Assembly (NCBI RefSeq): GCF_000372725.1
Contig: NW_005202428.1
Location: 2,890,670 to 2,954,669, forward strand
DNA length: 64,000 nt
Direction: 5' to 3'
From: Emiliania huxleyi CCMP1516
Taxonomy: Eukaryota
In this document: positions 1 through 64,000 of the stretch, one piece after another
How positions within the stretch are numbered: position 1 is the stretch's first letter
Layout of the letters: each line of letters begins with the position of its first letter
The notes under the pieces: generated by a model
What the model saw: only the letters and a program-made list of their open reading frames with translations
The model's database searches: none
What the model was told of the DNA's origin: nothing
Translations under genes and position numbers: made by a program

Positions 1-1
1 G

Positions 2-217
2 CGGCAAATCTGCGAGGCGCTCGCGGGTCCGCTCGCGCGCGGCGAGCCTGCGAGGTCTCTCGCCGCCGCCCTCGCGGCGTCGGCTCACGAGGCGAGCCTG
101 CAGCCGGGGAGGAGCTCACCCTTCGCGGCCGCCGCGCAGAATGCCGGCCTGTCGCACAGCGGCGGCAAGCCAGATGACGTGACCGTCCTCTGCGTGCGAG
201 TCCTGGACGGCTCATAG
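2..217 (+). CDS. PTC7: 3' end of PP2C-family protein phosphatase (PTC7/PPTC7-like)
   Basis: Frame 2 reads ...SSPFAAAAQNAGLSHSGGKPDDVTVLCVRVLDGS*; SPF...GGKPDD(I/V)TV is the PTC7 C-terminal signature. Runs off the window start. Confidence 0.85.
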   Translation, partial: RQICEALAGPLARGEPARSLAAALAASAHEASLQPGRSSPFAAAAQNAGLSHSGGKPDDVTVLCVRVLDGS

Positions 218-725
218 ACAGTTCGTAGAGAGACAGCGCTGCAAACGAGTAGACTAGAGTCCCGGAGACCTCGATGTCGAGCCGGAGTGCGGAGACGAGA
301 CTCGAGAGGCGATATAGCGCGAGTCGCGCGTGTGCCTGTTGCGGGGCCAGAATTTCTGCCGAAGGAGTTGCGCATCGCGGCGAGCGGGGCGACGCAACGT
401 TGCGATTCTTTCTCGTACATGGATATGTCTATACGTAAAAGACACGGCGCGCCTGTATCTCCCCTTTAGCTTTACCGGATGATCGGACAGCTGCGAGAGC
501 GCAGAGCGAGTCGAGCCGAGAGGCGCACGCGCAGCGCTCCCTCCCGTGGTTTCGGTGTTCGTGCTAGAGAGGAGGCGCGGCGACTACCACCGAGCTCTGA
601 GCACCAGCGAGGGGCATGCAGGGAGGGCGGAACGTGTGGGGGAGGGGTGGGGTGGCCACCTGCCACAAAGCTGAGGCTCGTGGGCGAGAGGGGAAAGGAG
701 GAGTGGTTACCCGCGGTCGCGGTCA

Positions 726-1319
726 TCAGGAAAGCAGCCGCTTTGCGACAGGCGAGAGCTTGTGGTGCTCCATACTCACGTACGGCGAGGAGTACGACAT
801 GCCGGCCTCGGGGGCGACTGCGCGAGAGCTGACGGGCGCCGTGAGGCGCGCGAGCAGACAGGCGCCGCCTCCGACGAGGAGGGCGAGGGTCGAGGCCATG
901 AGCCAAGGCGACGCGAGGGCGGCGTCGAGAGGCTGCGCGCCGTCCGCGAGCGCGTCGCACCACATCGCAGCCGCCACGGCCAGACCCAGGAAGAGCGCGA
1001 GGCTCGTTCTCGCGCGGAAGCGGCCTCCGGCGCGAAGCGAGCCGACGGGGAGCACGAGGCACTCGTAGACGCAGGCGACGGTGGCGACAGTGGCAAGGTC
1101 AAACTGATTCGAGGAGGGGAAGAAGACGGCGATGAATAGCAGCGCAGCGAGCGCGAGCCGCAGCGCGCCAACCAGCGGCATCAGCTTGACGTCCTCCGCG
1201 CCGAAGTCAGCGCCCTTTGGGGATATGAAGACATCGAGCAGCCCGCCGGCAAACTCCACCAGCCCGACCAGGCAGAGCGCCGGGCCGGTGAAGTCGCTGA
1301 GCTTCTCCGCGGGCGTCAT
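726..1319 (-). CDS. Small multi-pass membrane protein, unknown function
   Basis: 197-aa ATG-initiated ORF with about 5 hydrophobic segments; no family recognised. Confidence 0.6.
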   Translation of the reverse strand: MTPAEKLSDFTGPALCLVGLVEFAGGLLDVFISPKGADFGAEDVKLMPLVGALRLALAALLFIAVFFPSSNQFDLATVATVACVYECLVLPVGSLRAGGRFRARTSLALFLGLAVAAAMWCDALADGAQPLDAALASPWLMASTLALLVGGGACLLARLTAPVSSRAVAPEAGMSYSSPYVSMEHHKLSPVAKRLLS

Positions 1320-1370
1320 CTCTGTGAGTCGTGTGGCCTAGGCCGACCGAATTTCTTCTTCGACGTTGTA

Positions 1371-1849
1371 CCGTCGGGTCTCTATTTTAAGATGAGGTAA
1401 ACAGCAATAGATCCGGCCCTCAAGCGGCCTAATCGATACCCGGCCCTCACGGAATCGGTCCCTCGTTGTACAGCAATCGATCCTTCACACTGCCCGCGCG
1501 CTGCCAAACTTGGGGTCGAGAATCGGTCCCCAGGTTACCTGTGGCGCGAAGCTGCGATATGTCTCCCGCCCTCGGCGCGCCGACCGCGCAGCGGCGGCAG
1601 ACCACCCTCCGGTTCGAGGGGCGCCTGGGGCTGAGCGGGCTGCCTCCGCCAGAGTTTGGCTCGCCCACCGGCGGGCTGTCACCCTGCCACGGGTCGCAAG
1701 CCCTCTGCCGGCCGGAGCGCAGGCTGCGCAGGCTTCCAGCAATTGGTCCCTTGGCAAGTGCGAATCGGTCCCCCTGGCTCCAGGAACTGATCCGGCACTA
1801 CACCCGGATCTATTGCTGTTTACCTCATCTTAAAATAGAGACCCGACGG
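1371..1849. mobile_element. Tc1/mariner-type MITE
   Basis: Perfect 49-bp inverted repeat 1368-1416 / 1804-1852 including the flanks; element starts CCGT, ends ACGG, with TA on both sides (1369-1370, 1850-1851). Confidence 0.85.
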
Positions 1850-1852
1850 TAC

Positions 1853-1888
1853 CTGTTGTACCTGTTGTACCTGTTGTACCTGTTGTTC
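1853..1888 (+). repeat. (CTGTTGTAC)n tandem repeat abutting the MITE right end
   Basis: Three exact copies and one degenerate copy. Confidence 0.85.
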
Positions 1889-2188
1889 AGTGCACAGTGG
1901 TCAGCAAGCAGAAAATGCCAAAACCCCCGGGTACAACCCGAAAATACCCGAGGTTTTCCAGGTATTTTCGGGTATTACCCGCACTGCCACTGGACGGTGG
2001 ACTTCGAAGAATACCAGCATCTTCTTCTTGCGTCCACCCATACCGCGCTGGTGTCCAGTCCGAGCCAGACTGTTCTTCACCTTCCTACCTACCTATATAC
2101 CTACCGCATGTGTGTGCCAGTCCGCGCCTGTGTCGACCCTGACTGAGCTCTGAGGGGTGAGGGCCCAAAAGTTCAGAATCGTGCTTTT

Positions 2189-2233
2189 TGGGTTGGGTTG
2201 GGTTGTTAGGTCGGGTTGGGTCGGGTTGGGTTG
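2189..2233 (+). repeat. (GGGTT/GGGTC)n array
   Basis: Directly visible pentamer repeats. Confidence 0.7.
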
Positions 2234-2999
2234 TTCGCCGCGGGGGAGAGCAGACCGCAGTTCATTAGCGCACTCCTCTCGAGTTCGCGCACATGTGCAC
2301 AAGATCCGCGTGGCGGGGGAAACCGGGGCGGCGGGGGTAGAGCTGTCTCACAAACGTTAACTTTGGGCCTAACAGTTGCACTATTGTTGGCTGAAATCCT
2401 CAACGTTGTTCAAGTGTTCTCCCCAGCCGAAGCTGTTACTGTTTGTTACTGGCCCTCCGCGCCCGCCGACGGCCGCGACCCCAAGGTTGTCGCCAACTAC
2501 CTCGGCAAGACGCCGCAAGCGCGGGCCCCGCCTGCCAGTGTCACCGCCGACGAACCGGGCGTCGCGCGGTATGTCCTGAAGAGAAAGTCGTTCAACAAGT
2601 TCGCAAAGTCTTTGCCTCGCGCCCGCAAGGGCGGCCCGACCCAAGTCGACTACGAGCTCGTCCGCATCATCACCGAGTCGACCGACGGGGCGGACTGCCT
2701 CTTCAGCTTCTGCACCTCCTTTAGCTGGGGTGTCATGCACGAGCGTCTCAAGCGGCTTGAGGACGACCTCAACGCCGTCTGCCTCTGGAAGGACGATGGC
2801 GTCAGCTGCAGGCCCCTCGGGCTCTGCAGCATCTTCACGCGCTCAGCCGAACGGTGCATCGCGCTCCAGGAGCGCGACTGGGCGGAGCAGTTCTGCACCA
2901 CGCAGCTTCCTGAGGTTGCCAAGGTCAGGGCGGAGGCACTCGAGGACGCGCCACCGTCACCACCGCCACCGCAGAAGCCGCGTACACTTCGAGGTGCAT

Positions 3000-3823
3000 C
3001 ACGCACGGACACGGCTCGGCCGAGAAGCTGCGCTTCATCCAGGAGCAGCAGCCTCTTTACCGCGAGCAGGCTCGGCAGCGTCAGCAACTGCGCGACCTTC
3101 ACCGCAGCGCAAGCGACAGCCTACTAAGCTATGCTGCAGTGCGCAGTTCTACCACCGGAGAGCCCCGCCTCAGCTCCAACCGGCTAAACAGCAGCTCGAG
3201 CACCCTCTTTGAGACGGTCGCGCCACGACCAGAACTCACCGACAATTCGTACGCGGCGACGGGGTCGCTCTCGATGCTCGGTTCACAGGTACTGTCGTGT
3301 CGCCGCTCCTCGGGCTCCTTCGGATTCGGCACAGCGACCCGTGAGCAGCTCGGACGGCTCTACATCTCCCCGGCGCACCTCGGGCATCTGCGCTGCCTAG
3401 AGGGTGCACCGCCGGGATCCTACGAGGTGAGCTCCTCGCTCGGGCGGCAGGCGCCTCCGAGACAGCTCTTGTCGCCGCCCCACGCGTGAGAAGCGAGATG
3501 TTGCCGCGTTCGATCTCACTGTAGGTGCTCGACAAGAGGCTTTCTTACCCTGCCCCTGCCTTCTCGCTGGTCGACCGCTGGGCTGCCGAGCGGCGTGAGC
3601 AGGCCGCGCGCGCTGGGCCAGGCCCGGGGCAGTACTGTGTATGAGGTCTGTCGAGCATCCCAGCACACCCGCTCTGCGGCCGCACACACCCCAGCGCGCA
3701 GGGCGGCTCATGATCGTGCGCACACCCGCAACCCACGGCCCGTGCGCACAGCGCAACTCGACGCACACGCCATACTACCTGCCAAACACGAAGCGCGTGC
3801 CCTCGTCGATGGACCCGCCCTAG
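3000..3823 (+). CDS. SHIPPO/STPG (PGPGxY repeat)-like axonemal protein, spliced, 5' end uncertain
   Basis: Reads SMLGSQVLSCRRSSGSFGFGTATR...APPGSYEVSSSLGRQ|VLDKRLSYPAPAFS...GPGPGQY; GC-AG intron near 3450-3524. May join the upstream 2400-2990 ORF. Confidence 0.5.
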
Positions 3824-4055
3824 GCGCGGGGCGGCGGCGCGGGAGCGAGCGACGCGGGTGGTGGGAGGGGCAGGGTGTTTTAAAAGTCTTCTCTACACAC
3901 GCATATATACATCGCGCAGGGCGAGACGAGGGAAGGAACAAGCCGTAGTCGCCGACCACACCCACAAAGAACCCTGCACAAAGATCGCATCTCCCAGAAG
4001 AGGTGTCCGTTTATTTATTTATTTACATCGCCCCCTCCTCAGTCTGCAGCCTCAC

Positions 4056-5106
4056 TTAGCCGATCGCCGATCTCGCTTCTCGGCCGCCGGCCCTCGGTCG
4101 CAGCTTCAGCTCAGCCCACACCAGCTGGTGATCGGACGCGGGAGTGTCGACGAGACCGGCTCGGAGGACGGTGCACCGTGCGGTGCAGATCACGTCGTAC
4201 CGGCGAGGCAAGTCGACCCCAAGCGCACCTGTCTCGAGCAGCAGCGAGGGCCGCCTCAGCGTGGGCCTCAGCCGGGGCGGGCCTTTGGGCGGCCTTGCGC
4301 AAGCCTGCAGCGACGGCGAGCCGGTGGCCGAGCTTTGGCTCGCGGGCGCGCGCAAAGTGGTGTGTGTCTGCCGGCCGCGCCGGGCCGGCGGCCAGAGCCG
4401 CGTCGCGTGCTCGGTGGCGGTGCACTAGCGGCTGCAGCAGCGCAGCGAGTGCCGGCTCAGCGGCTTTGCGAAGCAGCGTGAAAGCGTTTGTGTCGCCGCA
4501 TGCGACCAGCGGCGCGGAGAGAGGGACCTGCGGCCGGGCACGCCGCGGCGTGAGCAGGTCGCGTGAGAGCCAGAGAGCGGCGCCGGCCGAGTGGCCGCAG
4601 TGGTCTTGCAGCGGTGTCGCACGCGCCTCGGAGGTCAGCGCATGCGATAGCGCGCGCATCTGGCGTGTGCGGTGCGCCAGGTCGCCCGCAGCGTCGAGGT
4701 GGAAGCTGACGAGCGTGGCGCTGCACCGGCCGGCGGCATGGCCAGCAGCGCAACGCGGCGCGAAGCGAACCGCGAGCGCCCACCGCTGCTCGGGCGTCTT
4801 GCTCGTGTACGCCCACTGCCAGCGTGGCACGCGAGTCAGCCGCGGCAGGCCAATCGCCGACCGCCGGCGAGGGACGAGGCGTGTCCGGTCGTACACGACG
4901 GCAAGGCCGCGTGCAACCGGGTGCCACGCGGCAGCAAAGCGGGGACCCAGTGCCCGGGCGACGGCCGAGGCCGCGCTGTGCGAGCACTCCTGCAGGCACA
5001 GCGCGCCGACGCCGCGCTCGCGGTGGAGGCGGGCGTACGCCGGGAGAAGCTCGGGCAGGAAGAGGCCGTGCATGATGTTGTGCGAGCCGACGAGCAGCGA
5101 GCGCAT
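4056..5106 (-). CDS. Endonuclease/exonuclease/phosphatase (EEP) family protein, one intron
   Basis: Motifs SHNI, LCLQE, FHL, VACGDTN, then YDVI and ASDH in the last exon. Confidence 0.85.
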
Positions 5107-5184
5107 TTTCCAAGCAAGCGGCTGGAAAAGAGAAAAATTACATACTTTGCCGCTTGCTTTTTGTTGTTGACGTCGTTGATCAGT

Positions 5185-5530
5185 TGGCACTCAGGGGAGT
5201 TGACCCAGTTGGTACGCATCTTGCGTGCCTGCTTGTTGATGTTGTCGGCATGCCCGCCACCGGCCCACCGCCGCCATGGAGATCTGCTGGCTGCGGTGTG
5301 GGACGCTCGCGCCGACGCCCCCCACCCATACACCGTCCGGTCCGTGTTGGCCGCTTCCTTGGCGAACACGTGGAGGAACTGCTTGGTGGGCGGCGCAATA
5401 CCACGCAAAGTTTCCACGAGCACCAGCCGCGACAAACAGTGTTAGAGTTGTTTGGTATTGCTAAAAATCTCTCTCTCCAGCCGCGTTACGGCTTTCTTGA
5501 CCCACTTCGCGTCGTAGTACTGACCGTCCA
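5185..5530 (-). mobile_element. Degenerate 3' end of a CRE-like (RLE) non-LTR retrotransposon, interrupted by a 45-bp insertion
   Basis: GQYYDAKWVKKAVTRL|VLVETLRGIAPPTKQFL...DRTVYG...HADNINK aligns with the copies at 27.7, 31, 45.8 and 58.1 kb. Confidence 0.7.
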
Positions 5531-5897
5531 CTTCAGGCTGCATTCTTCTTGACCCACCCGTCTCCATACGCGTGGTCTTTGACCCATCCCTTTCCAGTCG
5601 AGTGGTCGAGCGGTCCGTCTCCAGACGGCCAGAAAACAAGGGCGAAAAAGAGTGAGTCTTTCGCTAAGCGCGGGTTAGCGCGGGTTAGTGCTCACTAACC
5701 CGGCACGGGTCAGCACGGGTCAGAATGGGTTACCATAACCCGGCACTAACCCGGCACTAACCCGGCACTAACCCGGCACTAACCCAGCGCTAACCCGTGC
5801 GGCTGGGGGGCATACGTCAGCATGGGTCTGCGCCGGGTTAGGGGTGGGTTAGTGCCGGGTTAGTGCAGCGCACCCCGGGTTAGAGCTGGTTGGCGAG

Positions 5898-7030
5898 ATG
5901 AAACGGCTGCGGCGGGCACCCGAGCCGACCTCCGCGATGGAGCCTTGGCTGCAGAAGGCCGTGGATGCCAAGCTGCTCATTGAGAAGAACATCCGCGTGC
6001 GCAGTTCGGACGGGTCCAAGGCGGTTGCTAAGGCCGTCGGCTACACGTGCGCCAAAGACTCGTGCGGCATGCTCTTTAAGCTCAATGTATCGAAGCAACA
6101 GTACGATCGTCACTTGAGGGAAGCGGCGGCACATCGCGCGAGCAACTTTGCCTTTGGCACGAGCGTGCCAGCTCGTGGCGCTGCGTCTTCATCCTCCAAC
6201 GGGCAGCGACCGGCTGAGTTTCGTCCCCGGCCTTCGCCGGCTCAAATCTTTGCGGCGGTGAACGCCAAGGCTGCCGCGGTAGTGGCTGCCCAGGCGGCAT
6301 CGGCTGCCGAGGAGAGCAGGCGGGCCGAGCTCGCTCGCGCGCCGGTGCACGCGGCTGCTGCGGCCGCCATCTCTGCCAAGGCGACCGACGCTGCCGAGGA
6401 GAGCAGGCGGGCCGAGCTCGCTCGCGCGCCGGTGCACGCGGCTGCTGCGGCCGCCATCTCTGCCAAGGCGACCGACGCTGCCTGCGCCGCCATGTCGTCC
6501 TGCACTGCAAGCACTTCGGCGGCAAGGGCGACCGCTATCGCCCGAGCATCGCCGTGACGCTCGAGGCGGGCGAGCGCGCCGTCGTCATTTCGTGCGGCCT
6601 CGTCTCCTTTGTCGCTGTCGAGCGGTGGGTCAAATTCACGGACAAGGAAGGCAAGGAGGCCCGCCGTCTCGTGTGGCAGCTGTTTGGCCCCGACGACCCG
6701 CACGGCAACAAGAAGGGGCACAACCAGCTGCACGCTCTGCAGCGGCTGCTCGTGCTGGGCGGCTACCTTCCGGTCATCACCGACCTCTACGTGCTCGCTG
6801 CGAACGACTCGTACACGGTACTGCCTCGCAACGCTCTCCGCGTGCCCAACAAGCAGAGCGAGCCGTTGGCGCGTCAGGTGCTCGACTACCGGAACGCGCG
6901 GATGCTGCGTGAGCTCGACGACAACGATGCTAAAAACGTGGCCGGCTTTGGGCGCCGGCGCGAGGGCACGGCCACGTACATCGACTTCAACGCGCACCTC
7001 GCGAGAGCGACAGACGAAGGCTTTGTGCCG
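5898..7030 (+). CDS. Element ORF A: N-terminal C2H2-like zinc finger, Ala-rich 90-bp duplication, unknown domain; apparently truncated
   Basis: CAKDSC...RHLREAAAH; AAEESRRAELARAPVHAAAAAAISAKATDA occurs twice; frame change or intron near 6555; protein-like reading ends near 7030. Confidence 0.55.
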
Positions 7031-7949
7031 GTGGGCGGTGAGCTTGGCGATCTCGACCTCCAGCTTCGAGAAGCCGGAGGTGTAGTGCTCGTTCATGAAG
7101 GTCTCGATCGCCTTGAGCACCTGGAGTGCACGCACCGCAGGGGAGGTGGGGTGAGGAGCGCCGAGGGATATGGTCGCAGTGCTGGGCGAGGCGCACCTCC
7201 CCATTCTTCTGCGACTGCGCGGGGTTGAGCGCCTTCTTGATCGAGCTCGCACTGTGGCCAATGAGGCCGGCGGCGGTGGCACCCTTGATCACGCCGCCCA
7301 CCTCAGTCGCTGCATCCTCGAGGAAGGTGTCGTACTTGATGGCAGTGGACCGTGCGCGGGCCTTGAGCAGCTCATCCGCGCGGAGGTAGAGAATCAGCTT
7401 GGTGTCGGGCGCGGCGTCAGGCTTCTGCTCGATCTGAATGCGCGTGTCGAGGCTAAGCATCTCGAAGCGCATGGCGACCTCGCGCACACTGGCCTGCAGC
7501 GCCTGCACCTTGATGACCTGCACGCAGAGGTCGCGCAGCTCCATCCCGAGCTGCTCGCCGAGAATGCTGCCGGCAAGCTCGCCCAGCGTGGTGACGCCGC
7601 CGTAGGGGTTGGCGGGAAGGGCGTGCCTGCGAGTGACGATGTACTCTGCCTTGCCGGTTGGACCGCGCTTGGCGCCGACGCCAGAGATGTTGAGAAACGC
7701 GTCATTGGATCCGACGCCATAAAACACCGCTTGCACCGAGGCGCCGGAGATGCGCAGCGGTCCCTGCGGTGGCGGCGGTGGCGGCTCCATGCGCGGCACG
7801 TTGTCCTCCTCGTCGAATAACGCCGCGGCGCGCTGCGCCCAATACTCATCGTGATCCATTGTCGTTGCTGCAACTCTGTTCGCGCCCTCCGAGTTTCGCG
7901 CTCGCCGATCGGCGAGAAACTCGCGGGCGGGCACTTCTGTTACAGGCAT
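7030..7949 (-). CDS. Element ORF B, unknown protein with one GT-AG intron; apparently truncated
   Basis: ATG at 7949; ...QSQKNGE|VLKAIETFMNEHY... across an intron at about 7197-7122. Confidence 0.6.
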
Positions 7950-8102
7950 GTTGTTTTTAGTTGTATATTGTTCGTAGGTATATTGTTGTTAGTCGAATGT
8001 CGCCCGCATTTATGTATGAACAAAGTAACAACAAACCTGCCGCGCATTCGAGACGGTGCAACCGCCGCTAGTCAACTTGCTTCCTTCGCCGTCGGCTGCG
8101 CG

Positions 8103-8495
8103 ATGGCGCCGCCCCATGATGACGACGACTGTCCGCCTACAGCCGAGACAGTCACCACGGCAGTGCGGAAGGAGCGCCGCCGCCAGCGCCAGCGGCGGGA
8201 GCAACGCGCCATTGATGCCGCCTTAGCGGCGGACCGAGCCGCCAGATCAGGGTGGGTGCGCCGGACGGCCCGCCCAGAGTCGTTGCGCGTGCTGGACGAT
8301 GGCACGGTGCAGTTCAAGATGCGCCAGTGGCACGGCACGTGGAGGTGGCTAGTCCACGAAGACTCGGGCTCAGAGACAGAAGGCATGACCACCGAGGTCG
8401 CGGACGAGCACTCGGTGTACATCGAAAGCCTGGGCGGCCGGTACGTCTGGGACGAGGATCGCTCGTGCTGGAAGTGGACCGTGTACGTCGACTAG
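8103..8495 (+). CDS. Element ORF C, small Trp-rich protein with a basic stretch
   Basis: MAPPHDDDD...RKERRRQRQRR...GGRYVWDEDRSCWKWTVYVD*; divergent from ORF B across an AT-rich spacer. Confidence 0.55.
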   Translation: MAPPHDDDDCPPTAETVTTAVRKERRRQRQRREQRAIDAALAADRAARSGWVRRTARPESLRVLDDGTVQFKMRQWHGTWRWLVHEDSGSETEGMTTEVADEHSVYIESLGGRYVWDEDRSCWKWTVYVD

Positions 8496-9065
8496 AGCAC
8501 CTCCCTCCTCACTGCTCCGTGCGCGCCTGACGCCCAGTCGACACACCTCCCGGTGCGCCCATGGCCTCCGTTGCAGTGGCAGTGCGGGCTGCAGGGGGCC
8601 CGGCGGCCGGCCCTCAACGTGTGCCAGTGATGGCCCTAGGGAGGAGTGCACTGAGGGCGGTACATTATAGATCCTGTGGCATGAGACTGTCCCGCTCGCC
8701 ATGCGCCCGCGGCTGTGGTGTGGCGAGTGTGCAGTGAACGCACGAGAGAGGGGCGGAACGAGCCGTAGACGGCTCTAACCCAAACCTAACCCGAGACTAA
8801 CCCGAGACTAACCCGGCGCTAACCCGGGCTGCTCGGGGGCATACGTTAGGATGGGTTAGTCTCGGGTTAGTGCCGGGTTAGTGCCGGGTTAGTGCCGGGT
8901 TAGCGTCGGGTTATGGTAACCCGTTCTAACCCGTGCTGACCCGTGCTGGGTTAGTGTGGCTTAACCCGGTGGAACCCACGGCTAACCCGCGCTTCCTGAC
9001 AGACTCACAAAAGAAAAATCTGGTCGCGCCAGGACTCCAGCCCACGGCCTCAAAACTGGCGAGGG

Positions 9066-12000
9066 ATGTCGCGGCGGGTGAGTTCAGCCGAGCTGGCGGC
9101 GCACGCCACCAACGAAAGCTGCTGGATCGTCATCCACGGCGACGTCTACGACGTCACCGACTTTCACCACCCAGGCGGCAACGACCGCCTCTTCGAGCGC
9201 GGAGGCCGAGACGCCTCCGCCGCCTTTGACGCGATCGGGCACTCCATGCACGCGACAAAGCACATGCAGGCCCTGCGTGTCGGCCAGCTTGCTCCGTCGC
9301 CGGACGCCGCCGCCGCCTCGACTTCGCACCTCCCGCCTGCGCCCGCGGCGCCACGCCTCACGCACGCGGACCTGCCCGCGGCGGCGAGCGCGTCATTGGA
9401 CCGAGCCGAGGGCGGTGGGATCGCAGCCTCCTCGGGCCGGCCTCCGCCCACCGTCCCGCCCGCCCGCCCCGCCTTGACCTCGCTCCGGGTGGGGGCGGCG
9501 GAGCTGGCCGGAGCAGCGAGCGGCGGCGGCATCCGCGCGGGAGGCGGCGGCGTCGGCAGCGGTGCAAACAGCGTCGACGGCGCCTTTCCAGGCGGCGGCG
9601 GGAGTTTGGAGCCCGACTCGCAGCGGTGGGTCCTCAAGTCGGCCGTCTTCCACCGCGCTCCTCGGCCGCAGGACCGGCTCTGGTCGACTCGGTGCCGCGG
9701 CTTCCTGCCGGCGAGGAACCCGCCCGAGGAGGTGCCGCAGCCGTACAAGCTGCTCACCGAGCTGGTCGAGGGGCTCCCCGCCGCGCTGGCCGAGGGCTCC
9801 TTCCGGCGCCTGGTCGACGCCCGCGCCGCCGACTTCGCGCCACTCGAGGCGGCCATCCGCGCGGAGCGGGACGAGGCGCTGCTCGAGCGCATCCACTCGC
9901 TCTACGGCTACATCGGCAAGGGGTGCGCGCTCGAGCCCCCCCACCCACCCACCCACCCACCCACCACCTCCCCACCCACCACACACACACACAGCCTTCT
10001 TCCTCTCCCGTCACCCCCTCTCTTCTTCGCAGGTACGTCCTCGAGCCCCCCGCGAGCAGCGGGCCCCGCCCCTCCGCCTCGGCCGCACCGCCCTCCCCGC
10101 CGCCGCTCGGCCGCGTGGCGACGGCGCACGCATCGCTCGGAGACGGCCCGCGGGGCGGGCACATACCCCGACCCTTCTCGGAAGCTTCCCCCCGTAGGCG
10201 CCGGCCTCGCTCGAGGCGCTCGCGCCCGCACGGCCCGCACGGCCCGCCACGGCCGGCGCCGCAGACACTGGAGCCGAGCCCGCGCCGCCGCAGCGCACCA
10301 CCGCAGCGGGCGCCACGCCCGCCGCCGCCGACGCTCCCGGAGCGACGTCCCCCGGCGGCGGGAGCAGCGGAGGAGCAGCCGTCGCGCCGTCGCCGCCGCC
10401 GACGGCGCCGACGCTTGCCGCGCCGGTGCCGCTCGAGCCCGAGGCCAAGGTCGTTCCAAAGTTCCTCTCGGACGGCTGGCTGGCGGTGTCTGCGCGCGTG
10501 GGTCGGCAGCCGACCATCGACTACGCCAACTGCGTGCTCTTCAACTTTGCGCTGCTGCACCCGGCGGGCGGCGTCACTCCGCACACCGCTGCGAACAGCG
10601 TCTCCTCACACCTTCTAGCTGCGGACAGGAGGGCGGCATCACGCCGGACAATGTGCGAATCCTCAACCGCTTCACTGGCGCGCGACACGGGGCTCTCTCG
10701 GCCCCACCGCACGGCCACGCCACGCTCCACTGCCCGCGTCCCTGTAGGCTTGCTCGACGAGGAGTGGTTCCTCAAGACCCACGTCATCATCGAGTCCGAG
10801 GCGGCGGGCGTCGTCTCGGCCGTCTACGACGCCGCCGCCGCAGTCCGGCGTTGCGACCTCGACCGCCTGCTCGCCCAGCTCACCTGGCTGGAGCAGGCGT
10901 ATAATATAATAGAATAGAATAGAATATAATATAATATAATATAATATAATCACCTGGCTGGAGCAGGCGCTCTCGCACGTCGCGTCAAACACGCTGCGCC
11001 TCATGTTCGAGCGGCGCGACGAGGACCGCCGCCCACGGCGGCGAGACACTGCCGTCGCGCAGCCCTCACCGCCCGCTGTTGCGCCGCAGGACGGCTTCAT
11101 GTGCGAGCCGGACGCCTTCTTCCACCGCGTGCGGCCGCTCATCTCTTCGTGGACGGCCCTCTTCGAGGGGCAGTACGACGACTCTTCCGCGCTGCACGAC
11201 CTCACCTCCCAACTCGAGGCGCTCGACCGGCCGGAGGCGCGACGCGTGCAGTAAGCCTCCACCAAGCGTCACGACACGGCTCTCTCTCAGGCGGTCGAGC
11301 GGCTCGAGGCGGCGGCGGCGGCGGCCGGGTCCGGCCTGCCCGACCTGGCCCGCCCGCGACCCCTCGCCGGCGTGTCGAGGCTACGCCTACGACACGTCCA
11401 CGGCGCGTCCCGTAGGCGCCGCACCGTGAGCACCTCCGCCGCCGCATCGCCTCGCTGCAGCGGCGCAAGAGGCTGTGCGGCCCGTCGGGCGCCATGTCGG
11501 CCATCCTAGACACTTCCTAGACACTTCCTAGACACTTCCTAGACACTTCCATGTAGGCGCCATGTCGGCCATCCTCCCGCTCTGCGACGGTTTCCTCGGC
11601 ATCTCGATGTCGTCCGAGGCGCTCGGCGCGATGCTCAAGGCCTTCGAGCAGTACATGCCCGCGCCGCACCGCGATTTCCTCGACGACGTGCGCCGCCGCC
11701 CCCTCCGCCCCCTCATCGTCCGGCTGCGGGAGGCGGCGCGCCGTGCGGGCAGCGGCGTCGGCAGCAGCGGCGGCGGCTCGCCGGCGTCGCTGTCTGCGAC
11801 CGCCGACACGGGCGGTCCGCACGTCTCGCCGTCTCCAGGCGGCGGGCGCGGCGGCGGCGGCGGCGAGGAGGCGATGGCGTCGGGCGGTGGTGCGGCGGGA
11901 GTGGGTGCCACGGCGGGCGCGGGCGCCGGCGCGGCGGAGGACGAGTCGTGGCCGGAGTGTGCCATGGCGACGTTCGAGGGCGACGAGGCCTTCCACGAGG

Positions 12001-14119
12001 CGGGCTCGGCCTCTGCCTCGCCGTCTCGCGGAGCATTCGGTCAACCTTCTCGCAGCTTTCCCACAGGCGGCCGTCGAGTCGCTGGTCGACCACTACAATG
12101 CGGTTGTGCGGCGCGTGCTCGACTTTCGGTGGCGCCACCTCTCGTACATCGAGGAGTACGTCATCAAGCCCTCGGGCGGGATGGCCACCGCGCGGGGCAC
12201 GGGCGGCACGCCCGCCTTCGCCTACCTCAACCAGCACATCAACGACACCGAGGCGGCCCTCATTCCGACCCTCACCTCGTCGCCGCTCCTCCGCCCCCCC
12301 GCCGCACACGCCCCGCCGGATTGGAAGCTGCCGGCTGCCGCCTTCGCCGAGGCTGCCCTCACGCTCCACGCCGGCCAGCGCCTCGGAGCGGAGCACGCGG
12401 CGGCCGGCGAGCTGTGGGCGGTGACAGACGAGCGGGGCCTGCTGCCCGCGCGACCCCCGCTCGACCTCGACGGCCTGCCTGCTGCGTGGCGGGCCGCCGT
12501 GCGCCTGCTGCGACGGCTGCCCGGCGCGTGCGTCCCTCCCCCAACCTTCCGCTCGCTCGTCGCCGCCGCTGCGGCGCGCGGCGACTTCCCCCCGCCCGCC
12601 GCGGTCGCCGCGCTGCCCAGCGAAGACTCCGCGGAGCGAGCGCGTTGCGTGACCGCTTACGTGCTCGCGGGCTGGCGCGCCGCCAAGCCGCCTCCCCAGC
12701 GCGAGCCTCCCGGCCTCGCTGCCTCCCCGGAGGCGCATCGTCGTTCGTACGCCGAGGGCGGCGCCGCGGCGAGGCGCGGCTGGTGGTGCCGCGCCGCTCT
12801 CGCGCGGAGCCAAGCCTGCCTCGCGACTGTTCTCCTCACTTCTGGCCCGTCTGCCCGGTAGGTGCCACCGCCACCCGCGCCACGACGACCAGCTCGACGA
12901 CCCTGCCGCACCCGACGACGCGTCGCCGCCCCCGACGGCGGACCGCGACACCGAGGAGACGCCGCCCGCGCCGCTGCTCCTTCTGCACGCGGCCCTCTGC
13001 GGGAGGGTGGACCGGCCGTCTCGTTTTGGGGTTGCGGAGCTGCTTCTCTACAATTGGCGGCTGCTACCGCCGCTCGGCGGGGACGAGCCCGCCGAGGGCG
13101 AGGGCGAGGGCGAGGGCGGGGCCGAGGGCGAAGGAGACCGGCCTTCGCTACGCAGGATGCGGCGCGTCGTGCCGTGCCAGCGGTTCGTGTGCTTTGAAGA
13201 GGAGGACTGGTTTGTGCGGCTGCACGTCACGCTCGCCGGCGAGGCGGTGCGAGGCTTCCTAGACACCTCCTAGACACTCTCCTAGACACTTCCCATCCTC
13301 CGGGGTCCCACGGGCGCCTCCGCGCCTCACAGGGTCGCTTGGTCGAGGCGGCGCGGCACTGTGTGGGCGCCTGCGACACGAACGAGCAAGTGCGCGCGCT
13401 GCAGTCGCTCGAGGGGGCGCTTGAGACCCTCGTCAGGGTGAGGGGGCGCGGGGCCTTCCTCCCCTCCCCCGAGCTCTCCCACTGATTATGGCTGAGCTCC
13501 CCAGGTGCACTATGTCGCCGGCATTGGCCAGGCGCCTGGCGCCGACGCGCCAAAGGTCACGCCGGCGCTGCTGATGGGGCGGATGCACCGCTTCTTGCCG
13601 CCGTCGCCGCCGGAGCTCGGCCTCGCCTCGGAAGCGGAGGCGCGCGCGGTGCGGGTCTACTGTGCGAGCGGCATCGACCAGCCGATGGTGCTGCACTTGC
13701 TCGGCGTGCATCGCGGCGGCCACGCCATCGGCCGCTTTCGCGAGTGGCAGGCCTCTGCCGATCTGCCCACGCCACACCGCGCGTTCCTCGCCGACGTGCG
13801 GTGCTGCACGCCCATGCGCGAGCGCGTCGAGGCGGCTGTCGGCGGTGAGCGGCTCGCGGTGCAGGAGCTGGCGCGGCTCGAGCTCGCGCACAACTCGTGC
13901 ATCGACATGGCGCTCCGCCTCTTCACTCGCCGGTATGAGCTCGTGCGCGCGCTTCTCGGCGTCGACGCGCTCGCCACCAGCTGGCAGCACGAGCGTGGCC
14001 TCATCCAGGAGGCGCGGCTGAGGCTGCTCGTGGAGCGACGCGAGATGGAGGGGCCGCGACGCGGCCTCCCCACACGCGCCCATGCCTACAAGCGCGAGCC
14101 CACCGAGCGAGGCCGGTGA
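9066..14119 (+). CDS. IDO: Cytochrome b5 - indoleamine 2,3-dioxygenase - degenerate second IDO domain fusion, multi-exon
   Basis: b5: CWIVIHGDVYDVTDFHHPGG...GHS. IDO-1: RGFLP, QPTIDYANCVLFNF, FTGLLDEEWF..H..IE, FFHRVRP, GPSGAMS, YMPAPHRDFL, FRWRHLSYIEEYVIKP, GTGGT. IDO-2: RGLLP, LLYNW, EEDWFVRLH, LPTPHRAFL. Confidence 0.85.
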
Positions 14120-14431
14120 GGGCCTCGGCGAGCGTGCTGCGCAAGAGAGACGTGTGGTTTGTGTCTGCCGCTTGCTACGTACGGCTTTACAGAGGTTGCA
14201 CTGTTGAGCAGAGTCTTATACTGAATATGAGCGAACGCACCGATATAACGCAACGACCAACGTCCGACGACGGGCTCGAAAAATAAAGCCGTATATGCCG
14301 AGCCCCCGCGAGACACACTGTACGCGCGGTCTATACTGTATACACGTACGGCTACGGGGGCTACACGGCTCTATGGACTATACCTTTCTGAGTGACATAG
14401 GAAGGCATATGCATCCCTTCAGCTTCACAGG

Positions 14432-17431
14432 TCACAACTCTTCCTTGAGCAGGCTTCCGGCGGGAAAGCTATCACCGGCCGCCTCGAGCGCGTAGCCTGC
14501 AGGCCGCTGGCTCAGCCTGTTTGTCTCGTAGCCCATGAAGAGCACGATGATGTATCGAACCCCCCGCGTGATCGGGTGACCGCCGTGCTCCACCTTGCCC
14601 GGAAAAAGGACGGCGTGGCCGGCGGCGGGCGCGTCGACCGCACGGCCGAGTCCGCGGAACCACGTCCCTCCGCCGTCGTACTCTCCGGGGTCGTTGAGGG
14701 CGATGGTGAAGCTGAGCAGCGACTGGTCCGTGTGCGTGGGCAGGGAGGCCTGCTTGGTCGCGTCGTACCGCACGAGGAAGCAGTCGAGGACGCGCAGAGA
14801 GCTCGCCAGGGGAGCCGCCTCGGGGTAGCACGCCGAGAGGGCAGGGAGCAGCAGCGTGCGCAGCGCCTCGTTGAAGGACGGGAGCAGCTCGTCGAGCGAC
14901 GTCAGCGGAATGTCCGTCGTCGCCACCGAGTGGTGCCTCGCCGTCGTCCAGCCGCCGGACCGCGCCGCCCATGCCTCGGCCGCTGCGATGTAGCGCTCGC
15001 AAGTCGGCTTGGGCAGCAGCGGCCGCTGCGACACAAACACCCTCGGCCGCTCGCCAAAGGTCTCCGCTCCCGCTTGCAAGTCAACTGACTCGGGCCGGCT
15101 GCCATAGGAGCCCTCCGGAAGAGGGATGGCGGTGAACTCGGACGCGAAGGTGCCGCCGCCCGGTGCTCCACCACTCCTCGGTGCTCCGCCACCAAAGAGG
15201 TCGACCGTGATCTGATCGGCGGACCTCGGAGCGAGGGGGAAGGCGGCTGCACGCTTCGCTTCGGCCCGGAGAGCCGCGTGCGACGGGGCGCGCTGGACGC
15301 CCGCAGCGTACACGAGCGACGACTCTGCGAGCTCGCCGGCGAAGAAGAGGGACGTCCCGAGGTCGTTCCAGACATCGCCGCTCGCCGGCGAGAGCCGGAG
15401 GGCCTGGGCGAAGGCGGACGTGGCGGCGTCCTGCGCCTGAAGCCTCGACGCGAAGTCGACCGCGAGAGGGGCGCCGGGGTCGCGCATGCGGGCCACTTGT
15501 CCGTTGAGCGTCTGGCCGCGCTGGTGTAGCATGGGGGCGGACGCGTCCGCGAGCATCGCTCTGGAGGCTGGGAGGGACGGGTGATCGGGCACAGCTGCGG
15601 CAAAAGCCTCGAGGAGTGCAGCCGCCTCGCTGTCCTTGGCGTGGGTGTAGAGGAAGTTGAGGTGGAAGGAGAAGGCGTTCGGAGAGGAAGGGTCCGCGGC
15701 GCTCGCGTGCTGTAGCAGCCGAAGCGCGTCTCGCTCGAGGCCTTTCCGCTCGAGGAGCTCGAGCGCCTCGTTGGAGCACTCGAGCGCAGACATGGAGCCG
15801 CCGCTGAGCACCAGGCGTGTGGGTGCTGAAAGACCATCCGGCGGCTCCTCGCCGGCGGAGTCGGCGCCGGCCCTGCTGCCCGCCGGCTCAGCGGACTCGG
15901 CAAGCGAGCACGCGGCCGAGGAGGGGCGTGGAATGAGCGCCGCCCCCGCGCACAGCATCACGTCGTCTCCGCCCCGCCCGGCGCGGTTGGCATGCCATTC
16001 GACCTCCTCCAGCGTGGTCGTCGCTCGCATCGCCTCCGACGTGCACGTCTGGCAGAGCGCGCCGCCCCGCAGCGTCGCCTCATTGTCCGCGAAGCGAACC
16101 TTGTGGAGGCGCACCGTCGCCCCGCGGCTCGCGATCGCCCCGCCAGAGCCCAGCACCGCCCGGTTGGCCTCGAAGGCGCACTCTGACGCGTCGAGGGTGG
16201 CGCCCGGGAGGAGGAGCAGCGCGCCGCCCCCACTGAGCAGCGAGCGGCCGCCGCGCAGCGTGACGCGCCGCAAGGTGAGCGTGGCGTTCGCCCCGACGAC
16301 AAAGAGGCGAGAGGCGCCGCCCGCGTCGAGCACCGCCCGCCTGCCCTCTGCGCCGCCGTCCGCCTCGACGGTCAAGTGCGCGCCGCCCGGCACCAGCACG
16401 CCGCTTCTGTCGCCTTCGGCGTGCCGGAGCCGAAGCGCGCGCCCCGCGGGCAGCCGCACGACGCAGGCGGGGCCGGAGGACGAGGACGGTTCGGACGCTG
16501 TCGTCGAGGCGCGGGACGCGAGCGACGGGAAGGCGGCGAGGAAGTGGCACGGGCCCTCTGCCACCGCCTTTGCCTGCGCCGCCACCGCCTCCCTGTCCCG
16601 GATGGCGATGTCGTCATCAAACTCTGTGCCGGGGACGACGACCTTACTCCCTTCGAGTCTGCCGCTCTCACACGAGCGACGCACGGCTTCCGGCACCGCG
16701 ATGGACGGCTGCAGGGCCCGAGCCGCGTCTCGCAGCTCGCACACGGACGGTGCGCCCGGCCGTGCCGCCGCCGCCGCCGCCATCGCGGCCCTTTCCGGCA
16801 CGCCCGAGGCCACGAGGCTGACACGCAGGCTGGCGAGCTGGAGAAACGGCTGCGCGTGCCACGGAAGCAGCTCAGTCACATCTTCGTACGCGCGCAGCGC
16901 TGCCTCGAGCTCGCGGCGCTGGACCGCCGTCTGGGCGAGGAGGAGGAGGGCCTGGCTGCTGTGCACGTCGAGGGCCGCGGCGCGTAGCATCGTCGCGGCG
17001 GCATCCTCGAAGCCTCCTGAGGCCGCCTGAGCCTTTCCGAGGTCGAGGAGCACGGTCAACTTTGTGGGATCGAGCTCTGCGCTGGCGGCGAACGAGGCGG
17101 TGGCCTCGTCCCACCGCTCTTGGTCGGCGAGCGCGCGGCCCAGAAAGTAGTGAGAGTCCCACCGCGTCGCGTCTGCGGCGATGGACGCGCGGAAGAGCGC
17201 CATGCCTCCCTCCACGTCCTTCCGCACGTGCATGGCTATGTTGCCGCGGAGCATGAGCGCCTCTCCCGGCAGGCCCTGCTCGGCCTGCTTCAGCAGCGAA
17301 TCTGCGCGGTCGCCATCGCCCCTGCGAGCGGTCGCGCGTGCCTCCGCAATGAGCTCGGCGGCAGTCTGAGCAGCAGCGGCCCGTCGGACGGCGAGGACGG
17401 CGAGGATGGCGGCGAGCCAACGAGATTGCAT
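14432..17431 (-). CDS. Secretory-pathway TPR + parallel beta-helix + TPR + 2OG-Fe(II) oxygenase (prolyl/lysyl hydroxylase-like), C-terminal KEEL
   Basis: Intronless 999 aa from ATG 17431; signal peptide MQSRWLAAILAVLAVRRAAAA; TPRs; GGA/FxxN repeats; FLVRY...HTD...EYDGGGT...H...RY. Confidence 0.9.
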   Translation of the reverse strand: MQSRWLAAILAVLAVRRAAAAQTAAELIAEARATARRGDGDRADSLLKQAEQGLPGEALMLRGNIAMHVRKDVEGGMALFRASIAADATRWDSHYFLGRALADQERWDEATASFAASAELDPTKLTVLLDLGKAQAASGGFEDAAATMLRAAALDVHSSQALLLLAQTAVQRRELEAALRAYEDVTELLPWHAQPFLQLASLRVSLVASGVPERAAMAAAAAARPGAPSVCELRDAARALQPSIAVPEAVRRSCESGRLEGSKVVVPGTEFDDDIAIRDREAVAAQAKAVAEGPCHFLAAFPSLASRASTTASEPSSSSGPACVVRLPAGRALRLRHAEGDRSGVLVPGGAHLTVEADGGAEGRRAVLDAGGASRLFVVGANATLTLRRVTLRGGRSLLSGGGALLLLPGATLDASECAFEANRAVLGSGGAIASRGATVRLHKVRFADNEATLRGGALCQTCTSEAMRATTTLEEVEWHANRAGRGGDDVMLCAGAALIPRPSSAACSLAESAEPAGSRAGADSAGEEPPDGLSAPTRLVLSGGSMSALECSNEALELLERKGLERDALRLLQHASAADPSSPNAFSFHLNFLYTHAKDSEAAALLEAFAAAVPDHPSLPASRAMLADASAPMLHQRGQTLNGQVARMRDPGAPLAVDFASRLQAQDAATSAFAQALRLSPASGDVWNDLGTSLFFAGELAESSLVYAAGVQRAPSHAALRAEAKRAAAFPLAPRSADQITVDLFGGGAPRSGGAPGGGTFASEFTAIPLPEGSYGSRPESVDLQAGAETFGERPRVFVSQRPLLPKPTCERYIAAAEAWAARSGGWTTARHHSVATTDIPLTSLDELLPSFNEALRTLLLPALSACYPEAAPLASSLRVLDCFLVRYDATKQASLPTHTDQSLLSFTIALNDPGEYDGGGTWFRGLGRAVDAPAAGHAVLFPGKVEHGGHPITRGVRYIIVLFMGYETNRLSQRPAGYALEAAGDSFPAGSLLKEEL

Positions 17432-17524
17432 TTTTCGGTCGCGCAAGAATAACGCCTGCGTGAATGTGAGGCTGATGACTGCACTCCAAGTGCTCCAAGT
17501 GCCTACGCTGAGCGGAGCTGGGAA

Positions 17525-17984
17525 TAGGATTATTGGGCTCAACCCGGTTTGCCTCTCGCACCCCGTCTGTTTTCCTTTCCTTTTTTCTCTACAACACCCT
17601 CTCTTTTCCTCTCTATTTTCCGGGAAAACTGCGTGGAAATCGTCAAATTTTTGGCTCTGAGCCGAGTCTGAGGCTGGTTTGGGCCCCAAATCAGCCAAAT
17701 TTTAGGCCAAATCGTCAAAATGCCGGGAATTTCGCGGAGAACCCGTGTATACCTGGAAATTACCCTGCGACCGCCTGGGTATTTTGTCGATTTCCTCAAT
17801 TTTGCCTCAGATTTTGCCCCAGACCAGCTCTCAGACTCAGGGAAACTCGCGAGTTTCCAGAATGGAGCACCAAACACCCTCTGTTTTCCCTGGAAATTTC
17901 CGGAAACGCAAAGTGCTGGGGACCCTCTGGTGTTTTCCTTTTTGTTTTCCGGAAAACTGGGTTGAGCCCAAAATAGGAATCCTA
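17525..17984. mobile_element. AT-rich MITE-like element with imperfect TAGG...CCTA TIRs
   Basis: TTGGGCTCAACCC and GGGTTGAGCCCAA near the two ends; internal TTTCC/GGAAA motifs; no TSD seen. Confidence 0.55.
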
Positions 17985-19190
17985 GGACCGCCGCAAGCGG
18001 CGTGGCGTGGAGCGATTGAGCATCCCTCCGGGGGCCCCTCTGCGCCGGGGAGGCGTTGTTGGAGGCTAGGACGCAAGCGTCCGTCGCCCTTTTCAAACTC
18101 GGGGCCCACTCCGCTACGCTCCGACGAAAGCCCCGAATTTGGTTTTGGAGGGCCTAAAAGTTTAAGGTGTTGCTGCGCAGAAGGGGTCGGACACAGGGCG
18201 CAGCTCATGCTAAGAGCTAGAAGGGGAGATAGAGAGAACAACCACCCCTGTCTCGTTATTGCGCACACCAACACCGTCACACCAAAAAGCTCTGTCCTCC
18301 GATCAAAATCGGCTCCTCACTCAGGCTCTCAGGGGGGTCACTCAAGGCACAAGGGGGTCACAAGTACTCGAGTACCGAGTCCCTGTCTAGCTGCCACGTT
18401 CAAAAAGTCAGGACGCACGGCGGCAGTGATGGTGCTATTCGATCCACGGACGGGCATGATCAAGTGGAAAGTGGAGAGAGGGCGGTATGGGGTAGTAGAG
18501 CAGGCGCTTTGTGGGTGTGGCGGGTATGGGCGGCGGCGTTGGGTTGCCGGCCGAATCGTTAGCGGAGCTCCTCCCTCAAGCTCGATCACGCATGTGACGC
18601 AGCCACATTGACGTGTCGCCCCCTAGGAGCTAGGTCGTCCCCCAGCGGCGGTGCTGCGCGGGAGGCGGCCGCGGGACGCTGGGCTCGATCAGCGGCTTCC
18701 CCTCAAGTTGCGCCGAAAGCACGGATTTGGCGGACGTTCCTGGTTTCAACTTTACGGATGTCTTGGGCCTCTTGGCACCAGCTGAAGGCTTGCACGGGCC
18801 AGATCGCCCCCTCTCGCCACGTATTCGGATTTTGCTATTTGTTCGTGTGGGGGTATTCCGGATTTGTCAATGGTACCACGCGTCTGCGACGCGGGCGCCT
18901 TGCTTGCGGGCAGAGCCCTCGAGCAGAGCCCTTAGCCACCCTTTACATACATCTTGCCGCGGTCAAAATAACTTGACGTTCGTTTCTTTCTTTCTTTCTA
19001 GTTGATGCAGCCCGAACGAGTAGTGGCCTGATATGGATGTAGGAAGGCGAAGAACAGTCCGGACTGGCGCCAAAAGAGAAAAACCCGCATCGCAATCACG
19101 CTCACGGGGGAACCTGGACGAGATCTCTTTACGCTCTCGGGCCGAAGCCGGCGTCGTGGTAGGCGCTGACCTGCTGTTGTGTCGCCATCG

Positions 19191-19919
19191 ATGCCGTTCC
19201 CCGACACCATCCCCGAGCTCCGCTCCTCGTGGAGTGCTGTCGAGGGCCTTGGCCTCGAGGCGCGGCTCCACCGCAGCCACTTTCCTGCCACTCCGCCCTC
19301 GCCGCTGCCCTCGCCGCCGCTCCCTCGCCGCCCTCGCCCTCACCGACGCTTGCCTCCATCCACCCAGGCGGTCGGAGTCTTGTTCTTCAAGCGGATCTTC
19401 GAGATTGCACCCGGAGCGCTCGAGCTATTCTCCTTTCGGGACGTCCCCGCGCCCGAGCTCTACGAGTCGGCGAAGCTCAAGTCGCACGCGCTCAAGGTGA
19501 TGAACACGGTCGGCGTCGCCGTCTCAATGCTCGACGACGTACCCGCTCTGCTGCCGGTGCTCGAGGGCCTCGGGAAGAAGCACGTCGACTACGGCGTCGT
19601 GCCGGCCCACTACGAGGTGGTCGGCCAGGCCCTCCTCGACACGCTCGCTCTCGGGCTCGGCGACGCCTTCACGCCGGAGCTGAAGGCTGCGTGGGCCGAG
19701 ATCTACGGCGTCGTCTCCTCCACGATGATCAAGGGCGCAAACAAGGTGCCCGCGCCGGCCTACACCGAGCACGGCAGCTACGCGACCCACTCCGGCGCCG
19801 ACCTCGGCGCCATCAAGGACTCGCAGGCCAACGCGGAGAGCTGGTATACCTCCCCAGATTGCATGCCCCAGAGCGTGCGCTCGTGCGTCTCGTCGCTCAT
19901 GCCCACCAAAAGCGCCTAG
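19191..19919 (+). CDS. Single-domain 3/3 globin with C-terminal extension; GC-AG intron 19260-19367
   Basis: SW in helix A, FFKRIFEIAPGALELFSF (CD1 Phe), KLKSHALKVM (E7 His), LGKKHVDYGV (F8 His), FTPELKAAW. Confidence 0.92.
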   Translation: MPFPDTIPELRSSWSAVEGLGLEARLHRSHFPATPPSPLPSPPLPRRPRPHRRLPPSTQAVGVLFFKRIFEIAPGALELFSFRDVPAPELYESAKLKSHALKVMNTVGVAVSMLDDVPALLPVLEGLGKKHVDYGVVPAHYEVVGQALLDTLALGLGDAFTPELKAAWAEIYGVVSSTMIKGANKVPAPAYTEHGSYATHSGADLGAIKDSQANAESWYTSPDCMPQSVRSCVSSLMPTKSA

Positions 19920-20907
19920 GAAGCCCGCAGGCTCGAACGCCGACATGTAGCATATTAGCTCCTCCGCCACACGCATTTAGTCGAGATGCGCTGACGGGGC
20001 GGTACGTCTTGTGTGGTCTTGCTTTTGTGCTCCATTGCTGGTTGGGCTGTCTCAGGGCGAGCTCGCATGTGGCTCGTCGCGAGTACAGTTTCTCTGGAGC
20101 TTTCGGTTAGGTTCGTGTGTTTCGCGAATCGAAACATGTGAATTTTCATGATCATGTTCATGTGTGATGTGTCATGTGAGATGTGTCCGTCTAAACTGCC
20201 ATCTGCCAACTGCGGTCTAGCCGGTACTGGGTTGGCGTTGGTTTTTTACAGTAGCCATTTGGAGCCGACGGCTTGAGGCACATTGTGCTTTGTGGGGTTG
20301 GCACTCCCATCGACCCTCACCATGATGACCTCCTGTGCGGTCTCTGACTCTGTGCGATGGACACCAGTGGGTGTGGCTGTTGGGACCACACATTAGCCAG
20401 GGTACGGTACGCACTAGCCACTACGCATTCGAAGGCTGGGTAAGCAGTAGAGGTCGATACTCGACGCGTCGTCGCGTCCCCCAGGCCCAGCCCTACATGG
20501 GGGGACAGGACGTCCAGCTCCAGGAGGCTCCAGCGACACCGGCCAGGGCTACAATAGTGCCAGTGAGGCGGAGGCGCGAGTCGGAAGGCTGCGTGCTGCG
20601 ACCGTCAAGTGTTTTCGTCATCTCCCACCCACCCAACCAAGCGGCGGCTCTCTCTCTCTCTCGCTCGCAGCCCAGCCCCTCTCGCGCGGGCGTCGCCGCA
20701 GCCGCAGACCCGGGCCTTTCCTACCCGCACTCTCGCCGCTCACTTCTGCTCAAGTGCTCAAATGCCAGCCCTGCAGTTTGCCTCAAGGACGTACGAGTTC
20801 ATAGCGGATGGGATCATCACGCATCCCGGACAAGCAGTCGTCCAGTCGCGCCCGTCTCTGCCACCTGCGATTTTATCGTCCGAGACTATCGCAAGACTCC
20901 GCTGTCC

Positions 20908-22614
20908 ATGGAGACGGACCTCCCTTTCGCAGAGCGGCTCGCCGCCTTGGCAAAGCGCGCAAACGCTGCAGGCGCCACCGGCTGCGCTGCTGCACTCTTT
21001 GCGGCAGCCTTTGCCGTCGGTGGCCGCGTCGAGGAGCGTGTGGCGACTGCCAACATGCATCTCAAGGCTGGAAACGCGACGCTCGCAAAGACAGAGTACC
21101 AGACTATGCTCGCAGACCCGTCGCTCCCTCCCAAGGTGCGTCAGATGGTGGAACGCAAGCGAGACGAAGCCGCCGCCGCCCTCGCCAAGAGCGGCCTCGA
21201 ACCTGGCACTCTCTCTCAGTCGACCACGCAGCAGCTGCGCACAGAGGCGAGATGGCGAAAGGCTGAGTCCACTGGCCCCGTCGTGGCCGACGAGCTCAAG
21301 GCCTTTGGCGCAAAGGCGAACCGGAAGGGCGCCCATGCCCTCGCTCGTGACGTCTACTCAGCAGCATTTGCCCTCACCGACCGGCTCGACAACCGCATCT
21401 CTTCAGCCAACATGCGGCTCAAGGCGCACCTGGGTTCTGTGCATCCTGCGTTTGCGCACCCCGATCTCACTTACCCGCCTGCGGCCACGTGACAGATGGG
21501 TGACGAAGCCAGCATCCGCATCGCGGCCGGCGAGTATGACCAGGTCGCTGCAACGGCGGCGGCCCCCGGTAAGGCGCTGCCCAAGGCGCAGGCGACCCTG
21601 CTGCGTCGGAAGCGGGCAGAGGCCTCTGCGGCGCTGCTACACCTTGGGTGCCGCGACGACGTGCTGCTGATTGCGTTCGGTCCGATGGCCGACCCGCTCC
21701 TTCCGGCAGCCGCGGTCGCCCTGTCCTCAACCTGCCGCGTCGTTTGGCGGGCAGCACGCCCGACGCTCCGGGCGCTCAAGGCGTGGCACGCTGGTGCCGG
21801 CGCCCTGTGCGGCAAGATTGGCTCTCAGCCGCAAGCCCGCCACCTCCCGATTGAGTGCTCACCCGCTGGCCTCAAAAAGGCGGACGCGCTCTGCTTCAAG
21901 AATGGCGCGGCCCTCACGCCGGCCGATGCTGCGACCCTCGGCCACCTGATCGAGTGCGGCTCCTTTTCCGGGCTGGGGTCACTCGACCTCGACAACACGC
22001 GGCTCGATCGCGCGGGGGTGAGAACGGTTGTCCAGGGAATCGCCGGTGGCACGCTCCCGCGTCTGCGCAGCATCAACTTTGGTAATCACGAGGTCGGCGA
22101 CGCGGTGCTCGTGGCGTTGGCGTCCTCGCTCGGCGCGGACCCGACCAACGTGCTGCCGTGGCTCACGGAGCTTCATCTCTACGGAACGAGCGTCGGCGAC
22201 GAGGGCGTGTGCGAGCTCCTGACGGCCGCGACTGTGGGCGCGCTGCCCCGCCTGGAGCTGCTCTCGCTGGACGGCAACAAGGGGGTCCGTAGTCGCAGCG
22301 CCGTGACCCTCGTGGACGCGTGCGCTCAAGGCGCGCTGCCGCGGCTCCGGGACCTCAAGCTCGCCTGGACCTCCATCGACGACGTCGCCGTCGCGGCGAT
22401 GGCAAAGGCCGGCGCCTCGGGCGGCTTTGCGAGGCTGGAGGGGCTGCACGTCGAGGGCAACGACGGCATCACTTTGGAGGGCGTCGATGCACTCGCCGCC
22501 GCTCTCGAGGCGGGCGCCTTCCCGGCGCTCATGCACCTGTCGCTGCCGGGGAAGCACCAGGGCCGACCCGACATGCTGGCGCTGCGCGAGGCACGCGACG
22601 GGTTCTACTGCTGA
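20908..22614 (+). CDS. Protein with two TPR-like repeats, an F-box-like segment and RI-type leucine-rich repeats; intron 21424-21495
   Basis: Repeated A..AN..G....A...AAFA...R...ANM.LK; AVALSSTCR; LxxLxLxxNxVGD repeats. Confidence 0.75.
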
Positions 22615-22876
22615 CGGAGTGTGCACGTCGCGCTGCACCGGCTGCCGACCTCTCCGGGCGAGAAAGGCGACCGCCGCTCCCCCTGCCACCCATCCGGAGC
22701 TCATCATGTCAGGAAAGCGATCAAGAAACCGGAACCAGACCGAAGGTTCACCCTGACGGGCGGGGGACGGGGCCCTAGGGAGCCGGGCAAAGTACACATT
22801 AGGCAGTCGTGTATGTACGTGACGTGTGGTGTCGCGTCTGTGTCCACTAGCTCCGAGTAGAGGGGGCGTTCTGCAG

Positions 22877-23200
22877 TTATAAGGTCCCTCGGGCCAGTTG
22901 GTTGGGGCAAACCCTGCCCACCCCCTAGAGCTCCAAGTAAGGCCCAGGTGTGGCCTAGGGCATCAGAAGGGACCAAGAGGAGTCCAGTCTGAGCCATAGA
23001 GACCATGTCTTTGCCCCCGAAGGTCGCGTTCAAATGCCCCGCCGGAACGGCCGTCTCAGTGGTGTCCGGCCGGCGCGATCACCGAGCTGTGACGCTCAGG
23101 GAAGACTGATGAGGTGCTGGTTTCTTTGCCCAGGGCTGGCCTACGGCCCGTGCTGGACCAGCTGAGCAAGGTTTGGGAAGAATCCCCCATTCAGATCCGG
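22877..23200. repeat. Dispersed repeat, possibly a decayed hAT transposase 3' end; second copy at 56364-57935
   Basis: Shares blocks such as GAGGAGTCCAGTCTGAGCCATAG and GTGGTGTCCGGCCGGCGCGATCACCGAGCTG with 57.65-57.9 kb; minus strand gives FPNLAQL...TSS.FPER with frameshifts. Confidence 0.6.
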
Positions 23201-23769
23201 GGTGCTGGAGAGCTTGTTCAGCAGGATCCGGGGTGGGTCGAGCAGTTCTCACTTCCACAATGGGTGAGCTTCATACCTCAGGCCAGCCTCCCTCCTCACC
23301 CTTCGGCTTATGTGGATTCGAACCACCGCCGGGATGGAAGCTTCCTGCTTCCATCTTGAGAGACAGCGCCGCGCATCACCTGTATCAGAGCGTCGGGGAG
23401 GGTGGGCACTGTGTGCGCTTTTGTTGTGAGACAGAAGCAGGGGGGGGGGGGGGGGGAGCTTCCATGTGCAAGAGCAAGGCCGAGGGCGGGCCCTTTCGGG
23501 CTCGGGCCGCCCTCTCGCCCGCACCTCTGCGGGGCTTGCACGAGACAAGCCAAGGGATGGATGGGAGGACGGCACGATGTTGATATAAATAAATAAATAC
23601 AACGGACATCCCAAGCTAGGGCTGGGTCGAGGACAGATGTTGATACGCAGCCTTTTGGCGCCAAGAGAATTTTTTCTGCTCAGTCATTCAGCGCACCATG
23701 CGAGGCGACCTCGCAAGGTTCACCACAGGCACTCACAGCCCTGCACTAATCAGCACTGCTCGAAATTTG

Positions 23770-26273
23770 ATGCTTGGCCTACTACTGCCGTTCGCATCGG
23801 GCTATAGCGCGGCGACGCCGCGGCTGGCCGCCACAGCTCGCGTCACGCCGCTGCGGTTGTCGAATGCCGAGCCAGCTGTCAGCGGCCTCCAGGCCCTGCA
23901 GAGGAAAGCGCTGCCGTTTGCGCGCCCGCCGCTCGCGCCTCGAAGGAGGCGACCGCCGCCCGTGTGCAGCGCGAGCAAGGTTGGCTCTGTGCCGCTGGCG
24001 CTCGATCCGCATCGCTGGGTGCAGCTCGGCATCCTCTCGATGCTGGCTCTGCTGAGCGACTGGACGTGCTTCGCCACGGTGGCAGTGCCGTCCGAGTGGA
24101 TGACGCTCGAGGGGCACGACGCTGCGGAGCTGATCGACATCTTCCTCGCCTCCAACGTGGTGTCCTGCTTCCTCTTCACCGACATCGCCGCGCGCCTCGG
24201 CCTCAAAAAGGTTGTGACGGGGGCGGCGACGATGATGGCGGGCGGCTGCCTGCTCCGCTCGGGCATCCCATTCGTGGAGCCCGCGATAGAGGTCATGCCC
24301 GGGTACGGCTGGGAGGTTGCGGGCACCATCCTGGTTGGCATGGCGCAGCCCTTTTTTCAGTGCACTCCGCCGCTCCTGTCCGCCACCTGGTTCGGCTCCT
24401 CCGAGCGGGCGCTCGCCACCGCCACGGCGATCAACTTCAACCAGGTCGGGATCGCCACCGCCTTCATCGTCGGAGGCCTCATGGCAAACTCGCCCGAGGG
24501 CATGCACGCCTACTTCGACGTACTCGCCTGCGTCTCGATCGCCGCCGCCGCCGCCACAGCCCTCCTCTTCCGGGACAGGCCAGAGACGCCGCCGTCCGCC
24601 TCGGCCGCCGCCGCCGCCGCCGAGCTCGCCGTCGCGCCGCCGCCCGCTCCGCGCCTCGAGTACCCGCGCAAGGCACTCGCCCTCCTCCGCTCTCCCGGCT
24701 TCGGCGTCGCGACCGCCTCTTTCGTCGCGTCGATCGGCTGCACGAACGTCGTCTCGGCCTTCACCGCGCCCGCCCTCGCGCGGGCTGGGCTGATGGACGG
24801 CACGCGCCAACCCTAACCCTAACCCTAACCCTAACCCTAACCCTAGCCCTAGCCCTCGCGCGGGCTGGGCTGATGGACGGCAGGCGCGAGCCCCGCCAAG
24901 GGAAGGGGAAGGCTGGGCAAGGGGAGGCTGGGCAAGGGGAGGGCTGGGCAAGGGGAGGGCTGGGCAAGGGGAGGGCTGGGCAAGGGGAGGGCTGGGCAAG
25001 GGGAGGGCTTGGCCGCGCCTCTTCTCACCGGCTGCGAGTGCCTCGCGCTGCAGGGATGCAGATCGACCTCGCCGGCGCGGGCTTCCAGCTCGCCATCGTG
25101 CTGGGCGGGATCGGGCTCGGCGGACTGGTCGACCGCAACAAGAACTTCAAGCTCGTCATCCTCTCCTGCCTCCTGTCGTCGGTACTTCCTAGACACTTCC
25201 AAGACACTTCCTAGACACTTCAAGCTCGTCATCCTCTCCTGCCTCCTGTCGTCGGTACTTCCTAGACACTTCCAAGACACTTCCTAGACACTTCAAGCTC
25301 GTCATTCTCTCCTGCCTCCTGTCGTCGGTACTTCCTAGACACTTCCTAGACACTTCCTAGACACTTCAAGCTCGTCATTCTCTCCTGCCTCCTGTCGTCG
25401 GTACTTCCTAGACACTTCCAAGACACTTCCTAGACACTTCAAGCTCGTCATCCTCTCCTGCCTCCTGTCGTCGGAACTTCCTAGACACTTCCTAGACACT
25501 TCCTAAAAAACTTACAGGCTCGTCATCCCTCTTCCTGCCTCCCGGTCGGAACCCCCCGGGCCCTTTGCGCCCCAACCCCCGGCCAATTCTTCTCCCATCT
25601 TCCCTCTTCCCTTCTCNNNNNNNNNNNNNNNNNNNNNNNNNNNNNNNNNNNNNNNNNNNNNNNNNNNNNNNNNNNNNNNNNNNNNNNNNNNNNNNNNNNN
25701 NNNNNNNNNNNNNNNNCCCTCGCCTACCGCCTACCGCCTACCGCCTCGCGCCACCCCCGTGCCACCTCCAGGTGTCCTACCCGTGCGACGAGAATGCCGT
25801 CGAGGCGACGCAGCAGCTCGCCGGTACTTCCTAGACACTTCCTAGACACTTCCTAGAATGCCGTCGAGGCGACGCAGCAGCTCGCCGGCACCCGCCCGCC
25901 CCGCCGCCCCAACCCCCTGCCCACGCCCCACACCCAAGCAGCGACCGCCCGGCAGCGCCCCTGGCTGCCCTGAGCCAGCCGCCCGCGCCCAGGCAACCTC
26001 TTCTCGGCGCTGCTCGTCCCTATCTGCCAGAGCGCTGCTGCATACGACCTGCAGATGCCGGGTCGTGCGATGGACATACGCGGCGATACGCTCGTGCTGC
26101 TGGCGCTGGTGCCGGCCCCGCGACGCGACCGCCCCTCTCTCGCGAGCCGGGAAAGCCTCAACCCCGCCTGTCGCACCGCGCAGGTGGCCGCCACCGCCGT
26201 CGCCTTCTCCTCATTCGACGCGCCCCTCGAGCGGACCCGCGTCGACGACGAAGGCGCCGCCGCGGAGCTGTGA
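23770..26273 (+). CDS. MFS transporter of the FLVCR/SLC49 type with a putative bipartite plastid-targeting N-terminus; spans an assembly gap
   Basis: HRWVQLGILSMLALLSDW, PPLLSATWFGSSERALAT, VSYPCDENAVEA; N-terminus MLGLLLPFASGYSAATPRL... Confidence 0.8.
24809..24851 (+). repeat. Interstitial telomeric (CCCTAA)n tract inside an intron
   Basis: Five CCCTAA units then CCCTAG variants, between 31-bp direct repeats. Confidence 0.9.
24899..25010 (+). repeat. Intronic 16-bp minisatellite (GGGCAAGGGGAGGGCT)n
   Basis: About 6-7 visible copies. Confidence 0.85.
25144..25550 (+). repeat. 73-bp tandem unit made of the exon 3' end plus about three CTAGACACTTC repeats
   Basis: Units start at 25144, 25217, 25290, 25363 and 25436, with a degenerate sixth before the gap. 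Confidence 0.9.
25617..25716. other. Assembly gap (100 N)
   Basis: N run. Confidence 1.
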
Positions 26274-27369
26274 CCTGCGCCGCCGCGCGCCCGGACAGAG
26301 AGAGCCCCGGACGCGCGCGCAAGCCCCGCAATAAAATTAAATAAAGAAGGTGAAATAATAAGGTTACTACAGGTAAGGTAAGTTTTACTGTGAGGCTGTG
26401 AAAGCACGCCCAACGCCCAACCTAGCGGATTTGGGAAGGAAGGCATTTGCGTCTAAGAAAGCTCTGGGCCGGCGCGGGGGCCCCCGGAGGCACCGTGCGC
26501 CGCGCAGCAGTGCGGAAACGGGGCTCCGGCGCTCATACTCGCTCATACTACCGACTTCCCGATCTAACCCGGTCTAACAGAGGGCAGATTCGGAGAGATC
26601 TCGAGGAGTACATACAGATAGACCCTCCAACCATCAGATAACTCTAACCTGATCGGTCGTACTGACCGCCGACAGATCACTCCAGACAGCAGACAGGCCG
26701 ACGCGTCTGCACGCGGCCGGCCGGGTGAGAGGCTTGACACGATCCGACCCTGCGACCCTGACGCTGCAGCTCTAGCTATCAGACATGCACTGCTGACTGC
26801 TGCCACAATATGCGACCTGTGCTGGCCCACTTGGCGGCCTTCCCGGTCAGTGGTGAGGCGCAGTTCAGAGCTGTCGATGGCGCGATGCCGCACTGGTCCC
26901 ACATTGGTGACACGAGACCACCAAGTTTGCCAGTCCAAGAGAGAGGCACCGGCGCTGTCCTGTGAAGGTGCGTGGTCCCTCCTGACTGCCCATGCGCGCG
27001 AGGCTGTGTAGGCATAGCCTCGAGAGTGCCAGCAGCCAATCCGAGGCGACGCGCATTGCGCCAGAAGCGTGCACACGATGGAAGGACACCTTCCTACTGG
27101 TCGTAGGATCAGGTCGTCACTGAATGCTTGATACTAAGGCCGCGAGCTATGCAGGTGATCAATTGTGCATCATGGCACGGTCAGCAGCGCCGACAGGCTG
27201 TCGCAAGGCGTGATAGCATGGCCGCAAGTACGCAGAATTCCCATGAAAACAAGTAAAAATCGCGCAAAAAAAGAAAAAAATCCCGAAACAATCGGCGCCT
27301 GCGGCGGGCCGTGGGAGCCCATCTCCCCCCGCATGGACACCCTCTGGGGGCCCCGCGCCGGCCCAGAGT

Positions 27370-27570
27370 AAGAAAGAAAGAAAGAAAACTCAGACAACCC
27401 AAGGGAGGGATGGGACGAGGACGGCACGCCGCCACCACACAGGGATTTTAAGGAGAGGTGTGTGGTGCGCTAGCCGTCGCCCACCCTAGGGAGTCCGCCT
27501 CTTCCTATCTCTCTTCGCAGTCTCGCCGCTTCTCGCTGCAACCTTCATGCCACCTCGCGGTCGTCCCACT
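27370..27570 (-). mobile_element. 5'-truncated retroposon end of the RVGDG*/(TTTC)n-tail family
   Basis: Same sequence as at 33.5, 50.0, 52.7, 62.9 and 63.1 kb. Confidence 0.8.
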
Positions 27571-27649
27571 GGCATTTGCGTCTGTTCACAGCCTTGTTAT
27601 TGAGAAGAAAATACCTCCTATGGCGCTGTGCGCTGGCCTGTGAGAGGTT

Positions 27650-28020
27650 GAGGTGCGAGCCCTGGGGAGGCCCTGGGGATGGGGGGGGACTACCCGCGGG
27701 CTTAGAAGGCCCGCGCGCAGGGGGGTGGGGCATTGAGACCGGTCATGAATGAGTGCGCGACACGCATGTTGCGAGCAGCGTTGTTGATGTTTTGCGCATC
27801 GCCACTGACGGCGGCGCGCGAGAGCTGTTGCGAGTGGTGTTGGGCGAAGCCCCGGGCGCTGCCGGAGGCTGTGCCGTAGTCGGTGCGGTCGACGGCGCTC
27901 GGGCTGCCGACCTCTTTGGCGAAGTTGAAGATGATTCTCTTGGTTGGCGGCGCGATGCCGCCCTGGCTTTCGACGAGACAAATTTTGACGATTCCGTTCT
28001 TGACATGGAGCGCGTCGTAG
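27650..28020 (-). mobile_element. CRE-like non-LTR retrotransposon 3' end (family B)
   Basis: YDALHVKNGIVKICLVESQGGIAPP...HHSQQLSRAAVSGDAQNI...CARAF*; near-identical to 45799-46147 and 58059-58318. Confidence 0.8.
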
Positions 28021-28119
28021 TTCACAGCTCACCAGGGGCATAGTATTTGCGGGTCCTTTGCCGTTTCGTGCGGCCCTCCTCCGCCACGGCCGGCCGTCGT
28101 CTTGAGACGATCGGGAGAA

Positions 28120-28542
28120 ATGGCAGACAAGAAGGCACAAATCGAAGACCGGGGCCTGGCCAACGACCTTCGGAACTTGCAATCGATGGTGCGGCGTGCA
28201 AAGGCTGGCGACGAGGCTTCCGCTCAGCTCACGCCAGTGTCCAAGACGTGGGCATTCCAAGGCCACCTCGGCCGCACCGTGCTTGTGGACAGAAGAGACC
28301 CCGCGCCGTTCGACAGATCGAACCCAAGATACATGGCAAGCAGCTGGAGGGTCGGCGAGCGTGCGACGGAGATCAACCCAATCTCGGGACAGCACTCGTA
28401 CAACACTGGCAACCTGTATAGGACGGTTCACTGGAAAGAGGAGACGTTTGGCCTGAATGGACGATTCACCAAGGGTCTCGCCGGCCCCGGCCCCTGGAGA
28501 CACGAGGGGCTCAACTGCTCGCCCCCGGCAAAGGCGCTCTGA
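28120..28542 (+). CDS. PIERCE1/2 (C9orf116/FAP182)-like ciliary microtubule inner protein
   Basis: PRYMASSWRVG...TVHW...FGLNGRFTKGL..GPWRHEGLN resembles the PIERCE consensus YRTS..YG...TVH.MP..F....F......GM.RN..LN, recalled rather than searched. Confidence 0.6.
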   Translation: MADKKAQIEDRGLANDLRNLQSMVRRAKAGDEASAQLTPVSKTWAFQGHLGRTVLVDRRDPAPFDRSNPRYMASSWRVGERATEINPISGQHSYNTGNLYRTVHWKEETFGLNGRFTKGLAGPGPWRHEGLNCSPPAKAL

Positions 28543-29159
28543 GAGGCAAGAGCATGCCAGCACCCTGAGGGGCGTGTGTGGGGAGCGCATGGAGTGCTAA
28601 ACAGCGCGGGGCAAGACCAAAAGCAAGCCCAGGCCACAGCCTGGAGCCCGCGACCCTAAACCCTCTGTACGCTGTGCCACCGAGAGCAGTGCCAGAGAAG
28701 GCCCCTCTGCCGCGTGTGACGCGTGTGACGCGTGTGGGAGCTGGGAGGCGAGGTGGGGCGGTGCGGCGGGTGGCGCCGGCGTGACGCGTGTGTGCGGCCG
28801 CAGCAGCGGGTTGAACGAGAATACGAGAAGCGCACTGGCCACTGCAAGTCTCGAAAGAGACGTTTGTGTGACGAGCGCCAAACCCCACCCCGCACCCCCA
28901 GTGCCCAGTCCCCACCCCGCACCCCCACAAGAGCGGTCGCTCAGGGTCAGGCCTCAGCGCGCCGCGCGGCCGCGGCGAGCGGCGTCCCCGCGGGCGCGGC
29001 CTCCTCGTCACCTGCGCCCACCAGCGCACACAGGCACAGCCACACGCCGCAGGGAGAGGGAGGGCAATATCTTCTAAGATATTATCTTGGGGAGTCACAG
29101 CGAGGACCGCGAAAAACGTCGTTCAATGCTAAGCGGGTACGTAATGTGGTCGCTAAAAT

Positions 29160-29751
29160 TTACGCCGCTTTACCAGCCCCGCAGCACTTCTTGAACTTTT
29201 TGTTGCTGCCGCAACTGCAGGGGTCGTTGGGCTTCACCCGTGCCGACTTCGCCTCAGTCAGCCCTGGCGCCTACGACGGCGGATGCCGCGTCAAGTGGTG
29301 CGGGTTGAGATTGGTTATGGCGCTGTCGCTCCGCGCCTTTTTTACGAGCGGCGTGAAGCCCTTGTCCTTGTGCAGCGCAAAGCGGTGGTCCTCCACCTTG
29401 TTGCTGATGACCTGCTTCCCGAGGCTGTTGTTCACCCGTCCGGAGAGGTGCGTGTCGTAGCAGTTCTCGCACACCTTTATTTCGCAAGGCGTGCCTGGCT
29501 TCGTGGGAGCACAGGGCGGACGGGGCGAGGCGCGCACGTACGTCGTGATTGCTGCAGTCCTTGCACTTGTACCTGTATCCAATGATGGCGACGCCGCAGC
29601 CGTCGCAGGTGATGCCTGCGTGCTCGCCAAAGAAGGCCGCTTTTTGCTCTGTTTCCTTGGCCTGCTGCAGCCTCAAGTCGCTGAGCTTTGCCTCGATCTC
29701 CATGCGCCGCTTCGCCTTGGCCTCGTCCGTGGCGGTCGTCAGGTCCGGCAT
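29160..29751 (-). CDS. Small ZZ-type zinc finger + SEC-C motif protein; introns 29541-29475 and 29336-29271
   Basis: HAGITCDGC...YRYKCKDCSNHD|VCENCY; last exon VKPNDPCSCGSNKKFKKCCG. Confidence 0.85.
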
Positions 29752-30514
29752 GGAGGTAAGCCTGAGAACAAATGTTGCGAGGAGGCGAGTCGGCGGCGGG
29801 TGGTGAGGGAGGCGGTGGCGACGGAGAGGCTGGTCGATCGAAAAGATTTTTTCCTGCGCGCCGGCCCTGGATGTGAGGAGAGAGAGAGAGAGAGAGAGAG
29901 AGTCAAGGCGTCGCTACGCGCGGTCTTCCGCGGGGGGAGCTTCGTCGACGGGTGCGGGATCGCGGCGCAGTCAGTGCCGTGGCGATGCCTCCGGCTGTTT
30001 GCGGCGGGCGGCTTGCTGCTCGCTGCGATGGCGAAAAACTCGTCTCGCCACACGCCAAGGGCTTATGCTCTGGCGAGACGTGAGGCGCATGCGCCCAGGA
30101 GGGGAGGGGGCATGTGTAACGACACTGCTAGAGATGCCTTTCGGGGCCCAGAGATAAAACTTCTGTGATGCCATGCGTGACCTAGTAGTGTCCCCAGCTA
30201 TGGGCGTGTCCACGTTGGAGCCAGGTGTGGTGTGGGCGCGAGAATAGCTCCGCCGTTCATGGAGGCAACCGATGCGAGTCGACTGGTGTGTGTCGTCGTG
30301 GTTTCGTATCAAGAATTCTCTCTCTCTCTGGATGTGAGGCTGATAACTGCACTCCAAGTGCTCCAAGTTCCCGGGCAGTAGCGCGCACTGGGTTCCGGCT
30401 CCTAGCCAGATAGGGGGTCTGTGAGCACTGGCTGGCCCCTGTGCAATAGGTAGGTAGGTCCGGGTTTGACCGCCCCAGAGGGCCCCGCAATAGGTAGGTA
30501 GGTGGTGGTGGTGG

Positions 30515-31925
30515 GGAGAGAGAGATTTTTAGCAATACCTTAAAGAGAGGTTACGGCGGGGTAAGATCCGTTAGCGGGAGATCGGCGGGAGCTGCGGACG
30601 TTTCGAATTCGGCGGGCGCTGCGGACCGTTTCAGGTCTCTGCGCTCCCGTATGAGCGAGGCTGCCGACGCTGCCATGATCGAGGCTGCCGACGCCGATGG
30701 GCGGCTGCGCGACGACCCGCTGACGGACCGCCCCGTGGACGCGGCGGCGGCGGCAGAGCGAGAGAGATCGGCGAAGGCGGCCAAGCTTGCTGCGCAGACC
30801 GCCAACGCGATGGTCGCCGTGCAGGGGCAGCTCAAGTTGCGGGGACAGGCAGCGGACAAGGCCGCGCACGACCAATACCAAACAACTCTAACACTCACAC
30901 GTCATTTGGGGCCTGGAGCCCTGTTCACGCGCGCGCGAGACGTGCAGACAGGGTTGCCAGGTGAGAGCGAATGGCGCGGTTCACGCCTCGCACAACAGAG
31001 AGAGAGATACGCTCTGCATGGTGGGACATAAAAGAGAGCGAGTACTTGGGCGAGTAGGCCGTGCGGTCGACGCTGCCGCGCGCGACTTTGCGCGCGAGGC
31101 GGCGCAGCTTGAGAACGGCGGTGGGCGAGAAGCCGCCGCCGAACGTCTCGTGGAGCAGCAGGTTGAAGTTGTTGCGCTTGACAAAGATCGCGTCGTGGTA
31201 GAAACCGCGATGCGCCTTGACGTAGCCGTGGCCGGTCTTGTGGGAGAAGGGTTGGCCGGGCTGCCCGCGCGCCTTGCAGCCCATGTTTAGGCGGCGGGCC
31301 TTCTCCTCGGTGTTGCCGAAGGCGTAGGAGTGGCCAACGGAGGCGGGCGTGCCGCCGCTCGAGGCGTTGCCAACGCCCGCCGAGGAGGTCTTGAGGAGGG
31401 GCGTCCAGAGCTTGACTTCTTTCACCTCATCGCATCCTCCCGGGCCAGCGTGGGGTCCGCGAGGTCGACCTTGTACCCCTTGTTGTACTGCCGGGTGAGC
31501 TCTGGTTTCTCCTTGTCACCGTGCACGACCGGCGCGTTGGCCGGGGCGCGCATCGCGTCCGCCCAGGCGGCGAGGACGCCGTCGTGGGGCCGCCGGTGGT
31601 GGGCCTTGTTGTAAAGGTAGTCGCCGAAGAAATCGACTGGCATGCCCCGCTCGAGCGCGACCCGAAGGGTGGGAAGCGCCACGGAGAGCCAAAGGCCGAG
31701 CTTCCGCTGGAGCTCGTCCTGGAGGGTGTCGGAGGAGAGGGCGGTGGCGTACGTGCCGTCGACACGCACACGGACATCGAGGGCCTTGCCGGCGAAAGGC
31801 GTTGAGGCGGAGACGAAGCGCGCGGCTTCGCGGTTGTTGACGGCGCTGTCTCCGAGGGACGGGTTGTTCTTGACGTGCACGTCCCGCGCCTTGACGAGCT
31901 CCTGGTGCGCGTACCAGTCTTGTGA
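30515..31925 (-). mobile_element. CRE-like (RLE) non-LTR retrotransposon 3' portion (family A) with (TC)n tail
   Basis: LQRKLGL...DFFGD...RPHD...KVDL...EVK...HETFGG...ERISLSVVRG; frameshift near 31425; 3' UTR ending GGTATTGCTAAAAA(TC)n, split by an insertion. Confidence 0.75.
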
Positions 31926-32468
31926 TTCTTGATGGCAGCGAGCGCCCGCGGCCGCGGGTACGTGGATTTGCAAGTGCCATTGAGAATCGCGTCGGTAGCT
32001 GGAAGGGACTCGGGCTCGGGGAGCGGGACGCTCTTGGGGTTTTGTTTTGTGGTGGGGTGGGGGTGGGGGTGGGGGTTTAAAAAACCGCTTCACTCGCGCG
32101 GGAGACGGCGCGTTTAGCCGCGAACGGGGCCATGCCAGACGTGTCGCCTGCGGCTGGGACGCCAGCCGAGACGGGTGCGGCGCCGCCTGTTCACAGAGGC
32201 GAAGACTTAAGCACTCCTTATCAGCTGGTCGGCCGCCATGTGGGCCTCCGGGCCTGCTGCGGCGGCGCGGCCGGTTGAGGCCGGGCTCGGCCCGGCCCGC
32301 GACGGCTGGCCGCCGACGAGCGCGCTCGCGCTGCTCGTCAAAATGGCGGCGGTGTCGATTGCGGCGACAAAAGTTCAGGCGTACAGCGCTCAGGCGCCTG
32401 TCGTCTTTCGTCTTTTGTCGCATTTCGCACACGCGCGCGCCGCGCGACCCGCGTCGCTCCGCGAGGGC

Positions 32469-32963
32469 ATGAGCCTTCCGCGATTCGATCCCGCAGCCAA
32501 AAGCTGCTCGCTCGAACCGCGGCCGACTCTACCACCGCGGCCGCAGCTGTTGAGCTCTCCAGAAGACTGGTGCCTCATATGCTGCCTCCCTGCGGATGCT
32601 GCCGGCGAGCCTGGCGGTCCGCTGTACTACAAGGAAGTGCCGACTCGATTCTACCTCGAATTCTTCTACCCCAACGACCCCACGAACGAATGTGACAGGA
32701 CCATCGGGTCCTTCGGCCACCAAAGCGAGATCACCCGAGAGCAGCTGAGCCTGCCTCTGGCCTCGCCTCCCTCTCCTCCAGGCATTCGTGGCATCCTATG
32801 GGTCGTCCAGAGTATCGACCTCTGGCTTGTCAGCCGGTCACTTGATGACACCATGAAGTACAGCGATCGCCAACTCGCTGGCCTCTCCGCAGGCCCCCCC
32901 GACCGCGTCGAACTCATCGGCGCGGGCTCTCTCGGCTACGGGACCGGCCCCAGCTTCGGCTGA
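32469..32963 (+). CDS. Repeat-borne hypothetical protein; disrupted inverted copy at 52167-52585
   Basis: PGGPLYYKEV...DRTIGSFGHQSEITREQLSLPLASPPSP occurs in both places; followed by GAATAC subterminal-like repeats at 33129-33260. Confidence 0.5.
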   Translation: MSLPRFDPAAKSCSLEPRPTLPPRPQLLSSPEDWCLICCLPADAAGEPGGPLYYKEVPTRFYLEFFYPNDPTNECDRTIGSFGHQSEITREQLSLPLASPPSPPGIRGILWVVQSIDLWLVSRSLDDTMKYSDRQLAGLSAGPPDRVELIGAGSLGYGTGPSFG

Positions 32964-33499
32964 GGGCTAACAAGCTGCCGAGCCCAAATCACTGCGAGAG
33001 TCGTGATTTCTTGTTGGTCTTCAAAAATCACACAGAGGCGAGAGGGCTCAACGGGTATTTTTCGCTTCGCTGCGCGGCCCCGCAAAATCCTACTCTCTGA
33101 ATTCGCGGAGCGAAGAAAAATTTATACGGAATACGTCGCTTTTTGGGCCTCGTTTGGAATACGTATTCTGGAATACGTATGGAATACGGCCGGAATTACT
33201 GCCAATACGGGTAGAATACAGCCCTAGGAGGGGTCGATTGGAAATACGTGGAATACGTATTCAGAGAGAGAGTAGGCCCGCAATAGGTAGGTGGGTGGGG
33301 CACGGAGCCTGGCGGTTGGCGCCCGCAATAGGTAGGTAGGTAGGGCGTTTTGGCGCGACTCAGTGGGAACAGACCCCCCTATCTGGCTAGGAGCCGGAAC
33401 CCTGGCAACAGGCTTAAAATCCCTGTGTGGTGGTACACCACTGGAGCGAAAAAGAAATTACATCTCATCAGACGCCGGCGGTCGCACTTCTTTTTTAAG

Positions 33500-33733
33500 G
33501 AAGAAAGAAAGAAAACATACAGCCCAAGGGAGGGATGGGAGGACGGTACGCCGCCACCACACAGGGATTTTAAGGAGAGGAGTGTGGTGGTGGTGGTGCT
33601 AGCCGTCGCCCACCCTTGGGAGTCTGCCTCTTCCTATCTCTCTTCTCAGTCCCTCGCCGATTCTCGCTGCAACCTTCATGCCACCTCGCGGTCGTCCCAC
33701 TCTCGTCGTTCTCCTTCCTGTCGCTTCATCCTG
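33500..33733 (-). mobile_element. RVGDG*/(TTTC)n-tail retroposon end
   Basis: Family sequence; ORF remnant ...GMKVAARIGEGLRREIGRGRLPRVGDG*. Confidence 0.8.
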
Positions 33734-34125
33734 AAAAAGAAAGAAAGAAAACAACAACGCAAACGAGGGATAGATAGATGGGGGAGGAGGACAGGGTCCA
33801 CACCTGCACGAGCAGGATTTTGGAAGGACGCGCGGTGCACGGTGGAATCCCAACTCCACTGGTGGTCTCATCAGTCAGTCTAGCGACCTTCCTCCGGCTT
33901 CTCACCGGCAGTCTCTCACTACGGCCCGCCACAAGGACCCCAGGAATTGCGACTCGCCGCTTTCCTCCCGCTGTGATTCTGTGTGAGCTCTGTGTCTTGA
34001 TTTGCCAACAATACACCTAAAACACATCCTGTCGCGTGGCTACTCAGGCATCAAAGTTCTTTGTTGAGTCTACGGATCGCCCTCCACACCGGAGGGCGGC
34101 GAGCTTCGGTCCTGCACGCACCGAG

Positions 34126-36785
34126 ATGGAGCCGCAGTCTCCCGGCGGTGCTGGCCCCTCGCGCGGGGCGACCACGCACACGCCGGACGGCGCGTACAAG
34201 TTCGAGCTCGGGCCGCTCGGCGCGCTCGGCTCGGGCGCGCACGGCGTCGTGCGGCTTGCGCGGCATGTGGAGTCGGGGGAGATGGTTGCGATCAAGGTGA
34301 TGCCGACGGCGGTGATGGGGGCAGTGGCCAAGGAGCTGGTCGCGATGGCCAAGGTGGACCACCCCAACATCGTGCGGCTGTTGGGCACGCAGGTCGACCT
34401 CGACCGGAAGCGGGTCTACATGGTGATGGAGCTCTGCCAAGGCGGCGAGCTCTTTGACCGGATCGCCGAGTGCGGCAAGCTGGAGGAGGACCAGGCGAGG
34501 CAGTACTTGGTGCAGATGGCGCTCGCGATCGAGCACTGCCACGGGCTCAACGTCTACCACCGCGACCTCAAGCCTGAAAACATTCTCCTCTCGCAGCAAG
34601 ACCGCGTCAAGATTGCAGACTTTGGCGCCGAGAGAAGCGCCGGGCGGGGAGAGGGGATGCGCGCGGCGGGGTGAGTCGGCCCTCGCTCTCTGCGTAGGCC
34701 TCGCCGCGATGGTCGGCCAGGTGCGCGAGGACGCCTCCTTCCTGCGGCACACAAAGTGCGGCTCGCTCATGTATGCCGCGCCAGAGGTGCTCGTCTCGGA
34801 CGCATCGCGAGGGTACGACGCGGCCAAGGTGCTGCAGCTCACCAGACCGGGTGGGCGGGCGTCACCCGCACCCGCGCCCGCACCCGCCGCCTCACCCCGG
34901 CTCTAGGCCGACATCTGGTCGCTCGGCGTCATCCTCTACTCGATGCTGTCTGGCGCGCTGCCCTTCCAGGCGCGGCGGGCACCGACGCGCCCAAAGTGGG
35001 GAGGGAGGGAGGAGGGGAGAGGGGAGAGGGGGTTGCAGAGCGCGCGGCAGCTGCCGAGCGCCGCCGCCCCCTCCGCCACCGCCGCGCAGGTCGCCAACGC
35101 GCGGAAGTGCACGCGCTATGCCGTCGTCGAGGAGCGCGGCGCGGCGGTCCTCGCTTCAGGGAGATGCGCGCTCACCGTCGCTTGTGTCTCATTACAGGAG
35201 CGAGGCATGGCGGTCCTCTGCGACGCGTCCGGCTTCTCGGCCGACGCGAGCAGCATCCTCGTCGCGATGCTCGAGCCCAACCCCGCCCGGTACGCTCCCT
35301 AGCACACCCCCTCCCCCGACGCCTCCTGCCCTCCCCTGACCCTTCCCCACGAGCTCTTCTCCCCACGAGCTCTTCTCCCCACGAGCTCTTCTCCCCACGA
35401 GCTCTTCTCCCCACGAGCTCTTCTCCCCACGAGCTCTTCTCCCCACGAGCTCTTCTCCCCGCGAGCCGCCTCTCCCACGCCCTCCCCAGAGCCGCTCCTC
35501 CTCACCGAGCCCTCGCCCCGCAGCCGCCTCTCCGCCAAGGGCGTGCTCGCCGCCGCGTGGGTCGCCGCTGCTCGCCCAGAGAAGCCGACCCGCGCGGTCC
35601 CGCCCGCCGAACCGCCGCAAACCCGAAAGTGGTCTGTCGAGCTCGGCGACAAGACCATGGACAAGGCAGACAAAGTGGGCAAGGCGACCGGCGCCGAGGC
35701 CGGCGCGGACCTGGCCGGGGAGGAGGGCGGCACGCCCAAGCGGCGGCGCAGCGGCAGCGAGGCGGAGGCGGCGGCCAAGCGGCAGGCGGCCGGCGACGAG
35801 GCGGCGGCGGAGAGTGCGCGGGAAGGGGCCCTTGCCACGCGCTGATCGACGCCCCCCCCCCCCCCCCCCGTCCCACCCCGTCAGGCGACGAGCCCGCGGC
35901 CTGCCCCCGCGCTGCTCGGCGCCAACGATGCGCCAGAAGAGGTCCCGCCGGGCGTCAACGGCGTGCTCGTCCGCCCGCTGCTGGGCTGCTTCTAGGAGCC
36001 TTCTAGGAGCCTTCTAGGAACGTTCTAGGCATGCTCGTCCGGTCGCTGGGCTGGGTGCAGCTCCCCGAGGAGAAGGAGAAGATGGTCGGCGATGTGGCGA
36101 GCGCGCTGGACTCGATGGGCGTCAAGTACGAGGTTGCACTTCCTAGACTCTTCCTAGACACTTTCTAGACACTTCCTGGACTCGATGGGCGTCAAGTACC
36201 CTGTTGGCCACGCTGCGAGGGGCTCGCCCCCAGCAGCCTCGCGCGAGCCGCACCGGACCCTTCCGCCAGGTGGTCAAGGGCGAGCTGACTGACGTCGTGT
36301 GGGTGGGGGGGGAGGAGCCGACGCCCGAGGTGGCCGCCGCCAGCCACATCAGCCGCAGCAGCAGCAACGAGCCGCCCGCCGCCGAGGCTGCAGACGCCGC
36401 GCACGCGGGCAGCAGCAACGGCGGCGCGGCGGGCAACGGCAGCGGCGGCGATGTGCCGGCTGGCCGGGGCAGGGGCGAGAGCGGGCCGGCCGACGGTGAG
36501 GGCGGTGGGAAGGGCGGAGGCGGCGCCCCTGCAGGCGCCGCGCTCGAGCTCGAGCCGGCCTCCCCGTCAAAGTACTCGGAGGGCAGGCTGTGCGTGCGGA
36601 TCCGCGTCAACCCGTCCGCCGAGGACAAGTCGGAGGTGCACATAGACCGGCAGGCGGGGGACGTGCTTCAGTTCCACTCCTTTTACCGCGACGTGCGCAA
36701 CCAGCTCGCCGGAGCGAACGGGTGGGTGGAGAACCACGGCCGGTACGAGCACGAGGTCTTCCCGAGTCAGGCGGACTTCAAGTGA
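34126..36785 (+). CDS. Ser/Thr protein kinase, CAMK group (SNF1/CIPK/Chk1-like), with possible KA1-like C-terminal domain; multi-exon
   Basis: LGSGAHGVV, VAIK, HRDLKPEN, DFG|L, TKCGSLMYAAPE, ADIWSLGVILY; introns 34625-34697, 34829-34906, 34970-35089 and others. Confidence 0.9.
35345..35462 (+). repeat. Intronic 16-bp minisatellite (CCCCACGAGCTCTTCT)n
   Basis: About 7 exact copies. Confidence 0.9.
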
Positions 36786-37254
36786 GGCGGCGGAGAGGAT
36801 GGGGGGCGGGCGCCGCCCCCTCTGCCGTGCCCGGGGGGGGGGGGGGGGGGGGGCCAACCTGGGTGCCCCTCCCCCCGTACCCCCCGAAACCTCGGAAAGT
36901 TCGGGGGGCTCCCCCCCCTCTCCGGGTTGGAATGTACCCCGGTTCCCCTGGAAAGCACTGAGTCCAAACCTGCCCTCCCTTTTTTTTTGATTCCCCCCCA
37001 AAAGCCCCCCAGTCAAATCAAACACCCCCCCCTTTGATTTTTTTTTTCGAAAAAAATTTTTTTTTGCCCTTTGAATTCAATTTTTGCAAAATTTTTCCTG
37101 CCAAGGGGCCGGTTGCCCCGCTCCCTTTTTTACCTAAAAATTTTTTCCCATCCCTGATTGGGCTCGTCTCGCCCTCCGGGGGGCCCATGGGGGGGAAATC
37201 CCCCTCCTTTCCCACCAAGAAAAATGGCTTGGCCCCTAAAACGGGGCTGTCGCC

Positions 37255-40230
37255 TCAATCGATCTCCATTGTGGAGGGCCGCTGGGCTTGCAATGCCTGC
37301 CGGTCATCGTCCCCGAAAAAGACGTGCTCGAGCTTTGGCGCTGAGGGTCGGGCGAGCGTCGGCGTCAAGCTTCGCACCACCTCCCTCGCCTCGTTCCACC
37401 ATGGCGCAGTGCAGCCGCTCAGCATCTGCTCTGCAAGCGAGGGCGGCCGCGCCGGCGCCGGTCGTTCCGCCGGTCGAGGCCTTGCTACGCCTCTCACACC
37501 AGCTCCCGCATCGATGGCGACGCCTGAGCTAGCCTGGGGGGCCACCACCGGCGCCACGCCAGACGAGCACCGCCCTGCAGACGGCTTCCCGAGAGGGCCT
37601 GCCGTCGCGTCCATCGCCGCCGAACCCCCGGCGGCGGCGGCGGCGGTGGCGGCCGCCGCCGCTCGCTCCGCGGCGGCGGTTGCGGCGGCCATGTCTGCTG
37701 CCAAGCGCTCCGCGACGTCCGCCGCCGCCTTCTCGGCGGCCAAACGCGCCGTGTGCTGCGTCTTCGCCCTCTCCGCCGACGTGCGGACTGCCTGCGGAGA
37801 GGAGGCGAGGCGCGCCGCCTGGCTTGCGATGCGCTCGGCCAGCGCACTCGTGCGCGCCTCCGCCGCCTCGATCTCGCGCACCAGCGACGAGCGGTCCGCG
37901 GCGCGCGCCTTCGCACGCTGGGCCTCCCACTCCGCCGTCTCCCGGGCGACGCGTGCGAGCTCGGCGGCTCTCCACGCCTCCACCTGCCGCAGGGAGGGGG
38001 AAACAGTCTGGGGAGGGTGTCGGGAGGTCTGCCCGCCCCGCCTCGCCTCCGCCTGCTGCAGCGCGCCCGACTGCTGCGAAAGCGGGCTCGGACCGGGCAG
38101 CGCCTTTGCCGCTCGGCTCGGCCCGCCCGCCGCAGCCCTGTCGCTCGGAGGGCGAGCAGCGCGCTGCTCGGAGGCGGAGGCGCGAGCCGCCTCCATCCGC
38201 CCGTGCCGTGTGTCCACCCGCCCGTGTCGTTCCACCCGCCCGTGCGCCCGCGCCGCCTCGACGCGCCAATGCGCCCCGACCCGCTGCGGCGCATCCTCTG
38301 TCGGCACCGCCTCTTCCCGCGCCGCCTCTGTACCGTGCCCGACTGCCGCAGCCTCTGCCGCCGCCGCCTCTGCCGCCGCCGCCTCTGCCGCCGCCGCCTC
38401 TGCCGCCGCCGCCTGCGCAGCATTCGCCGCAGCAACGCGAGCCCCCTGCGCCGCCACCGCCGCTGCCTCGGCCTCCACCGCCGCCGCCGCCTCCGCCGCT
38501 GCGAGACGAGCGTTGCTCACTCTGGCGTGGGCCTGCTTGTGGCGTGCGGCCGCCTGCAGTCGAGTTGCCGAACGGGCTGCCGCTTCCCGCGCCGCCGCCG
38601 CCGCCGCCGCCTCGGTGTGGCGGCGCTCACAGAGGTCGGCCTCGGCAAAAGTTAGGCCGCGTCGGCGGCAATGGCTGCACGCCCACACCGGCCTTCTCTG
38701 GCACGCCTCGCACTCGCAGCTGCCTAAAGACGCACTCCTCTCCCTTAGAAGTGGCTGCAGCCTCGGGAGTTGCGAGGCAGCCACGGGTGCGCGCTGTCAT
38801 GAGCCGTCGCAGCCTCCGCCTTCGCCGTAGACCCTGCCTCCGCCGCATCCTCCGCCATCGCTGCCGCCTCCGCCATCGCCGCGGCCTCCTCCTTCGCCGC
38901 GGCCTCCGCCGTCGCCGCAGCCTCCGCCTCGGCAGCCTGTGCCGCTGCGGGCGGCGCGGCTACCCCGCCCGCACTCGCGCCTCCCAAAGGGGCGAGACAT
39001 GTCCGAGACATGTCCCGCCGCTGGACCCGCAGGAGCAGCGCGCCGTGCGTCGCGCGGAGCTGCTCTGCGGCCGACCGCCCGTCCGTGCAGCTCACGCCAG
39101 AGATGGAGATGAGCCGGTCGCCGGCGAGCAGGCCGGCCGCCTCGGCCTGCCCTCCGGCGGCGAGCTTGCGGATGAGCGGCGGGCGGCTCCCGTCCTGCGG
39201 AGAGGCTCGGGCTCGGATTGGGGAGGGGGGGGGGGGGGGGGCTTTGTGGCTCTCAGGGTGTCGCCTTGGAGGGTGGGTGTTTGGGGAGGGCCGCCCGCGC
39301 TGCCTGCACAAAGGAGACGCCGAGCCGGTCTGCGGAGGAGGCCTTGTGCACGGCGATGGTGAGCTCGCGGGGGGAGTCCGGCGAGGCGGCGGCCGGCGGG
39401 ACCGGCGCCTCCAGCCTGGCGGCGAGCAGCCGAGCCGCCGGGCTGCTCGCCGGGTTGCCCTGGGCCGGGGCGGGAGCCGAGAGCCGCAACAGGTTGCCCG
39501 CGGCAGACTGCAGCCACTCTGGGAGCGAGTCTCCGCCCGCGGCGGGAGCAGTGCCGTCCGACGAGAGCCGCGAGCGCGGCGTCGTTGCCGCAGACGGCGG
39601 CGACTCGACCGCCGCCGAGCGCAGCTGCGCCGGCGAGTCGAGGCCGGCGGCCGCCGAGCGGAGCCACGAGGGGGCATCCGAGCCGCAAGAGTCGCAGTGG
39701 TCGGGAGGCGGCGGCCGAGCACGCGGCGGCGTGGAGGGCGGAGAGATCGCCGCGTCGGCGAGCCGCGCCCCACCAGCCGGCTGGCGGGCTGCGCGCCGCC
39801 ACGCACGGAGCGCGCGGCGGCGGCTCGAGCACCAGAAGAGGTGCGCGCCGACCAGCTCGAGGCTGGCGGCCCTGCTGCGCCTTGCCCACGCATGGAAGGC
39901 GTAGGCGACGTCTCCGACAGCCGCAAAGGTGAGCACCGCGGCCACCCGCCGCCGCTGCTGGTTGTGGCGCCGCCAGGCAAACCAGGCCGATCGCAGAGCC
40001 TGATGTCGCGCAAGGCTCCCGGCCGCGACGGCCCGCTCCAAGTTGGCCGTCAAGCTAGACGCACGCTCGCCGGCCGGCGAGCCTTGTTGCAGCATCGGCG
40101 TCGCGGCGGAGTGTGCGCCGAAGCTGGCCTGGCACATGCGGCGCTACGCAGCGCTGAGGAGCGCGGCGTCAGCGTCCTGCGGTAGCAGTACTGCCCTCCG
40201 CCGCTCTGGCGGCCGTCCCACAGAATTCAT
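37255..40230 (-). CDS. Protein with Sfi1-like Trp repeats, PDZ domain, IQ motif and Ala-rich coiled coil; spliced, start uncertain
   Basis: ALRSAWFAWRR / AYAFHAWARR / RRALRAWRR; RLGVSF|...IRKLAAGGQAEAAGLLAGDRLISISG; ATRLQAAARH. Confidence 0.6.
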
Positions 40231-42139
40231 GACTGGTTCTTGGATACTCGTAGCTCCGCGGACGGGCCCCTCCACCCTTCATGTACGTACGTACTTAGCT
40301 TACTGGGAGAAAAGAAAGAGGGCGTTGTGTTCTCTAGGCCCCTAAGGGCCCTACGCGCGGCGTGAGAGCTCGGAAGCGAGCTTTGCACGAAAGGAATGTA
40401 CACAGCCGCGGAACCACTACTCATCAGCCTCACAGCCTCGCCTCGAATCTGATCCATCCATGCACTCGCGGTACATACAGGCCCGCCCGGGCAAGCAAGG
40501 CGTGCCGCAGGGCCGTCCCGCGTGGCTGGGAGGGTCCCAGAGGCGGCCCGATCCGGGCACCGATGGCTTCAGGGACATGCCGGCCCCAGACGAGTCGCCG
40601 ATGACGCTCACGCTCAACGTCCGCAAAGAGCGCCAAGTTCTTTGAGGTGCAGCACTCGTTCCAGCAGCCTCTCAAGGCGCAGCCTACAAGCTCTTTCAAG
40701 GTGGCATGACGGAGCTCTGCTGTTCGGGATGCCTCGCGCTGCAGGCACGGACACCCCTGCCCCTGACGCTCCCCTCGTGCACGTGCGCATTGTCCTCTGA
40801 ATGCTGCTCATGACGTGCAGCTCTGGTACCTCGCAGGGGCTCGAGCGCAGGGGCAAAACAAGTACCAGAGCAGTGAGAACCCCGCTTACGAGCCGGGATC
40901 CCGCGGGTACACCATGATGAACGGAGCGGGGTACGGTCAACCTCAGGAGGATCAGAGGAGGATTGTTTGTAACCTCAGTCCTTTGGCGCACGTGGGGGAA
41001 AAGTCTGTGTCTGAGCTGAAGAGCGCTGCGCTCTCCGTGCGCACCAGGCACGGAGATTGTTGACGTGCTTGAGACTCGAGAGCTCGACACTGCTCCAGGA
41101 GCACAGGACAACTGTGATGATTGTGCTGAAAGAGTGATAAGTGTGCCGACATGTGTGCCGAGAGAACACAGCGAGTGTGAGAATCGAGACACGCGTAAGG
41201 GCAGCTCTCGCACCCGAGCTCACCCCTCTTGAAAGCTCTCGCACGCCTCCTGGGCACCTCGCCCGCCAGGCTGATAGAACATGTGGGCATACATCTCTCG
41301 GAAAGCAGCTGCAGCTGCATTCACTCGCACCGAGAGGCGCTTCACGGCATTCCATCGTCGCTGGGCTCGCTGTCGAAACAGAGCAGCATCGTGTAGAGCG
41401 ACATACTGCACTGCATCCTTGGTAACGTACTCCACGAGTTGTACGATGCCCGGGACGTAGAAATAATGGCACGTGGCTGCGTGTCTGTCGACTGCGCCAG
41501 CAATCGGATGTCGCGCATACAGTTCTGGGCACGAGGCGGCTGCACCAGTACCGCCCAGACGATCACGACTGGTCGGCCTGCGTAATTGATGAACAGGCTG
41601 AGCGACACACAGCCGCCGACGGCTGTGTTTTGTATGTACCGTGTAAACATTGTCGGCATTGTTGGGTGCATCTACGTCCCGAATGGTGAGCTGGACGAGA
41701 ACTCGGGCTTGGTCTGCACCTACTGCGGACAACGAGAGATAAATACCGAGGCACGGGCACAATCGTGTAGCAGTCCTCTGTGGCGGCGTGGCATTGCCTA
41801 CGTGGCCGTCGATGGCGTGTCTCGCATGTCGCATCCATTGGAGCTGCTGCCATCAACTGGCTGCCCACGTGCGCCCGCCGAGGCAGGCGCGACGGCGTCG
41901 AGGGATCGGCTATTTGCGGCCGGACGAGTGTAGTTACGAGAACGGAGTGCTGATGAGTTGTGAGAGATGCGTCGGTTCTGCGCGAGGGCACTCTGGGACG
42001 CAAGCGCAGAGCATGTGGTTCCCACAATCGCTGTCGTGGGATCGCTTGTCATGTGAGGAGGAGTGCGTTGTGTTCTTGTGTTGTCCGCTTTATCTCTTTG
42101 GATGTATCAAAAGAAGAAAAACCGAGCGCACCTCGCTCA

Positions 42140-42403
42140 ATGAAGTCACTCTTCCTCGCCTTTCTCTGCCTCATCGCCGCCGCGAGTGGCCTCACGCTGT
42201 CCGCGCGTGCGCCCCCGGCAACCCTGCGCCGCGTCGGCGCCGCCGTGCGCATGGAGGCGGCCCCGACGGAGGAGGCGCCGAAGGAGGAGGCTGTCAAGCC
42301 CAAGCCAGCGCCCGCGCCCAAGCCTTCGGGCCCCGACTTCAGCAAGATGGACGACCCGTGGGGCAAGCGGACGGTCGCGGTCACGCACGACAACAGCCGC
42401 TAG
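42140..42403 (+). CDS. Very small putatively plastid-targeted protein (3' end may be spliced)
   Basis: Signal peptide MKSLFLAFLCLIAAASG-L, transit-like peptide ending AVRM, short mature part ending DDPW. Confidence 0.6.
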   Translation: MKSLFLAFLCLIAAASGLTLSARAPPATLRRVGAAVRMEAAPTEEAPKEEAVKPKPAPAPKPSGPDFSKMDDPWGKRTVAVTHDNSR

Positions 42404-43033
42404 ATTCGCCTCGGCCGCGCACGGACACGACAGCGCTAGAATGGGCGCGTCAGCGGAGTTGCGCTGCTGCGCCTCGTCTCAATTCAGGCGCGTCTCGCGT
42501 CCCATCCGCGAGCCCAGACGCTTCGGTTGCGACGCAGGTGATTCACCGGGTGTCTCTTCCCGGGCGTGCCCCTCGCTCAGCTGGTGTGCTGTTCCGTGTG
42601 TTATGTCCGTGTGACGGCCCCCTGGGCCGCGTTTTCGTTTTGTTTAGGCGAGGGGTCTCCGAGAGGATACGAATGCGATTCATGATAGTTGGCGTGCGAC
42701 CCGCAAGCTTTTATGCCATCGTTGGACAATTTTGCACAGCAGACTGTGAGAGAAGGACACACGGCTCACGCGCGGAGCTCGCCCAGCTCGCGGCTCGCGC
42801 GGGGCCCCGCGCGGTTGGGGGAGACGAGGTTAGAGGCTGCGCTGTGCTCCCTGCCTCGAGGGAGGGTGCCACCCAGCGGTGAGCTCAGCTGGGCGAGCCA
42901 CGGCAATCCGCTATTATCGACACGTATCGCTTCCTCAGCCCAAGAGGCGTGGGGAGCAGAGTCGGTGGAGAGAGCGCAGGATGTGGAGATGAGGAACGAT
43001 TGGAAGAAGAGGGGACGGGGAGAGGGCGGCAGG

Positions 43034-43981
43034 CTATTTCCGCGAGGTGCGGGCGCGCTTCTGGATGCCGCGGCTCGCCGCCGCCTTGCCCTTTCCACCG
43101 CTCGGCGGGCTGCCGCCTGGCGGGAAGAGGGGTGGGGAGGGGTGGCTGAGCTGGGCGGGCGCAGCAGAAGTCGGCGTCACCTCCCCGCCGGCGCCTGGGG
43201 TGGGTCTGGCCTTGCGCGGCCGGGCGGCCTCCCGCGCCGCCATCGCGTCCTTGGCGGCCACCTCGAGCGCCTCCTCAGTGTTTGCGGGCATCTGGCGCTG
43301 GTCTCTTCGGCTCGAGGCGCTCTCCTGCCTCTCCCTGCGCAAGGCAAGCGGGCGGGCGAGTGGGGGGGGAGTGAGGCCCGGGCGGGCCGACGGAGCGGGG
43401 AGGTGCGGCCTGCGCGTGCGCTCGATCTCCGACGCCACCTCCAGCCTCTCCTCCAGCACCGGCTCGTCCTCCCACCTGCGAGAGGCGACCGTGGGCTGGG
43501 GCGAGGAGGGAGTGGGGAGGGGGCGGCGTGCGGCGTGCGGCGTGCGACGGCGGCGCGCGGCGGCGGGCGTGCGGGCTGGCGAGGGGAGGCGTGGGCGGCG
43601 GGCGGCGGCGGCGGCACGGCGAGCGGCGCACTGAGAGAGCAGCTGCGCTTTGACGCTCGACTCGAGGTAGCCGCTCGCCGCGTACTCGTCCTTGCCGTGC
43701 TTATCGGCGAGGGTGACGCTGTAGGTGCCGAAGAGTTTGGGGCTCAGGCCGAGGGACACATTGTCCGCTTCCGGCACGCCGCCGCCGCCAAACAGCTCTC
43801 GTTCAAACTCGAGCACCGTGCAGTTTGGCTGAAAGCGCACGCGGCGTGCCCGGGAGAGGCCGACGCTCCGCAAAGCGCCAGTGAGGAGGCCAGCCGACTT
43901 TCGTCGCGCGGAACCGAGCAGCGAGTTGACGAGCCTCCAGCCCGAGGGCTCGCCCGACGATGAGGAACTTGGCCGGCTCAT
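43034..43981 (-). CDS. CSRNP N-terminal-like protein, multi-exon
   Basis: RRVRF...VLEFERELFGGGGVP....SLGL; basic C-terminus QKRARTSRK*. Confidence 0.55.
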   Translation of the reverse strand: MSRPSSSSSGEPSGWRLVNSLLGSARRKSAGLLTGALRSVGLSRARRVRFQPNCTVLEFERELFGGGGVPEADNVSLGLSPKLFGTYSVTLADKHGKDEYAASGYLESSVKAQLLSQCAARRAAAAARRPRLPSPARTPAAARRRRTPHAARRPLPTPSSPQPTVASRRWEDEPVLEERLEVASEIERTRRPHLPAPSARPGLTPPPLARPLALRRERQESASSRRDQRQMPANTEEALEVAAKDAMAAREAARPRKARPTPGAGGEVTPTSAAPAQLSHPSPPLFPPGGSPPSGGKGKAAASRGIQKRARTSRK

Positions 43982-44743
43982 GCGAGTGGGGCTAATCCCT
44001 GAGAGCGCGAAGGCGCGCGCGCGCGTTTCTTTTCCAGTGCGGTGCCCGACCCTACCTACCTGGGAGTAAAGTTGTAAAATTCTTTTCCAAATCATAGTCC
44101 TTTGATGCTGCAGAAGCACGTAGTCGTTCTTCACACAGCCATCGCAGAGCAGATTGTGAATTGTGCGTTTATGTGTGAATATGGTATTTTCTTCTCAATA
44201 ACAAGGCTGTGAATGAGCTTGCCTGCGGCGAGCGCGAGCGAGGGCGGTCGAGTGCACGGAGCTAAGTGCCTCGCCGTCCTCGCAGGAGTCGCTTAGGCGG
44301 CTCCCGTGGTGTACCTGCGTCAGTGCCAGTGCGCGCCAGTCCCGTGCCCAGTGATTCTGCCAGTGTCGTGCGAGGGAGCGTGGTTGTAAAATTCTTTTCC
44401 AGACGGCTGTCTGTGTGCTGTGAGGAGGCTGGGAGCCAGAGAGCAGAGTTGTATTTGTTGAATTCTTTTCCGTATTCCGTTATGCGAGGACTTCAAGTCG
44501 GTCATCAGTCTTTCCCACCTCGTAGCACCGAGGACGGGCCCACACGCACACACACGCTGCACACGATTGATTGGGCTCGGGCGGGCGGGAGCCGACACGA
44601 GCGAGGCGCGCTGTCACCGGCTGTAGCACTGGGTCCGGACTGCTGGACGCACAGCACACACACAGCTCACAGGACAGCTCACGAGGTGGCGCTATATAGT
44701 GGATTTCGCGGGGACTGGCGCAGGAGAAGAAGCTGAGCCCTGG

Positions 44744-44975
44744 CCTCGACACCTCGACACCAAAACCTCGACACCAACTCGACACCTCGACACCCCCTGG
44801 CCTTGCCAACTCGACACCCTCGACACCCCTCGACACCCCTCGACACCATCTCGACACCATCTAGGTGTTGCCATGCTCGTCTCCGTGTCAAGGTGCCAAA
44901 CTCGACACCTCGACACCCTCCCCTCGACACCGCTCGACACCGGCTCGACACCACCTCGACACCAGCTCGACACCT
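44744..44975 (+). repeat. CTCGACAC(C) motif array, probably a DNA-transposon subterminal region
   Basis: More than a dozen copies of CTCGACAC in about 230 bp. Confidence 0.8.
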
Positions 44976-45349
44976 CTGATGATCCTAACACAGCGCAGAG
45001 ACGTATAGACCCATTTGGAGTCACAGACTTAGAAAATCAGGGTTGCAGCAGCAATTCAAACTTGGCTGGCAGTGCTTTCATCCCTCAGTTGCAGCCTCTC
45101 AAAAGTTCTAGCTCAAGTTGCAGCTCAGTTGCACCCCTGTTGATGTAGCAACCATGGCAGTACTCAGGTAGCCTTCACGCTTCAGGTCTGCACAGCACCT
45201 TGTACAGTGTGGGGCAATGAATCCTCACACCACCAGTGAGCTTGTCGCCACGGCTACTACATTTCCTGCGCCAAGTACGTGTACGACGCCAAGGAGGCGG
45301 CTGGTGAGACAGTCACCATCGGTATGCGGAAGGGCGACCAGCTTGCATA

Positions 45350-46200
45350 CGGATCGAAGGACATTCCGTGCGAGCACAACATTCGTCACAACGGCACCAT
45401 GTATGCGGCGGCCAACCATGGTCCGTGCACGAGCCTGCGGCAAGCTCGTGCTCGGTGACAAGGCGAACCCTCAGACGACTTTTCATCTCAACGTCGAGGG
45501 ACATGTGTGAGATCGGCGGAGACCTGCATGCAGTCCCAGCGCGATGTCCACTACGAAATCAAGGTGCCTAGCGCCCTCACGAAGACGAGGCAGCAGGCTG
45601 GGCAGGGCTCGGCGGCACACGGCGAATGCTGTACGTGCGTCACTGGGCCACAAATTTGGTTTCGGCGGCACCCTCGACCAATGCAAACCTTGCTCAAGGT
45701 TTCTTGCTTGGGTGCAAAGAGCGCGGCCACGACAAGTCACAGGGCCCGCTCGTCCATGCGACCGGCAAAGGCTGGGTCAAAGAGCACAAGGGACAGTACT
45801 ACGACGCGCTCCATGTCAAGAACGGAATCGTCAAAATTTGTCTCGTCGAAAGCCAGTGTTGCGGCATCGGCCATCGATCGCGCCGCCAACCAAGAGAATC
45901 ATCATCTTCAACTTCGCCAAAGAGGTCGGCAGCCCGAGCGCCGTCGACCGCACCGACTACGCACAGCCTCCGGCAGCGCCCGGGGCTTCGCCCAGCACCA
46001 CTCGCAACAGCTCTCGCGCGCCGCCGTCTGTGGCGACGCGCAAAACATCAACAACGCTGCTCGCAACATGCGTGTCGCGCACTCATTCATGACCGGTCTC
46101 AATGTCCCACCCCCCTGCGCGCGGGCCTTCTAGGCCCGCGGGTAGTCTCACGTGAGTGAGTACACACACACACACACACACACACACCCACACACCTACA
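45350..46200 (+). mobile_element. Frameshifted CRE-like retrotransposon endonuclease region (family B), followed by (CA)n
   Basis: HNIRHN...LVLGDKANP...HYEIKVP...GHKFGFG...TGKGWVKEHKGQYYDAL...CARAF*. Confidence 0.75.
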
Positions 46201-46214
46201 ACCTCTGTCACAGA

Positions 46215-46630
46215 CCTAGATGTTAAATACACAGGGTGGGGGTAGCAAATACACAAAATACACTGTGTTTTTGGCCTGTGAGCAAATACACAGCAAATAC
46301 ACAGCCAAATACACAGTCAGTGGTGGCGGTGCCGGTGGTTGGCAGACCAGGGAGTCACATGCACAAATGGTCAAGTCCCAATCCGAAATACCAAAAAGCT
46401 CAATTACCTGTCTTCAAGTGACCGACTCCCAAGGTCAAATGTTGGTCAAAGCTGCGAAAAATCAATGAAAACTCACGAAATACGGCAAATTTTCCTTCGC
46501 CTGCGGCGCGCTGGTAGGATCTAGTGGTCCCCATCGAGTGTGTATCCTGGCTTTGTGGGAGCAAATACACAAAATACACTGTGTTTTCAGCCCAAGTCCA
46601 AATACACAAAATACAGACTTAACATCTAGG
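46215..46630. mobile_element. 416-bp MITE with 8-bp TSD (hAT/P-like)
   Basis: TIR CCTAGATGTTAA / TTAACATCTAGG; GTCACAGA at 46207-46214 and 46631-46638; AAATACAC subterminal repeats. Confidence 0.9.
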
Positions 46631-46677
46631 GTCACAGACCAGCGCCTTCGATAGGACTAGGACGACTTCTGTGACAT

Positions 46678-48225
46678 ATGCCGCGCAGCTCGCCCGATCC
46701 GTCCACGCCGCGCTCCACGTACTCGCTGCGGCCCCGGACGCGTCCTCGCGTGGAGGCCCCGCTTCGGCTGACCGACCTCTTCGACGACGTCCTCGAGCAG
46801 TGCCTCCCGCTGCAGATTGCGGACGCTGCGCGCGCGGCGGCCTCGTGCCGTGCGCTGCTCCGGGCGTGGCAGCGCCCCTCCTTCGCCCGGCGCCTCGAGC
46901 TCCCCGACACGCCGATGCGCGCGGACGGCGCGCTCGCCTGCCTGAGGAGGCTCGCGGATGCCGGCAACCCGAGCGCGCGCTTCCGCCTCGGAGTCGCGCG
47001 AGTGTACGAGTCTTCGGCCGCGGAGGCGGGGGAGGGTTACGAGGAGGGGCTCCGCCTCCTCAAATCGCTCGCCGAGCCGCCTCCCGAAGAGAACCTCGGT
47101 GCCCTCCGAGGCGACGCCCTCTTTGAGATCTGGCGCCTCCGCACCCCCCGCACCCTCTCTCTGCCCCGCGCGTACCTCAGGGGCAGGGGGGGGGTCGAGC
47201 TGCGGCCTCCCCTCTCCCCCCTGCCCCCCTGCCCCCCTGCCCCCCTGCCCCCCTGCCCCCCTGCCCCCCTCGCCCCTCGCCCCTCGCCCCTCGTCCCTCC
47301 CCCTCACCCCTCGCCCCTCCCCCTCCCCCTCCCGCCTCCCCCTCCCCCTCCCCCTCCCGCCTCCCCCTCGCGGCTGGCTACGCGCTCACGCCCTGCGGCG
47401 CCGGCGAGCAGGCACTTGACCAAGGACGGCGACGAGAGGGAGCGGTTGCTGCGGCGTGCCGCCTCCGAGGGCCACGTCGCATCGCAGATCGAGCTGCACG
47501 GCACGTCGAAGAGCCACCTGCAGACGCTTGGCCTCCGCCGGCCGCTCGACGCGTCCGGGGCAGCCAGCCTAGTAGCAGTCAGCCTAGTAGCAGCGACCGT
47601 CGCAGCGAGCCGTCGCAGCGAGCAGCACACTCTCGCCTCGCCCCGCCCCCGCGCCTCTCGCCTGTGCCTCTTCCCGGCCTGTGCCTCTCCCCGGCCTGGC
47701 TCACCGCGACTAGCCCTGACCCTAACCCGAGCCCCCCCCTCGCCGCAGGTCTTCTCCCCGGCCTGGCTCACCGCGAGCGAGAACATCCTCGCTAGCCCGT
47801 CTGCGGAGCGCGACCGCGAGGAGGCGAGCGGCACGGCGCCGCCCGCGACGCGTGCACGGCACGTCCACGACACGTCCACGACGCGTCCCTCAGGCGACCG
47901 CCTCGCGCCACTATTGCGACCGGCCGGGCTGCGTGCGCTGGCGCTTCCGCAAGAGGGAGGTTCGGAAGCGGGAGGCGGTCGGCCTGACAGGCTCGCCATA
48001 CATCCGGCTCTGGAAGTGCGGCCGCTGCCGCTGCGCCTGCTACTGCTCGAAGGCCTGCCAGACGCTGGCGTGGCCTCGCCCGCACCGCGAGGCAGCCGGA
48101 GGGAGGGCGAAGGGCGGCGTGGCGCGCTCGGGGCCTCAGCTTGCCCGGCGGTGTCTCTGTAGGAGTGCGACCGCATCCTGGGCTTGCACGCGAACGCCCT
48201 TCTCGCTGCCGGCATGGATGCTTGA
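46678..48225 (+). CDS. F-box-like + Sel1-like + MYND zinc-finger protein, multi-exon
   Basis: LTDLFDDVLEQC...AASCR; ADAGNPSARFRLG; AASEGHVASQ; CDRPGC...KCGRCRCACYCSKACQTLAW...EC. Confidence 0.8.
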
Positions 48226-48897
48226 CTAGGGTCGGGGGGAGGGCAACGCCGAGCTGTCGCGCGGCATGCAGCGCGGGCGTCGAGCCGGCGGGAGGCGGGG
48301 TCAACGGGAGGTGGATGGTGAGCATGGGCCGAGGATGGCGATGGGGGCGATGAGGCCGGCCGCGGCAGCGGTGAGCCAGCTTGCGGCGGGCTGGGAGAGC
48401 CGGATAGAGAGGCGGGATTGCTGCCGCTCTCTCTCAGTCTCCCCGCCGCACGCGCGATCCGGGGACTGGAATGACGATCACGGGGAACGGGTGTGGTGCG
48501 CCCAGCTCTTGTGGCGGGCGCGTCTCTCAGGACTCAGAGGTCTCCTCTCGCTCTGGCGACCGTGTATGATTAAAAAGAAGGAAGAAGGGCGAAGCCGAAG
48601 GGAGAGGGGGACGGGACAGCGCACGCCGCCGCCACAAAGGGAATTTTACGAGAGGTTTGGCCTCTTTGTGCGTTTGTGGGACTTTTTCCTACTTTCCTCT
48701 TCGAGCACGCTCTTGGAGCACTACTTGGTCTTGGTAAAGCCGTACTTGGAGTGCAGTCATCAGCCTCACACCGCCAGGACCGGAGCTAAAAAAGAAAGAA
48801 AGGGAAACGTACAATTCAAAAGAGGGATGGGAGGACGGCACGCCGCCACCACACACCACATACAGGGAGATTTCACTGTGCTCTGTGGTGTGTGAGT

Positions 48898-50016
48898 GCG
48901 GGTCAGGAGGCCCTAAAACGGCGGGAGGGGTAGGGGTGCCGCTGTAGGGGTGTGGAGGGGTCGGGAGGGCGGGAGTGTGGACCGTGACCTAAAGCCCTCC
49001 ACCGGCAGAGGTGTCAGGCGGCAGGGCCCAGGAGGGGTGGGGGCTGGGAGGGCTGGCCAAAAGCGAGGCGTAGGAGGGCTCGTGAGGGCTTGGGAGGGGT
49101 GGAGAGCTCGGAGGGGTCGGAGGGCTCAGAGGGCAGAGAGGCACGAGGGTGGCGCTGGTGGGCTCGTGAGGGCTCGGGAGGGCTCACAAGGGATGGAGTG
49201 CCCGGAGGGCTCGGAGGGGCGAGCCGCCGAACCGGGCTCGGGGGGCTCGGAGGGCTCGGAGGGCTCGGAGGGCTCGGAGGGCTCGGAGGGCTCGGAGGGC
49301 TGGAGGGCTCCAGTAGGGCTCGGAGGGGTCTGGAGGGCTCGGAAGCTCGAGCCCTCCGAGCCCTCCGAGCCCTCTTGGCGCGCAGAAGACCATAAGCCGC
49401 GACCTCGATTCTATTATCCTTCCTCGANNNNNNNNNNNNNNNNNNNNNNNNNNNNNNNNNNNNNNNNNNNNNNNNNNNNNNNNNNNNNNNNNNNNNNNNN
49501 NNNNNNNNNNNNNNNNNNNNNNNNNNNCGGAGGGCTCGAGGGCTCAAGGATCGACCCCTCCGAGCCCTAATGGAGCCCTCCAGCCCTCCAGCCCTCCGAG
49601 CCCTCCGAGCCCTCCGAGCCCTCCGAGCCCTCTTGGGGGGCAGAAGAACATAAGCCGCGACATCGTTTTTTTTATCTTTTTGCGACCCCTCCCGGAGGGC
49701 CCTTCCGACCCCTCTCGAGCCCTACCGCCACGAAGATCCTCCCTTGTCCGACCGTCCCTCCGAGCCCACCCGGCGTCCGGGGAGGGGGTTAGCCCTGTGG
49801 AGCCCTCCCGACGCCGATCCGACGGGGACCCCTCCAGCCCTGTGGGCTGGCGAGCCCTCCGGTCGGAGGGGTGGAAGTGGGAGGGCTCGAGGACGGACCT
49901 CTCTCGCTCCGGGAGGGTGGAGGGGTGCAGGGTGGAGGGGGTGGAGGGGTGGCTGAGCCCTCTAGCTCTTCCGATAAGCCCTACCCCTCCCGCCGTTTTA
50001 GGGCTTGCTGACCCGC
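48898..50016. mobile_element. Foldback/TIR element rich in (GAGGGCTCG)n, inserted in a retroposon tail; spans the gap at 49428-49527
   Basis: GCCCTAAAACGGCGGGAGGGGTAGGG (48910-48935) and its reverse complement (49979-50004); TGTGGTGTGTG at 48884-48894 and 50019-50029. Confidence 0.8.
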
Positions 50017-50029
50017 TATGTGGTGTGTG

Positions 50030-50411
50030 GAAGGAAGGTGTTGCTAGCCGCCCGCCCACCCTACATGCCACCCTAACCCTGTGCCGGTCTGCAGTCTCTT
50101 TCTATCTCTCTTCGCACGAGTCCCTCGCCGATTCTCGCTGCAACCTTCATGCCACCTCGCGGTTGTCCCACTCTCGTCGTTCTCTCTCTTGTCGCTTCAT
50201 CCTCTGTCGCGTCGCTCTCCTCTGCCTCGACCCTCGTGGCTCGGTCCTGCGACGCCGCCGCCTGCTGATCCCTTGTGCTCTCCTTTGCTCTCGCGGCTTC
50301 TCCCGCCTTTCGGCGCAACTCTGCCCTCCTCGCGGCATATTTTGGCCCCTCGAGTTTATCAAGCTCTCCTCACGCAAGGACGACTCTTCTGACACCCACT
50401 CCGATCATTTG
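50030..50411 (-). mobile_element. RVGDG*-family retroposon fragment whose tail lies at 48783-48870
   Basis: RRKAGEAARA...GMKVAARIGEG; continuous with the tail on the other side of the foldback element. Confidence 0.75.
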
Positions 50412-50637
50412 GAGAGAGAGATTTTAGCCCCCCGCTACCCGGTTGCACTCGTGCGACGTAGCGGGGGGCCACAACTACGTTTACGAAAACATAAGTTGTT
50501 GCGCGAGGTGTGAATTGTTCCGCCCCCAGAAGCCCCATTTCGCCTCGAGTCGCAGCAAATCTTTTGACGATGCACGCGCCCCAAAAGCGGCGGCAAAGGG
50601 CGGGTGACCGCAGTGCGTTCGCCGTTGCCTCTGAGGA

Positions 50638-52080
50638 ATGGCCGAGGCCGGCGCGAAGGCTGCAGTCGCTGCGCTCAAGGACGCGACCCTGATCAAGTCC
50701 AAGAAGGCCGACTGGCGGCTCGTCGCCGCGGCGCAGGCCATGCTCCGCGGCGATCACCCAGATGAGTTCGCCGCGGCTGCGGCGATGGGCAAGCCGATAA
50801 AGCAGCGGAGGGAGGTCTCAAACTGGTTGGACAAGCTCCGCGAGCTGGAGCGGATGCGCGCGTCGCTGCGCAGCCAGCCCGGGGGCAGCGGATCGGCGGC
50901 GGGCAGCAGCTTTCTCGCGCAGGTGGGCAGCAGCCTCCTCGCACAGCCTTGCTGGATTGACGAGCATGCACCGGGCGTGCAGCAGCTGCGCGTGTCGGCG
51001 CCGGTCATCTCGCCCGGCAAGCAGCACGCGACGCGCTCGCTCAGCGCGGTTGTGACGACGCCGCTCGGCTCGAAGCGTCCGGCCAGCGCGACGGTCGAAT
51101 ACACGCTGCCACCCGACGGCGAGCCGGCGAGCGCCTCAAAGCGGCGCGGCGACCGGCACCGCAAGCGCGAGGAGCGCGCCATCAGGTCAATGGACTTCAG
51201 CGAAGCAGCGCAGACCCACGCCTGGGTACGGCTGCCAGTCGATGCGCCACCGTATGGGCTTTCTGCGGAGCTGCTGCTCAGTTCGGCTTGGATTACGCGG
51301 CATCTGACCCTGATCGAGCCGGGGAGCTTGGTGGTGGGCGAGCTGCAGCTCGTTGACGAGTTGACTGCTTTTCGCGAGATCCACGTGACGGTCGACGACG
51401 CCCACTTCCGCCCCTTGTGCGGATTTCCCGGATATTTATATCCGAACGTAGGCGATTTAGATGACTACCTCAAGAATCCGGTAGCCCCAGACGGGGAGAA
51501 GTGGCCGTCGTCGATGTTGGAGAGTAATTGCTGTGGTGCGCCAGTGCAGCTGATGACGATCACCTCCGACGTGAATGGGGTAGGGCGATCAACAGATGCT
51601 ACGATGGTTGCTTGGCTGCGTCACGACTTCGAAAGTGATGGCTGGGACCACGTCGCCTGGGACTTGGTAGGACGCCACCAAGTCAGTGGCGCGGTGGCGA
51701 TGGGACGTGTGCCTGAGACGTCGTATGAGTACCTTGCAAAGTTCTATGATGATTTCTATGGAGACAGAGCCACGTTGCGGCAAGACCAAGCCATCATATC
51801 ATCTCTGACTGCGTCGAAGACCTGTGCTCAATGCAAGGGTGATGTGCCGGATGTTGCGGTGCGCTGGCGATGCGATGCGTGCGACTTTGATTGTTGCTTG
51901 GCGTGCGGCACCTCGCAGCAGGAGGACGGCCTTAGTACGGCGGTGGGGTATGATCTGCCTCCCGCGGCGGGAGAGTCCCAAGCCGAGAGCAATCGTCGCA
52001 GGGAGCGTCACCGCAAACGCGAGGAGGCAGCTATTCGCGATCTTCACAGGTGGTGCGTGGGAGGTCGCGTGTGCGCGTGA
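50638..52080 (+). CDS. Intronless 480-aa protein with ZZ-like Cys cluster and a duplicated YxLPP..GE...RHRKREE.AIR motif; probably TE cargo
   Basis: Long ORF; CAQC...RWRCDACDFDCCLAC; flanked by GCCCCCCGCTAC (50427) and GTAGCGGGGGGC (52131). Confidence 0.65.
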   Translation: MAEAGAKAAVAALKDATLIKSKKADWRLVAAAQAMLRGDHPDEFAAAAAMGKPIKQRREVSNWLDKLRELERMRASLRSQPGGSGSAAGSSFLAQVGSSLLAQPCWIDEHAPGVQQLRVSAPVISPGKQHATRSLSAVVTTPLGSKRPASATVEYTLPPDGEPASASKRRGDRHRKREERAIRSMDFSEAAQTHAWVRLPVDAPPYGLSAELLLSSAWITRHLTLIEPGSLVVGELQLVDELTAFREIHVTVDDAHFRPLCGFPGYLYPNVGDLDDYLKNPVAPDGEKWPSSMLESNCCGAPVQLMTITSDVNGVGRSTDATMVAWLRHDFESDGWDHVAWDLVGRHQVSGAVAMGRVPETSYEYLAKFYDDFYGDRATLRQDQAIISSLTASKTCAQCKGDVPDVAVRWRCDACDFDCCLACGTSQQEDGLSTAVGYDLPPAAGESQAESNRRRERHRKREEAAIRDLHRWCVGGRVCA

Positions 52081-52166
52081 CCGTGCTCCGTGGTGTATTT
52101 ATTTCGAGTTTTGGGACTTTTTGTGTAAATGTAGCGGGGGGCCCCGCCGGAGGCTGGTTACTGATT

Positions 52167-52585
52167 GAAAACCAACAAGAAATCACGACTCTCACAGTGA
52201 TTTGGGCGCTCGGCAGCTTGTCAGCCCTCAGCCGAAGCTGGGGCCGGTCCGGTAGCCGAGAGAGCCCGCGCCGATGAGTTCGACGCGGTCGGGAGGCCTT
52301 TGCGGAGAGACCAGCGAGGTGACGATCGCTGTACTTCATGGTGTCATCAAGTGACCGGCTGACAAGCCAGAGGTCGATACTCTGGACGACCCCATAGGAT
52401 GCCACGAATGCCTGAAGGAGAGGGAGGCGAGGCCAGAGGCAGACTCAGTTGCTCTCGGGTGATCTCGCTTTGGTGGCCGAAGGACCCGATGGTCCTGTCA
52501 CTTTCGCGTTCCGAGTCGTGGGGGTAGAAGATTGCGGGGGGGCATCGAGTCAGCACTTCCTTGTAGTACAGCGGACCGCCAGGAT
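52167..52585 (-). pseudogene. Frameshifted copy of the 32469-32963 ORF
   Basis: High nucleotide similarity; reading frame broken at GILW|VVQSID. Confidence 0.7.
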
Positions 52586-53465
52586 CATTTGCCGCCAACC
52601 ACAAGTCATGTCGTTGCTCAGGTCCACTCTCGTGTCGGACACTTGTACCTCCACAGATAATGATGTTGGCGCTGGGGTCCCCTTCGGGTGCATCGTGACA
52701 GCGACGGCGGGATTACCACTGGTGTTCCGTCCAGGGCGAAAGAAAGAAAGAAAACAGACAAGACAAGGGAGGGATGGGAGGACGGCACGCCGCCACCACA
52801 CAGGGATTTTAAGGAGAGGAGTGTGGTGCTAGCCGTCGCCCACCCTAACCCTTGGTCGTCTGCCTCTTTCCATCTCTCTTCGCAGTCCCTCGCCGATTCT
52901 CGCTGCAACCTTCATGCCACCTCGCGGTCGTCCCACTCTCGTCGTTCTCCCTCCTGTCGCTTCCTCCTCTGTCGCGTCGCTCTCGTCTGCCTCATCCTGC
53001 GACGCCGCCGCCGCCTGCCGATCCCTTGCTCTCGCGGCTTCTCCCGCCTTTCGGCGCAACCTCGCGGCATATTTTGGCGCGTGAACAGGGCTCCAGGCCC
53101 CAAATGACGTGTGAGTGTTAGAGTTGTTTGGTATTGCTAAAAATCTCTCTCTCTCTATTTTGGCCCCTCGAGTTTATCGAGCTCTCCTCGCGCAAGGACG
53201 ACTCTTCTGACGCCCACTCCGATCATTTGCCGCCAAGTCATATCGTTGCTCAGGTCCACTCTCTCTTCGAAAACTTGTACCTCCACCGATGATGTTGCTT
53301 GTTGGCGCTGGGGTCCCCTTCGGGTGCATCGTTACAGCTGACGACGGGATTACCGTCCAGGGCGAAAGAAAGAAAGAAAGAAAACACACAACAAAGGGAG
53401 GGATGGGAGGACGGCACGCCGCCACCACACAGGGATTACCGTCCAGGGCGAGCTAAAAAAAGAAA
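52584..53465 (-). mobile_element. Head-to-tail array of RVGDG*-family units with a nested CRE-A tail
   Basis: Junction CGTCCAGGGCG|AAAGAAAG at 52738 and 53364; CRE-A tail at 53079-53155. Confidence 0.8.
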
Positions 53466-53604
53466 GAAGCGCACAGGAGGGATCCGGCGAGCTAAGAAGC
53501 CCAGTCAGCCTGAGCTCAGTTCGGGCTGCCTGTCGTTTAGCGTCGGATTCTGAGGCGACTACTTCGCCAGAGCTGCTCCGACTACAGTACAGGCTGCTCG
53601 TAGC

Positions 53605-55992
53605 ATGCACTACTCCTCCGGAGCAAACCTCGGCGGGTGGCTCGTGCACGAGGCCTGGCTGCTTCCCAACATCCTCCTCACCCGCCTTGGCGGCGGGAGC
53701 ATCAAGGACAACCAGGAATACGACTACATTCAGCGGATGTGCGAGCGCGGCATTGATGCGGTGCAGTCGATGAGGCGGCACTGGGCCTCCTTCCTGGGCG
53801 AGGACGACGACTACGATCTGCTCAAGGCCACGAGCCCGCCGCCGCTGCTCACGCGTCTGCGGGCGCACGGTGTCACCGTGCTGCGCATCCCGGTGGGCTA
53901 CTGGATGTTTGAGCCGCCCGCCACGCGCGGCTGCCCCAGCGCATGGCCGCCGGTGCCGGAGCCTGCGCTCAACCGGTCACGGCACGGCAGTATTCTTCGC
54001 TCTCTCTCGGAGGAGGGCGTGACTGCAGACGGGTTTGTCACCGGCAACGCACCGCACCTCGCAGCGCTGCTCTCGCTGCTCAAGCCACTCGGCATGCGCG
54101 CCGTCATCGACATGCACTCGCTTCCCGGCGGCGCGGTCCGGCGCATGGGATACACGGGAAAGTTCTTTGAAGAGACTCACGCCTTCGACGGCGCAGACGC
54201 CTGGTTCGCGGCGATGGACAGCTCGGGCGTCGCGGGCCCGCCCCCGGCCGCGTTCCCGTTCCTCTGCCGCTCGGCGCGCCCGCGCGTGAGGCGGCCGCGG
54301 TGAAGCGAGGCGTCGCAGCACCGCTCGCCTCTGACGCGTAGGTTGCCGTTCTCGAGCGGCTCGCCGGCCTCGTCTCCGAGCTCGACGGCGCGCCTGCGAC
54401 CGAGGGCGTCGTCGCCGCCATCTCCCCGTGGAATGAGGCACGCACGGCTCGAGAATACACTGTGATGACCCGAAATTACCCGAGATGAGGTGGCGTGAAC
54501 AGCTCGAGATAGCTGAGATTAGCTGAGATTAGCTGAGATTGCTCAAGGTTGTGGAACATTCGCTCTCTGCGCCCCTGCCGAGAGGCGTAGCGGCCGTCGA
54601 GGCGCAGCTGCGCGCCGGTAGGCCCTCTTCAGCGAGGACGCAAAGGCGGCCGCGCTCCTCCCGCCCTTCGCTCTCGCGCTGCTGCCGCGGCTGCGCCGCC
54701 TCCTGCCCGCCGACCGGTTCGATGTGCAACTCAACTTTTTCAACGCCGGTCTAGATTGGCCTGCGTGGCTCGCGGCAAACGCGGCGGGGCTCGGCGGGGG
54801 CGTGGTGGCAGATCTGCATATGTACCACGCGTTCGATCCGCCGGGCGGGACCCGGTGCGGCATGTGCGTCGCTGGCGAGGCGGCCGGCCGCCCTCTCTCT
54901 CACGCATCAGCCCCGTGCCTCTCCCTCTCTCTCCCTCTCCCTCTCCCTCTCCCTCTCCCCCTCTCTCTCTACGCCTTCTCCCCGCCAGCCCTCGCGCCTC
55001 CTCCGGGCCCAGGCGGGGATGAGGTCTGTGCTCTGCCAGTCCTGCGGCCCGGACGCCGCCGTCTTGAAGCGGCACGCCGACGCGGGTGCGTGCGCTTCGT
55101 CGCGGGCGATTGGTCGTGGAGCCGTGCACGAGCCTCCTCGGAGCCGTTTGGGTAGGCGTGCGGTTCGTGGTGGGCGAGTGGTCGCTCGGCACGTGCGGCA
55201 TGTGGGGGTCGCACCCTCACACCCTCAGCGACCCCGACTTTCTCTACACGTGGCACGCCTCGGCGACCTCGAGCTTCGTCAGCCACGGCGCCGAGGCCGA
55301 CTTCTTTTGGAGCGCGACCGTCCGCGCGGGAGGCCACGACAATATTGATTGATTGATACGACCAGGGCTCCGGCCCGATCCCCTCTCCCCCCTCCTAACC
55401 CGAACCCGAACCCGCGCCCTTTAGGCTACGACCCGACCCTCTACACGCCGCAGGGCCTCGGCTCGCGCGCAGCCGTCTTGGCGGAGCTGGCGGAGGCGGC
55501 GCGGCGGCCAGAGTGGCAGGCTGCCAACGAGTTTGTCGCGTCGCCCGGCTCGGCGATCGGCGTTGACTACTTGGTCAACTGGAACCTGGACCGGCTCTCG
55601 TCCACAACCACTTCCGCAGGCCACCCGGCGGTGCTGCCCGCCGGGCGCACGGCTGGCGGCTCGGGGCAGGCTGGCGGCTCGGGCCAGGCTGGCGGGTCTG
55701 CGGCGGGAGAGGGGCTGCGGGTGCTCGGCTCGTGCGACTTTGAGCCCGCGCCGCCCGCGACGATGACACTCGTCGCGGGCCGCGGCGACGGCAGCTGCGG
55801 CATCTGTGGCGACCTCCCGCAGGCGCTCGGCGCGGCTCCCTCCCTGCGCCGTGGCGGGTTCCCTTTCACCCGAGGCCTCCCTTTGCTCGCAGGCGCTCGC
55901 TTTCTGGGCGACGAGCTACCCCGCCGTCTCCATGTTCGCGCTCGCCCTCCTCTGCGTGGCGGCCGGCTGCTGCTTGCGGCGGCGGCGGCGGC

Positions 55993-56023
<31 letters not shown>

Positions 56024-56243
56024 CATGTACCTTGGGCCGGGCATGTATGTGCCAGCCGCCACCGCCAGAGGCGCGGGAGGGACTGTCCTCGAGATCCCTC
56101 TCCTGGAGGACGAGCCGGCGCCCACCGTTGCGCCCGAGCCGGTCCCGTTGCAAAACGCGCCGCCGGAGGAGGGCGAGGGCTCGGGCGTCCTCCCGAGCGA
56201 GAGCGGGCAGGCGACAGCTGGCGGTGGAGCAGGCGCCGCCTGA
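53605..56243 (+). CDS. Glycoside hydrolase family 5 exo-1,3-beta-glucanase-like protein with C-terminal TM helix, multi-exon
   Basis: GANLGGWLVHEAW, LRIPVGYW, VIDMHSLPG, WNE, DLHMYHAF, VVGEWSL, FFWS; TM segment VSMFALALLCVAAGCCLRRRR. Confidence 0.85.
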
Positions 56244-56496
56244 CCATAGTGACCATCGTCAGATTCGATTCGGGCCGTACCATCTACCAAAAACCTACCA
56301 TGGCATGCGGACGCGGGACGCGCATGTGTGTGCATGTGTTCATTGAGCGCCCAGAGACACCTCTTATAAGGTCCCCTCGGGCCCCTTTAGGCATTAGGGC
56401 GGGGGCAAACTGAGGTCTTCCCGCGGCGGTCCCCTAGAACCCCAGGGGTAAGGCCCCAGGGGTGTGGCCCCTTGGTACTGTAGGGGCTAAAGCCGT

Positions 56497-57606
56497 CTGC
56501 GTCTCCCGTGACGAAAAACGACCAACGCACCGGGCGCCTGCGCCCGAGAACGACTTGAGTTCGAATACGTAGGAGGCATCAGAGCAAAATTGAGCCCGCT
56601 CAGGTGTGAAAAAATATGTATGTATTTTAGGGGCGGCTCGATTGGACGGAGGGTGGACGCGTCCAGGGGGGGTCTAGGGGGGATCACGGCACTGGGATTT
56701 TGCAGCTCGGCTGCATCCAATGGCGATGGGCTGGCCTCACGGTCACGTCGGCGAGGACAGCGACGGCGTCGTTGGTGGAGCGCAGGGGCGAGGGCGTCGA
56801 TCGACGGGCGGCGCGCCAGGAGCCCCTCGCTGGCGCGGTAGCGGGTAGGTCACGGAACGACGGGTCGAGCCCCTCCGCCAATTGAGGCGGCGGTCGAGAC
56901 GGTGAGCGGCTGACGTCCTCGCGGGCGTGGCGGAGTACGGCCGACACTACGTGCTGCGGCAGCCCGCGGCGAGCCTCTCCTCTCCTTAGAGGAAGAGACG
57001 TGGAGGCAGGTGACGCTCGGCGCCGGCAGCGCGGCCCCTAATACCAGCGGCGGGGCGAAGCGAGCGACGGCGAGAAGAGCGACGGCGAGGCTGGGGACGC
57101 GCTGCCGTCCAGCGCGACCGACGTCGGCGGCGCGGTCGCCACCGGCGGCGAGGGGAGCGGCGTCGAGAGGGGCTAACCACATGGTCGTGCTCGCTTACCT
57201 CAAGCGCGATAAGGGTCAACTCGCCGATTTCGAACTGGAGGCCACTCGACCGTCGAGGTGCCACCGGCCGACCTCAGCAGAGTAGATGTTCGTGGACCGG
57301 TAGCGTCGGACCGGCGGCCCATACCCATACCGACGCTTGAAGTGCCAAGAAGGACGTCATCAGTACGAAACTTCAGAAGGCCATGGGCGCCGAGAGAACA
57401 TTCCCTCGAGAGGACAAAGAAAGCCGTCGCACCCCCTCCTTGCGCAGTTTAGCGCAGTGTCCCCCGCTATGTGTCGCCGATTGGGGCACGCTATCCTGTG
57501 CAGTCAGGGCAAGCGGGGGCGGGGGGCAGTCCCATCTCTCCTGTGTACGGGTGGGTTCTGTCTCCAGTCTCGGAGGGGGGCAAGAAGCTAAGAATGTTTG
57601 ATTTTT
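56497..57606. mobile_element. 1.1-kb insertion flanked by a 16-bp direct repeat
   Basis: TAGGGGCTAAAGCCGT at 56481-56496 and 57607-57622; interrupts the repeat that is contiguous at 22877-23200. Confidence 0.75.
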
Positions 57607-58058
57607 TAGGGGCTAAAGCCGTGGGCATCAGAAGGCTTTTCAGACCTCAACCGCGGAGAGGTCAGAGGAGTCCAGTCTGAGCCATAGCAATTGAGCCATA
57701 GAGCCCTTTATCAGCCCATGTCTTCGCACCCGAAGGTCGCGCTGAATGCCCGGAACGGCCGCGTCTCAAGTGCACAGTGGTGTCCGGCCGGCGCGATCAC
57801 CGAGCTGGGTGACGCTCAGGGAAGCCTGATGAGGTACTGGTTTCTTTGCCCAGGCCTGGCCCATGTGCATGCGTGATGCGATGGATCAGGACAGCTGAGC
57901 AAGGTTTGGGGAGAATCCTAAATTAGGATCTTCAGATATTTTAACGGATGACCGAAAATGTGGGCAAAAACGGGGTGATTTGGGTCCACGCTTCGCACCC
58001 CTGGAAAAGGATGCTTTTCGCTGCACATGCTGAAGCCGCCAGGCACAGCATGTGCTGT

Positions 58059-58318
58059 GAACGGAATCGTCAAAATTTGTCTCGTCGAAAGCCAGGGCGG
58101 CATCGCGCCGCCAACCAAGAGAATCATCTTCAACTTCGCCAAAGAGGTCGGCAGCCCGAGCGCCGTCGACCGCACCGACTACGGCACAGCCTCCGGCAAC
58201 GCCCGGGGCTTCGCCCAACACCACTCGCAACAGCTCTCGCGCGCCGCCGTCAGTGGCGATGCGCAAAACATCAACAACGCTGCTCGCAACATGCGTGTCG
58301 CGCACTCATTCATGACCG
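58059..58318 (+). mobile_element. CRE-like family B fragment
   Basis: Near-identical to the reverse complement of 27740-28000. Confidence 0.85.
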
Positions 58319-58701
58319 CTCAACATGTAACGTGCGTTCCGTTCCACGTGCCCGTCCCCAGCAAGGACATTCACAACATGCTAGCCCAGCAGGCCGCTCC
58401 CACCGCCGCCCGCGGCGGAGCCAAGGCGGCAAAGGGTGGCAAGGGCGGCGGCAAGGGCGGTGGCAAGGGTTGTGGCCGTGTGGCGCACCAGACCCACTTT
58501 GCGCCGCCGCCCTCAACGCCCGATACTCGGTTGAGCCGGCGGAGCGACGGCGGCAGAGTTGCGGCCGCTGGCGAGTGCGGGTCCGACCTCACACGGCGTC
58601 GAGGGCGGAGGTTGTGGGGCATGACTTCTCAAAACACGGCTGTGAATAACTCGCACAAAGCGCTTTTACCCACGGTCCCAGCGAGAATACCTACTGCCGC
58701 G

Positions 58702-60357
58702 ATGGTGCGCCCCATTCCCGCCGCGGAGCCACCGGACGGTGCTGCCGGGAAGGAGGCGGACCTGGACGAGATCCTCGATGAGATGGGATGGGGTCGGTTC
58801 CAGTGCTTACACTGCGCGCTCATGGCGTACGTGTGGTTCGTGGGCGCGCTGCAGACCCTCTTCATGGTGTTTGCCAAGCCCGGCCTCAGGGCCGAGCTCC
58901 ACATCGAGTCCTCACACACCTCCGCCCTCAACTCGCTCTTTTTCGTCGGCATGCTTGTGGGCGCGCCCGTCTGGGGCGCCGCATCGGACCGGCTTGGGCG
59001 GCGGCGCGCCTTCAACATCGTCATGGTCCTTTACGTGGCGTGCAGCTTCGCCGAGGTCGTCGCGCCCTCGTACGCAGCCTTTGCCGCCGCCCGGCTCGTC
59101 CTCGGCTTCCTGCAGGCGGGGCAGGGCCTCATCTCCTTCGTGCTGTGCGTTGAGCTCTTCAGCGCGAGCCGCTCCGCGACCGTGGGATTCGTCGTCGCGG
59201 TCGCCTTCTCCGCGGGCATCGTCACCCTCTCCCTCGTCGCCGCGGCCACCGACGCGGCTTCGCACTGGCGGCTCTACGCGGCGGTGCTCTTTGCGCTCGA
59301 GCTGCCCGTCCTGCTCTTCCTCGGCTGGCTCGTCGAGTCGCCCCGCTGGCTCCTCAGCCGCCGCGGCGCTGAAGCCGCGGCGCGCGTGCTCCGGCGCGTC
59401 GCCGCGGCCAACCGGCAGCAGGAGCGGCCGCTGCGGCCGCCGCAGGCGGGGGGCGGCGGCGCGGGCGGCGAGGGCGAGGGGTTGGCTGCGTTGCTGCGTG
59501 GCCCAAAGGTGCGGCAGCGGCTGCTGCTGATGGTCGTGCAGTGGTGCGTCGTCTCGTTTGTTTACTACGGCCTCTCCTTCAACGTGGGCAACCTCTCCGA
59601 GAGCGTGCACCTCAACAACGCGCTCTCGGGCTTGGTCGAGGTGCCGGGCTACGGAGGGTCCACCCTCCTCGCCGACCGGTACGGCCGCAGACCCCTGCTG
59701 GCGGGCTGCCTGCTCGGCGCGGGCGTCGCCTGCCTCGTCGCTGCGCTGCCGCTGCCGACCGCCGCCATCACCTTTGCCGCGATGATGGGCAAGCTCGCCG
59801 CCTCCGGCGCCTTCAACGTCGCCTACTTCTACGGCGCCGAGCTCTTCCCCACGTCGGTGCGAACCGCCGCGATCGGCGCGTGCTCGCTCGCCGCGCGCGT
59901 CGGGGGCATCGTCGCCCCGCAGGCGCTTCTGCTGGTCCCCGTGGCGGGCACGGCCGCCGTGATGGCCATCTTCGGAGCCGCCTCCCTCGCGAGCGGCCTC
60001 GTCGCGCTTAGCCTGCCGGAGACGTTGCACCGGCCGCTGCCAGACACGGTCGCAGACATCGACCCGCCCGGCGACGCGCCGCCGGGCAGCAGGCGCTGGT
60101 CGGGCTGCTGCCCGACGCGGCACGCCCAGCTGCTGGACAGACGAGCGGTGGCGAGCGCAAGCAGCGGCGTGGAGGTCGGGGTTGGCGGGCGAGCCGAGGG
60201 TTGCGGTGCACACGAAGGCGGCGCGCCGCAGCCGCCGTTGGACCCAGGGTTGGAGGCGGAGGAGGACGCGATGGGGGTACCAACGGTGTATGGGGTGCCC
60301 ATATCGAGGTCGTTGGGTGTGGAGCGACGAGGGTGTAACAATAATACAAAGATCTAA
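58702..60357 (+). CDS. MFS organic cation transporter (SLC22/SVOP-like), intronless
   Basis: LDEILDEMGWGRFQ, SDRLGRR, ESPRWL, FVYYGLS, ADRYGRR, AELFPTSVR, LPET. Confidence 0.92.
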   Translation: MVRPIPAAEPPDGAAGKEADLDEILDEMGWGRFQCLHCALMAYVWFVGALQTLFMVFAKPGLRAELHIESSHTSALNSLFFVGMLVGAPVWGAASDRLGRRRAFNIVMVLYVACSFAEVVAPSYAAFAAARLVLGFLQAGQGLISFVLCVELFSASRSATVGFVVAVAFSAGIVTLSLVAAATDAASHWRLYAAVLFALELPVLLFLGWLVESPRWLLSRRGAEAAARVLRRVAAANRQQERPLRPPQAGGGGAGGEGEGLAALLRGPKVRQRLLLMVVQWCVVSFVYYGLSFNVGNLSESVHLNNALSGLVEVPGYGGSTLLADRYGRRPLLAGCLLGAGVACLVAALPLPTAAITFAAMMGKLAASGAFNVAYFYGAELFPTSVRTAAIGACSLAARVGGIVAPQALLLVPVAGTAAVMAIFGAASLASGLVALSLPETLHRPLPDTVADIDPPGDAPPGSRRWSGCCPTRHAQLLDRRAVASASSGVEVGVGGRAEGCGAHEGGAPQPPLDPGLEAEEDAMGVPTVYGVPISRSLGVERRGCNNNTKI

Positions 60358-60783
60358 ACCGTACGGCTCTGAACGGTCACGAAAGGTTCGGCTCGGTCCT
60401 CTCTGAAGTCTGACGAATATCCGCGATATGTGCGCGGTGCCGGGGTGCTGATGTAGTTGTAGACGATGATATGCCATATGCGTTCGTTAGATTATGCCAC
60501 GCGCCTCCGCCGAGCGCCGACGGTCCGACGCCCACCACGGCGAGAGGGGAGATACGTTATATTAAATAATTATATAATTTTTAATATTATGTACGTACAT
60601 ATACGACACGACATACCGCGCGAGAGTGTTTTATGTCATATGTGTTTTCTTTCTCTCAGCGTTTGTAGTTCGCGAAACGAATCGCCGCGCCGGACCACCG
60701 GACCTCAGGGCTGTCGGCTGGGACACACCCGAGACAGCAGACACGAGACAGTCGGCCTCAACACACACGCAACCAGTCGCCAC

Positions 60784-62555
60784 TTAAAAGGCTGACGGGG
60801 CGTCCCGCGCCCTCGACCCGGGACCTGCTCCGTCGCCTGACGCCTCGTCAACTCTCTCTACGCCTCGACCGAGCACCCAACTCTGCGCAGCTTGATCCGA
60901 TTGCGACGGACCACCCGGTTGCGACTGCTGGCTAGGTCTTCCCCTCACCACCGCATCCGCCTGCTCGCGCGCCTCGCTCTTTGCGCGCTCAATCGCGGCG
61001 GCAGCGGCGCGCGCGAACGCCGAGAGGTGCGCCTCTCGCACGCGCTTCGATTGCATCTCGTGCTCGGCAGCGGCCGCGTCGCACACGCTCACCTGCCGGG
61101 TACGCATGGGCGGTGGGAAGGGGCATGCGAGGGCAGAGGGCGGGGAAGAGGGGGGGGGGGGGCGCCACGGCATTGCCCCGCAACAGCAGCTGCTGCGCCG
61201 CAGTCTGCTCGGACCAGCACACTCGCGTGCCGCTGCTGCAGCCGCCGCCCTCGCCGCCCTCGCCGCCTCGGCCGCCGCGCGACACCTCCACGACGGCCCG
61301 CTCTCGCGCGTCGGCGAGCACCTGCGGGGGGCGGCGGCGCGGGCGGAGGGACGGGGACGGGGAGAGAGGGGTATCGGGGAGGGGGGGAGGGAGGGGCGGT
61401 GTCGGGACGGGCCGGCTCGCCATGTTCCAGTGCGGGTCGTACGTGCGGAGCTCGCCCTCGTAGACGCCTGCCGCAAGTCGGGAGGGGGCGTGTCGCTGGT
61501 GCGGCTGCGGAGAGGGGAGCGGTGGTCGGCGCCCGAGCGCCTCGCAGCCCCGCCTGCCGCCGCACAACCACCCGCACGCGGCGGCGAAGCCACCTGCGGC
61601 GACAGGCCGCCCCGTCAGTCGAGCACCCTCGCTGCCTGTGTCGGTGTCGGTGTGCCCCCGCCGCCGCACCGCTTGAGCCCCGATTTGCCGAGAGGCCCGG
61701 GCACGTCAAAGCTCTCCGCCCACTGCTGCGAGAGCGACTTGAGCTTTACCCCGCCGCCACCGCTGCCGCCGCCGCCGCCGACGCCCGCCGACTGCTTGAC
61801 TGTGCTTGCGCTTGATTGCGCCGGCGCCGCCGAGAGCGACCGTCTCGTCCGAGGAGAGAGCAGCGCCTCGGAGCCGAAGGGCAGGCACGGCGGCACGAGA
61901 GGCGCGTCCCGCCTGTGCCGAGCTCCAAAATGAAGCCGAGGTGTGGCTGCGGGGCACGCGGCTGCAGCGAGCCGCGCCGCTCGCCGATGCCGCCCCGTAC
62001 GCGCTCGGCGCGCGGCCGTCGCTCCGAGTCGAAGACGCGCTCGAAGCCCACCTTCGAGTGTGGGGCCAGCCGACGAGTGAGCGAGCGTCTCGGGTGTTTC
62101 GGGAGGCAAGCGTGGGCGGCATCGGCCACCGCGAACCCCTCGCCCAGCGCATCGCCGTCCTCGATCGCCGAGCGGTGGCAGAAGAGGTCCTGCCCTCCGT
62201 CGGCCGGGCAGATGAAGCCGTAGCCCTTCTCGACGTCCCAAAGTCGGACGGTGCCGCGGTGGCGCGGCGCGGGCGGCGGCCCCTCTGCCGGTGGGCTCTC
62301 TGAGCGAGGGCGCTTCTGTCCGCTCGCGGCGGCGGCCGCGATGGCGGCGGCACGCGCGGCCGCAGACGGCGGCCGCGCCGGACGAGCCGCCGCGCCGGGA
62401 AGCAGGCGGGCACAGGCGGCGAGGTTGTCGAGCGGGCGGACGTCGGCAAAGGGGACCGTCACCGACCGCGTGATGTCGAGCGCGCGCTCGACGTCAAAGA
62501 CGTCCGGCGGCGAGAGGAAGTCGAGCTCGGGAGGCGGGCGTCCAAGGCCTAGCAT
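60784..62555 (-). CDS. LSM11: LSM11-like (U7 snRNP Sm-like) protein carrying an internal cold-shock domain, multi-exon
   Basis: N-terminus LDFLSPPDVFDVERAL...VPF..VRPLDNL; CSD GTVRLWDVEKGYGFI...DLFCHRSAI; GPL...KRC; Sm1 GVYEGELRTYDPHWNM|VLADARE; Sm2 QQLLLRGNAV|VSV. Confidence 0.75.
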
Positions 62556-62887
62556 GCTGAGTGTGGTGCGCGGGGACGGAAAAAGAACGCGGCAGACCCG
62601 CTGGTAGCAAGGTTAAGCAACCCAGCGACGGAGATGGTGCGGGGGTACGGGTGTTCCAGGGGGTCACGACACGCACCGACCCTTCACGAACCGAAGGCAC
62701 AGTAATCCGGCAACGTGTTGGGCGCCCCATTCCGTTTAGGGCTAGGTCGGCTCAGGGCCCCGTCCACTTCCCTCCCACTTGGCGCCTGATGATGAGGAGA
62801 TGCCACCCAGGCCAGCCGGGGCAGGGGCGGAGGGCGAGGGCGGAGGGCGGGATGGGCGCCAAGCGGGAGGGAGCGGACGGGGAGGGG

Positions 62888-63073
62888 AAAGAAAGAAAGA
62901 AAGAAAACAGAAAGCCAAGGGAGGGATGGGAGGACGGCACGCCGCCACCACACAGGGATTTTGTGTTGGGATTTTAAGGAGAGGTGTGTGATGCGCTAGC
63001 CGTCGCCCACCCTAGGGAGTCTGCCTCTTCCTATCTCTCTTCGCAGTCTCTCGCCGCTTCTCGCTGCAACCTT
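62888..63073 (-). mobile_element. RVGDG*-family 5'-truncated insertion with 12-bp TSD
   Basis: GACGGGGAGGGG at 62876-62887 and 63074-63085. Confidence 0.9.
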
Positions 63074-63103
63074 GACGGGGAGGGGCGCACCTTGCAGTAG
63101 CAA

Positions 63104-63344
63104 AAGAAAGAAAGAAAGAAAACAGACAACCCAAGGGAGGAATGGGAGGACGGCACGCCGCCACCACACAGGGATTTTAAGGAGAGGTGTGTGGTGCGCT
63201 AGCCGTCGCCCACCCTAGGGAGTCTGCCTCTTCCTATCTCTCTTCGCAGTCTCTCGCCGATTCTCGCTGCAACCTTCATGCCACCTCGCGGTCGTCCCAC
63301 TCTCGTCGTTCTCTCCCTTGTCACTTCCTCCTCTGTCGCGTCGT
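63104..63344 (-). mobile_element. RVGDG*-family 5'-truncated insertion with 12-bp TSD
   Basis: TTGCAGTAGCAA at 63092-63103 and 63345-63356. Confidence 0.9.
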
Positions 63345-63389
63345 TTGCAGTAGCAAGCGAAGTGTTTTCTATCGTCGACGTCCCTCTAA

Positions 63390-64000
63390 ATGCGAGGGGC
63401 CGTGTCACACGCCATCCTCTTCGCCACTGCCGCCGCCCGCCCCTGGTCCCCGGCCGCGATCTCCGACTACGTGCGTGAGCGCGCCGGCGGCCCGCGCGCC
63501 GGCGGCGGCGTCTTTTGGGTCGGAGAAGGCACGTTGCGCCGCGCGAGCGGCCGGCGGATCGCGGCGCTCGACTGCGTCGAGAGCGCCGAGCGCGAGTGCA
63601 GCGGCGGCGAGGCCGGACCGGAGGCGCCGGGAGGCGCCTTCAGCGTCCGCCGCCTCATCGTCTACCGCGACCCTTCCGGCAACGGCACACTGCTCCACGT
63701 TCCCGACGGGCGGGCGCAGAAGCCGGTGCCGCCTCTCGAGTACACCCATGTGGTCCGCATCGGGGCGTCGTCCGCCTCGCCCGAGCCCGCCGTGTCGGCG
63801 GCGCGCGCCGACGGCAGCGAGGTGGCAACGGGCCGCACGCTGCGGTCCGGGCTGCGCCAGCGCCCGCTCTCGCGCGTCTTCACCCTCGACGTGCAGGCGG
63901 AGGCGCCGCGGCGTGGCCGCGGCTCGAGGTCCAAGGCAGAGGCGATCGGGCGGTCGGGCGACGCGGCGGCGGCGCTGCTCACGGGCAGCAGCGGCGCAGG
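63390..64000 (+). CDS. 5' part of a signal-peptide-bearing hypothetical protein (weakly DUF1838-like)
   Basis: Open frame to the window end: MRGAVSHAILFATAAARPW...VFWVGEGTL...RRLIVYRDPSG. Confidence 0.55.
   Translation, partial: MRGAVSHAILFATAAARPWSPAAISDYVRERAGGPRAGGGVFWVGEGTLRRASGRRIAALDCVESAERECSGGEAGPEAPGGAFSVRRLIVYRDPSGNGTLLHVPDGRAQKPVPPLEYTHVVRIGASSASPEPAVSAARADGSEVATGRTLRSGLRQRPLSRVFTLDVQAEAPRRGRGSRSKAEAIGRSGDAAAALLTGSSGA

What the first reader, a model, noticed from the sequence alone, without database searches (positions are those of the whole stretch)
10880..10969. Cleanest young intron: 20-bp duplication around (TATAA/TAGAA)x10
TCACCTGGCTGGAGCAGGCG occurs twice around 50 bp of pure pentamer repeat. 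Splicing from GC (10897) to CAG (10966) removes 70 nt and restores one copy, reading LTWLEQ|ALSH in the IDO domain. Both splice sites come from the duplicated CAG|GC. Unspliced, the frame stops at 10915-10917.
Basis: seen in the sequence. Interest (0 to 1): 0.75.

Follow-up and report, generated by a model that had tools for sequence, protein, structure and literature searches.

The report
Intron birth hotspot with repeat fillers
A 70-base insertion in an enzyme gene of a likely marine alga, made of a 20-base copy of the gene's own sequence plus a simple repeat, is likely spliced out as a newly born intron, and near-identical database sequences appear to carry the same spot either empty or filled with other repeats, so introns likely arise at this spot again and again.

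Summary
One GC-AG excision (10897-10966) restores the reading found in homologues of this cytochrome b5-IDO gene. The gene is transcribed and under purifying selection, and an independent metagenome contig carries the same insert. The insert is therefore very likely a real, young intron, although no junction read could be examined.

The site matters more than the single intron. Read-through gene calls identical to the window over flanking introns show four states at this junction: this filler, an uninterrupted reading (empty allele, or partly spliced RNA), and a different repeat in each orientation. Related lineages carry six further unrelated contents at the same codon boundary, and others carry none.

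The build recurs: six more exact 20-34-bp duplications spaced 64-86 bp apart lie in the window. Decayed duplications mark older introns of the gene.

Best reading: staggered-break or target-primed repair adds simple-repeat filler and duplicates a CAG|GC proto-splice site. The enzyme is unidentified. This is a new variant of Daphnia-type break-repair intron gain, with longer duplications and a small library of repeat fillers, some telomeric. It is not uniquely the cleanest intron; 11489-11556 is as fresh.

The parts
10880..10899 (+). First copy of the 20-bp duplication: last 17 nt of the exon plus GCG, which forms the GC donor
10900..10949 (+). Filler of ten pentamers (7 TATAA, 3 TAGAA; 6% GC); carries the stop 10915-10917 and repeated TAAT, a possible branch site (consensus recalled)
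   Evidence: one pentamer differs in L001
10950..10969 (+). Second copy: 17 intronic nt ending in the CAG acceptor (10966), plus GCG of the next exon; GAG at 10961-10963 is a tandem acceptor that would add one Gln in frame
10897..10966 (+). Predicted 70-nt phase-0 GC-AG intron (intron 5 of 13)
   Evidence: splicing inferred
9066..14119 (+). Host gene: cytochrome b5 domain plus an IDO domain and a second, weaker IDO-like region; 13 predicted introns, 1364 aa
   Evidence: introns 10-13 match MMETSP transcript protein P0077, 648 of 649 residues
11488..11575 (+). Second fresh event in the gene: perfect 20-bp duplication around an 11-bp-unit repeat; predicted GC-AG intron 11489-11556
10564..10628 (+). 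Older intron with a decayed 23-bp junction duplication; its filler is the repeat that appears at the focal site in P0003 (reverse) and P0020 (forward)
9923..10032 (+). Older intron with a decayed 20-bp junction duplication
11219..11290 (+). Older intron with a decayed 23-bp junction duplication
10124..10197 (+). Predicted intron with a weak 17-bp junction duplication; boundary not supported by homologues
24772..24882 (+). Same build in an FLVCR-like MFS gene: 31-bp duplication around telomeric CCCTAA repeats, ending 3 nt past the donor of intron 24800-25053
25791..25888 (+). Same build in the MFS gene: 34-bp duplication around the 11-bp repeat, ending 1 nt past the donor of intron 25824-25992
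25144..25542 (+). 73-bp unit (exon end plus 11-bp repeat) amplified 5.4 times; likely the same event expanded by unequal exchange; next to an assembly gap
36106..36199 (+). 24-bp duplication around the 11-bp repeat, spacing 70; splice pattern not resolved
47686..47776 (+). 24-bp duplication around a telomere-like filler, spacing 67; splice pattern not resolved
53346..53451 (.). 66-bp truncated copy of a dispersed (AAAG)n-anchored repeat with a 20-bp target duplication

Best explanation
The 70 bases are likely a newly born spliceosomal GC-AG intron, likely made when a staggered break around the CAG|GC of the Gln-Ala codons was repaired with 50 bases of simple repeat added between the two ends, duplicating 20 bases and so giving one copy a donor and the other an acceptor. 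Shown: the anatomy, the frame logic, the same insert in an independent contig, purifying selection on the gene, and the same build at other sites with decayed versions in older introns. Shown at protein level only: other near-identical sequences read this junction uninterrupted or with a different repeat in either orientation. Inferred: splicing of this junction; 3'-overhang break geometry; and synthesis of the filler by a repeat-adding reverse transcriptase (telomerase for the CCCTAA fillers, a non-LTR-type enzyme slipping on a tandem tail for the others). Also inferred: the site is hit repeatedly because it is the only CAG|G in the conserved 741-nt stretch, so insertions there survive as introns, and the flanking repeat lets them be lost again precisely.
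For: Exact anatomy and single valid excision. Homologues read one copy (22 of the 56 stored proteins with the W.EQ motif read on uninterrupted). Gene alive: 8 differences in 4095 exon bases versus 10 in 959 intron bases against L001 (Fisher p=6e-4), 6 synonymous to 2 non-synonymous (p=0.007), both indels in predicted introns. Four other junctions, one GC-AG, match transcript protein P0077. All 13 introns have G|G flanks, and 10 of 13 are 65-74 nt. P0019 equals the window translation with only this intron removed (177 of 177 aa). P0003 and P0020 match the window over 82 of 82 and 156 of 157 upstream residues (the one difference is the initiator), intron read-through included. Their tails match intron 10564-10628's filler on opposite strands (CEETLF, NSVSSHL; chance about 2e-5 and 4e-7). 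P0003 then ends in the re-copied exon end, giving about 61 nt. Junction similarity in the 13 introns exceeds cross-paired controls (0 of 100,000 permutations, also without the two perfect ones). Annotation-free scan: 12 of 1616 donor-acceptor pairs at 60-90 nt versus 7 of 11,040 at 91-300 nt (p=4e-7). L002 has its own ~30-bp duplication and different filler at the same junction, and introns with TTAGGG turning to CCCTAA. A dispersed repeat with 12-20-bp target duplications lies in the window.
Against: No RNA read across this junction was seen. P0019 could be partly spliced RNA rather than an empty allele: intron retention is common in E. huxleyi (PMC4028052, passages). P0003, P0019 and P0020 are single protein records without DNA and could come from sister species or chimeric assemblies. 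The 3' end of the intron is GC-rich exon copy with no pyrimidine tract. The donor lacks the +5 G found in 8 of the 13 donors. P0077 starts downstream and is labelled complete, so it says nothing for the 5' half. The source of the pentamer filler was not found: no second array in the window, none in viral contigs, and no reverse-transcriptase domain among 36 window ORFs scanned. The right edge of the duplication lies only 3-4 nt past the donor in all young states, which random breaks do not predict and which favours the renewal rival.
Confidence: 0.72

Rival explanations
1. Intron renewal. An older intron stood at this codon boundary. A break at its 5' splice site re-copied the exon end behind a new filler, and the old intron body was then deleted through the CAGGCG microhomology. 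The sequence is young but the position is ancestral and continually rebuilt.
For: The position is occupied in three separate parts of the protein tree and in L003. The duplication ends +3/+4 past the donor in the window, P0003, P0020 and L002. In the MFS gene two fresh duplications end +3 and +1 past a donor whose older intron body still follows, with junctions checked against homologues: the predicted intermediate.
Against: It needs a second, exact deletion. The junction is uninterrupted in P0019, in the closest relative P0043 and in full-length ORFs on 9-17-kb DNA contigs (P0008, P0022, P0028, P0040). The window gene and L002 share only this 1 position among L002's 4 complete introns. The site is the only CAG|G in the stretch, so parallel gain is expected.
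Confidence: 0.2
2. One gain, several fillers. A single duplication event occurred, and later repair or conversion swapped the interior, so the three filled states in the species complex are not independent gains.
For: The edges are compatible in the window and P0003 (left edge 10876-10881, right edge +3/+4). The filler is mutable (pentamer change in L001; first unit of the 11-bp filler differs in L001).
Against: The contents are unrelated, and one repeat occurs in both orientations. It does not explain L002, P0012, P0013, P0015 or P0046.
Confidence: 0.2
3. The insert is not spliced and is a null allele of a dispensable gene.
For: Unspliced it frameshifts and stops. Intron retention is frequent in E. 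huxleyi. No junction read was seen.
Against: Two insert-bearing haplotypes show purifying selection and no other lesion in 4095 coding bases. Length and G|G flanks match the gene's other introns.
Confidence: 0.04
4. Assembly artefact in the window.
For: The window is a draft with gaps (N runs at 25617 and 49428).
Against: The same insert, with one internal difference, is in an independent metagenome contig and in P0004.
Confidence: 0.01

Closest known systems
Neointrons of Daphnia pulex made by repair of staggered double-strand breaks (PMC4202315; abstract and passages)
   Same: [quoted passage not shown]
   Different: Junction repeats are 4-12 bp there and 20-34 bp here. Fillers here come from a small set of tandem repeats (5, 6, 11 bp and a longer unit) reused at different sites and in both orientations. 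Donors are mostly GC, and the same site is occupied across distant lineages.
Interstitial telomeric sequences inserted by telomerase during break repair in mammals (PMC2246262; passages)
   Same: Tandem repeat added at a break, sometimes with target duplication. The events at 24772 and in L002 are telomeric.
   Different: Not described there as making introns in the passages seen; duplication in only 5-16% of loci; the focal filler is not telomeric.
Introners (PMC9860276; passages)
   Same: New introns whose splice sites can come from the insertion site; target duplications in some families.
   Different: No terminal inverted repeats, no family of end-to-end similar introns in the window, and a duplication of 20 bp against 3-9. 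That screen removed low-complexity families, so it would not report this class.
Intron gain by tandem genomic duplication of a proto-splice site (PMC3296678, PMC3488318; passages)
   Same: The duplicated (A/C)AG|G supplies both splice sites.
   Different: 50 of the 70 bases are foreign filler, which brings the insert to the local intron length.
5'-truncated non-LTR retroelement insertions (target-primed reverse transcription; properties recalled)
   Same: Target duplication of about 20 bp, tandem-repeat tail, junction microhomology; the (AAAG)n-anchored repeat in the window looks like this.
   Different: No element body at the focal site, and no parent element with this tail was found.

Membership tests
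Spliceosomal GC-AG intron | GC donor and YAG acceptor in the local G|G context | tested here: met
   CAG|GCGTAT..CAG|GC; 13 of 13 introns of the gene have G|G flanks
Spliceosomal GC-AG intron | Excision restores the conserved reading frame | tested here: met
   Collinear with P0001 and P0002, equal to P0019
Spliceosomal GC-AG intron | Branch site near the acceptor | tested here: inconclusive
   TAAT repeated 20-40 nt upstream, TCAC at 17 nt; consensus recalled, not calibrated for this species
Spliceosomal GC-AG intron | Spliced junction in RNA of an insert-bearing strain | not testable with these tools
   No reads available; transcript proteins P0077, P0078 and P0087 cover only downstream junctions
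Staggered-break neointron (Daphnia type) | Direct repeat of flanking exon sequence at the intron ends | tested here: met
   20 bp exact, longer than the 4-12 bp reported
Staggered-break neointron (Daphnia type) | Empty allele or empty outgroup | tested here: inconclusive
   P0019 (DNA or RNA unknown), P0043 (outgroup or retrocopy), intronless ORFs on long contigs in more distant lineages
Staggered-break neointron (Daphnia type) | Unrelated inserts at the same site (parallel gain) | tested here: met
   7 distinct read-through tails among 34 interrupted proteins, plus L002 and L003; independence of the events not shown
Introner | Many introns similar from end to end | tested here: not met
   One pentamer array in the window; the rest of the genome could not be searched
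Introner | Terminal inverted repeats or a 3-9-bp target duplication | tested here: not met
   Filler is a pure direct array, so no inverted ends; duplication is 20 bp
Intron by tandem genomic duplication | Intron consists only of duplicated gene sequence | tested here: not met
   50 bp of filler absent from the flanks
Tail-only non-LTR insertion | Filler matches the 3' tail of an element in the genome | not testable with these tools
   No genome held; no match in viral contigs
Tail-only non-LTR insertion | Target duplication and junction microhomology | tested here: inconclusive
   Duplication present; only 1 nt of microhomology at the focal site, 3-6 nt at 11488, 24772, 25791 and 53346 (read)
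Telomerase-made interstitial telomeric sequence | Filler is the telomere repeat | tested here: not met
   Focal filler is TATAA/TAGAA; met for 24772 and for L002 introns; TTAGGG is the G. huxleyi telomere repeat (bioRxiv 2024.05.26.595999, passage)

The most novel reading that the evidence does not exclude
Haptophyte introns are made and remade by a repeat-adding break-repair route that acts at splice junctions. Telomerase and other reverse transcriptases extend the 3' overhangs of 20-35-nt staggered breaks, so single codon boundaries cycle between empty and several differently filled introns within a living species. This route, invisible to introner screens, would be a main source of introns and of interstitial telomeric repeats in this phylum.
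Probability: 0.3. Interest if true: 0.88.

Novelty: new variant of a known kind. Interest (0 to 1): 0.72.

Why it matters
The source of new introns is a long-standing open question, and most gains have no traceable origin. Here birth scars of graded age sit in one gene, and one junction appears in four states among near-identical sequences of what is likely a cultivable, much-sequenced alga. That makes gain, parallel gain and precise loss directly measurable with existing strain genomes and reads. It could also explain the repeat-filled GC-AG introns of E. huxleyi and the pervasive interstitial telomeric tracts reported in Calcidiscus (PMC13518057, passages). It warns that shared intron positions in haptophytes need not be ancestral.

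Tried and rejected
No genome and no sequencing reads were available, so genome-wide counts and junction reads are missing.

Scans that found nothing:
- The pentamer array in viral contigs; the 11-bp repeat in viral contigs and in prokaryote genomes.
- ESM Atlas, which gave no usable hit.
- 8 of 10 window ORFs, absent from the exact look-up, so presence/absence at the second fresh intron was not tested.
- Pfam on 36 window ORFs, which showed no reverse transcriptase or transposase.

Analyses set aside:
- The first annotation-free scan was swamped by the 73-bp array and its p-value was discarded. It was repeated with 22 arrays of 90 bp or more masked and events collapsed.
- L002 intron coordinates and MFS acceptor coordinates were off by one; they were corrected.
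- The L003 row in the tree was translated in the wrong frame and is ignored. The backbone of that tree is unresolved (2 of 14 branches strongly supported), so it cannot polarise gain against loss.

Readings rejected:
- The GT at 10899 as donor: no stop-free in-frame product in the enumeration, and a C at -1.
- A minus-strand GT-AG reading of the insert: the homologous protein is on the plus strand.
- A local template for the filler: no other array in the window.
- Events 25144, 36106 and 47686 were left out of the splice-site-edge argument because their junctions are unresolved.

Literature: Read et al. 2013 is not held. No supplements were read; they, and subscription papers, may describe these repeats.

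Full report
Observation. The 20-mer occurs at 10880 and 10950 only, around ten pentamers (7 TATAA, 3 TAGAA). Of 21 equivalent 70-nt excisions, one has GC..AG ends on the plus strand, 10897-10966. Unspliced, the frame stops at 10915-10917. Twenty simulated windows held no exact repeat of 20 bp or more at 35-400 bp spacing.

Organism. No call named it. I infer a haptophyte of the Emiliania/Gephyrocapsa group. GC is 54-77% per kb. The gene's donors are 8 GC, 4 GT and 1 GA, against 56/40/4% reported for E. huxleyi (PMC4028052, passages). Near-identical MMETSP transcript proteins exist.

Host gene. It runs 9066-14119, with a cytochrome b5 domain and IDO homology. A 13-intron model gives one open frame of 1364 aa. 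Nine introns are placed by full-length homologues P0001 and P0002. Introns 10-13 match transcript protein P0077 at 648 of 649 residues. Intron 10124-10197 lies in a low-complexity insertion and is my choice. Metagenome contig L001 is 99.1% identical over 5.9 kb and carries the same insert with one pentamer changed. Against it, exons differ at 8 of 4095 bases (6 synonymous) and introns at 10 of 959, both indels being intronic (p=6e-4 and p=0.007). Two insert-bearing haplotypes therefore keep an otherwise intact, selected frame, which requires that the insert be spliced. In the enumeration of stop-free in-frame donor-acceptor pairs, only 10897/10966 gives the homologous sequence; the GAG three bases upstream would add one Gln. 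No junction read was seen.

States of the site. Prokaryote-style gene calls on contigs read through introns and so show what follows WLEQ. Of 73 proteins stored, 56 have the motif; 22 read on uninterrupted and 34 break off in 7 distinct tails. Four states belong to sequences essentially identical to the window, intron read-through included. (1) The pentamer insert: P0004 and P0021. (2) P0019, equal over 177 of 177 residues to the window with only this intron removed and introns 4, 6 and the start of 7 retained. That is either an empty genomic allele or a partly spliced RNA. Either fits the model, but only the first shows polymorphism. (3) P0003, whose tail contains CEETLF, the reverse-strand reading of the filler of intron 10564-10628, and ends in the re-copied exon end, giving an insert of about 61 nt. 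(4) P0020, on 6 contigs, whose tail contains NSVSSHL, the forward reading of the same filler. These are protein records; their DNA could not be fetched, and sister species cannot be excluded.

Other lineages. L002 has an intron at the same phase-0 junction with its own partly decayed duplication of about 30 bp and a different repeat. Three of its 4 complete introns show junction duplications, and two contain TTAGGG repeats turning into CCCTAA repeats, as expected if both ends of a break were extended and fused. L003/L004 (one sequence assembled twice) has a GT donor there. P0012, P0013, P0015 and P0046 have four more tails, one reading like telomere repeats. Full-length uninterrupted ORFs lie on 9-17-kb contigs (P0008, P0022, P0028, P0040). 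The closest relative, P0043, lacks introns 3-5, though it may be a retrocopy. Filled states fall in three separate parts of a poorly resolved tree. The junction is the only CAG|G in the 741-nt conserved stretch of the window gene, so it is the best proto-splice site available.

A general build. Of 11 exact repeats of 20 bp or more listed, seven have this form: duplications of 20-34 bp at spacings of 64-86 bp, at 10880, 11488, 24772, 25791, 36106, 47686 and 53346. Two more belong to a 73-bp array of exon end plus filler. Fillers are the pentamer, an 11-bp unit, telomere-type repeats and a truncated dispersed repeat. In the gene, junction similarity scores are 20, 20, 11, 11, 11, 8 and lower, against at most 8 in 156 cross-pairs (0 of 100,000 permutations, also without the two perfect ones): an age series. 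An annotation-free scan found such similarity in 12 of 1616 donor-acceptor pairs 60-90 nt apart and in 7 of 11,040 at 91-300 nt (arrays of 90 bp or more masked). Zero mismatches in 17 intronic bases bound the focal copy's divergence only below about 16%, and intron 11489-11556 is as perfect, so 'youngest' is not shown.

Mechanism. Inferred: nicks about 20 nt apart leave 3' overhangs; one or both are extended with a tandem repeat and joined by microhomology; fill-in duplicates the target. If the target holds CAG|GC, both splice sites result, as here. If it begins with G|GY, the filler's own YA plus G supplies the acceptor, as at 11489. Inserts near 65-75 nt then pass as introns, and the flanking repeat allows exact loss. 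For CCCTAA fillers telomerase is the natural candidate (compare PMC2246262, passages). For the others a non-LTR-type enzyme slipping on a tandem tail is plausible, since a dispersed (AAAG)n-anchored repeat has 7 copies in the window, three with 12-20-bp flanking duplications. No parent element for the pentamer was found, and polymerase-theta-type synthesis is not excluded.

One feature is unexplained. The duplication ends only 3-4 nt past the donor in the window, P0003, P0020 and L002. It ends 3 and 1 nt past donors in the MFS gene, where an older intron body follows. This was noticed after the fact and rests on few cases. It raises the rival that breaks occur at existing 5' splice sites and rebuild old introns, or that one duplication had its filler swapped.

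Comparison and novelty. The closest case is Daphnia break-repair intron gain with parallel gains (PMC4202315, abstract and passages), where junction repeats are 4-12 bp. Introner criteria are not met, and that screen removed low-complexity families (PMC9860276, passages). Ten library searches (listings and abstract starts) and passages of six haptophyte papers showed no description of duplication-flanked, repeat-filled introns in haptophytes. Read et al. 2013 was not held and no supplements were seen. An unchecked note of this scan (e1-7377162) describes the same build in another GC-rich protist; it is a lead, not support.

Verdict. Observation confirmed; first reading supported and extended from one young intron to a recurrently filled site and a genome-wide build. 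New variant of a known kind, interest 0.72.

Noticed in passing
window 5651-9011: A 3.4-kb element with terminal inverted repeats (GTGAG..CTCAC), 11-bp subterminal repeats and an apparent 6-bp target duplication sits just upstream of the IDO gene and is absent from L001; no Pfam match in seven of its ORFs.
   Followed up: partly
window 5423-5476: A 54-bp insertion with a 9-bp duplication, absent from L001, interrupts a minus-strand reading frame; not an obvious intron.
   Followed up: partly
window 11024-11089: Predicted GA-AG intron, 66 nt and stop-free in the window; a 1-bp deletion in L001 (11082) would frameshift the gene unless it is spliced.
   Followed up: partly
window 27370, 33497, 48788, 52738, 53366, 62889, 63104: Dispersed repeat anchored on (AAAG)n and truncated at variable points at the other end, three copies with 12-20-bp flanking duplications; looks like a SINE or LINE end.
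   Followed up: partly
L003:111-1480: A short exon piece (about AAGVVTAVY) is repeated six times between (TA)n-rich introns, and the next exon three times, in a relative 88% identical to the window exon.
   Followed up: no
window 35132-35197 and 35961-36028: Two more candidate introns (66 and 68 nt, one with a GA donor) with decayed 21-23-bp junction duplications in an unidentified gene.
   Followed up: no
window 9066-14119: The cytochrome b5 + IDO fusion with a second, degenerate IDO-like region is conserved in several unnamed homologues of 963-1214 aa; the b5 domain would be a built-in reductant for the heme enzyme (inference).
   Followed up: no
window 11508-11518 versus L001: The first unit of the 11-bp filler differs at three bases in L001 and there resembles the flanking duplicated sequence, hinting at local templating at the filler edge.
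   Followed up: no
window 36830-37200 and 25500-25620: Homopolymer-rich, low-quality-looking sequence, probably read ends of a draft assembly.
   Followed up: no

Follow-up and report, generated by a model that had tools for sequence, protein, structure and literature searches.

The short insert that interrupts an IDO-like gene in the window (the whole 64,000-nucleotide stretch of DNA analysed here) is, in our moderately confident reading, the scar of a staggered break whose repair drew its filler in trans from plentiful satellites, with a subsequent filter on spliceability. The filler, about 45 bases of an array of the 11-mer CTAGACACTTC, probably had as its template one of the many repeat arrays in the genome. 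This 11-mer is one of many fillers found in the same type of scar.

At the focal site, an exact 20-bp direct repeat with a spacing of 68 flanks the CTAGACACTTC array and an ATGTA linker; four units, at 11506-11549, are exact. The sequence-only reading had described the 68-nt insert as a copy of the next exon's start, about four 11-mers and ATGTAG, and the exact 20-bp copies bear it out. Left unspliced, the reading frame meets a stop inside the array. Among 10 frame-keeping G[TCA]..AG excisions tried around the array, the one shown in Table 1 is the only one to restore the G.SGAMS loop, which we take, from the IDO1 structure, to be the active-site loop. The spliceosome is predicted to remove this segment as a GC-AG intron. 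The window has a GC content of 60-76%, and GC donors are in the majority in Emiliania huxleyi, next to some GA donors (available part of PMC4028052). Base composition, splice style and the types of repeat suggest that the window belongs to this lineage.

Table 1. Features of the window. Coordinates count from the first base of the window.
Feature	Position	Strand	Remarks
Host gene, cytochrome b5 and IDO-like domains, ~12 short introns	9069..14119 (ends approximate)	+	Pfam pieces in 6/8 segments; tblastn of homologues
Sister scar, same gene: 20-bp duplication and (TATAA/TAGAA)n, spacing 70	10880..10969	+	also in L045
First copy of the 20-bp target duplication	11488..11507	+	all but the first base inside the predicted intron; gives the G|GC donor
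Predicted 68-nt GC-AG intron	11489..11556	+	sole motif-restoring excision
(CTAGACACTTC)x4.3 array	11504..11550	+	first 4 bases overlap the duplication end (apparent TCCT microhomology)
ATGTA linker	11551..11555	+	echoes CCATGT of the duplication; its A and G11556 form the acceptor AG (sequence; TRF row 11549-11569)
Second duplication copy, start of the next exon	11556..11575	+	IDO Pfam match begins at 11559
Degenerate 11-mer array in an older intron	13257..13293	+	duplication not detected
Sister scar: 31-bp duplication and (AACCCT)n telomere-type filler, spacing 80	24772..24882	+
73-bp unit (duplication and 11-mer filler), 5.4 head-to-tail copies	25144..25542	+	adjoins an assembly gap
34-bp duplication and 11-mer filler, spacing 64	25791..25888	+	at an apparent existing donor site
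24-bp duplication and 11-mer filler, spacing 70	36106..36199	+	at an apparent existing donor site
24-bp duplication and degenerate telomere-like filler, spacing 67	47686..47776

The host gene carries sub-threshold PF01231 pieces in six exon segments, and PF01231 and PF00173 occur together in its close homologues. A word-based protein search with a 59-aa query gave no match; a HMMER search with the downstream exon returned 47 relatives and a second search 9 more, and in 44 of these 56 homologues the G.SGAMS motif is contiguous. At the protein level, homologues are continuous across the focal site, among them an ORF of 1140 aa from a contig of 9 kb; at the DNA level, no empty allele of this site was seen. 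The gene fuses cytochrome b5 to an IDO-like domain, with another, degenerate IDO-like region behind it; several homologues of ~960-1170 aa share the fusion. Reading frames and the homologue alignment also point to a probable GA-AG intron at 11024-11090. Elsewhere in the gene, decayed copies of neighbouring exons, possibly older scars, lie at 9922/10032, 10563/10628 and 11217/11289 (spacings 110, 65 and 72), with uncalibrated scores of 12.5-13.

An independently assembled metagenome contig, L045, is 99.6% identical to the window over 2.4 kb and carries the same insert. Three bases of its first 11-mer unit are changed relative to the window, echoing the local CCATG of the duplication. The sequence-only reading had joined exon copy and repeat through TCCT microhomology: the overlap is present in the window, but it may partly be the work of later homogenisation, since the first unit differs in L045.

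Matches to CTAGACACTTC with at most one mismatch number 25 in the window, against 0.48 expected, and fall into clusters at 11506, 13259, 25189-25502, 25831 and 36143. Several further scars have a similar anatomy (Table 1); for the sister scar in the IDO-like gene, sequence predicts excision of 10897-10966, again as a GC-AG intron. Other repeats were noted in the window. A degenerate duplication surrounds an array of (CTTCTAGGAGC)n, a related 11-mer family, at 35965-36045. Inverted copies of a small hairpin element made of (TAACCCGGCAC)n arrays lie ~3 kb apart at 5652-5890 and 8770-9008; they are 86% complementary over 128 nt, one of them is matched by metagenome locus L064, and the element, with its telomere-like 11-mers, looks like a member of a MITE or foldback family. 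A ~203-bp repeat stands in tandem at 62876-63345, with a related fragment at 53346-53450 that has a 20-bp flanking duplication, and a dispersed repeat at 22883-23039 is ~89% identical to copies in metagenome loci L024 and L052.

Scanning metagenome DNA for the 11-mer gave at least 124 loci; the search required two perfect units, so the sample is biased to young arrays. The pattern had 0 matches in viral contigs and 0 in prokaryote genomes. The loci presumably come from the same species as the window, which is seen directly for L045 alone. Of 189 arrays, 157 had full flanks; removal of weak, array-made and duplicate cases left 117 events, 94 of them simple and 92 of these at most 130 nt long. 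For the site count, the repeat was masked, neighbouring arrays were merged, alleles were collapsed and a duplication score of at least 12 was required.

Among the matches listed, 99 of 119 non-redundant sites have a flanking duplication, compared with 5 of 1500 swapped-flank controls. In the 92 simple events listed, the duplication spans 12-42 bp (median 24), the filler has a median of 44 nt and the insert a median of 69 nt. Total length falls within 60-80 nt in 68 of these 92, its spread is narrower than in all 2000 permutations, and longer duplications go with shorter fillers (rho -0.46). Length modulo 3 is flat among the listed matches (41/41/35 of 117 events). The two duplication copies are identical in 69 of the 117 events listed, so many events are young. 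The sequence-only reading had proposed mapping the flanking direct-repeat lengths, which these figures supply; its argument that the 11-mer was copied from a shared source, rather than made by independent slippage, is supported, as this 11-mer recurs at 119 unrelated sites, of which 99 have a target duplication.

The anatomy is not tied to this 11-mer. A motif-blind scan of the listed loci and the window found 61 further duplication events with other fillers, at a median spacing of 70 and including a few overlapping or array-edge calls; the same scan on two Markov-shuffled sets found 1 and 0. Fillers include other 10-11-mers, TATAA, TAT, TAC, AACCCT and a non-periodic recurring filler; their periods range over 3-11, with weak or no periodicity in some of them. 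Excision is possible in 38 of these 61 events, against 24 expected. The overall density is 145 events in 232 kb of array-selected DNA. Some fillers, in L047, L048, L075, L076, L009, L062 and L100, are AT-rich and palindrome-rich with a loose 4-base period; AT-rich fillers hold 26 palindromic six-mers versus 10, and an excess of stop triplets on both strands.

One event is caught as a polymorphism. Loci L054 and L001 are alleles with ~98% identity: L054 is filled, with a 31-bp duplication and a TAT filler of 39 nt that contains an internal AG|GT, and L001 is empty, its open frame running uninterrupted through that site. The two differ by duplication and filler together, which makes these one presence/absence unit.

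Orientation was assigned with a codon model trained on window genes; at the threshold applied here, leave-gene-out tests gave the right call in 155 of 163 cases. Among the matches listed, it oriented 40 of the 94 simple events, 27 sense and 13 antisense, the other 54 being not orientable; Pfam matches in 25 of 109 flanking segments, chosen by the codon model, gave 18 sense and 7 antisense. Both orientations occur inside single HDAC, glycosyltransferase-20 (GT20) and TTL genes. The 11-mer had been said to lie always in the gene's sense orientation. Within the window this stands, as all 25 matches are on the + strand, although they rest on about 3 genes: the IDO pieces at 9-14 kb and an MFS gene at 23.6-24.8 kb are both on +, and so probably is the 36-kb gene, judging from a kinase ORF 1.5 kb upstream. 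Elsewhere it gives way to the mixed counts above, and the argument it offered for an RNA template fails because both orientations occur. A residual 2:1 sense bias is left among the matches listed (18/25, p=0.04; 27/40, p=0.04).

The splice-site statistics agree with a filter on spliceability. Among the 94 simple events listed, 51 can be excised exactly as GY..AG on the repeat strand and 50 on the other strand, with ~24 each expected by chance. Relative to the host gene, such sites are found on the coding strand in 30 of the 40 oriented events listed versus 17 of 40 on the other strand (p=0.006). At 16 of the 30 coding-strand sites, the donor falls in the first three duplication bases and the end of the filler supplies the AG, which is the geometry of the focal insert. 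A palindromic CTAG yields AG in either orientation. Listed events that have no excision site still show a median length of 74 (n=19), so length may be partly intrinsic.

The preferred mechanism, a staggered break filled from satellites, would run as follows. Two nicks 12-42 nt apart would leave complementary overhangs, and fill-in without re-annealing would duplicate the target. A free 3' end would then prime on a distant satellite array, whose DNA or RNA could be copied from any phase and in both directions; 2-5 nt of microhomology would often assist the priming, and a few local bases may sometimes be recopied too, as in polymerase-theta-type end joining. The products that survive in exons are, as the statistics show, ~70 nt long and can be excised as GY..AG, with the donor mostly in the first duplication bases and the AG at the filler end; their splicing is predicted. 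Allele comparisons show that arrays later change their unit number and homogenise and that the duplicated copy decays. As every insert would enlarge the pool of templates, the repeat would promote its own spread.

Microhomology at the junctions is modest. Among the 92 events listed, matches of at least 3 nt are enriched, with 12 on the left and 8 on the right versus 3.7 expected on each side, whereas matches of at least 1 nt are not (40 and 41 versus 39); selection for splice sites partly dictates the 2-nt matches. The extra bases at junctions show weak local templating (168 versus 146 +/- 8, null maximum 171), and part of this signal is plain extension of the duplication. All 11 repeat phases are used at both array ends in the listed matches. 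A candidate template source lies in metagenome locus L027, where a 1.7-kb CTAGACACTTC array sits inside a ~160-bp satellite (1196-2905). The variant spectrum of the short arrays correlates with that of this long array (rho 0.46, p=0.007), a likeness that fits a shared template pool or a shared mutation bias. Among the listed matches, unique flank that would name a donor array was found with no filler. End joining at a staggered break is favoured because of the microhomology, the use of all phases, the lack of a flanking unique body and the L027-like variants. The polymerase-theta-like templated insertion put forward in the sequence-only reading fits the findings. We know of no strong preference of this kind for distant satellites in ordinary end joining.

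A bolder scheme, which we think rather unlikely, gives this lineage a dedicated and still active machinery for making introns: a polymerase that adds repeats on an RNA template, supplied by excised repeat introns or by a tRNA-headed L027-like satellite transcript, would extend staggered nicks by ~45 nt, so that introns template introns and most of the genome's short introns and its 10-11-bp satellites share this origin.

Target-primed reverse transcription, also unlikely in our view, would have a LINE- or Penelope-type enzyme copy an RNA rich in the repeat, be it the tail of an element, a SINE-like RNA or introns after excision, the duplication being a long TSD. The long, variable duplications do resemble non-LTR TSDs, such as the long ones of Dualen (PMC9977147, in its available part); a variable length of 12-42 bp is what such a process predicts, and the 2:1 sense bias also speaks for it. 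So does the layout of L027, where a tRNA-Arg(TCG) gene stands on the minus strand at 2969-3041 with the 1.7-kb array directly downstream, at ~65 nt: this SINE-like arrangement is the sole lead to an RNA template. Against it, the tRNA is seen at 1 of the 119 listed loci scanned, many fillers are unrelated, and microhomology is symmetric across both junctions. A reverse-transcriptase domain was found in none of 87 window ORFs scanned (of 236 listed), and no shared unique element body lies in the flanks of the 189 arrays listed; what flanks share are alleles, overlapping loci, other simple repeats or a pair, L015 and L072, that looks paralogous. The suggestion that the repeat is a retroelement tail is not upheld, as non-allelic arrays have no unique flank in common save in this paralogous-looking pair.

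Replication template switching, distinctly unlikely, would make an identical sequence product without a double-strand break: a nascent strand departs once past the target, copies ~45 nt of satellite and re-primes ~25 nt upstream. It would account for head-to-tail multiple units such as those at 25144-25542 and for the several arrays at 22 of the 119 sites, among the matches listed; these can, however, also be explained by unequal exchange between duplicated copies. Both switches would need homology, and about half of the junctions have none.

Extension of broken ends by a telomerase-like enzyme that adds repeats from one or several short RNA templates, as in interstitial telomeric insertions, is improbable. 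The scar at 24772 does join a telomere-type filler to a 31-bp duplication, the 11-mer units depart very little from their consensus (1.5% variant bases where the duplication copies are identical), and there is a mammalian precedent (available part of PMC2246262). But the array ends show all 11 phases on both sides instead of a template-defined one, and the many fillers have periods of 3-11, some of them weakly periodic or non-periodic. In-register bases are less enriched than the 75-77% given for rodent interstitial telomeric sequences in the available part of PMC2246262, where duplications accompany only 5-16% of events.

A plain tandem duplication that made the intron, with the repeat grown in place by slippage later, is very improbable: arrays do change after insertion (L045 versus the window, L067 versus L117), but the same 11-mer cannot arise independently at 119 unrelated sites, duplication and filler appear jointly between ~98% identical alleles, and the duplications alone are far shorter than ~70-nt introns. 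An assembly artefact, conceivable in a repeat-rich draft with gaps, one of which abuts the 73-bp tandem at 25144, has a negligible probability at the focal site, since the insert is also present, as a distinct allelic variant, in a second and independent assembly.

Among known systems, the staggered-break repair scar is best filed, by analogy, as a variant of the intron gain by staggered double-strand-break repair proposed for neo-introns of Daphnia pulex (PMC4202315; reviewed in PMC3443670; both in their available parts). A target direct repeat around a foreign insert, the hallmark of such gain, is found at the focal site and at 99 of the 119 listed sites. Both systems share a filler next to a direct repeat of the adjacent exon, presence/absence polymorphism and some AT-rich fillers. 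The Daphnia exon repeats measure 4-12 bp (33 among 90 introns), with mostly unknown filler sources (PMC4202315, available part), whereas here they measure 12-42 bp at 99 of the 119 sites, the fillers belong to shared satellite families and the length centres on ~70 nt, among the matches listed. As in intron gain by tandem genomic duplication, splice sites often come from the duplicated exon as AG|GY (available part of PMC3443670); unlike there, the duplication is too short, and foreign filler gives the length and often the AG. With interstitial telomeric insertions the scars share a tandem repeat at a break, microhomology and, in one window event, telomere-type filler, but in the available part of PMC2246262 duplications are a minority and the filler is one telomerase product, while here duplications are the norm and many different fillers occur. 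Fill-in by CST/Pol-alpha at 3'-overhang breaks, which gives tandem duplications in mammalian cells, would explain the duplication; the abstract of that study mentions neither satellite filler nor an intron outcome (PMC8355091).

Our scars differ from Introners in their ends. Introner elements, for example in Micromonas and Aureococcus, are repeated sequences that make many introns, with one splice site derived from the target and one from the insert. The 11-mer would likewise create many introns, but with no fixed ends or TSD length, at any phase and in either orientation, and no terminal inverted repeats were seen at the listed arrays. Membership among Introners, which have fixed ends and a fixed short TSD, is rejected, as ends and duplication lengths vary freely here. 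In haptophytes, a search of mainly open-access literature did not find this anatomy of duplication and satellite, and a prior description is possible.

The sequence source of most newly gained introns is described as an open question in the available parts of PMC4202315 and PMC3443670. Here the filler can be traced to satellite families that the sites have in common, each target copy offers enough sequence for dating its event, and events are dense, at least one of them still polymorphic. The decayed copies in older introns of the IDO-like gene suggest that many introns of this lineage may have arisen in this way. Should the organism be of the culturable Emiliania/Gephyrocapsa type, which it resembles, intron birth by break repair would be testable with population genomics and paired nicks. 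For the Emiliania genome, 10-11-bp intronic repeats are reported, and the process proposed here would give them an origin.

What the first reader, a model, noticed from the sequence alone, without database searches (positions are those of the whole stretch)
9066..14119. Cytochrome b5-IDO-pseudoIDO fusion: a possible self-reducing heme dioxygenase
Seen: a b5 domain with both heme His (HPGG, GHS) and an IDO domain with the proximal His (FRWRH) and GTGG loop. A second IDO-like domain reads FTRRY at the equivalent position and lacks GTGG. Known: cytochrome b5 can reduce ferric IDO to the active ferrous form. Inference: a built-in electron donor plus a heme-less regulatory or scaffolding copy. The loop GPSGAMS differs from the animal GGSAGQS, so the substrate may differ.
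Basis: partly seen in the sequence, partly recalled or inferred. Interest (0 to 1): 0.7.

Follow-up and report, generated by a model that had tools for sequence, protein, structure and literature searches.

The report
Cytochrome-b5 IDO with dead twin domain
This spliced algal gene encodes one protein that joins a cytochrome b5, an intact-looking indoleamine dioxygenase (IDO) and a second IDO copy whose heme-binding histidine is replaced by arginine, a design kept across several algal groups that likely opens the tryptophan-to-NAD pathway but has not been tested.

Summary
Fourteen exons give one 1364-residue frame, and a single spliced RNA contig matches the model to the base. The order is b5 (both heme His), IDO domain 1 (heme ligand and tryptophan-binding residues kept), then IDO domain 2. 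The family includes named pelagophytes, chlorarachniophytes and dinoflagellates; 29 of 46 members carry b5, and the two domains' trees agree. "Self-reducing" is overstated because there is no reductase domain. The loop change says little about substrate, since its Met survives in catalytically dead paralogs. Best reading: a tryptophan dioxygenase kept ferrous through its own b5, with a heme-less structural or regulatory twin. It is a candidate for the doubtful first step of NAD synthesis in these algae. Activity, b5 docking and the twin's role are untested. I found no paper on it. The scan earlier noted a different IDO-reductase-b5 family on other DNA, but not this one.

The parts
9066..14119 (+). 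Whole gene, 14 coding exons: 9066-9922, 10033-10123, 10198-10563, 10629-10677, 10748-10896, 10967-11023, 11090-11218, 11291-11347, 11416-11488, 11557-11999, 12067-12785, 12862-13246, 13333-13437, 13505-14119; 1364 aa
   Evidence: RNA contigs; model, no internal stop
9078..9293 (+). Cytochrome b5 domain (aa 5-76); heme His in HPGG (9168-9170) and GHS (9240-9242); no signal or membrane anchor before it
   Evidence: PF00173 72.2 bits, E 3.5e-20; both His in 29 of 29 b5-bearing members; hydropathy
9294..9674 (+). Ala/Gly/Pro-rich linker of 128 aa (46-58 aa in five close relatives)
9675..12264 (+). IDO domain 1 (aa 204-823), intact; carries two low-complexity inserts absent from relatives (about 10033-10440 and 11735-11999) and a two-helix insert before the active-site loop, shared with most close relatives
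10522..10524 (+). Tyr at the human IDO1 Y126 position (the IDO1-type, productive residue; His in human IDO2)
   Evidence: 46 of 46 members; role from PMC13440583
10780..10782 (+). Distal His at the human IDO1 S167 position
   Evidence: 45 of 46 members; His in 39 of 46 single-domain relatives; alignment to human IDO1
11132..11134 (+). Arg at the human IDO1 R231 position (substrate carboxylate; number and role recalled)
   Evidence: 44 of 46 members
11479..11567 (+). GPSGAMS active-site loop, split by intron 9; Met replaces a Gln
   Evidence: Met in 46 of 46 members; Gln in 46 of 46 single-domain relatives
12124..12138 (+). FRWRH: propionate-binding Arg, family-specific Trp and proximal heme His (12136-12138)
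   Evidence: Arg 46/46, Trp 46/46, His 44/46
12196..12207 (+). GTGG substrate loop
   Evidence: Thr 37, Ser 8, Asp 1 of 46 at the Thr column
12409..14041 (+). IDO-like domain 2 (aa 872 to about 1339): full IDO fold, no GTGG, active-site loop and Y126 Tyr lost, distal His kept here (13226-13228)
   Evidence: hhalign probability 100, E 3.7e-63 against domain 1; model of relative P0041 matches human IDO1, E 1.5e-7, target TM 0.73
13931..13933 (+). Arg at the proximal-His position of domain 2 (second R of FTRRY); the Phe at 13922-13924 sits at the propionate-binding Arg position
   Evidence: Arg 44, Lys 1, gap 1 of 46; register test
9041..9065 (+). 5' untranslated stretch; RNA contigs begin at 9041-9056
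   Evidence: contigs cannot fix a start site
14120..14285 (+). 3' untranslated stretch covered by RNA contigs; some run on into the convergent neighbour gene

Best explanation
The gene makes one protein with a cytochrome b5, an IDO domain that keeps its heme and tryptophan-binding residues, and a His-to-Arg IDO copy; it likely works as a tryptophan 2,3-dioxygenase that opens the kynurenine route to NAD, with b5 predicted to relay electrons from an outside reductase to keep the catalytic heme ferrous and the copy likely serving as a heme-less structural or regulatory partner. Shown: gene structure, domain order, residue states, family conservation and joint inheritance of the two IDO domains. 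From established knowledge: IDO needs ferrous heme, the reaction itself is redox neutral, and free b5 can reduce it. Inferred: (1) domain 1 binds heme and turns L-Trp into N-formylkynurenine; (2) the tethered b5 re-reduces it in cis after it oxidises, being charged itself by a separate b5 or P450 reductase; (3) domain 2 binds no heme, its pocket being filled and lined by arginines, and it packs on domain 1 to stabilise or tune it; (4) the product feeds de novo NAD synthesis.
For: Domain 1 keeps Y126 46/46, distal His 45/46, R231 44/46, R343 46/46 and proximal His 44/46, and a GTGG or GSGG loop in 44/46. Its model matches IDO2/IDO1 best (Z 36.6, rmsd 3.1, 363 aligned; Z 35.2), ahead of PrnB (26.5), TDO (13.4) and MarE (11.3). 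Other IDO fusions point to tryptophan: b5-IDO-tryptophanyl-tRNA synthetase in P0098 and P0140 (TIGR00233 above cut-off), and an alpha/beta-hydrolase-IDO in Paulinella P0132, the fold of eukaryotic arylformamidase. b5 is present in 29 of 46 with both His in 29 of 29. P0032, which has lost the proximal His, R231 and GTGG, also lacks b5 with an apparently whole N-terminus (six members of 1054 aa); this is one case only. b5 is a reported IDO reductant and greatly improved low-efficiency mouse IDO2 (PMC4191572 section 11). Haptophytes and Aureococcus use the kynurenine pathway, and IDO-like proteins were their only candidates for step one (PMC4217691). The domain trees agree: 15 of 15 well-supported domain-1 splits recur in the domain-2 tree, patristic r 0.92, domain 2 evolves 1.47 times faster, and it still keeps 23 columns at 90% or more identity.
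Against: No activity data exist. The nearest single-domain relatives mostly carry a distal His and a GETGAQS-type loop. PMC4217691 places the Aureococcus and Emiliania IDOs in branches whose tested members have very low rates and doubts their role; I could not confirm that its sequences belong to this family. Low-efficiency fungal IDOs did not rescue NAD-auxotrophic yeast. Whether b5 is the true reductant of IDO in vivo is still called unclear (PMC13142367). Nine members with apparently whole N-termini have no b5, including a pelagophyte-containing clade of seven, so b5 is dispensable in some lineages. Two paralogs (P0032, P0220) are dead in both domains yet kept, which shows the scaffold can have a non-catalytic use. 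The Gln-to-Met change has no known precedent (Gln in 46 of 46 single-domain relatives). In 15 of 45 domain-2 sequences a His lies two residues after the proximal position; the window's protein has Glu there.
Confidence: 0.55

Rival explanations
1. Domain 1 oxidises a different indole (a modified tryptophan, tryptamine or auxin) or acts as a monooxygenase on tryptophan, so b5 supplies electrons that are consumed in every turnover rather than only rescuing oxidised enzyme.
For: Family-wide Gln-to-Met and Gly-to-Pro changes in the active-site loop (46/46 and 45/46). A fused b5 makes most sense if electrons are needed often. Human IDO has a side monooxygenase activity (PMC12921851 abstract), and MarE monooxygenation is tied to loop geometry and reductant (PMC11904535 passages). 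Low-efficiency IDOs are suspected of other substrates or reactions.
Against: The GTGG loop of the dioxygenases is kept and MarE's SLGGR is absent. The Met is kept in both dead paralogs. The Y126, F163, F226 and R231 positions are unchanged. The fold is nearer IDO than PrnB or MarE.
Confidence: 0.22
2. The protein is mainly a sensor or signalling scaffold. Domain 1 reads tryptophan, oxygen or redox state through its heme and b5, and domain 2 passes the state on to partners; turnover is minor.
For: Two paralogs dead in both domains are kept, in clusters of 6 and 10 sequences. Domain 2 is retained across all subclades. Animal IDO2 is thought to have non-enzymatic effects.
Against: 44 of 46 members keep the catalytic set. 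No signalling domain is fused in any member scanned, and none was seen among the near neighbours in the window.
Confidence: 0.13
3. Domain 2 is not heme-less: it binds heme or another porphyrin through its retained distal His (or the His two residues past the proximal site in one subclade) and serves as a heme store or electron relay between b5 and domain 1.
For: The distal His is kept in 31 of 46 domain-2 sequences. His at +15 in 15 of 45. The fold is intact.
Against: The proximal position is Arg or Lys in 45 of 45, the propionate Arg column is hydrophobic, and GTGG is absent in 46 of 46. The +15 column is polar and variable, as the matching column of domain 1 is. The distal His is lost in 15 of 46.
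Confidence: 0.07
4. The fusion is an artefact of joining neighbouring genes, or domain 2 is a decaying leftover.
For: The public model in NCBI/UniRef for this locus's sequence is a 75-aa b5 alone (P0235). One RNA contig keeps part of intron 5. Assembled contigs are not single molecules.
Against: Two contigs from two studies span the whole gene spliced. The frame is open across all junctions. 45 database proteins hold both domains in one chain. 10 of 12 coding differences between RNA contigs and the window are silent, including 4 of 4 in domain 2.
Confidence: 0.03

Closest known systems
Human IDO1 and IDO2 (Pfam PF01231), reduced in trans by cytochrome b5 with b5 or P450 reductase
   Same: Fold (Z 35-37), proximal His, propionate Arg, substrate Arg, GTGG loop and the IDO1-type Tyr126.
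   Different: Here b5 is on the same chain, the distal residue is His rather than Ser/Thr, the loop reads GPSGAM rather than GGSAGQ, and a second His-to-Arg copy follows.
Low-efficiency microbial IDOs (bacterial IDOs, fungal IDO-gamma/IDOc; PMC4191572, PMC4217691)
   Same: Distal His and the S/T-G-A loop pattern of the single-domain relatives found here. That these relatives are the tested low-efficiency class is an inference.
   Different: They are single-domain, keep the loop Gln (46 of 46) and have no Trp two residues before the proximal His (0 of 46).
IDO-FAD/NAD(P)H reductase-cytochrome b5 fusions (earlier scan notes; P0232 here) and the 668-aa b5+IDO cluster of the ESM Atlas
   Same: An IDO-type heme domain and a b5 on one chain.
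   Different: P0232 has IDO first, then a flavin reductase, then b5, so it could be self-sufficient. The present family has b5 first, no reductase, and a dead IDO copy. The Atlas cluster is mostly actinobacterial; I could not fetch its sequences, so its domain order is unknown.
PrnB, MarE and TDO (heme-dependent aromatic oxygenase superfamily)
   Same: Related helical heme fold (Z 26.5, 11.3 and 13.4).
   Different: Lower structural match, no PrnB Pfam hit at E up to 1, and no SLGGR loop.
Enzyme-pseudoenzyme tandems such as JAK kinase-pseudokinase (recalled analogy)
   Same: An active domain and a catalytically dead paralogous domain inherited together on one chain.
   Different: Unrelated fold; regulation by the dead domain is proven there and only inferred here.

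Membership tests
IDO family (PF01231), domain 1 | Profile score above the curated cut-off | tested here: met
   Exon piece 35.4 bits against a cut-off of 26; 179-235 bits in 7 of 7 full-length relatives
IDO family (PF01231), domain 1 | IDO fold | tested here: met
   Model of relative P0016: Z 36.6, rmsd 3.1, 363 aligned to IDO2; Z 35.2 to IDO1; Foldseek E 4.9e-12
IDO family (PF01231), domain 1 | Proximal His, propionate Arg, substrate Arg and GTGG loop | tested here: met
   All present in the window protein; aligned to human IDO1 through P0016; counts
IDO family (PF01231), domain 1 | Gln of the active-site loop | tested here: not met
   Met in 46 of 46 members, Gln in 46 of 46 single-domain relatives; I treat this as a subfamily mark, not a catalytic requirement
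IDO family (PF01231), domain 1 | O2-dependent conversion of L-Trp to N-formylkynurenine | not testable with these tools
   Needs an assay
IDO enzyme, domain 2 | IDO fold | tested here: met
   hhalign probability 100; Foldseek E 1.5e-7, target TM 0.73; Atlas model TM 0.72
IDO enzyme, domain 2 | Proximal heme His | tested here: not met
   Arg 44, Lys 1, gap 1 of 46; register checked
IDO enzyme, domain 2 | GTGG loop and propionate Arg | tested here: not met
   GTGG/GSGG in 0 of 46; the Arg column is mostly C, L or F
Cytochrome b5 (PF00173) | Profile match and two axial His (HPGG and a His about 24 residues on) | tested here: met
   72.2 bits against a cut-off of 23.7; both His in 29 of 29
Cytochrome b5 (PF00173) | Bis-His heme binding and electron transfer to the fused enzyme | not testable with these tools
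   The b5 part of the model was low-confidence (pLDDT under 50); needs spectra and kinetics
Self-sufficient heme enzymes with a built-in reductase (IDO-reductase-b5 type) | Fused FAD/NAD(P)H reductase domain | tested here: not met
   No such Pfam or NCBIfam hit in window frames or relatives, whereas P0232 shows one
MarE/PrnB-type tryptophan monooxygenases | SLGGR loop in place of GTGG (MarE); PrnB profile match | tested here: not met
   GTGG present; loop definition from PMC11904535; no PF08933 hit at E up to 1

The most novel reading that the evidence does not exclude
Domain 2 is a dedicated allosteric sensor: a heme-free IDO pocket relined with arginines (three or four basic residues at four pocket columns in 43 of 46 members) that binds an anionic downstream metabolite such as quinolinate, nicotinate mononucleotide or NAD(H) and switches the b5-fed catalytic domain. 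That would make this an IDO-pseudoIDO feedback enzyme, with no precedent in my searches, and the gate of de novo NAD synthesis in several bloom-forming algal groups.
Probability: 0.15. Interest if true: 0.85.

Novelty: new variant of a known kind. Interest (0 to 1): 0.6.

Why it matters
A 2014 survey left open which enzyme starts the kynurenine route to NAD in haptophytes and Aureococcus (PMC4217691). This family gives a concrete, expressed candidate and a reason why earlier single-domain comparisons may mislead: it carries its own electron relay and a second domain. A natural b5-IDO fusion kept across distant lineages also bears on the unsettled question of what reduces IDO in cells. A conserved His-to-Arg pseudo-IDO offers a clean system for studying heme-free IDO function. 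The public model matching this locus is only a 75-residue b5, so the protein is easy to miss in annotation-based studies.

Tried and rejected
No own genome was held, so I could not check for other IDO, TDO or kynurenine genes in this organism. My first model (1370 aa) had the intron 7 donor 18 bases too late; RNA contig lengths corrected it. The family counts and trees used the 1370-aa version, which differs only in a variable insert. The complex prediction of b5 against the two IDO domains was not available, so it gave no verdict. The VIA search of the domain-2 model could not be queued; Foldseek was used instead. The two-domain model (pTM 0.59, b5 part under pLDDT 50) gives no heme-heme distance. 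A genome-contig scan found only two single-domain bacterial IDOs with loop Gln, among 10 pattern matches; the pattern was narrow, so this does not exclude prokaryotic members. A viral-contig scan with P0098 found nothing. A full IQ-TREE run timed out and a fast run was used, leaving out five partial or duplicate rows. An N-terminal membrane anchor as a substitute for b5 was considered: 5 of 7 members of the b5-less clade score 2.2 or more, but many b5-bearing members have a similar weaker segment (1.6-2.4), so it is not specific. Paper searches listed nothing on a b5-IDO or two-IDO-domain protein; most subscription papers on IDO evolution are outside the library. Look-ups of earlier scan notes by sequence and by place were empty. 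One cluster look-up could not be made, so several close relatives stay without a taxon. No kynurenine-pathway gene was found among 48 window frames scanned.
Full report
Gene structure. The region is a GC-rich eukaryotic gene. I built the model from open frames and tested it on RNA assemblies: 14 of 17 listed runs, from four studies, hold about two thirds of the stretch's words, and I laid 8 of them. The tables list direct joints for introns 2, 3, 4, 6 and 9-13, and one joint over introns 7-8 with the exon letters between. Contig lengths showed that my first donor for intron 7 was 18 bases late. The corrected model has 14 exons, 4095 coding bases and 1364 residues without an internal stop. X12 record 2 runs from 9044 to 14146 in 4144 letters, exactly the spliced length, and X1 record 1 also spans the gene. 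Both runs are only guessed to be RNA, but their contigs are spliced. Contigs are not single molecules, and X1 record 1 runs on into the neighbour, so one mRNA is strongly supported rather than proven. X10 record 1 keeps 60 bases of intron 5.

Domains. Exon 1 gives cytochrome b5 at E 3.5e-20, and five frames give IDO pieces in order. Relatives score 179-235 bits on PF01231. A model of relative P0016 (mean pLDDT 70.8, b5 part poor) matches IDO2 and IDO1 over domain 1 with Z 36.6 and 35.2, ahead of PrnB, TDO and MarE. A model of the domain-2 fragment P0041 (pLDDT 79.6) matches human IDO1 at E 1.5e-7, target TM 0.73, and the two domain profiles align end to end with probability 100. The window's own spliced protein was not folded; relatives of 50-64% identity per domain stand in for it.

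Family. Three word-based searches and one profile search gave 196 representatives. With the window model that makes 197 rows, of which 46 cover at least 250 profile columns of both domains; the rest are fragments, single-domain IDOs, b5 repeats or other fusions. Named members are the pelagophytes Aureococcus and Chrysophaeum, the chlorarachniophytes Gymnochlora and Amorphochlora, and the dinoflagellates Breviolum and Biecheleria, plus partial Prorocentrum models. The clade holding the window protein has no named member. b5 is present in 29 of 46, with both His in all 29. Of the 17 without, I judge 8 to be cut at the N-terminus, 7 form the pelagophyte-containing clade, 1 is P0051 and 1 is the dead paralog P0032. 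In a joint tree of 115 rows all 34 domain-2 rows form one group (100) and 30 domain-1 rows another (95). In separate trees of 41 proteins, 15 of 15 well-supported domain-1 splits recur in domain 2 and 17 of 20 the other way, with no supported conflict; domain 2 evolves about 1.5 times faster. One old duplication with joint inheritance fits this. The root and any gene transfers were not tested. The NCBI/UniRef record matching this locus is a 75-residue b5 alone.

Domain 1. Using human IDO1 numbering (alignment; Y126 and S167 are named in PMC13440583, the other numbers are recalled), the family keeps Y126 46/46, R231 44/46, R343 46/46 and H346 44/46, and has His at S167 in 45/46. Tyr126 matters: putting Tyr in place of His143 raised human IDO2 efficiency about 1300-fold (PMC13440583, passages and section 13). 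Among 46 single-domain relatives the A264 position is Gly in 37 and the G265 position Ala in 44, and one reads GPSGAQ. What is specific to the family is Met for Gln (46/46 against Gln 46/46) and a Trp two residues before the proximal His (46/46 against 0/46). Both survive in P0032 and P0220, which have lost the heme His, R231 and GTGG, so they more likely serve structure than substrate choice. That is an inference.

Domain 2. Counting from a conserved Asn in one continuous helix, the proximal position is +13. It holds Arg in 44, Lys in 1 and a gap in 1 of 46. The Tyr of FTRRY is +14 and occurs only in the window protein. The hydrophobic pattern supports this register. The propionate Arg column has become C, L or F, GTGG is absent in 46 of 46, and Y126 is lost. 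Against a clean 'no heme' call: the distal His is kept in 31 of 46, and 15 of 45 have His at +15, a column that is polar in both domains; the window protein has Glu there. Domain 2 keeps 23 columns at 90% or more, against 71 in domain 1, and 4 of 4 RNA differences in it are silent.

Mechanism. IDO needs ferrous heme, but the overall reaction needs no electrons, and whether b5 is the cellular reductant is unsettled (PMC13142367, passages). b5 greatly improved low-efficiency mouse IDO2 (PMC4191572, passages and section 11). A tethered b5 fits a rescue role. It is not a source of electrons, and no reductase domain is present, so 'self-reducing' should read 'carries its own relay'. Tryptophan as ligand is supported by the residues above and by related fusions: b5-IDO-tryptophanyl-tRNA synthetase (P0098, P0140) and hydrolase-IDO (P0132, P0227, P0233). 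In the tree P0098 and P0140 join on long branches next to the domain-1 group, a placement the tool flags as unreliable. PMC4217691 (section 9, passages and supplement file 2 passages; file 1 and the Fig. S4 labels could not be seen) reports that haptophytes and Aureococcus use the kynurenine pathway, that IDO-like proteins in low-activity branches were the only candidates for step one, and that the true enzyme may await identification. I give 0.55 to a b5-fed tryptophan dioxygenase with a heme-less partner domain, 0.22 to another indole reaction (PMC12921851 abstract; PMC11904535 passages), 0.13 to a sensor role, 0.07 to heme in domain 2 and 0.03 to artefact.

Novelty. Ten paper searches listed no description of a b5-IDO or tandem IDO protein; the library lacks most subscription papers on IDO evolution. 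b5 and IDO on one chain is not unique: the Atlas has an 80-member, mostly actinobacterial b5+IDO cluster, and earlier scan notes describe IDO-reductase-b5 proteins, of which P0232 is an example here. The conserved His-to-Arg twin is what I found nowhere else. Verdict: real, a new variant of a known kind, interest 0.6.

Noticed in passing
P0098 (913 aa) and P0140 (840 aa), database proteins: Cytochrome b5 + IDO + tryptophanyl-tRNA synthetase on one chain: a tryptophan-destroying and a tryptophan-charging enzyme fused. Source organisms are unnamed; not found in viral contigs.
   Followed up: partly
P0032 (cluster of 6) and P0220 (cluster of 10): Family paralogs dead in both domains: proximal His to Asn or Glu, R231 to Gln, GTGG lost. 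P0032 also lacks b5. The domain-2 tree places them apart, which suggests two separate losses.
   Followed up: partly
P0132 (Paulinella chromatophora), P0227, P0233: Alpha/beta-hydrolase fused in front of an IDO, possibly formamidase plus IDO, the first two kynurenine steps; the formamidase label is my inference.
   Followed up: partly
window introns 9923-13504: Intron starts resemble the start of the next exon: mean 11.2 of 20 matching bases against 7.2 for other exons, with 14-19 of 20 in five introns. Intron 5 is a TATAA/TAGAA microsatellite between two copies of the exon end. This suggests intron gain by local duplication and explains the shifted first gene model.
   Followed up: partly
window 11504-11550 and 13257-13293: An 11-base TCCTAGACACT-type tandem repeat in introns 9 and 12 that draws very high contig depth, so it is a common repeat in this organism.
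   Followed up: no
window 8775-8990: Two oppositely oriented arrays of 11-base telomere-like units just upstream of the gene, forming a possible hairpin or small mobile element.
   Followed up: no
window 14432-17701, minus strand: Convergent neighbour: a 1089-codon open frame with TPR repeats and a weak C-terminal Fe(II)-dependent dioxygenase match.
   Followed up: partly
window 19170-19916, plus strand: A globin domain (PF00042, E 2.9e-23) 5 kb downstream; another heme protein, with no evidence of a link.
   Followed up: no
window 21493-62612: Other Pfam hits: LRR (21493-22611), MFS transporters (23644-24813, 57979-60354), ZZ zinc finger (29257-29913), protein kinase (34021-35299), cold-shock domain (61749-62612). 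Gaps of 100 N at 25617 and 49428.
   Followed up: no
database proteins such as P0067, P0086, P0120, P0155: Proteins made of 4 to 11 tandem cytochrome b5 domains appeared among the hits.
   Followed up: no
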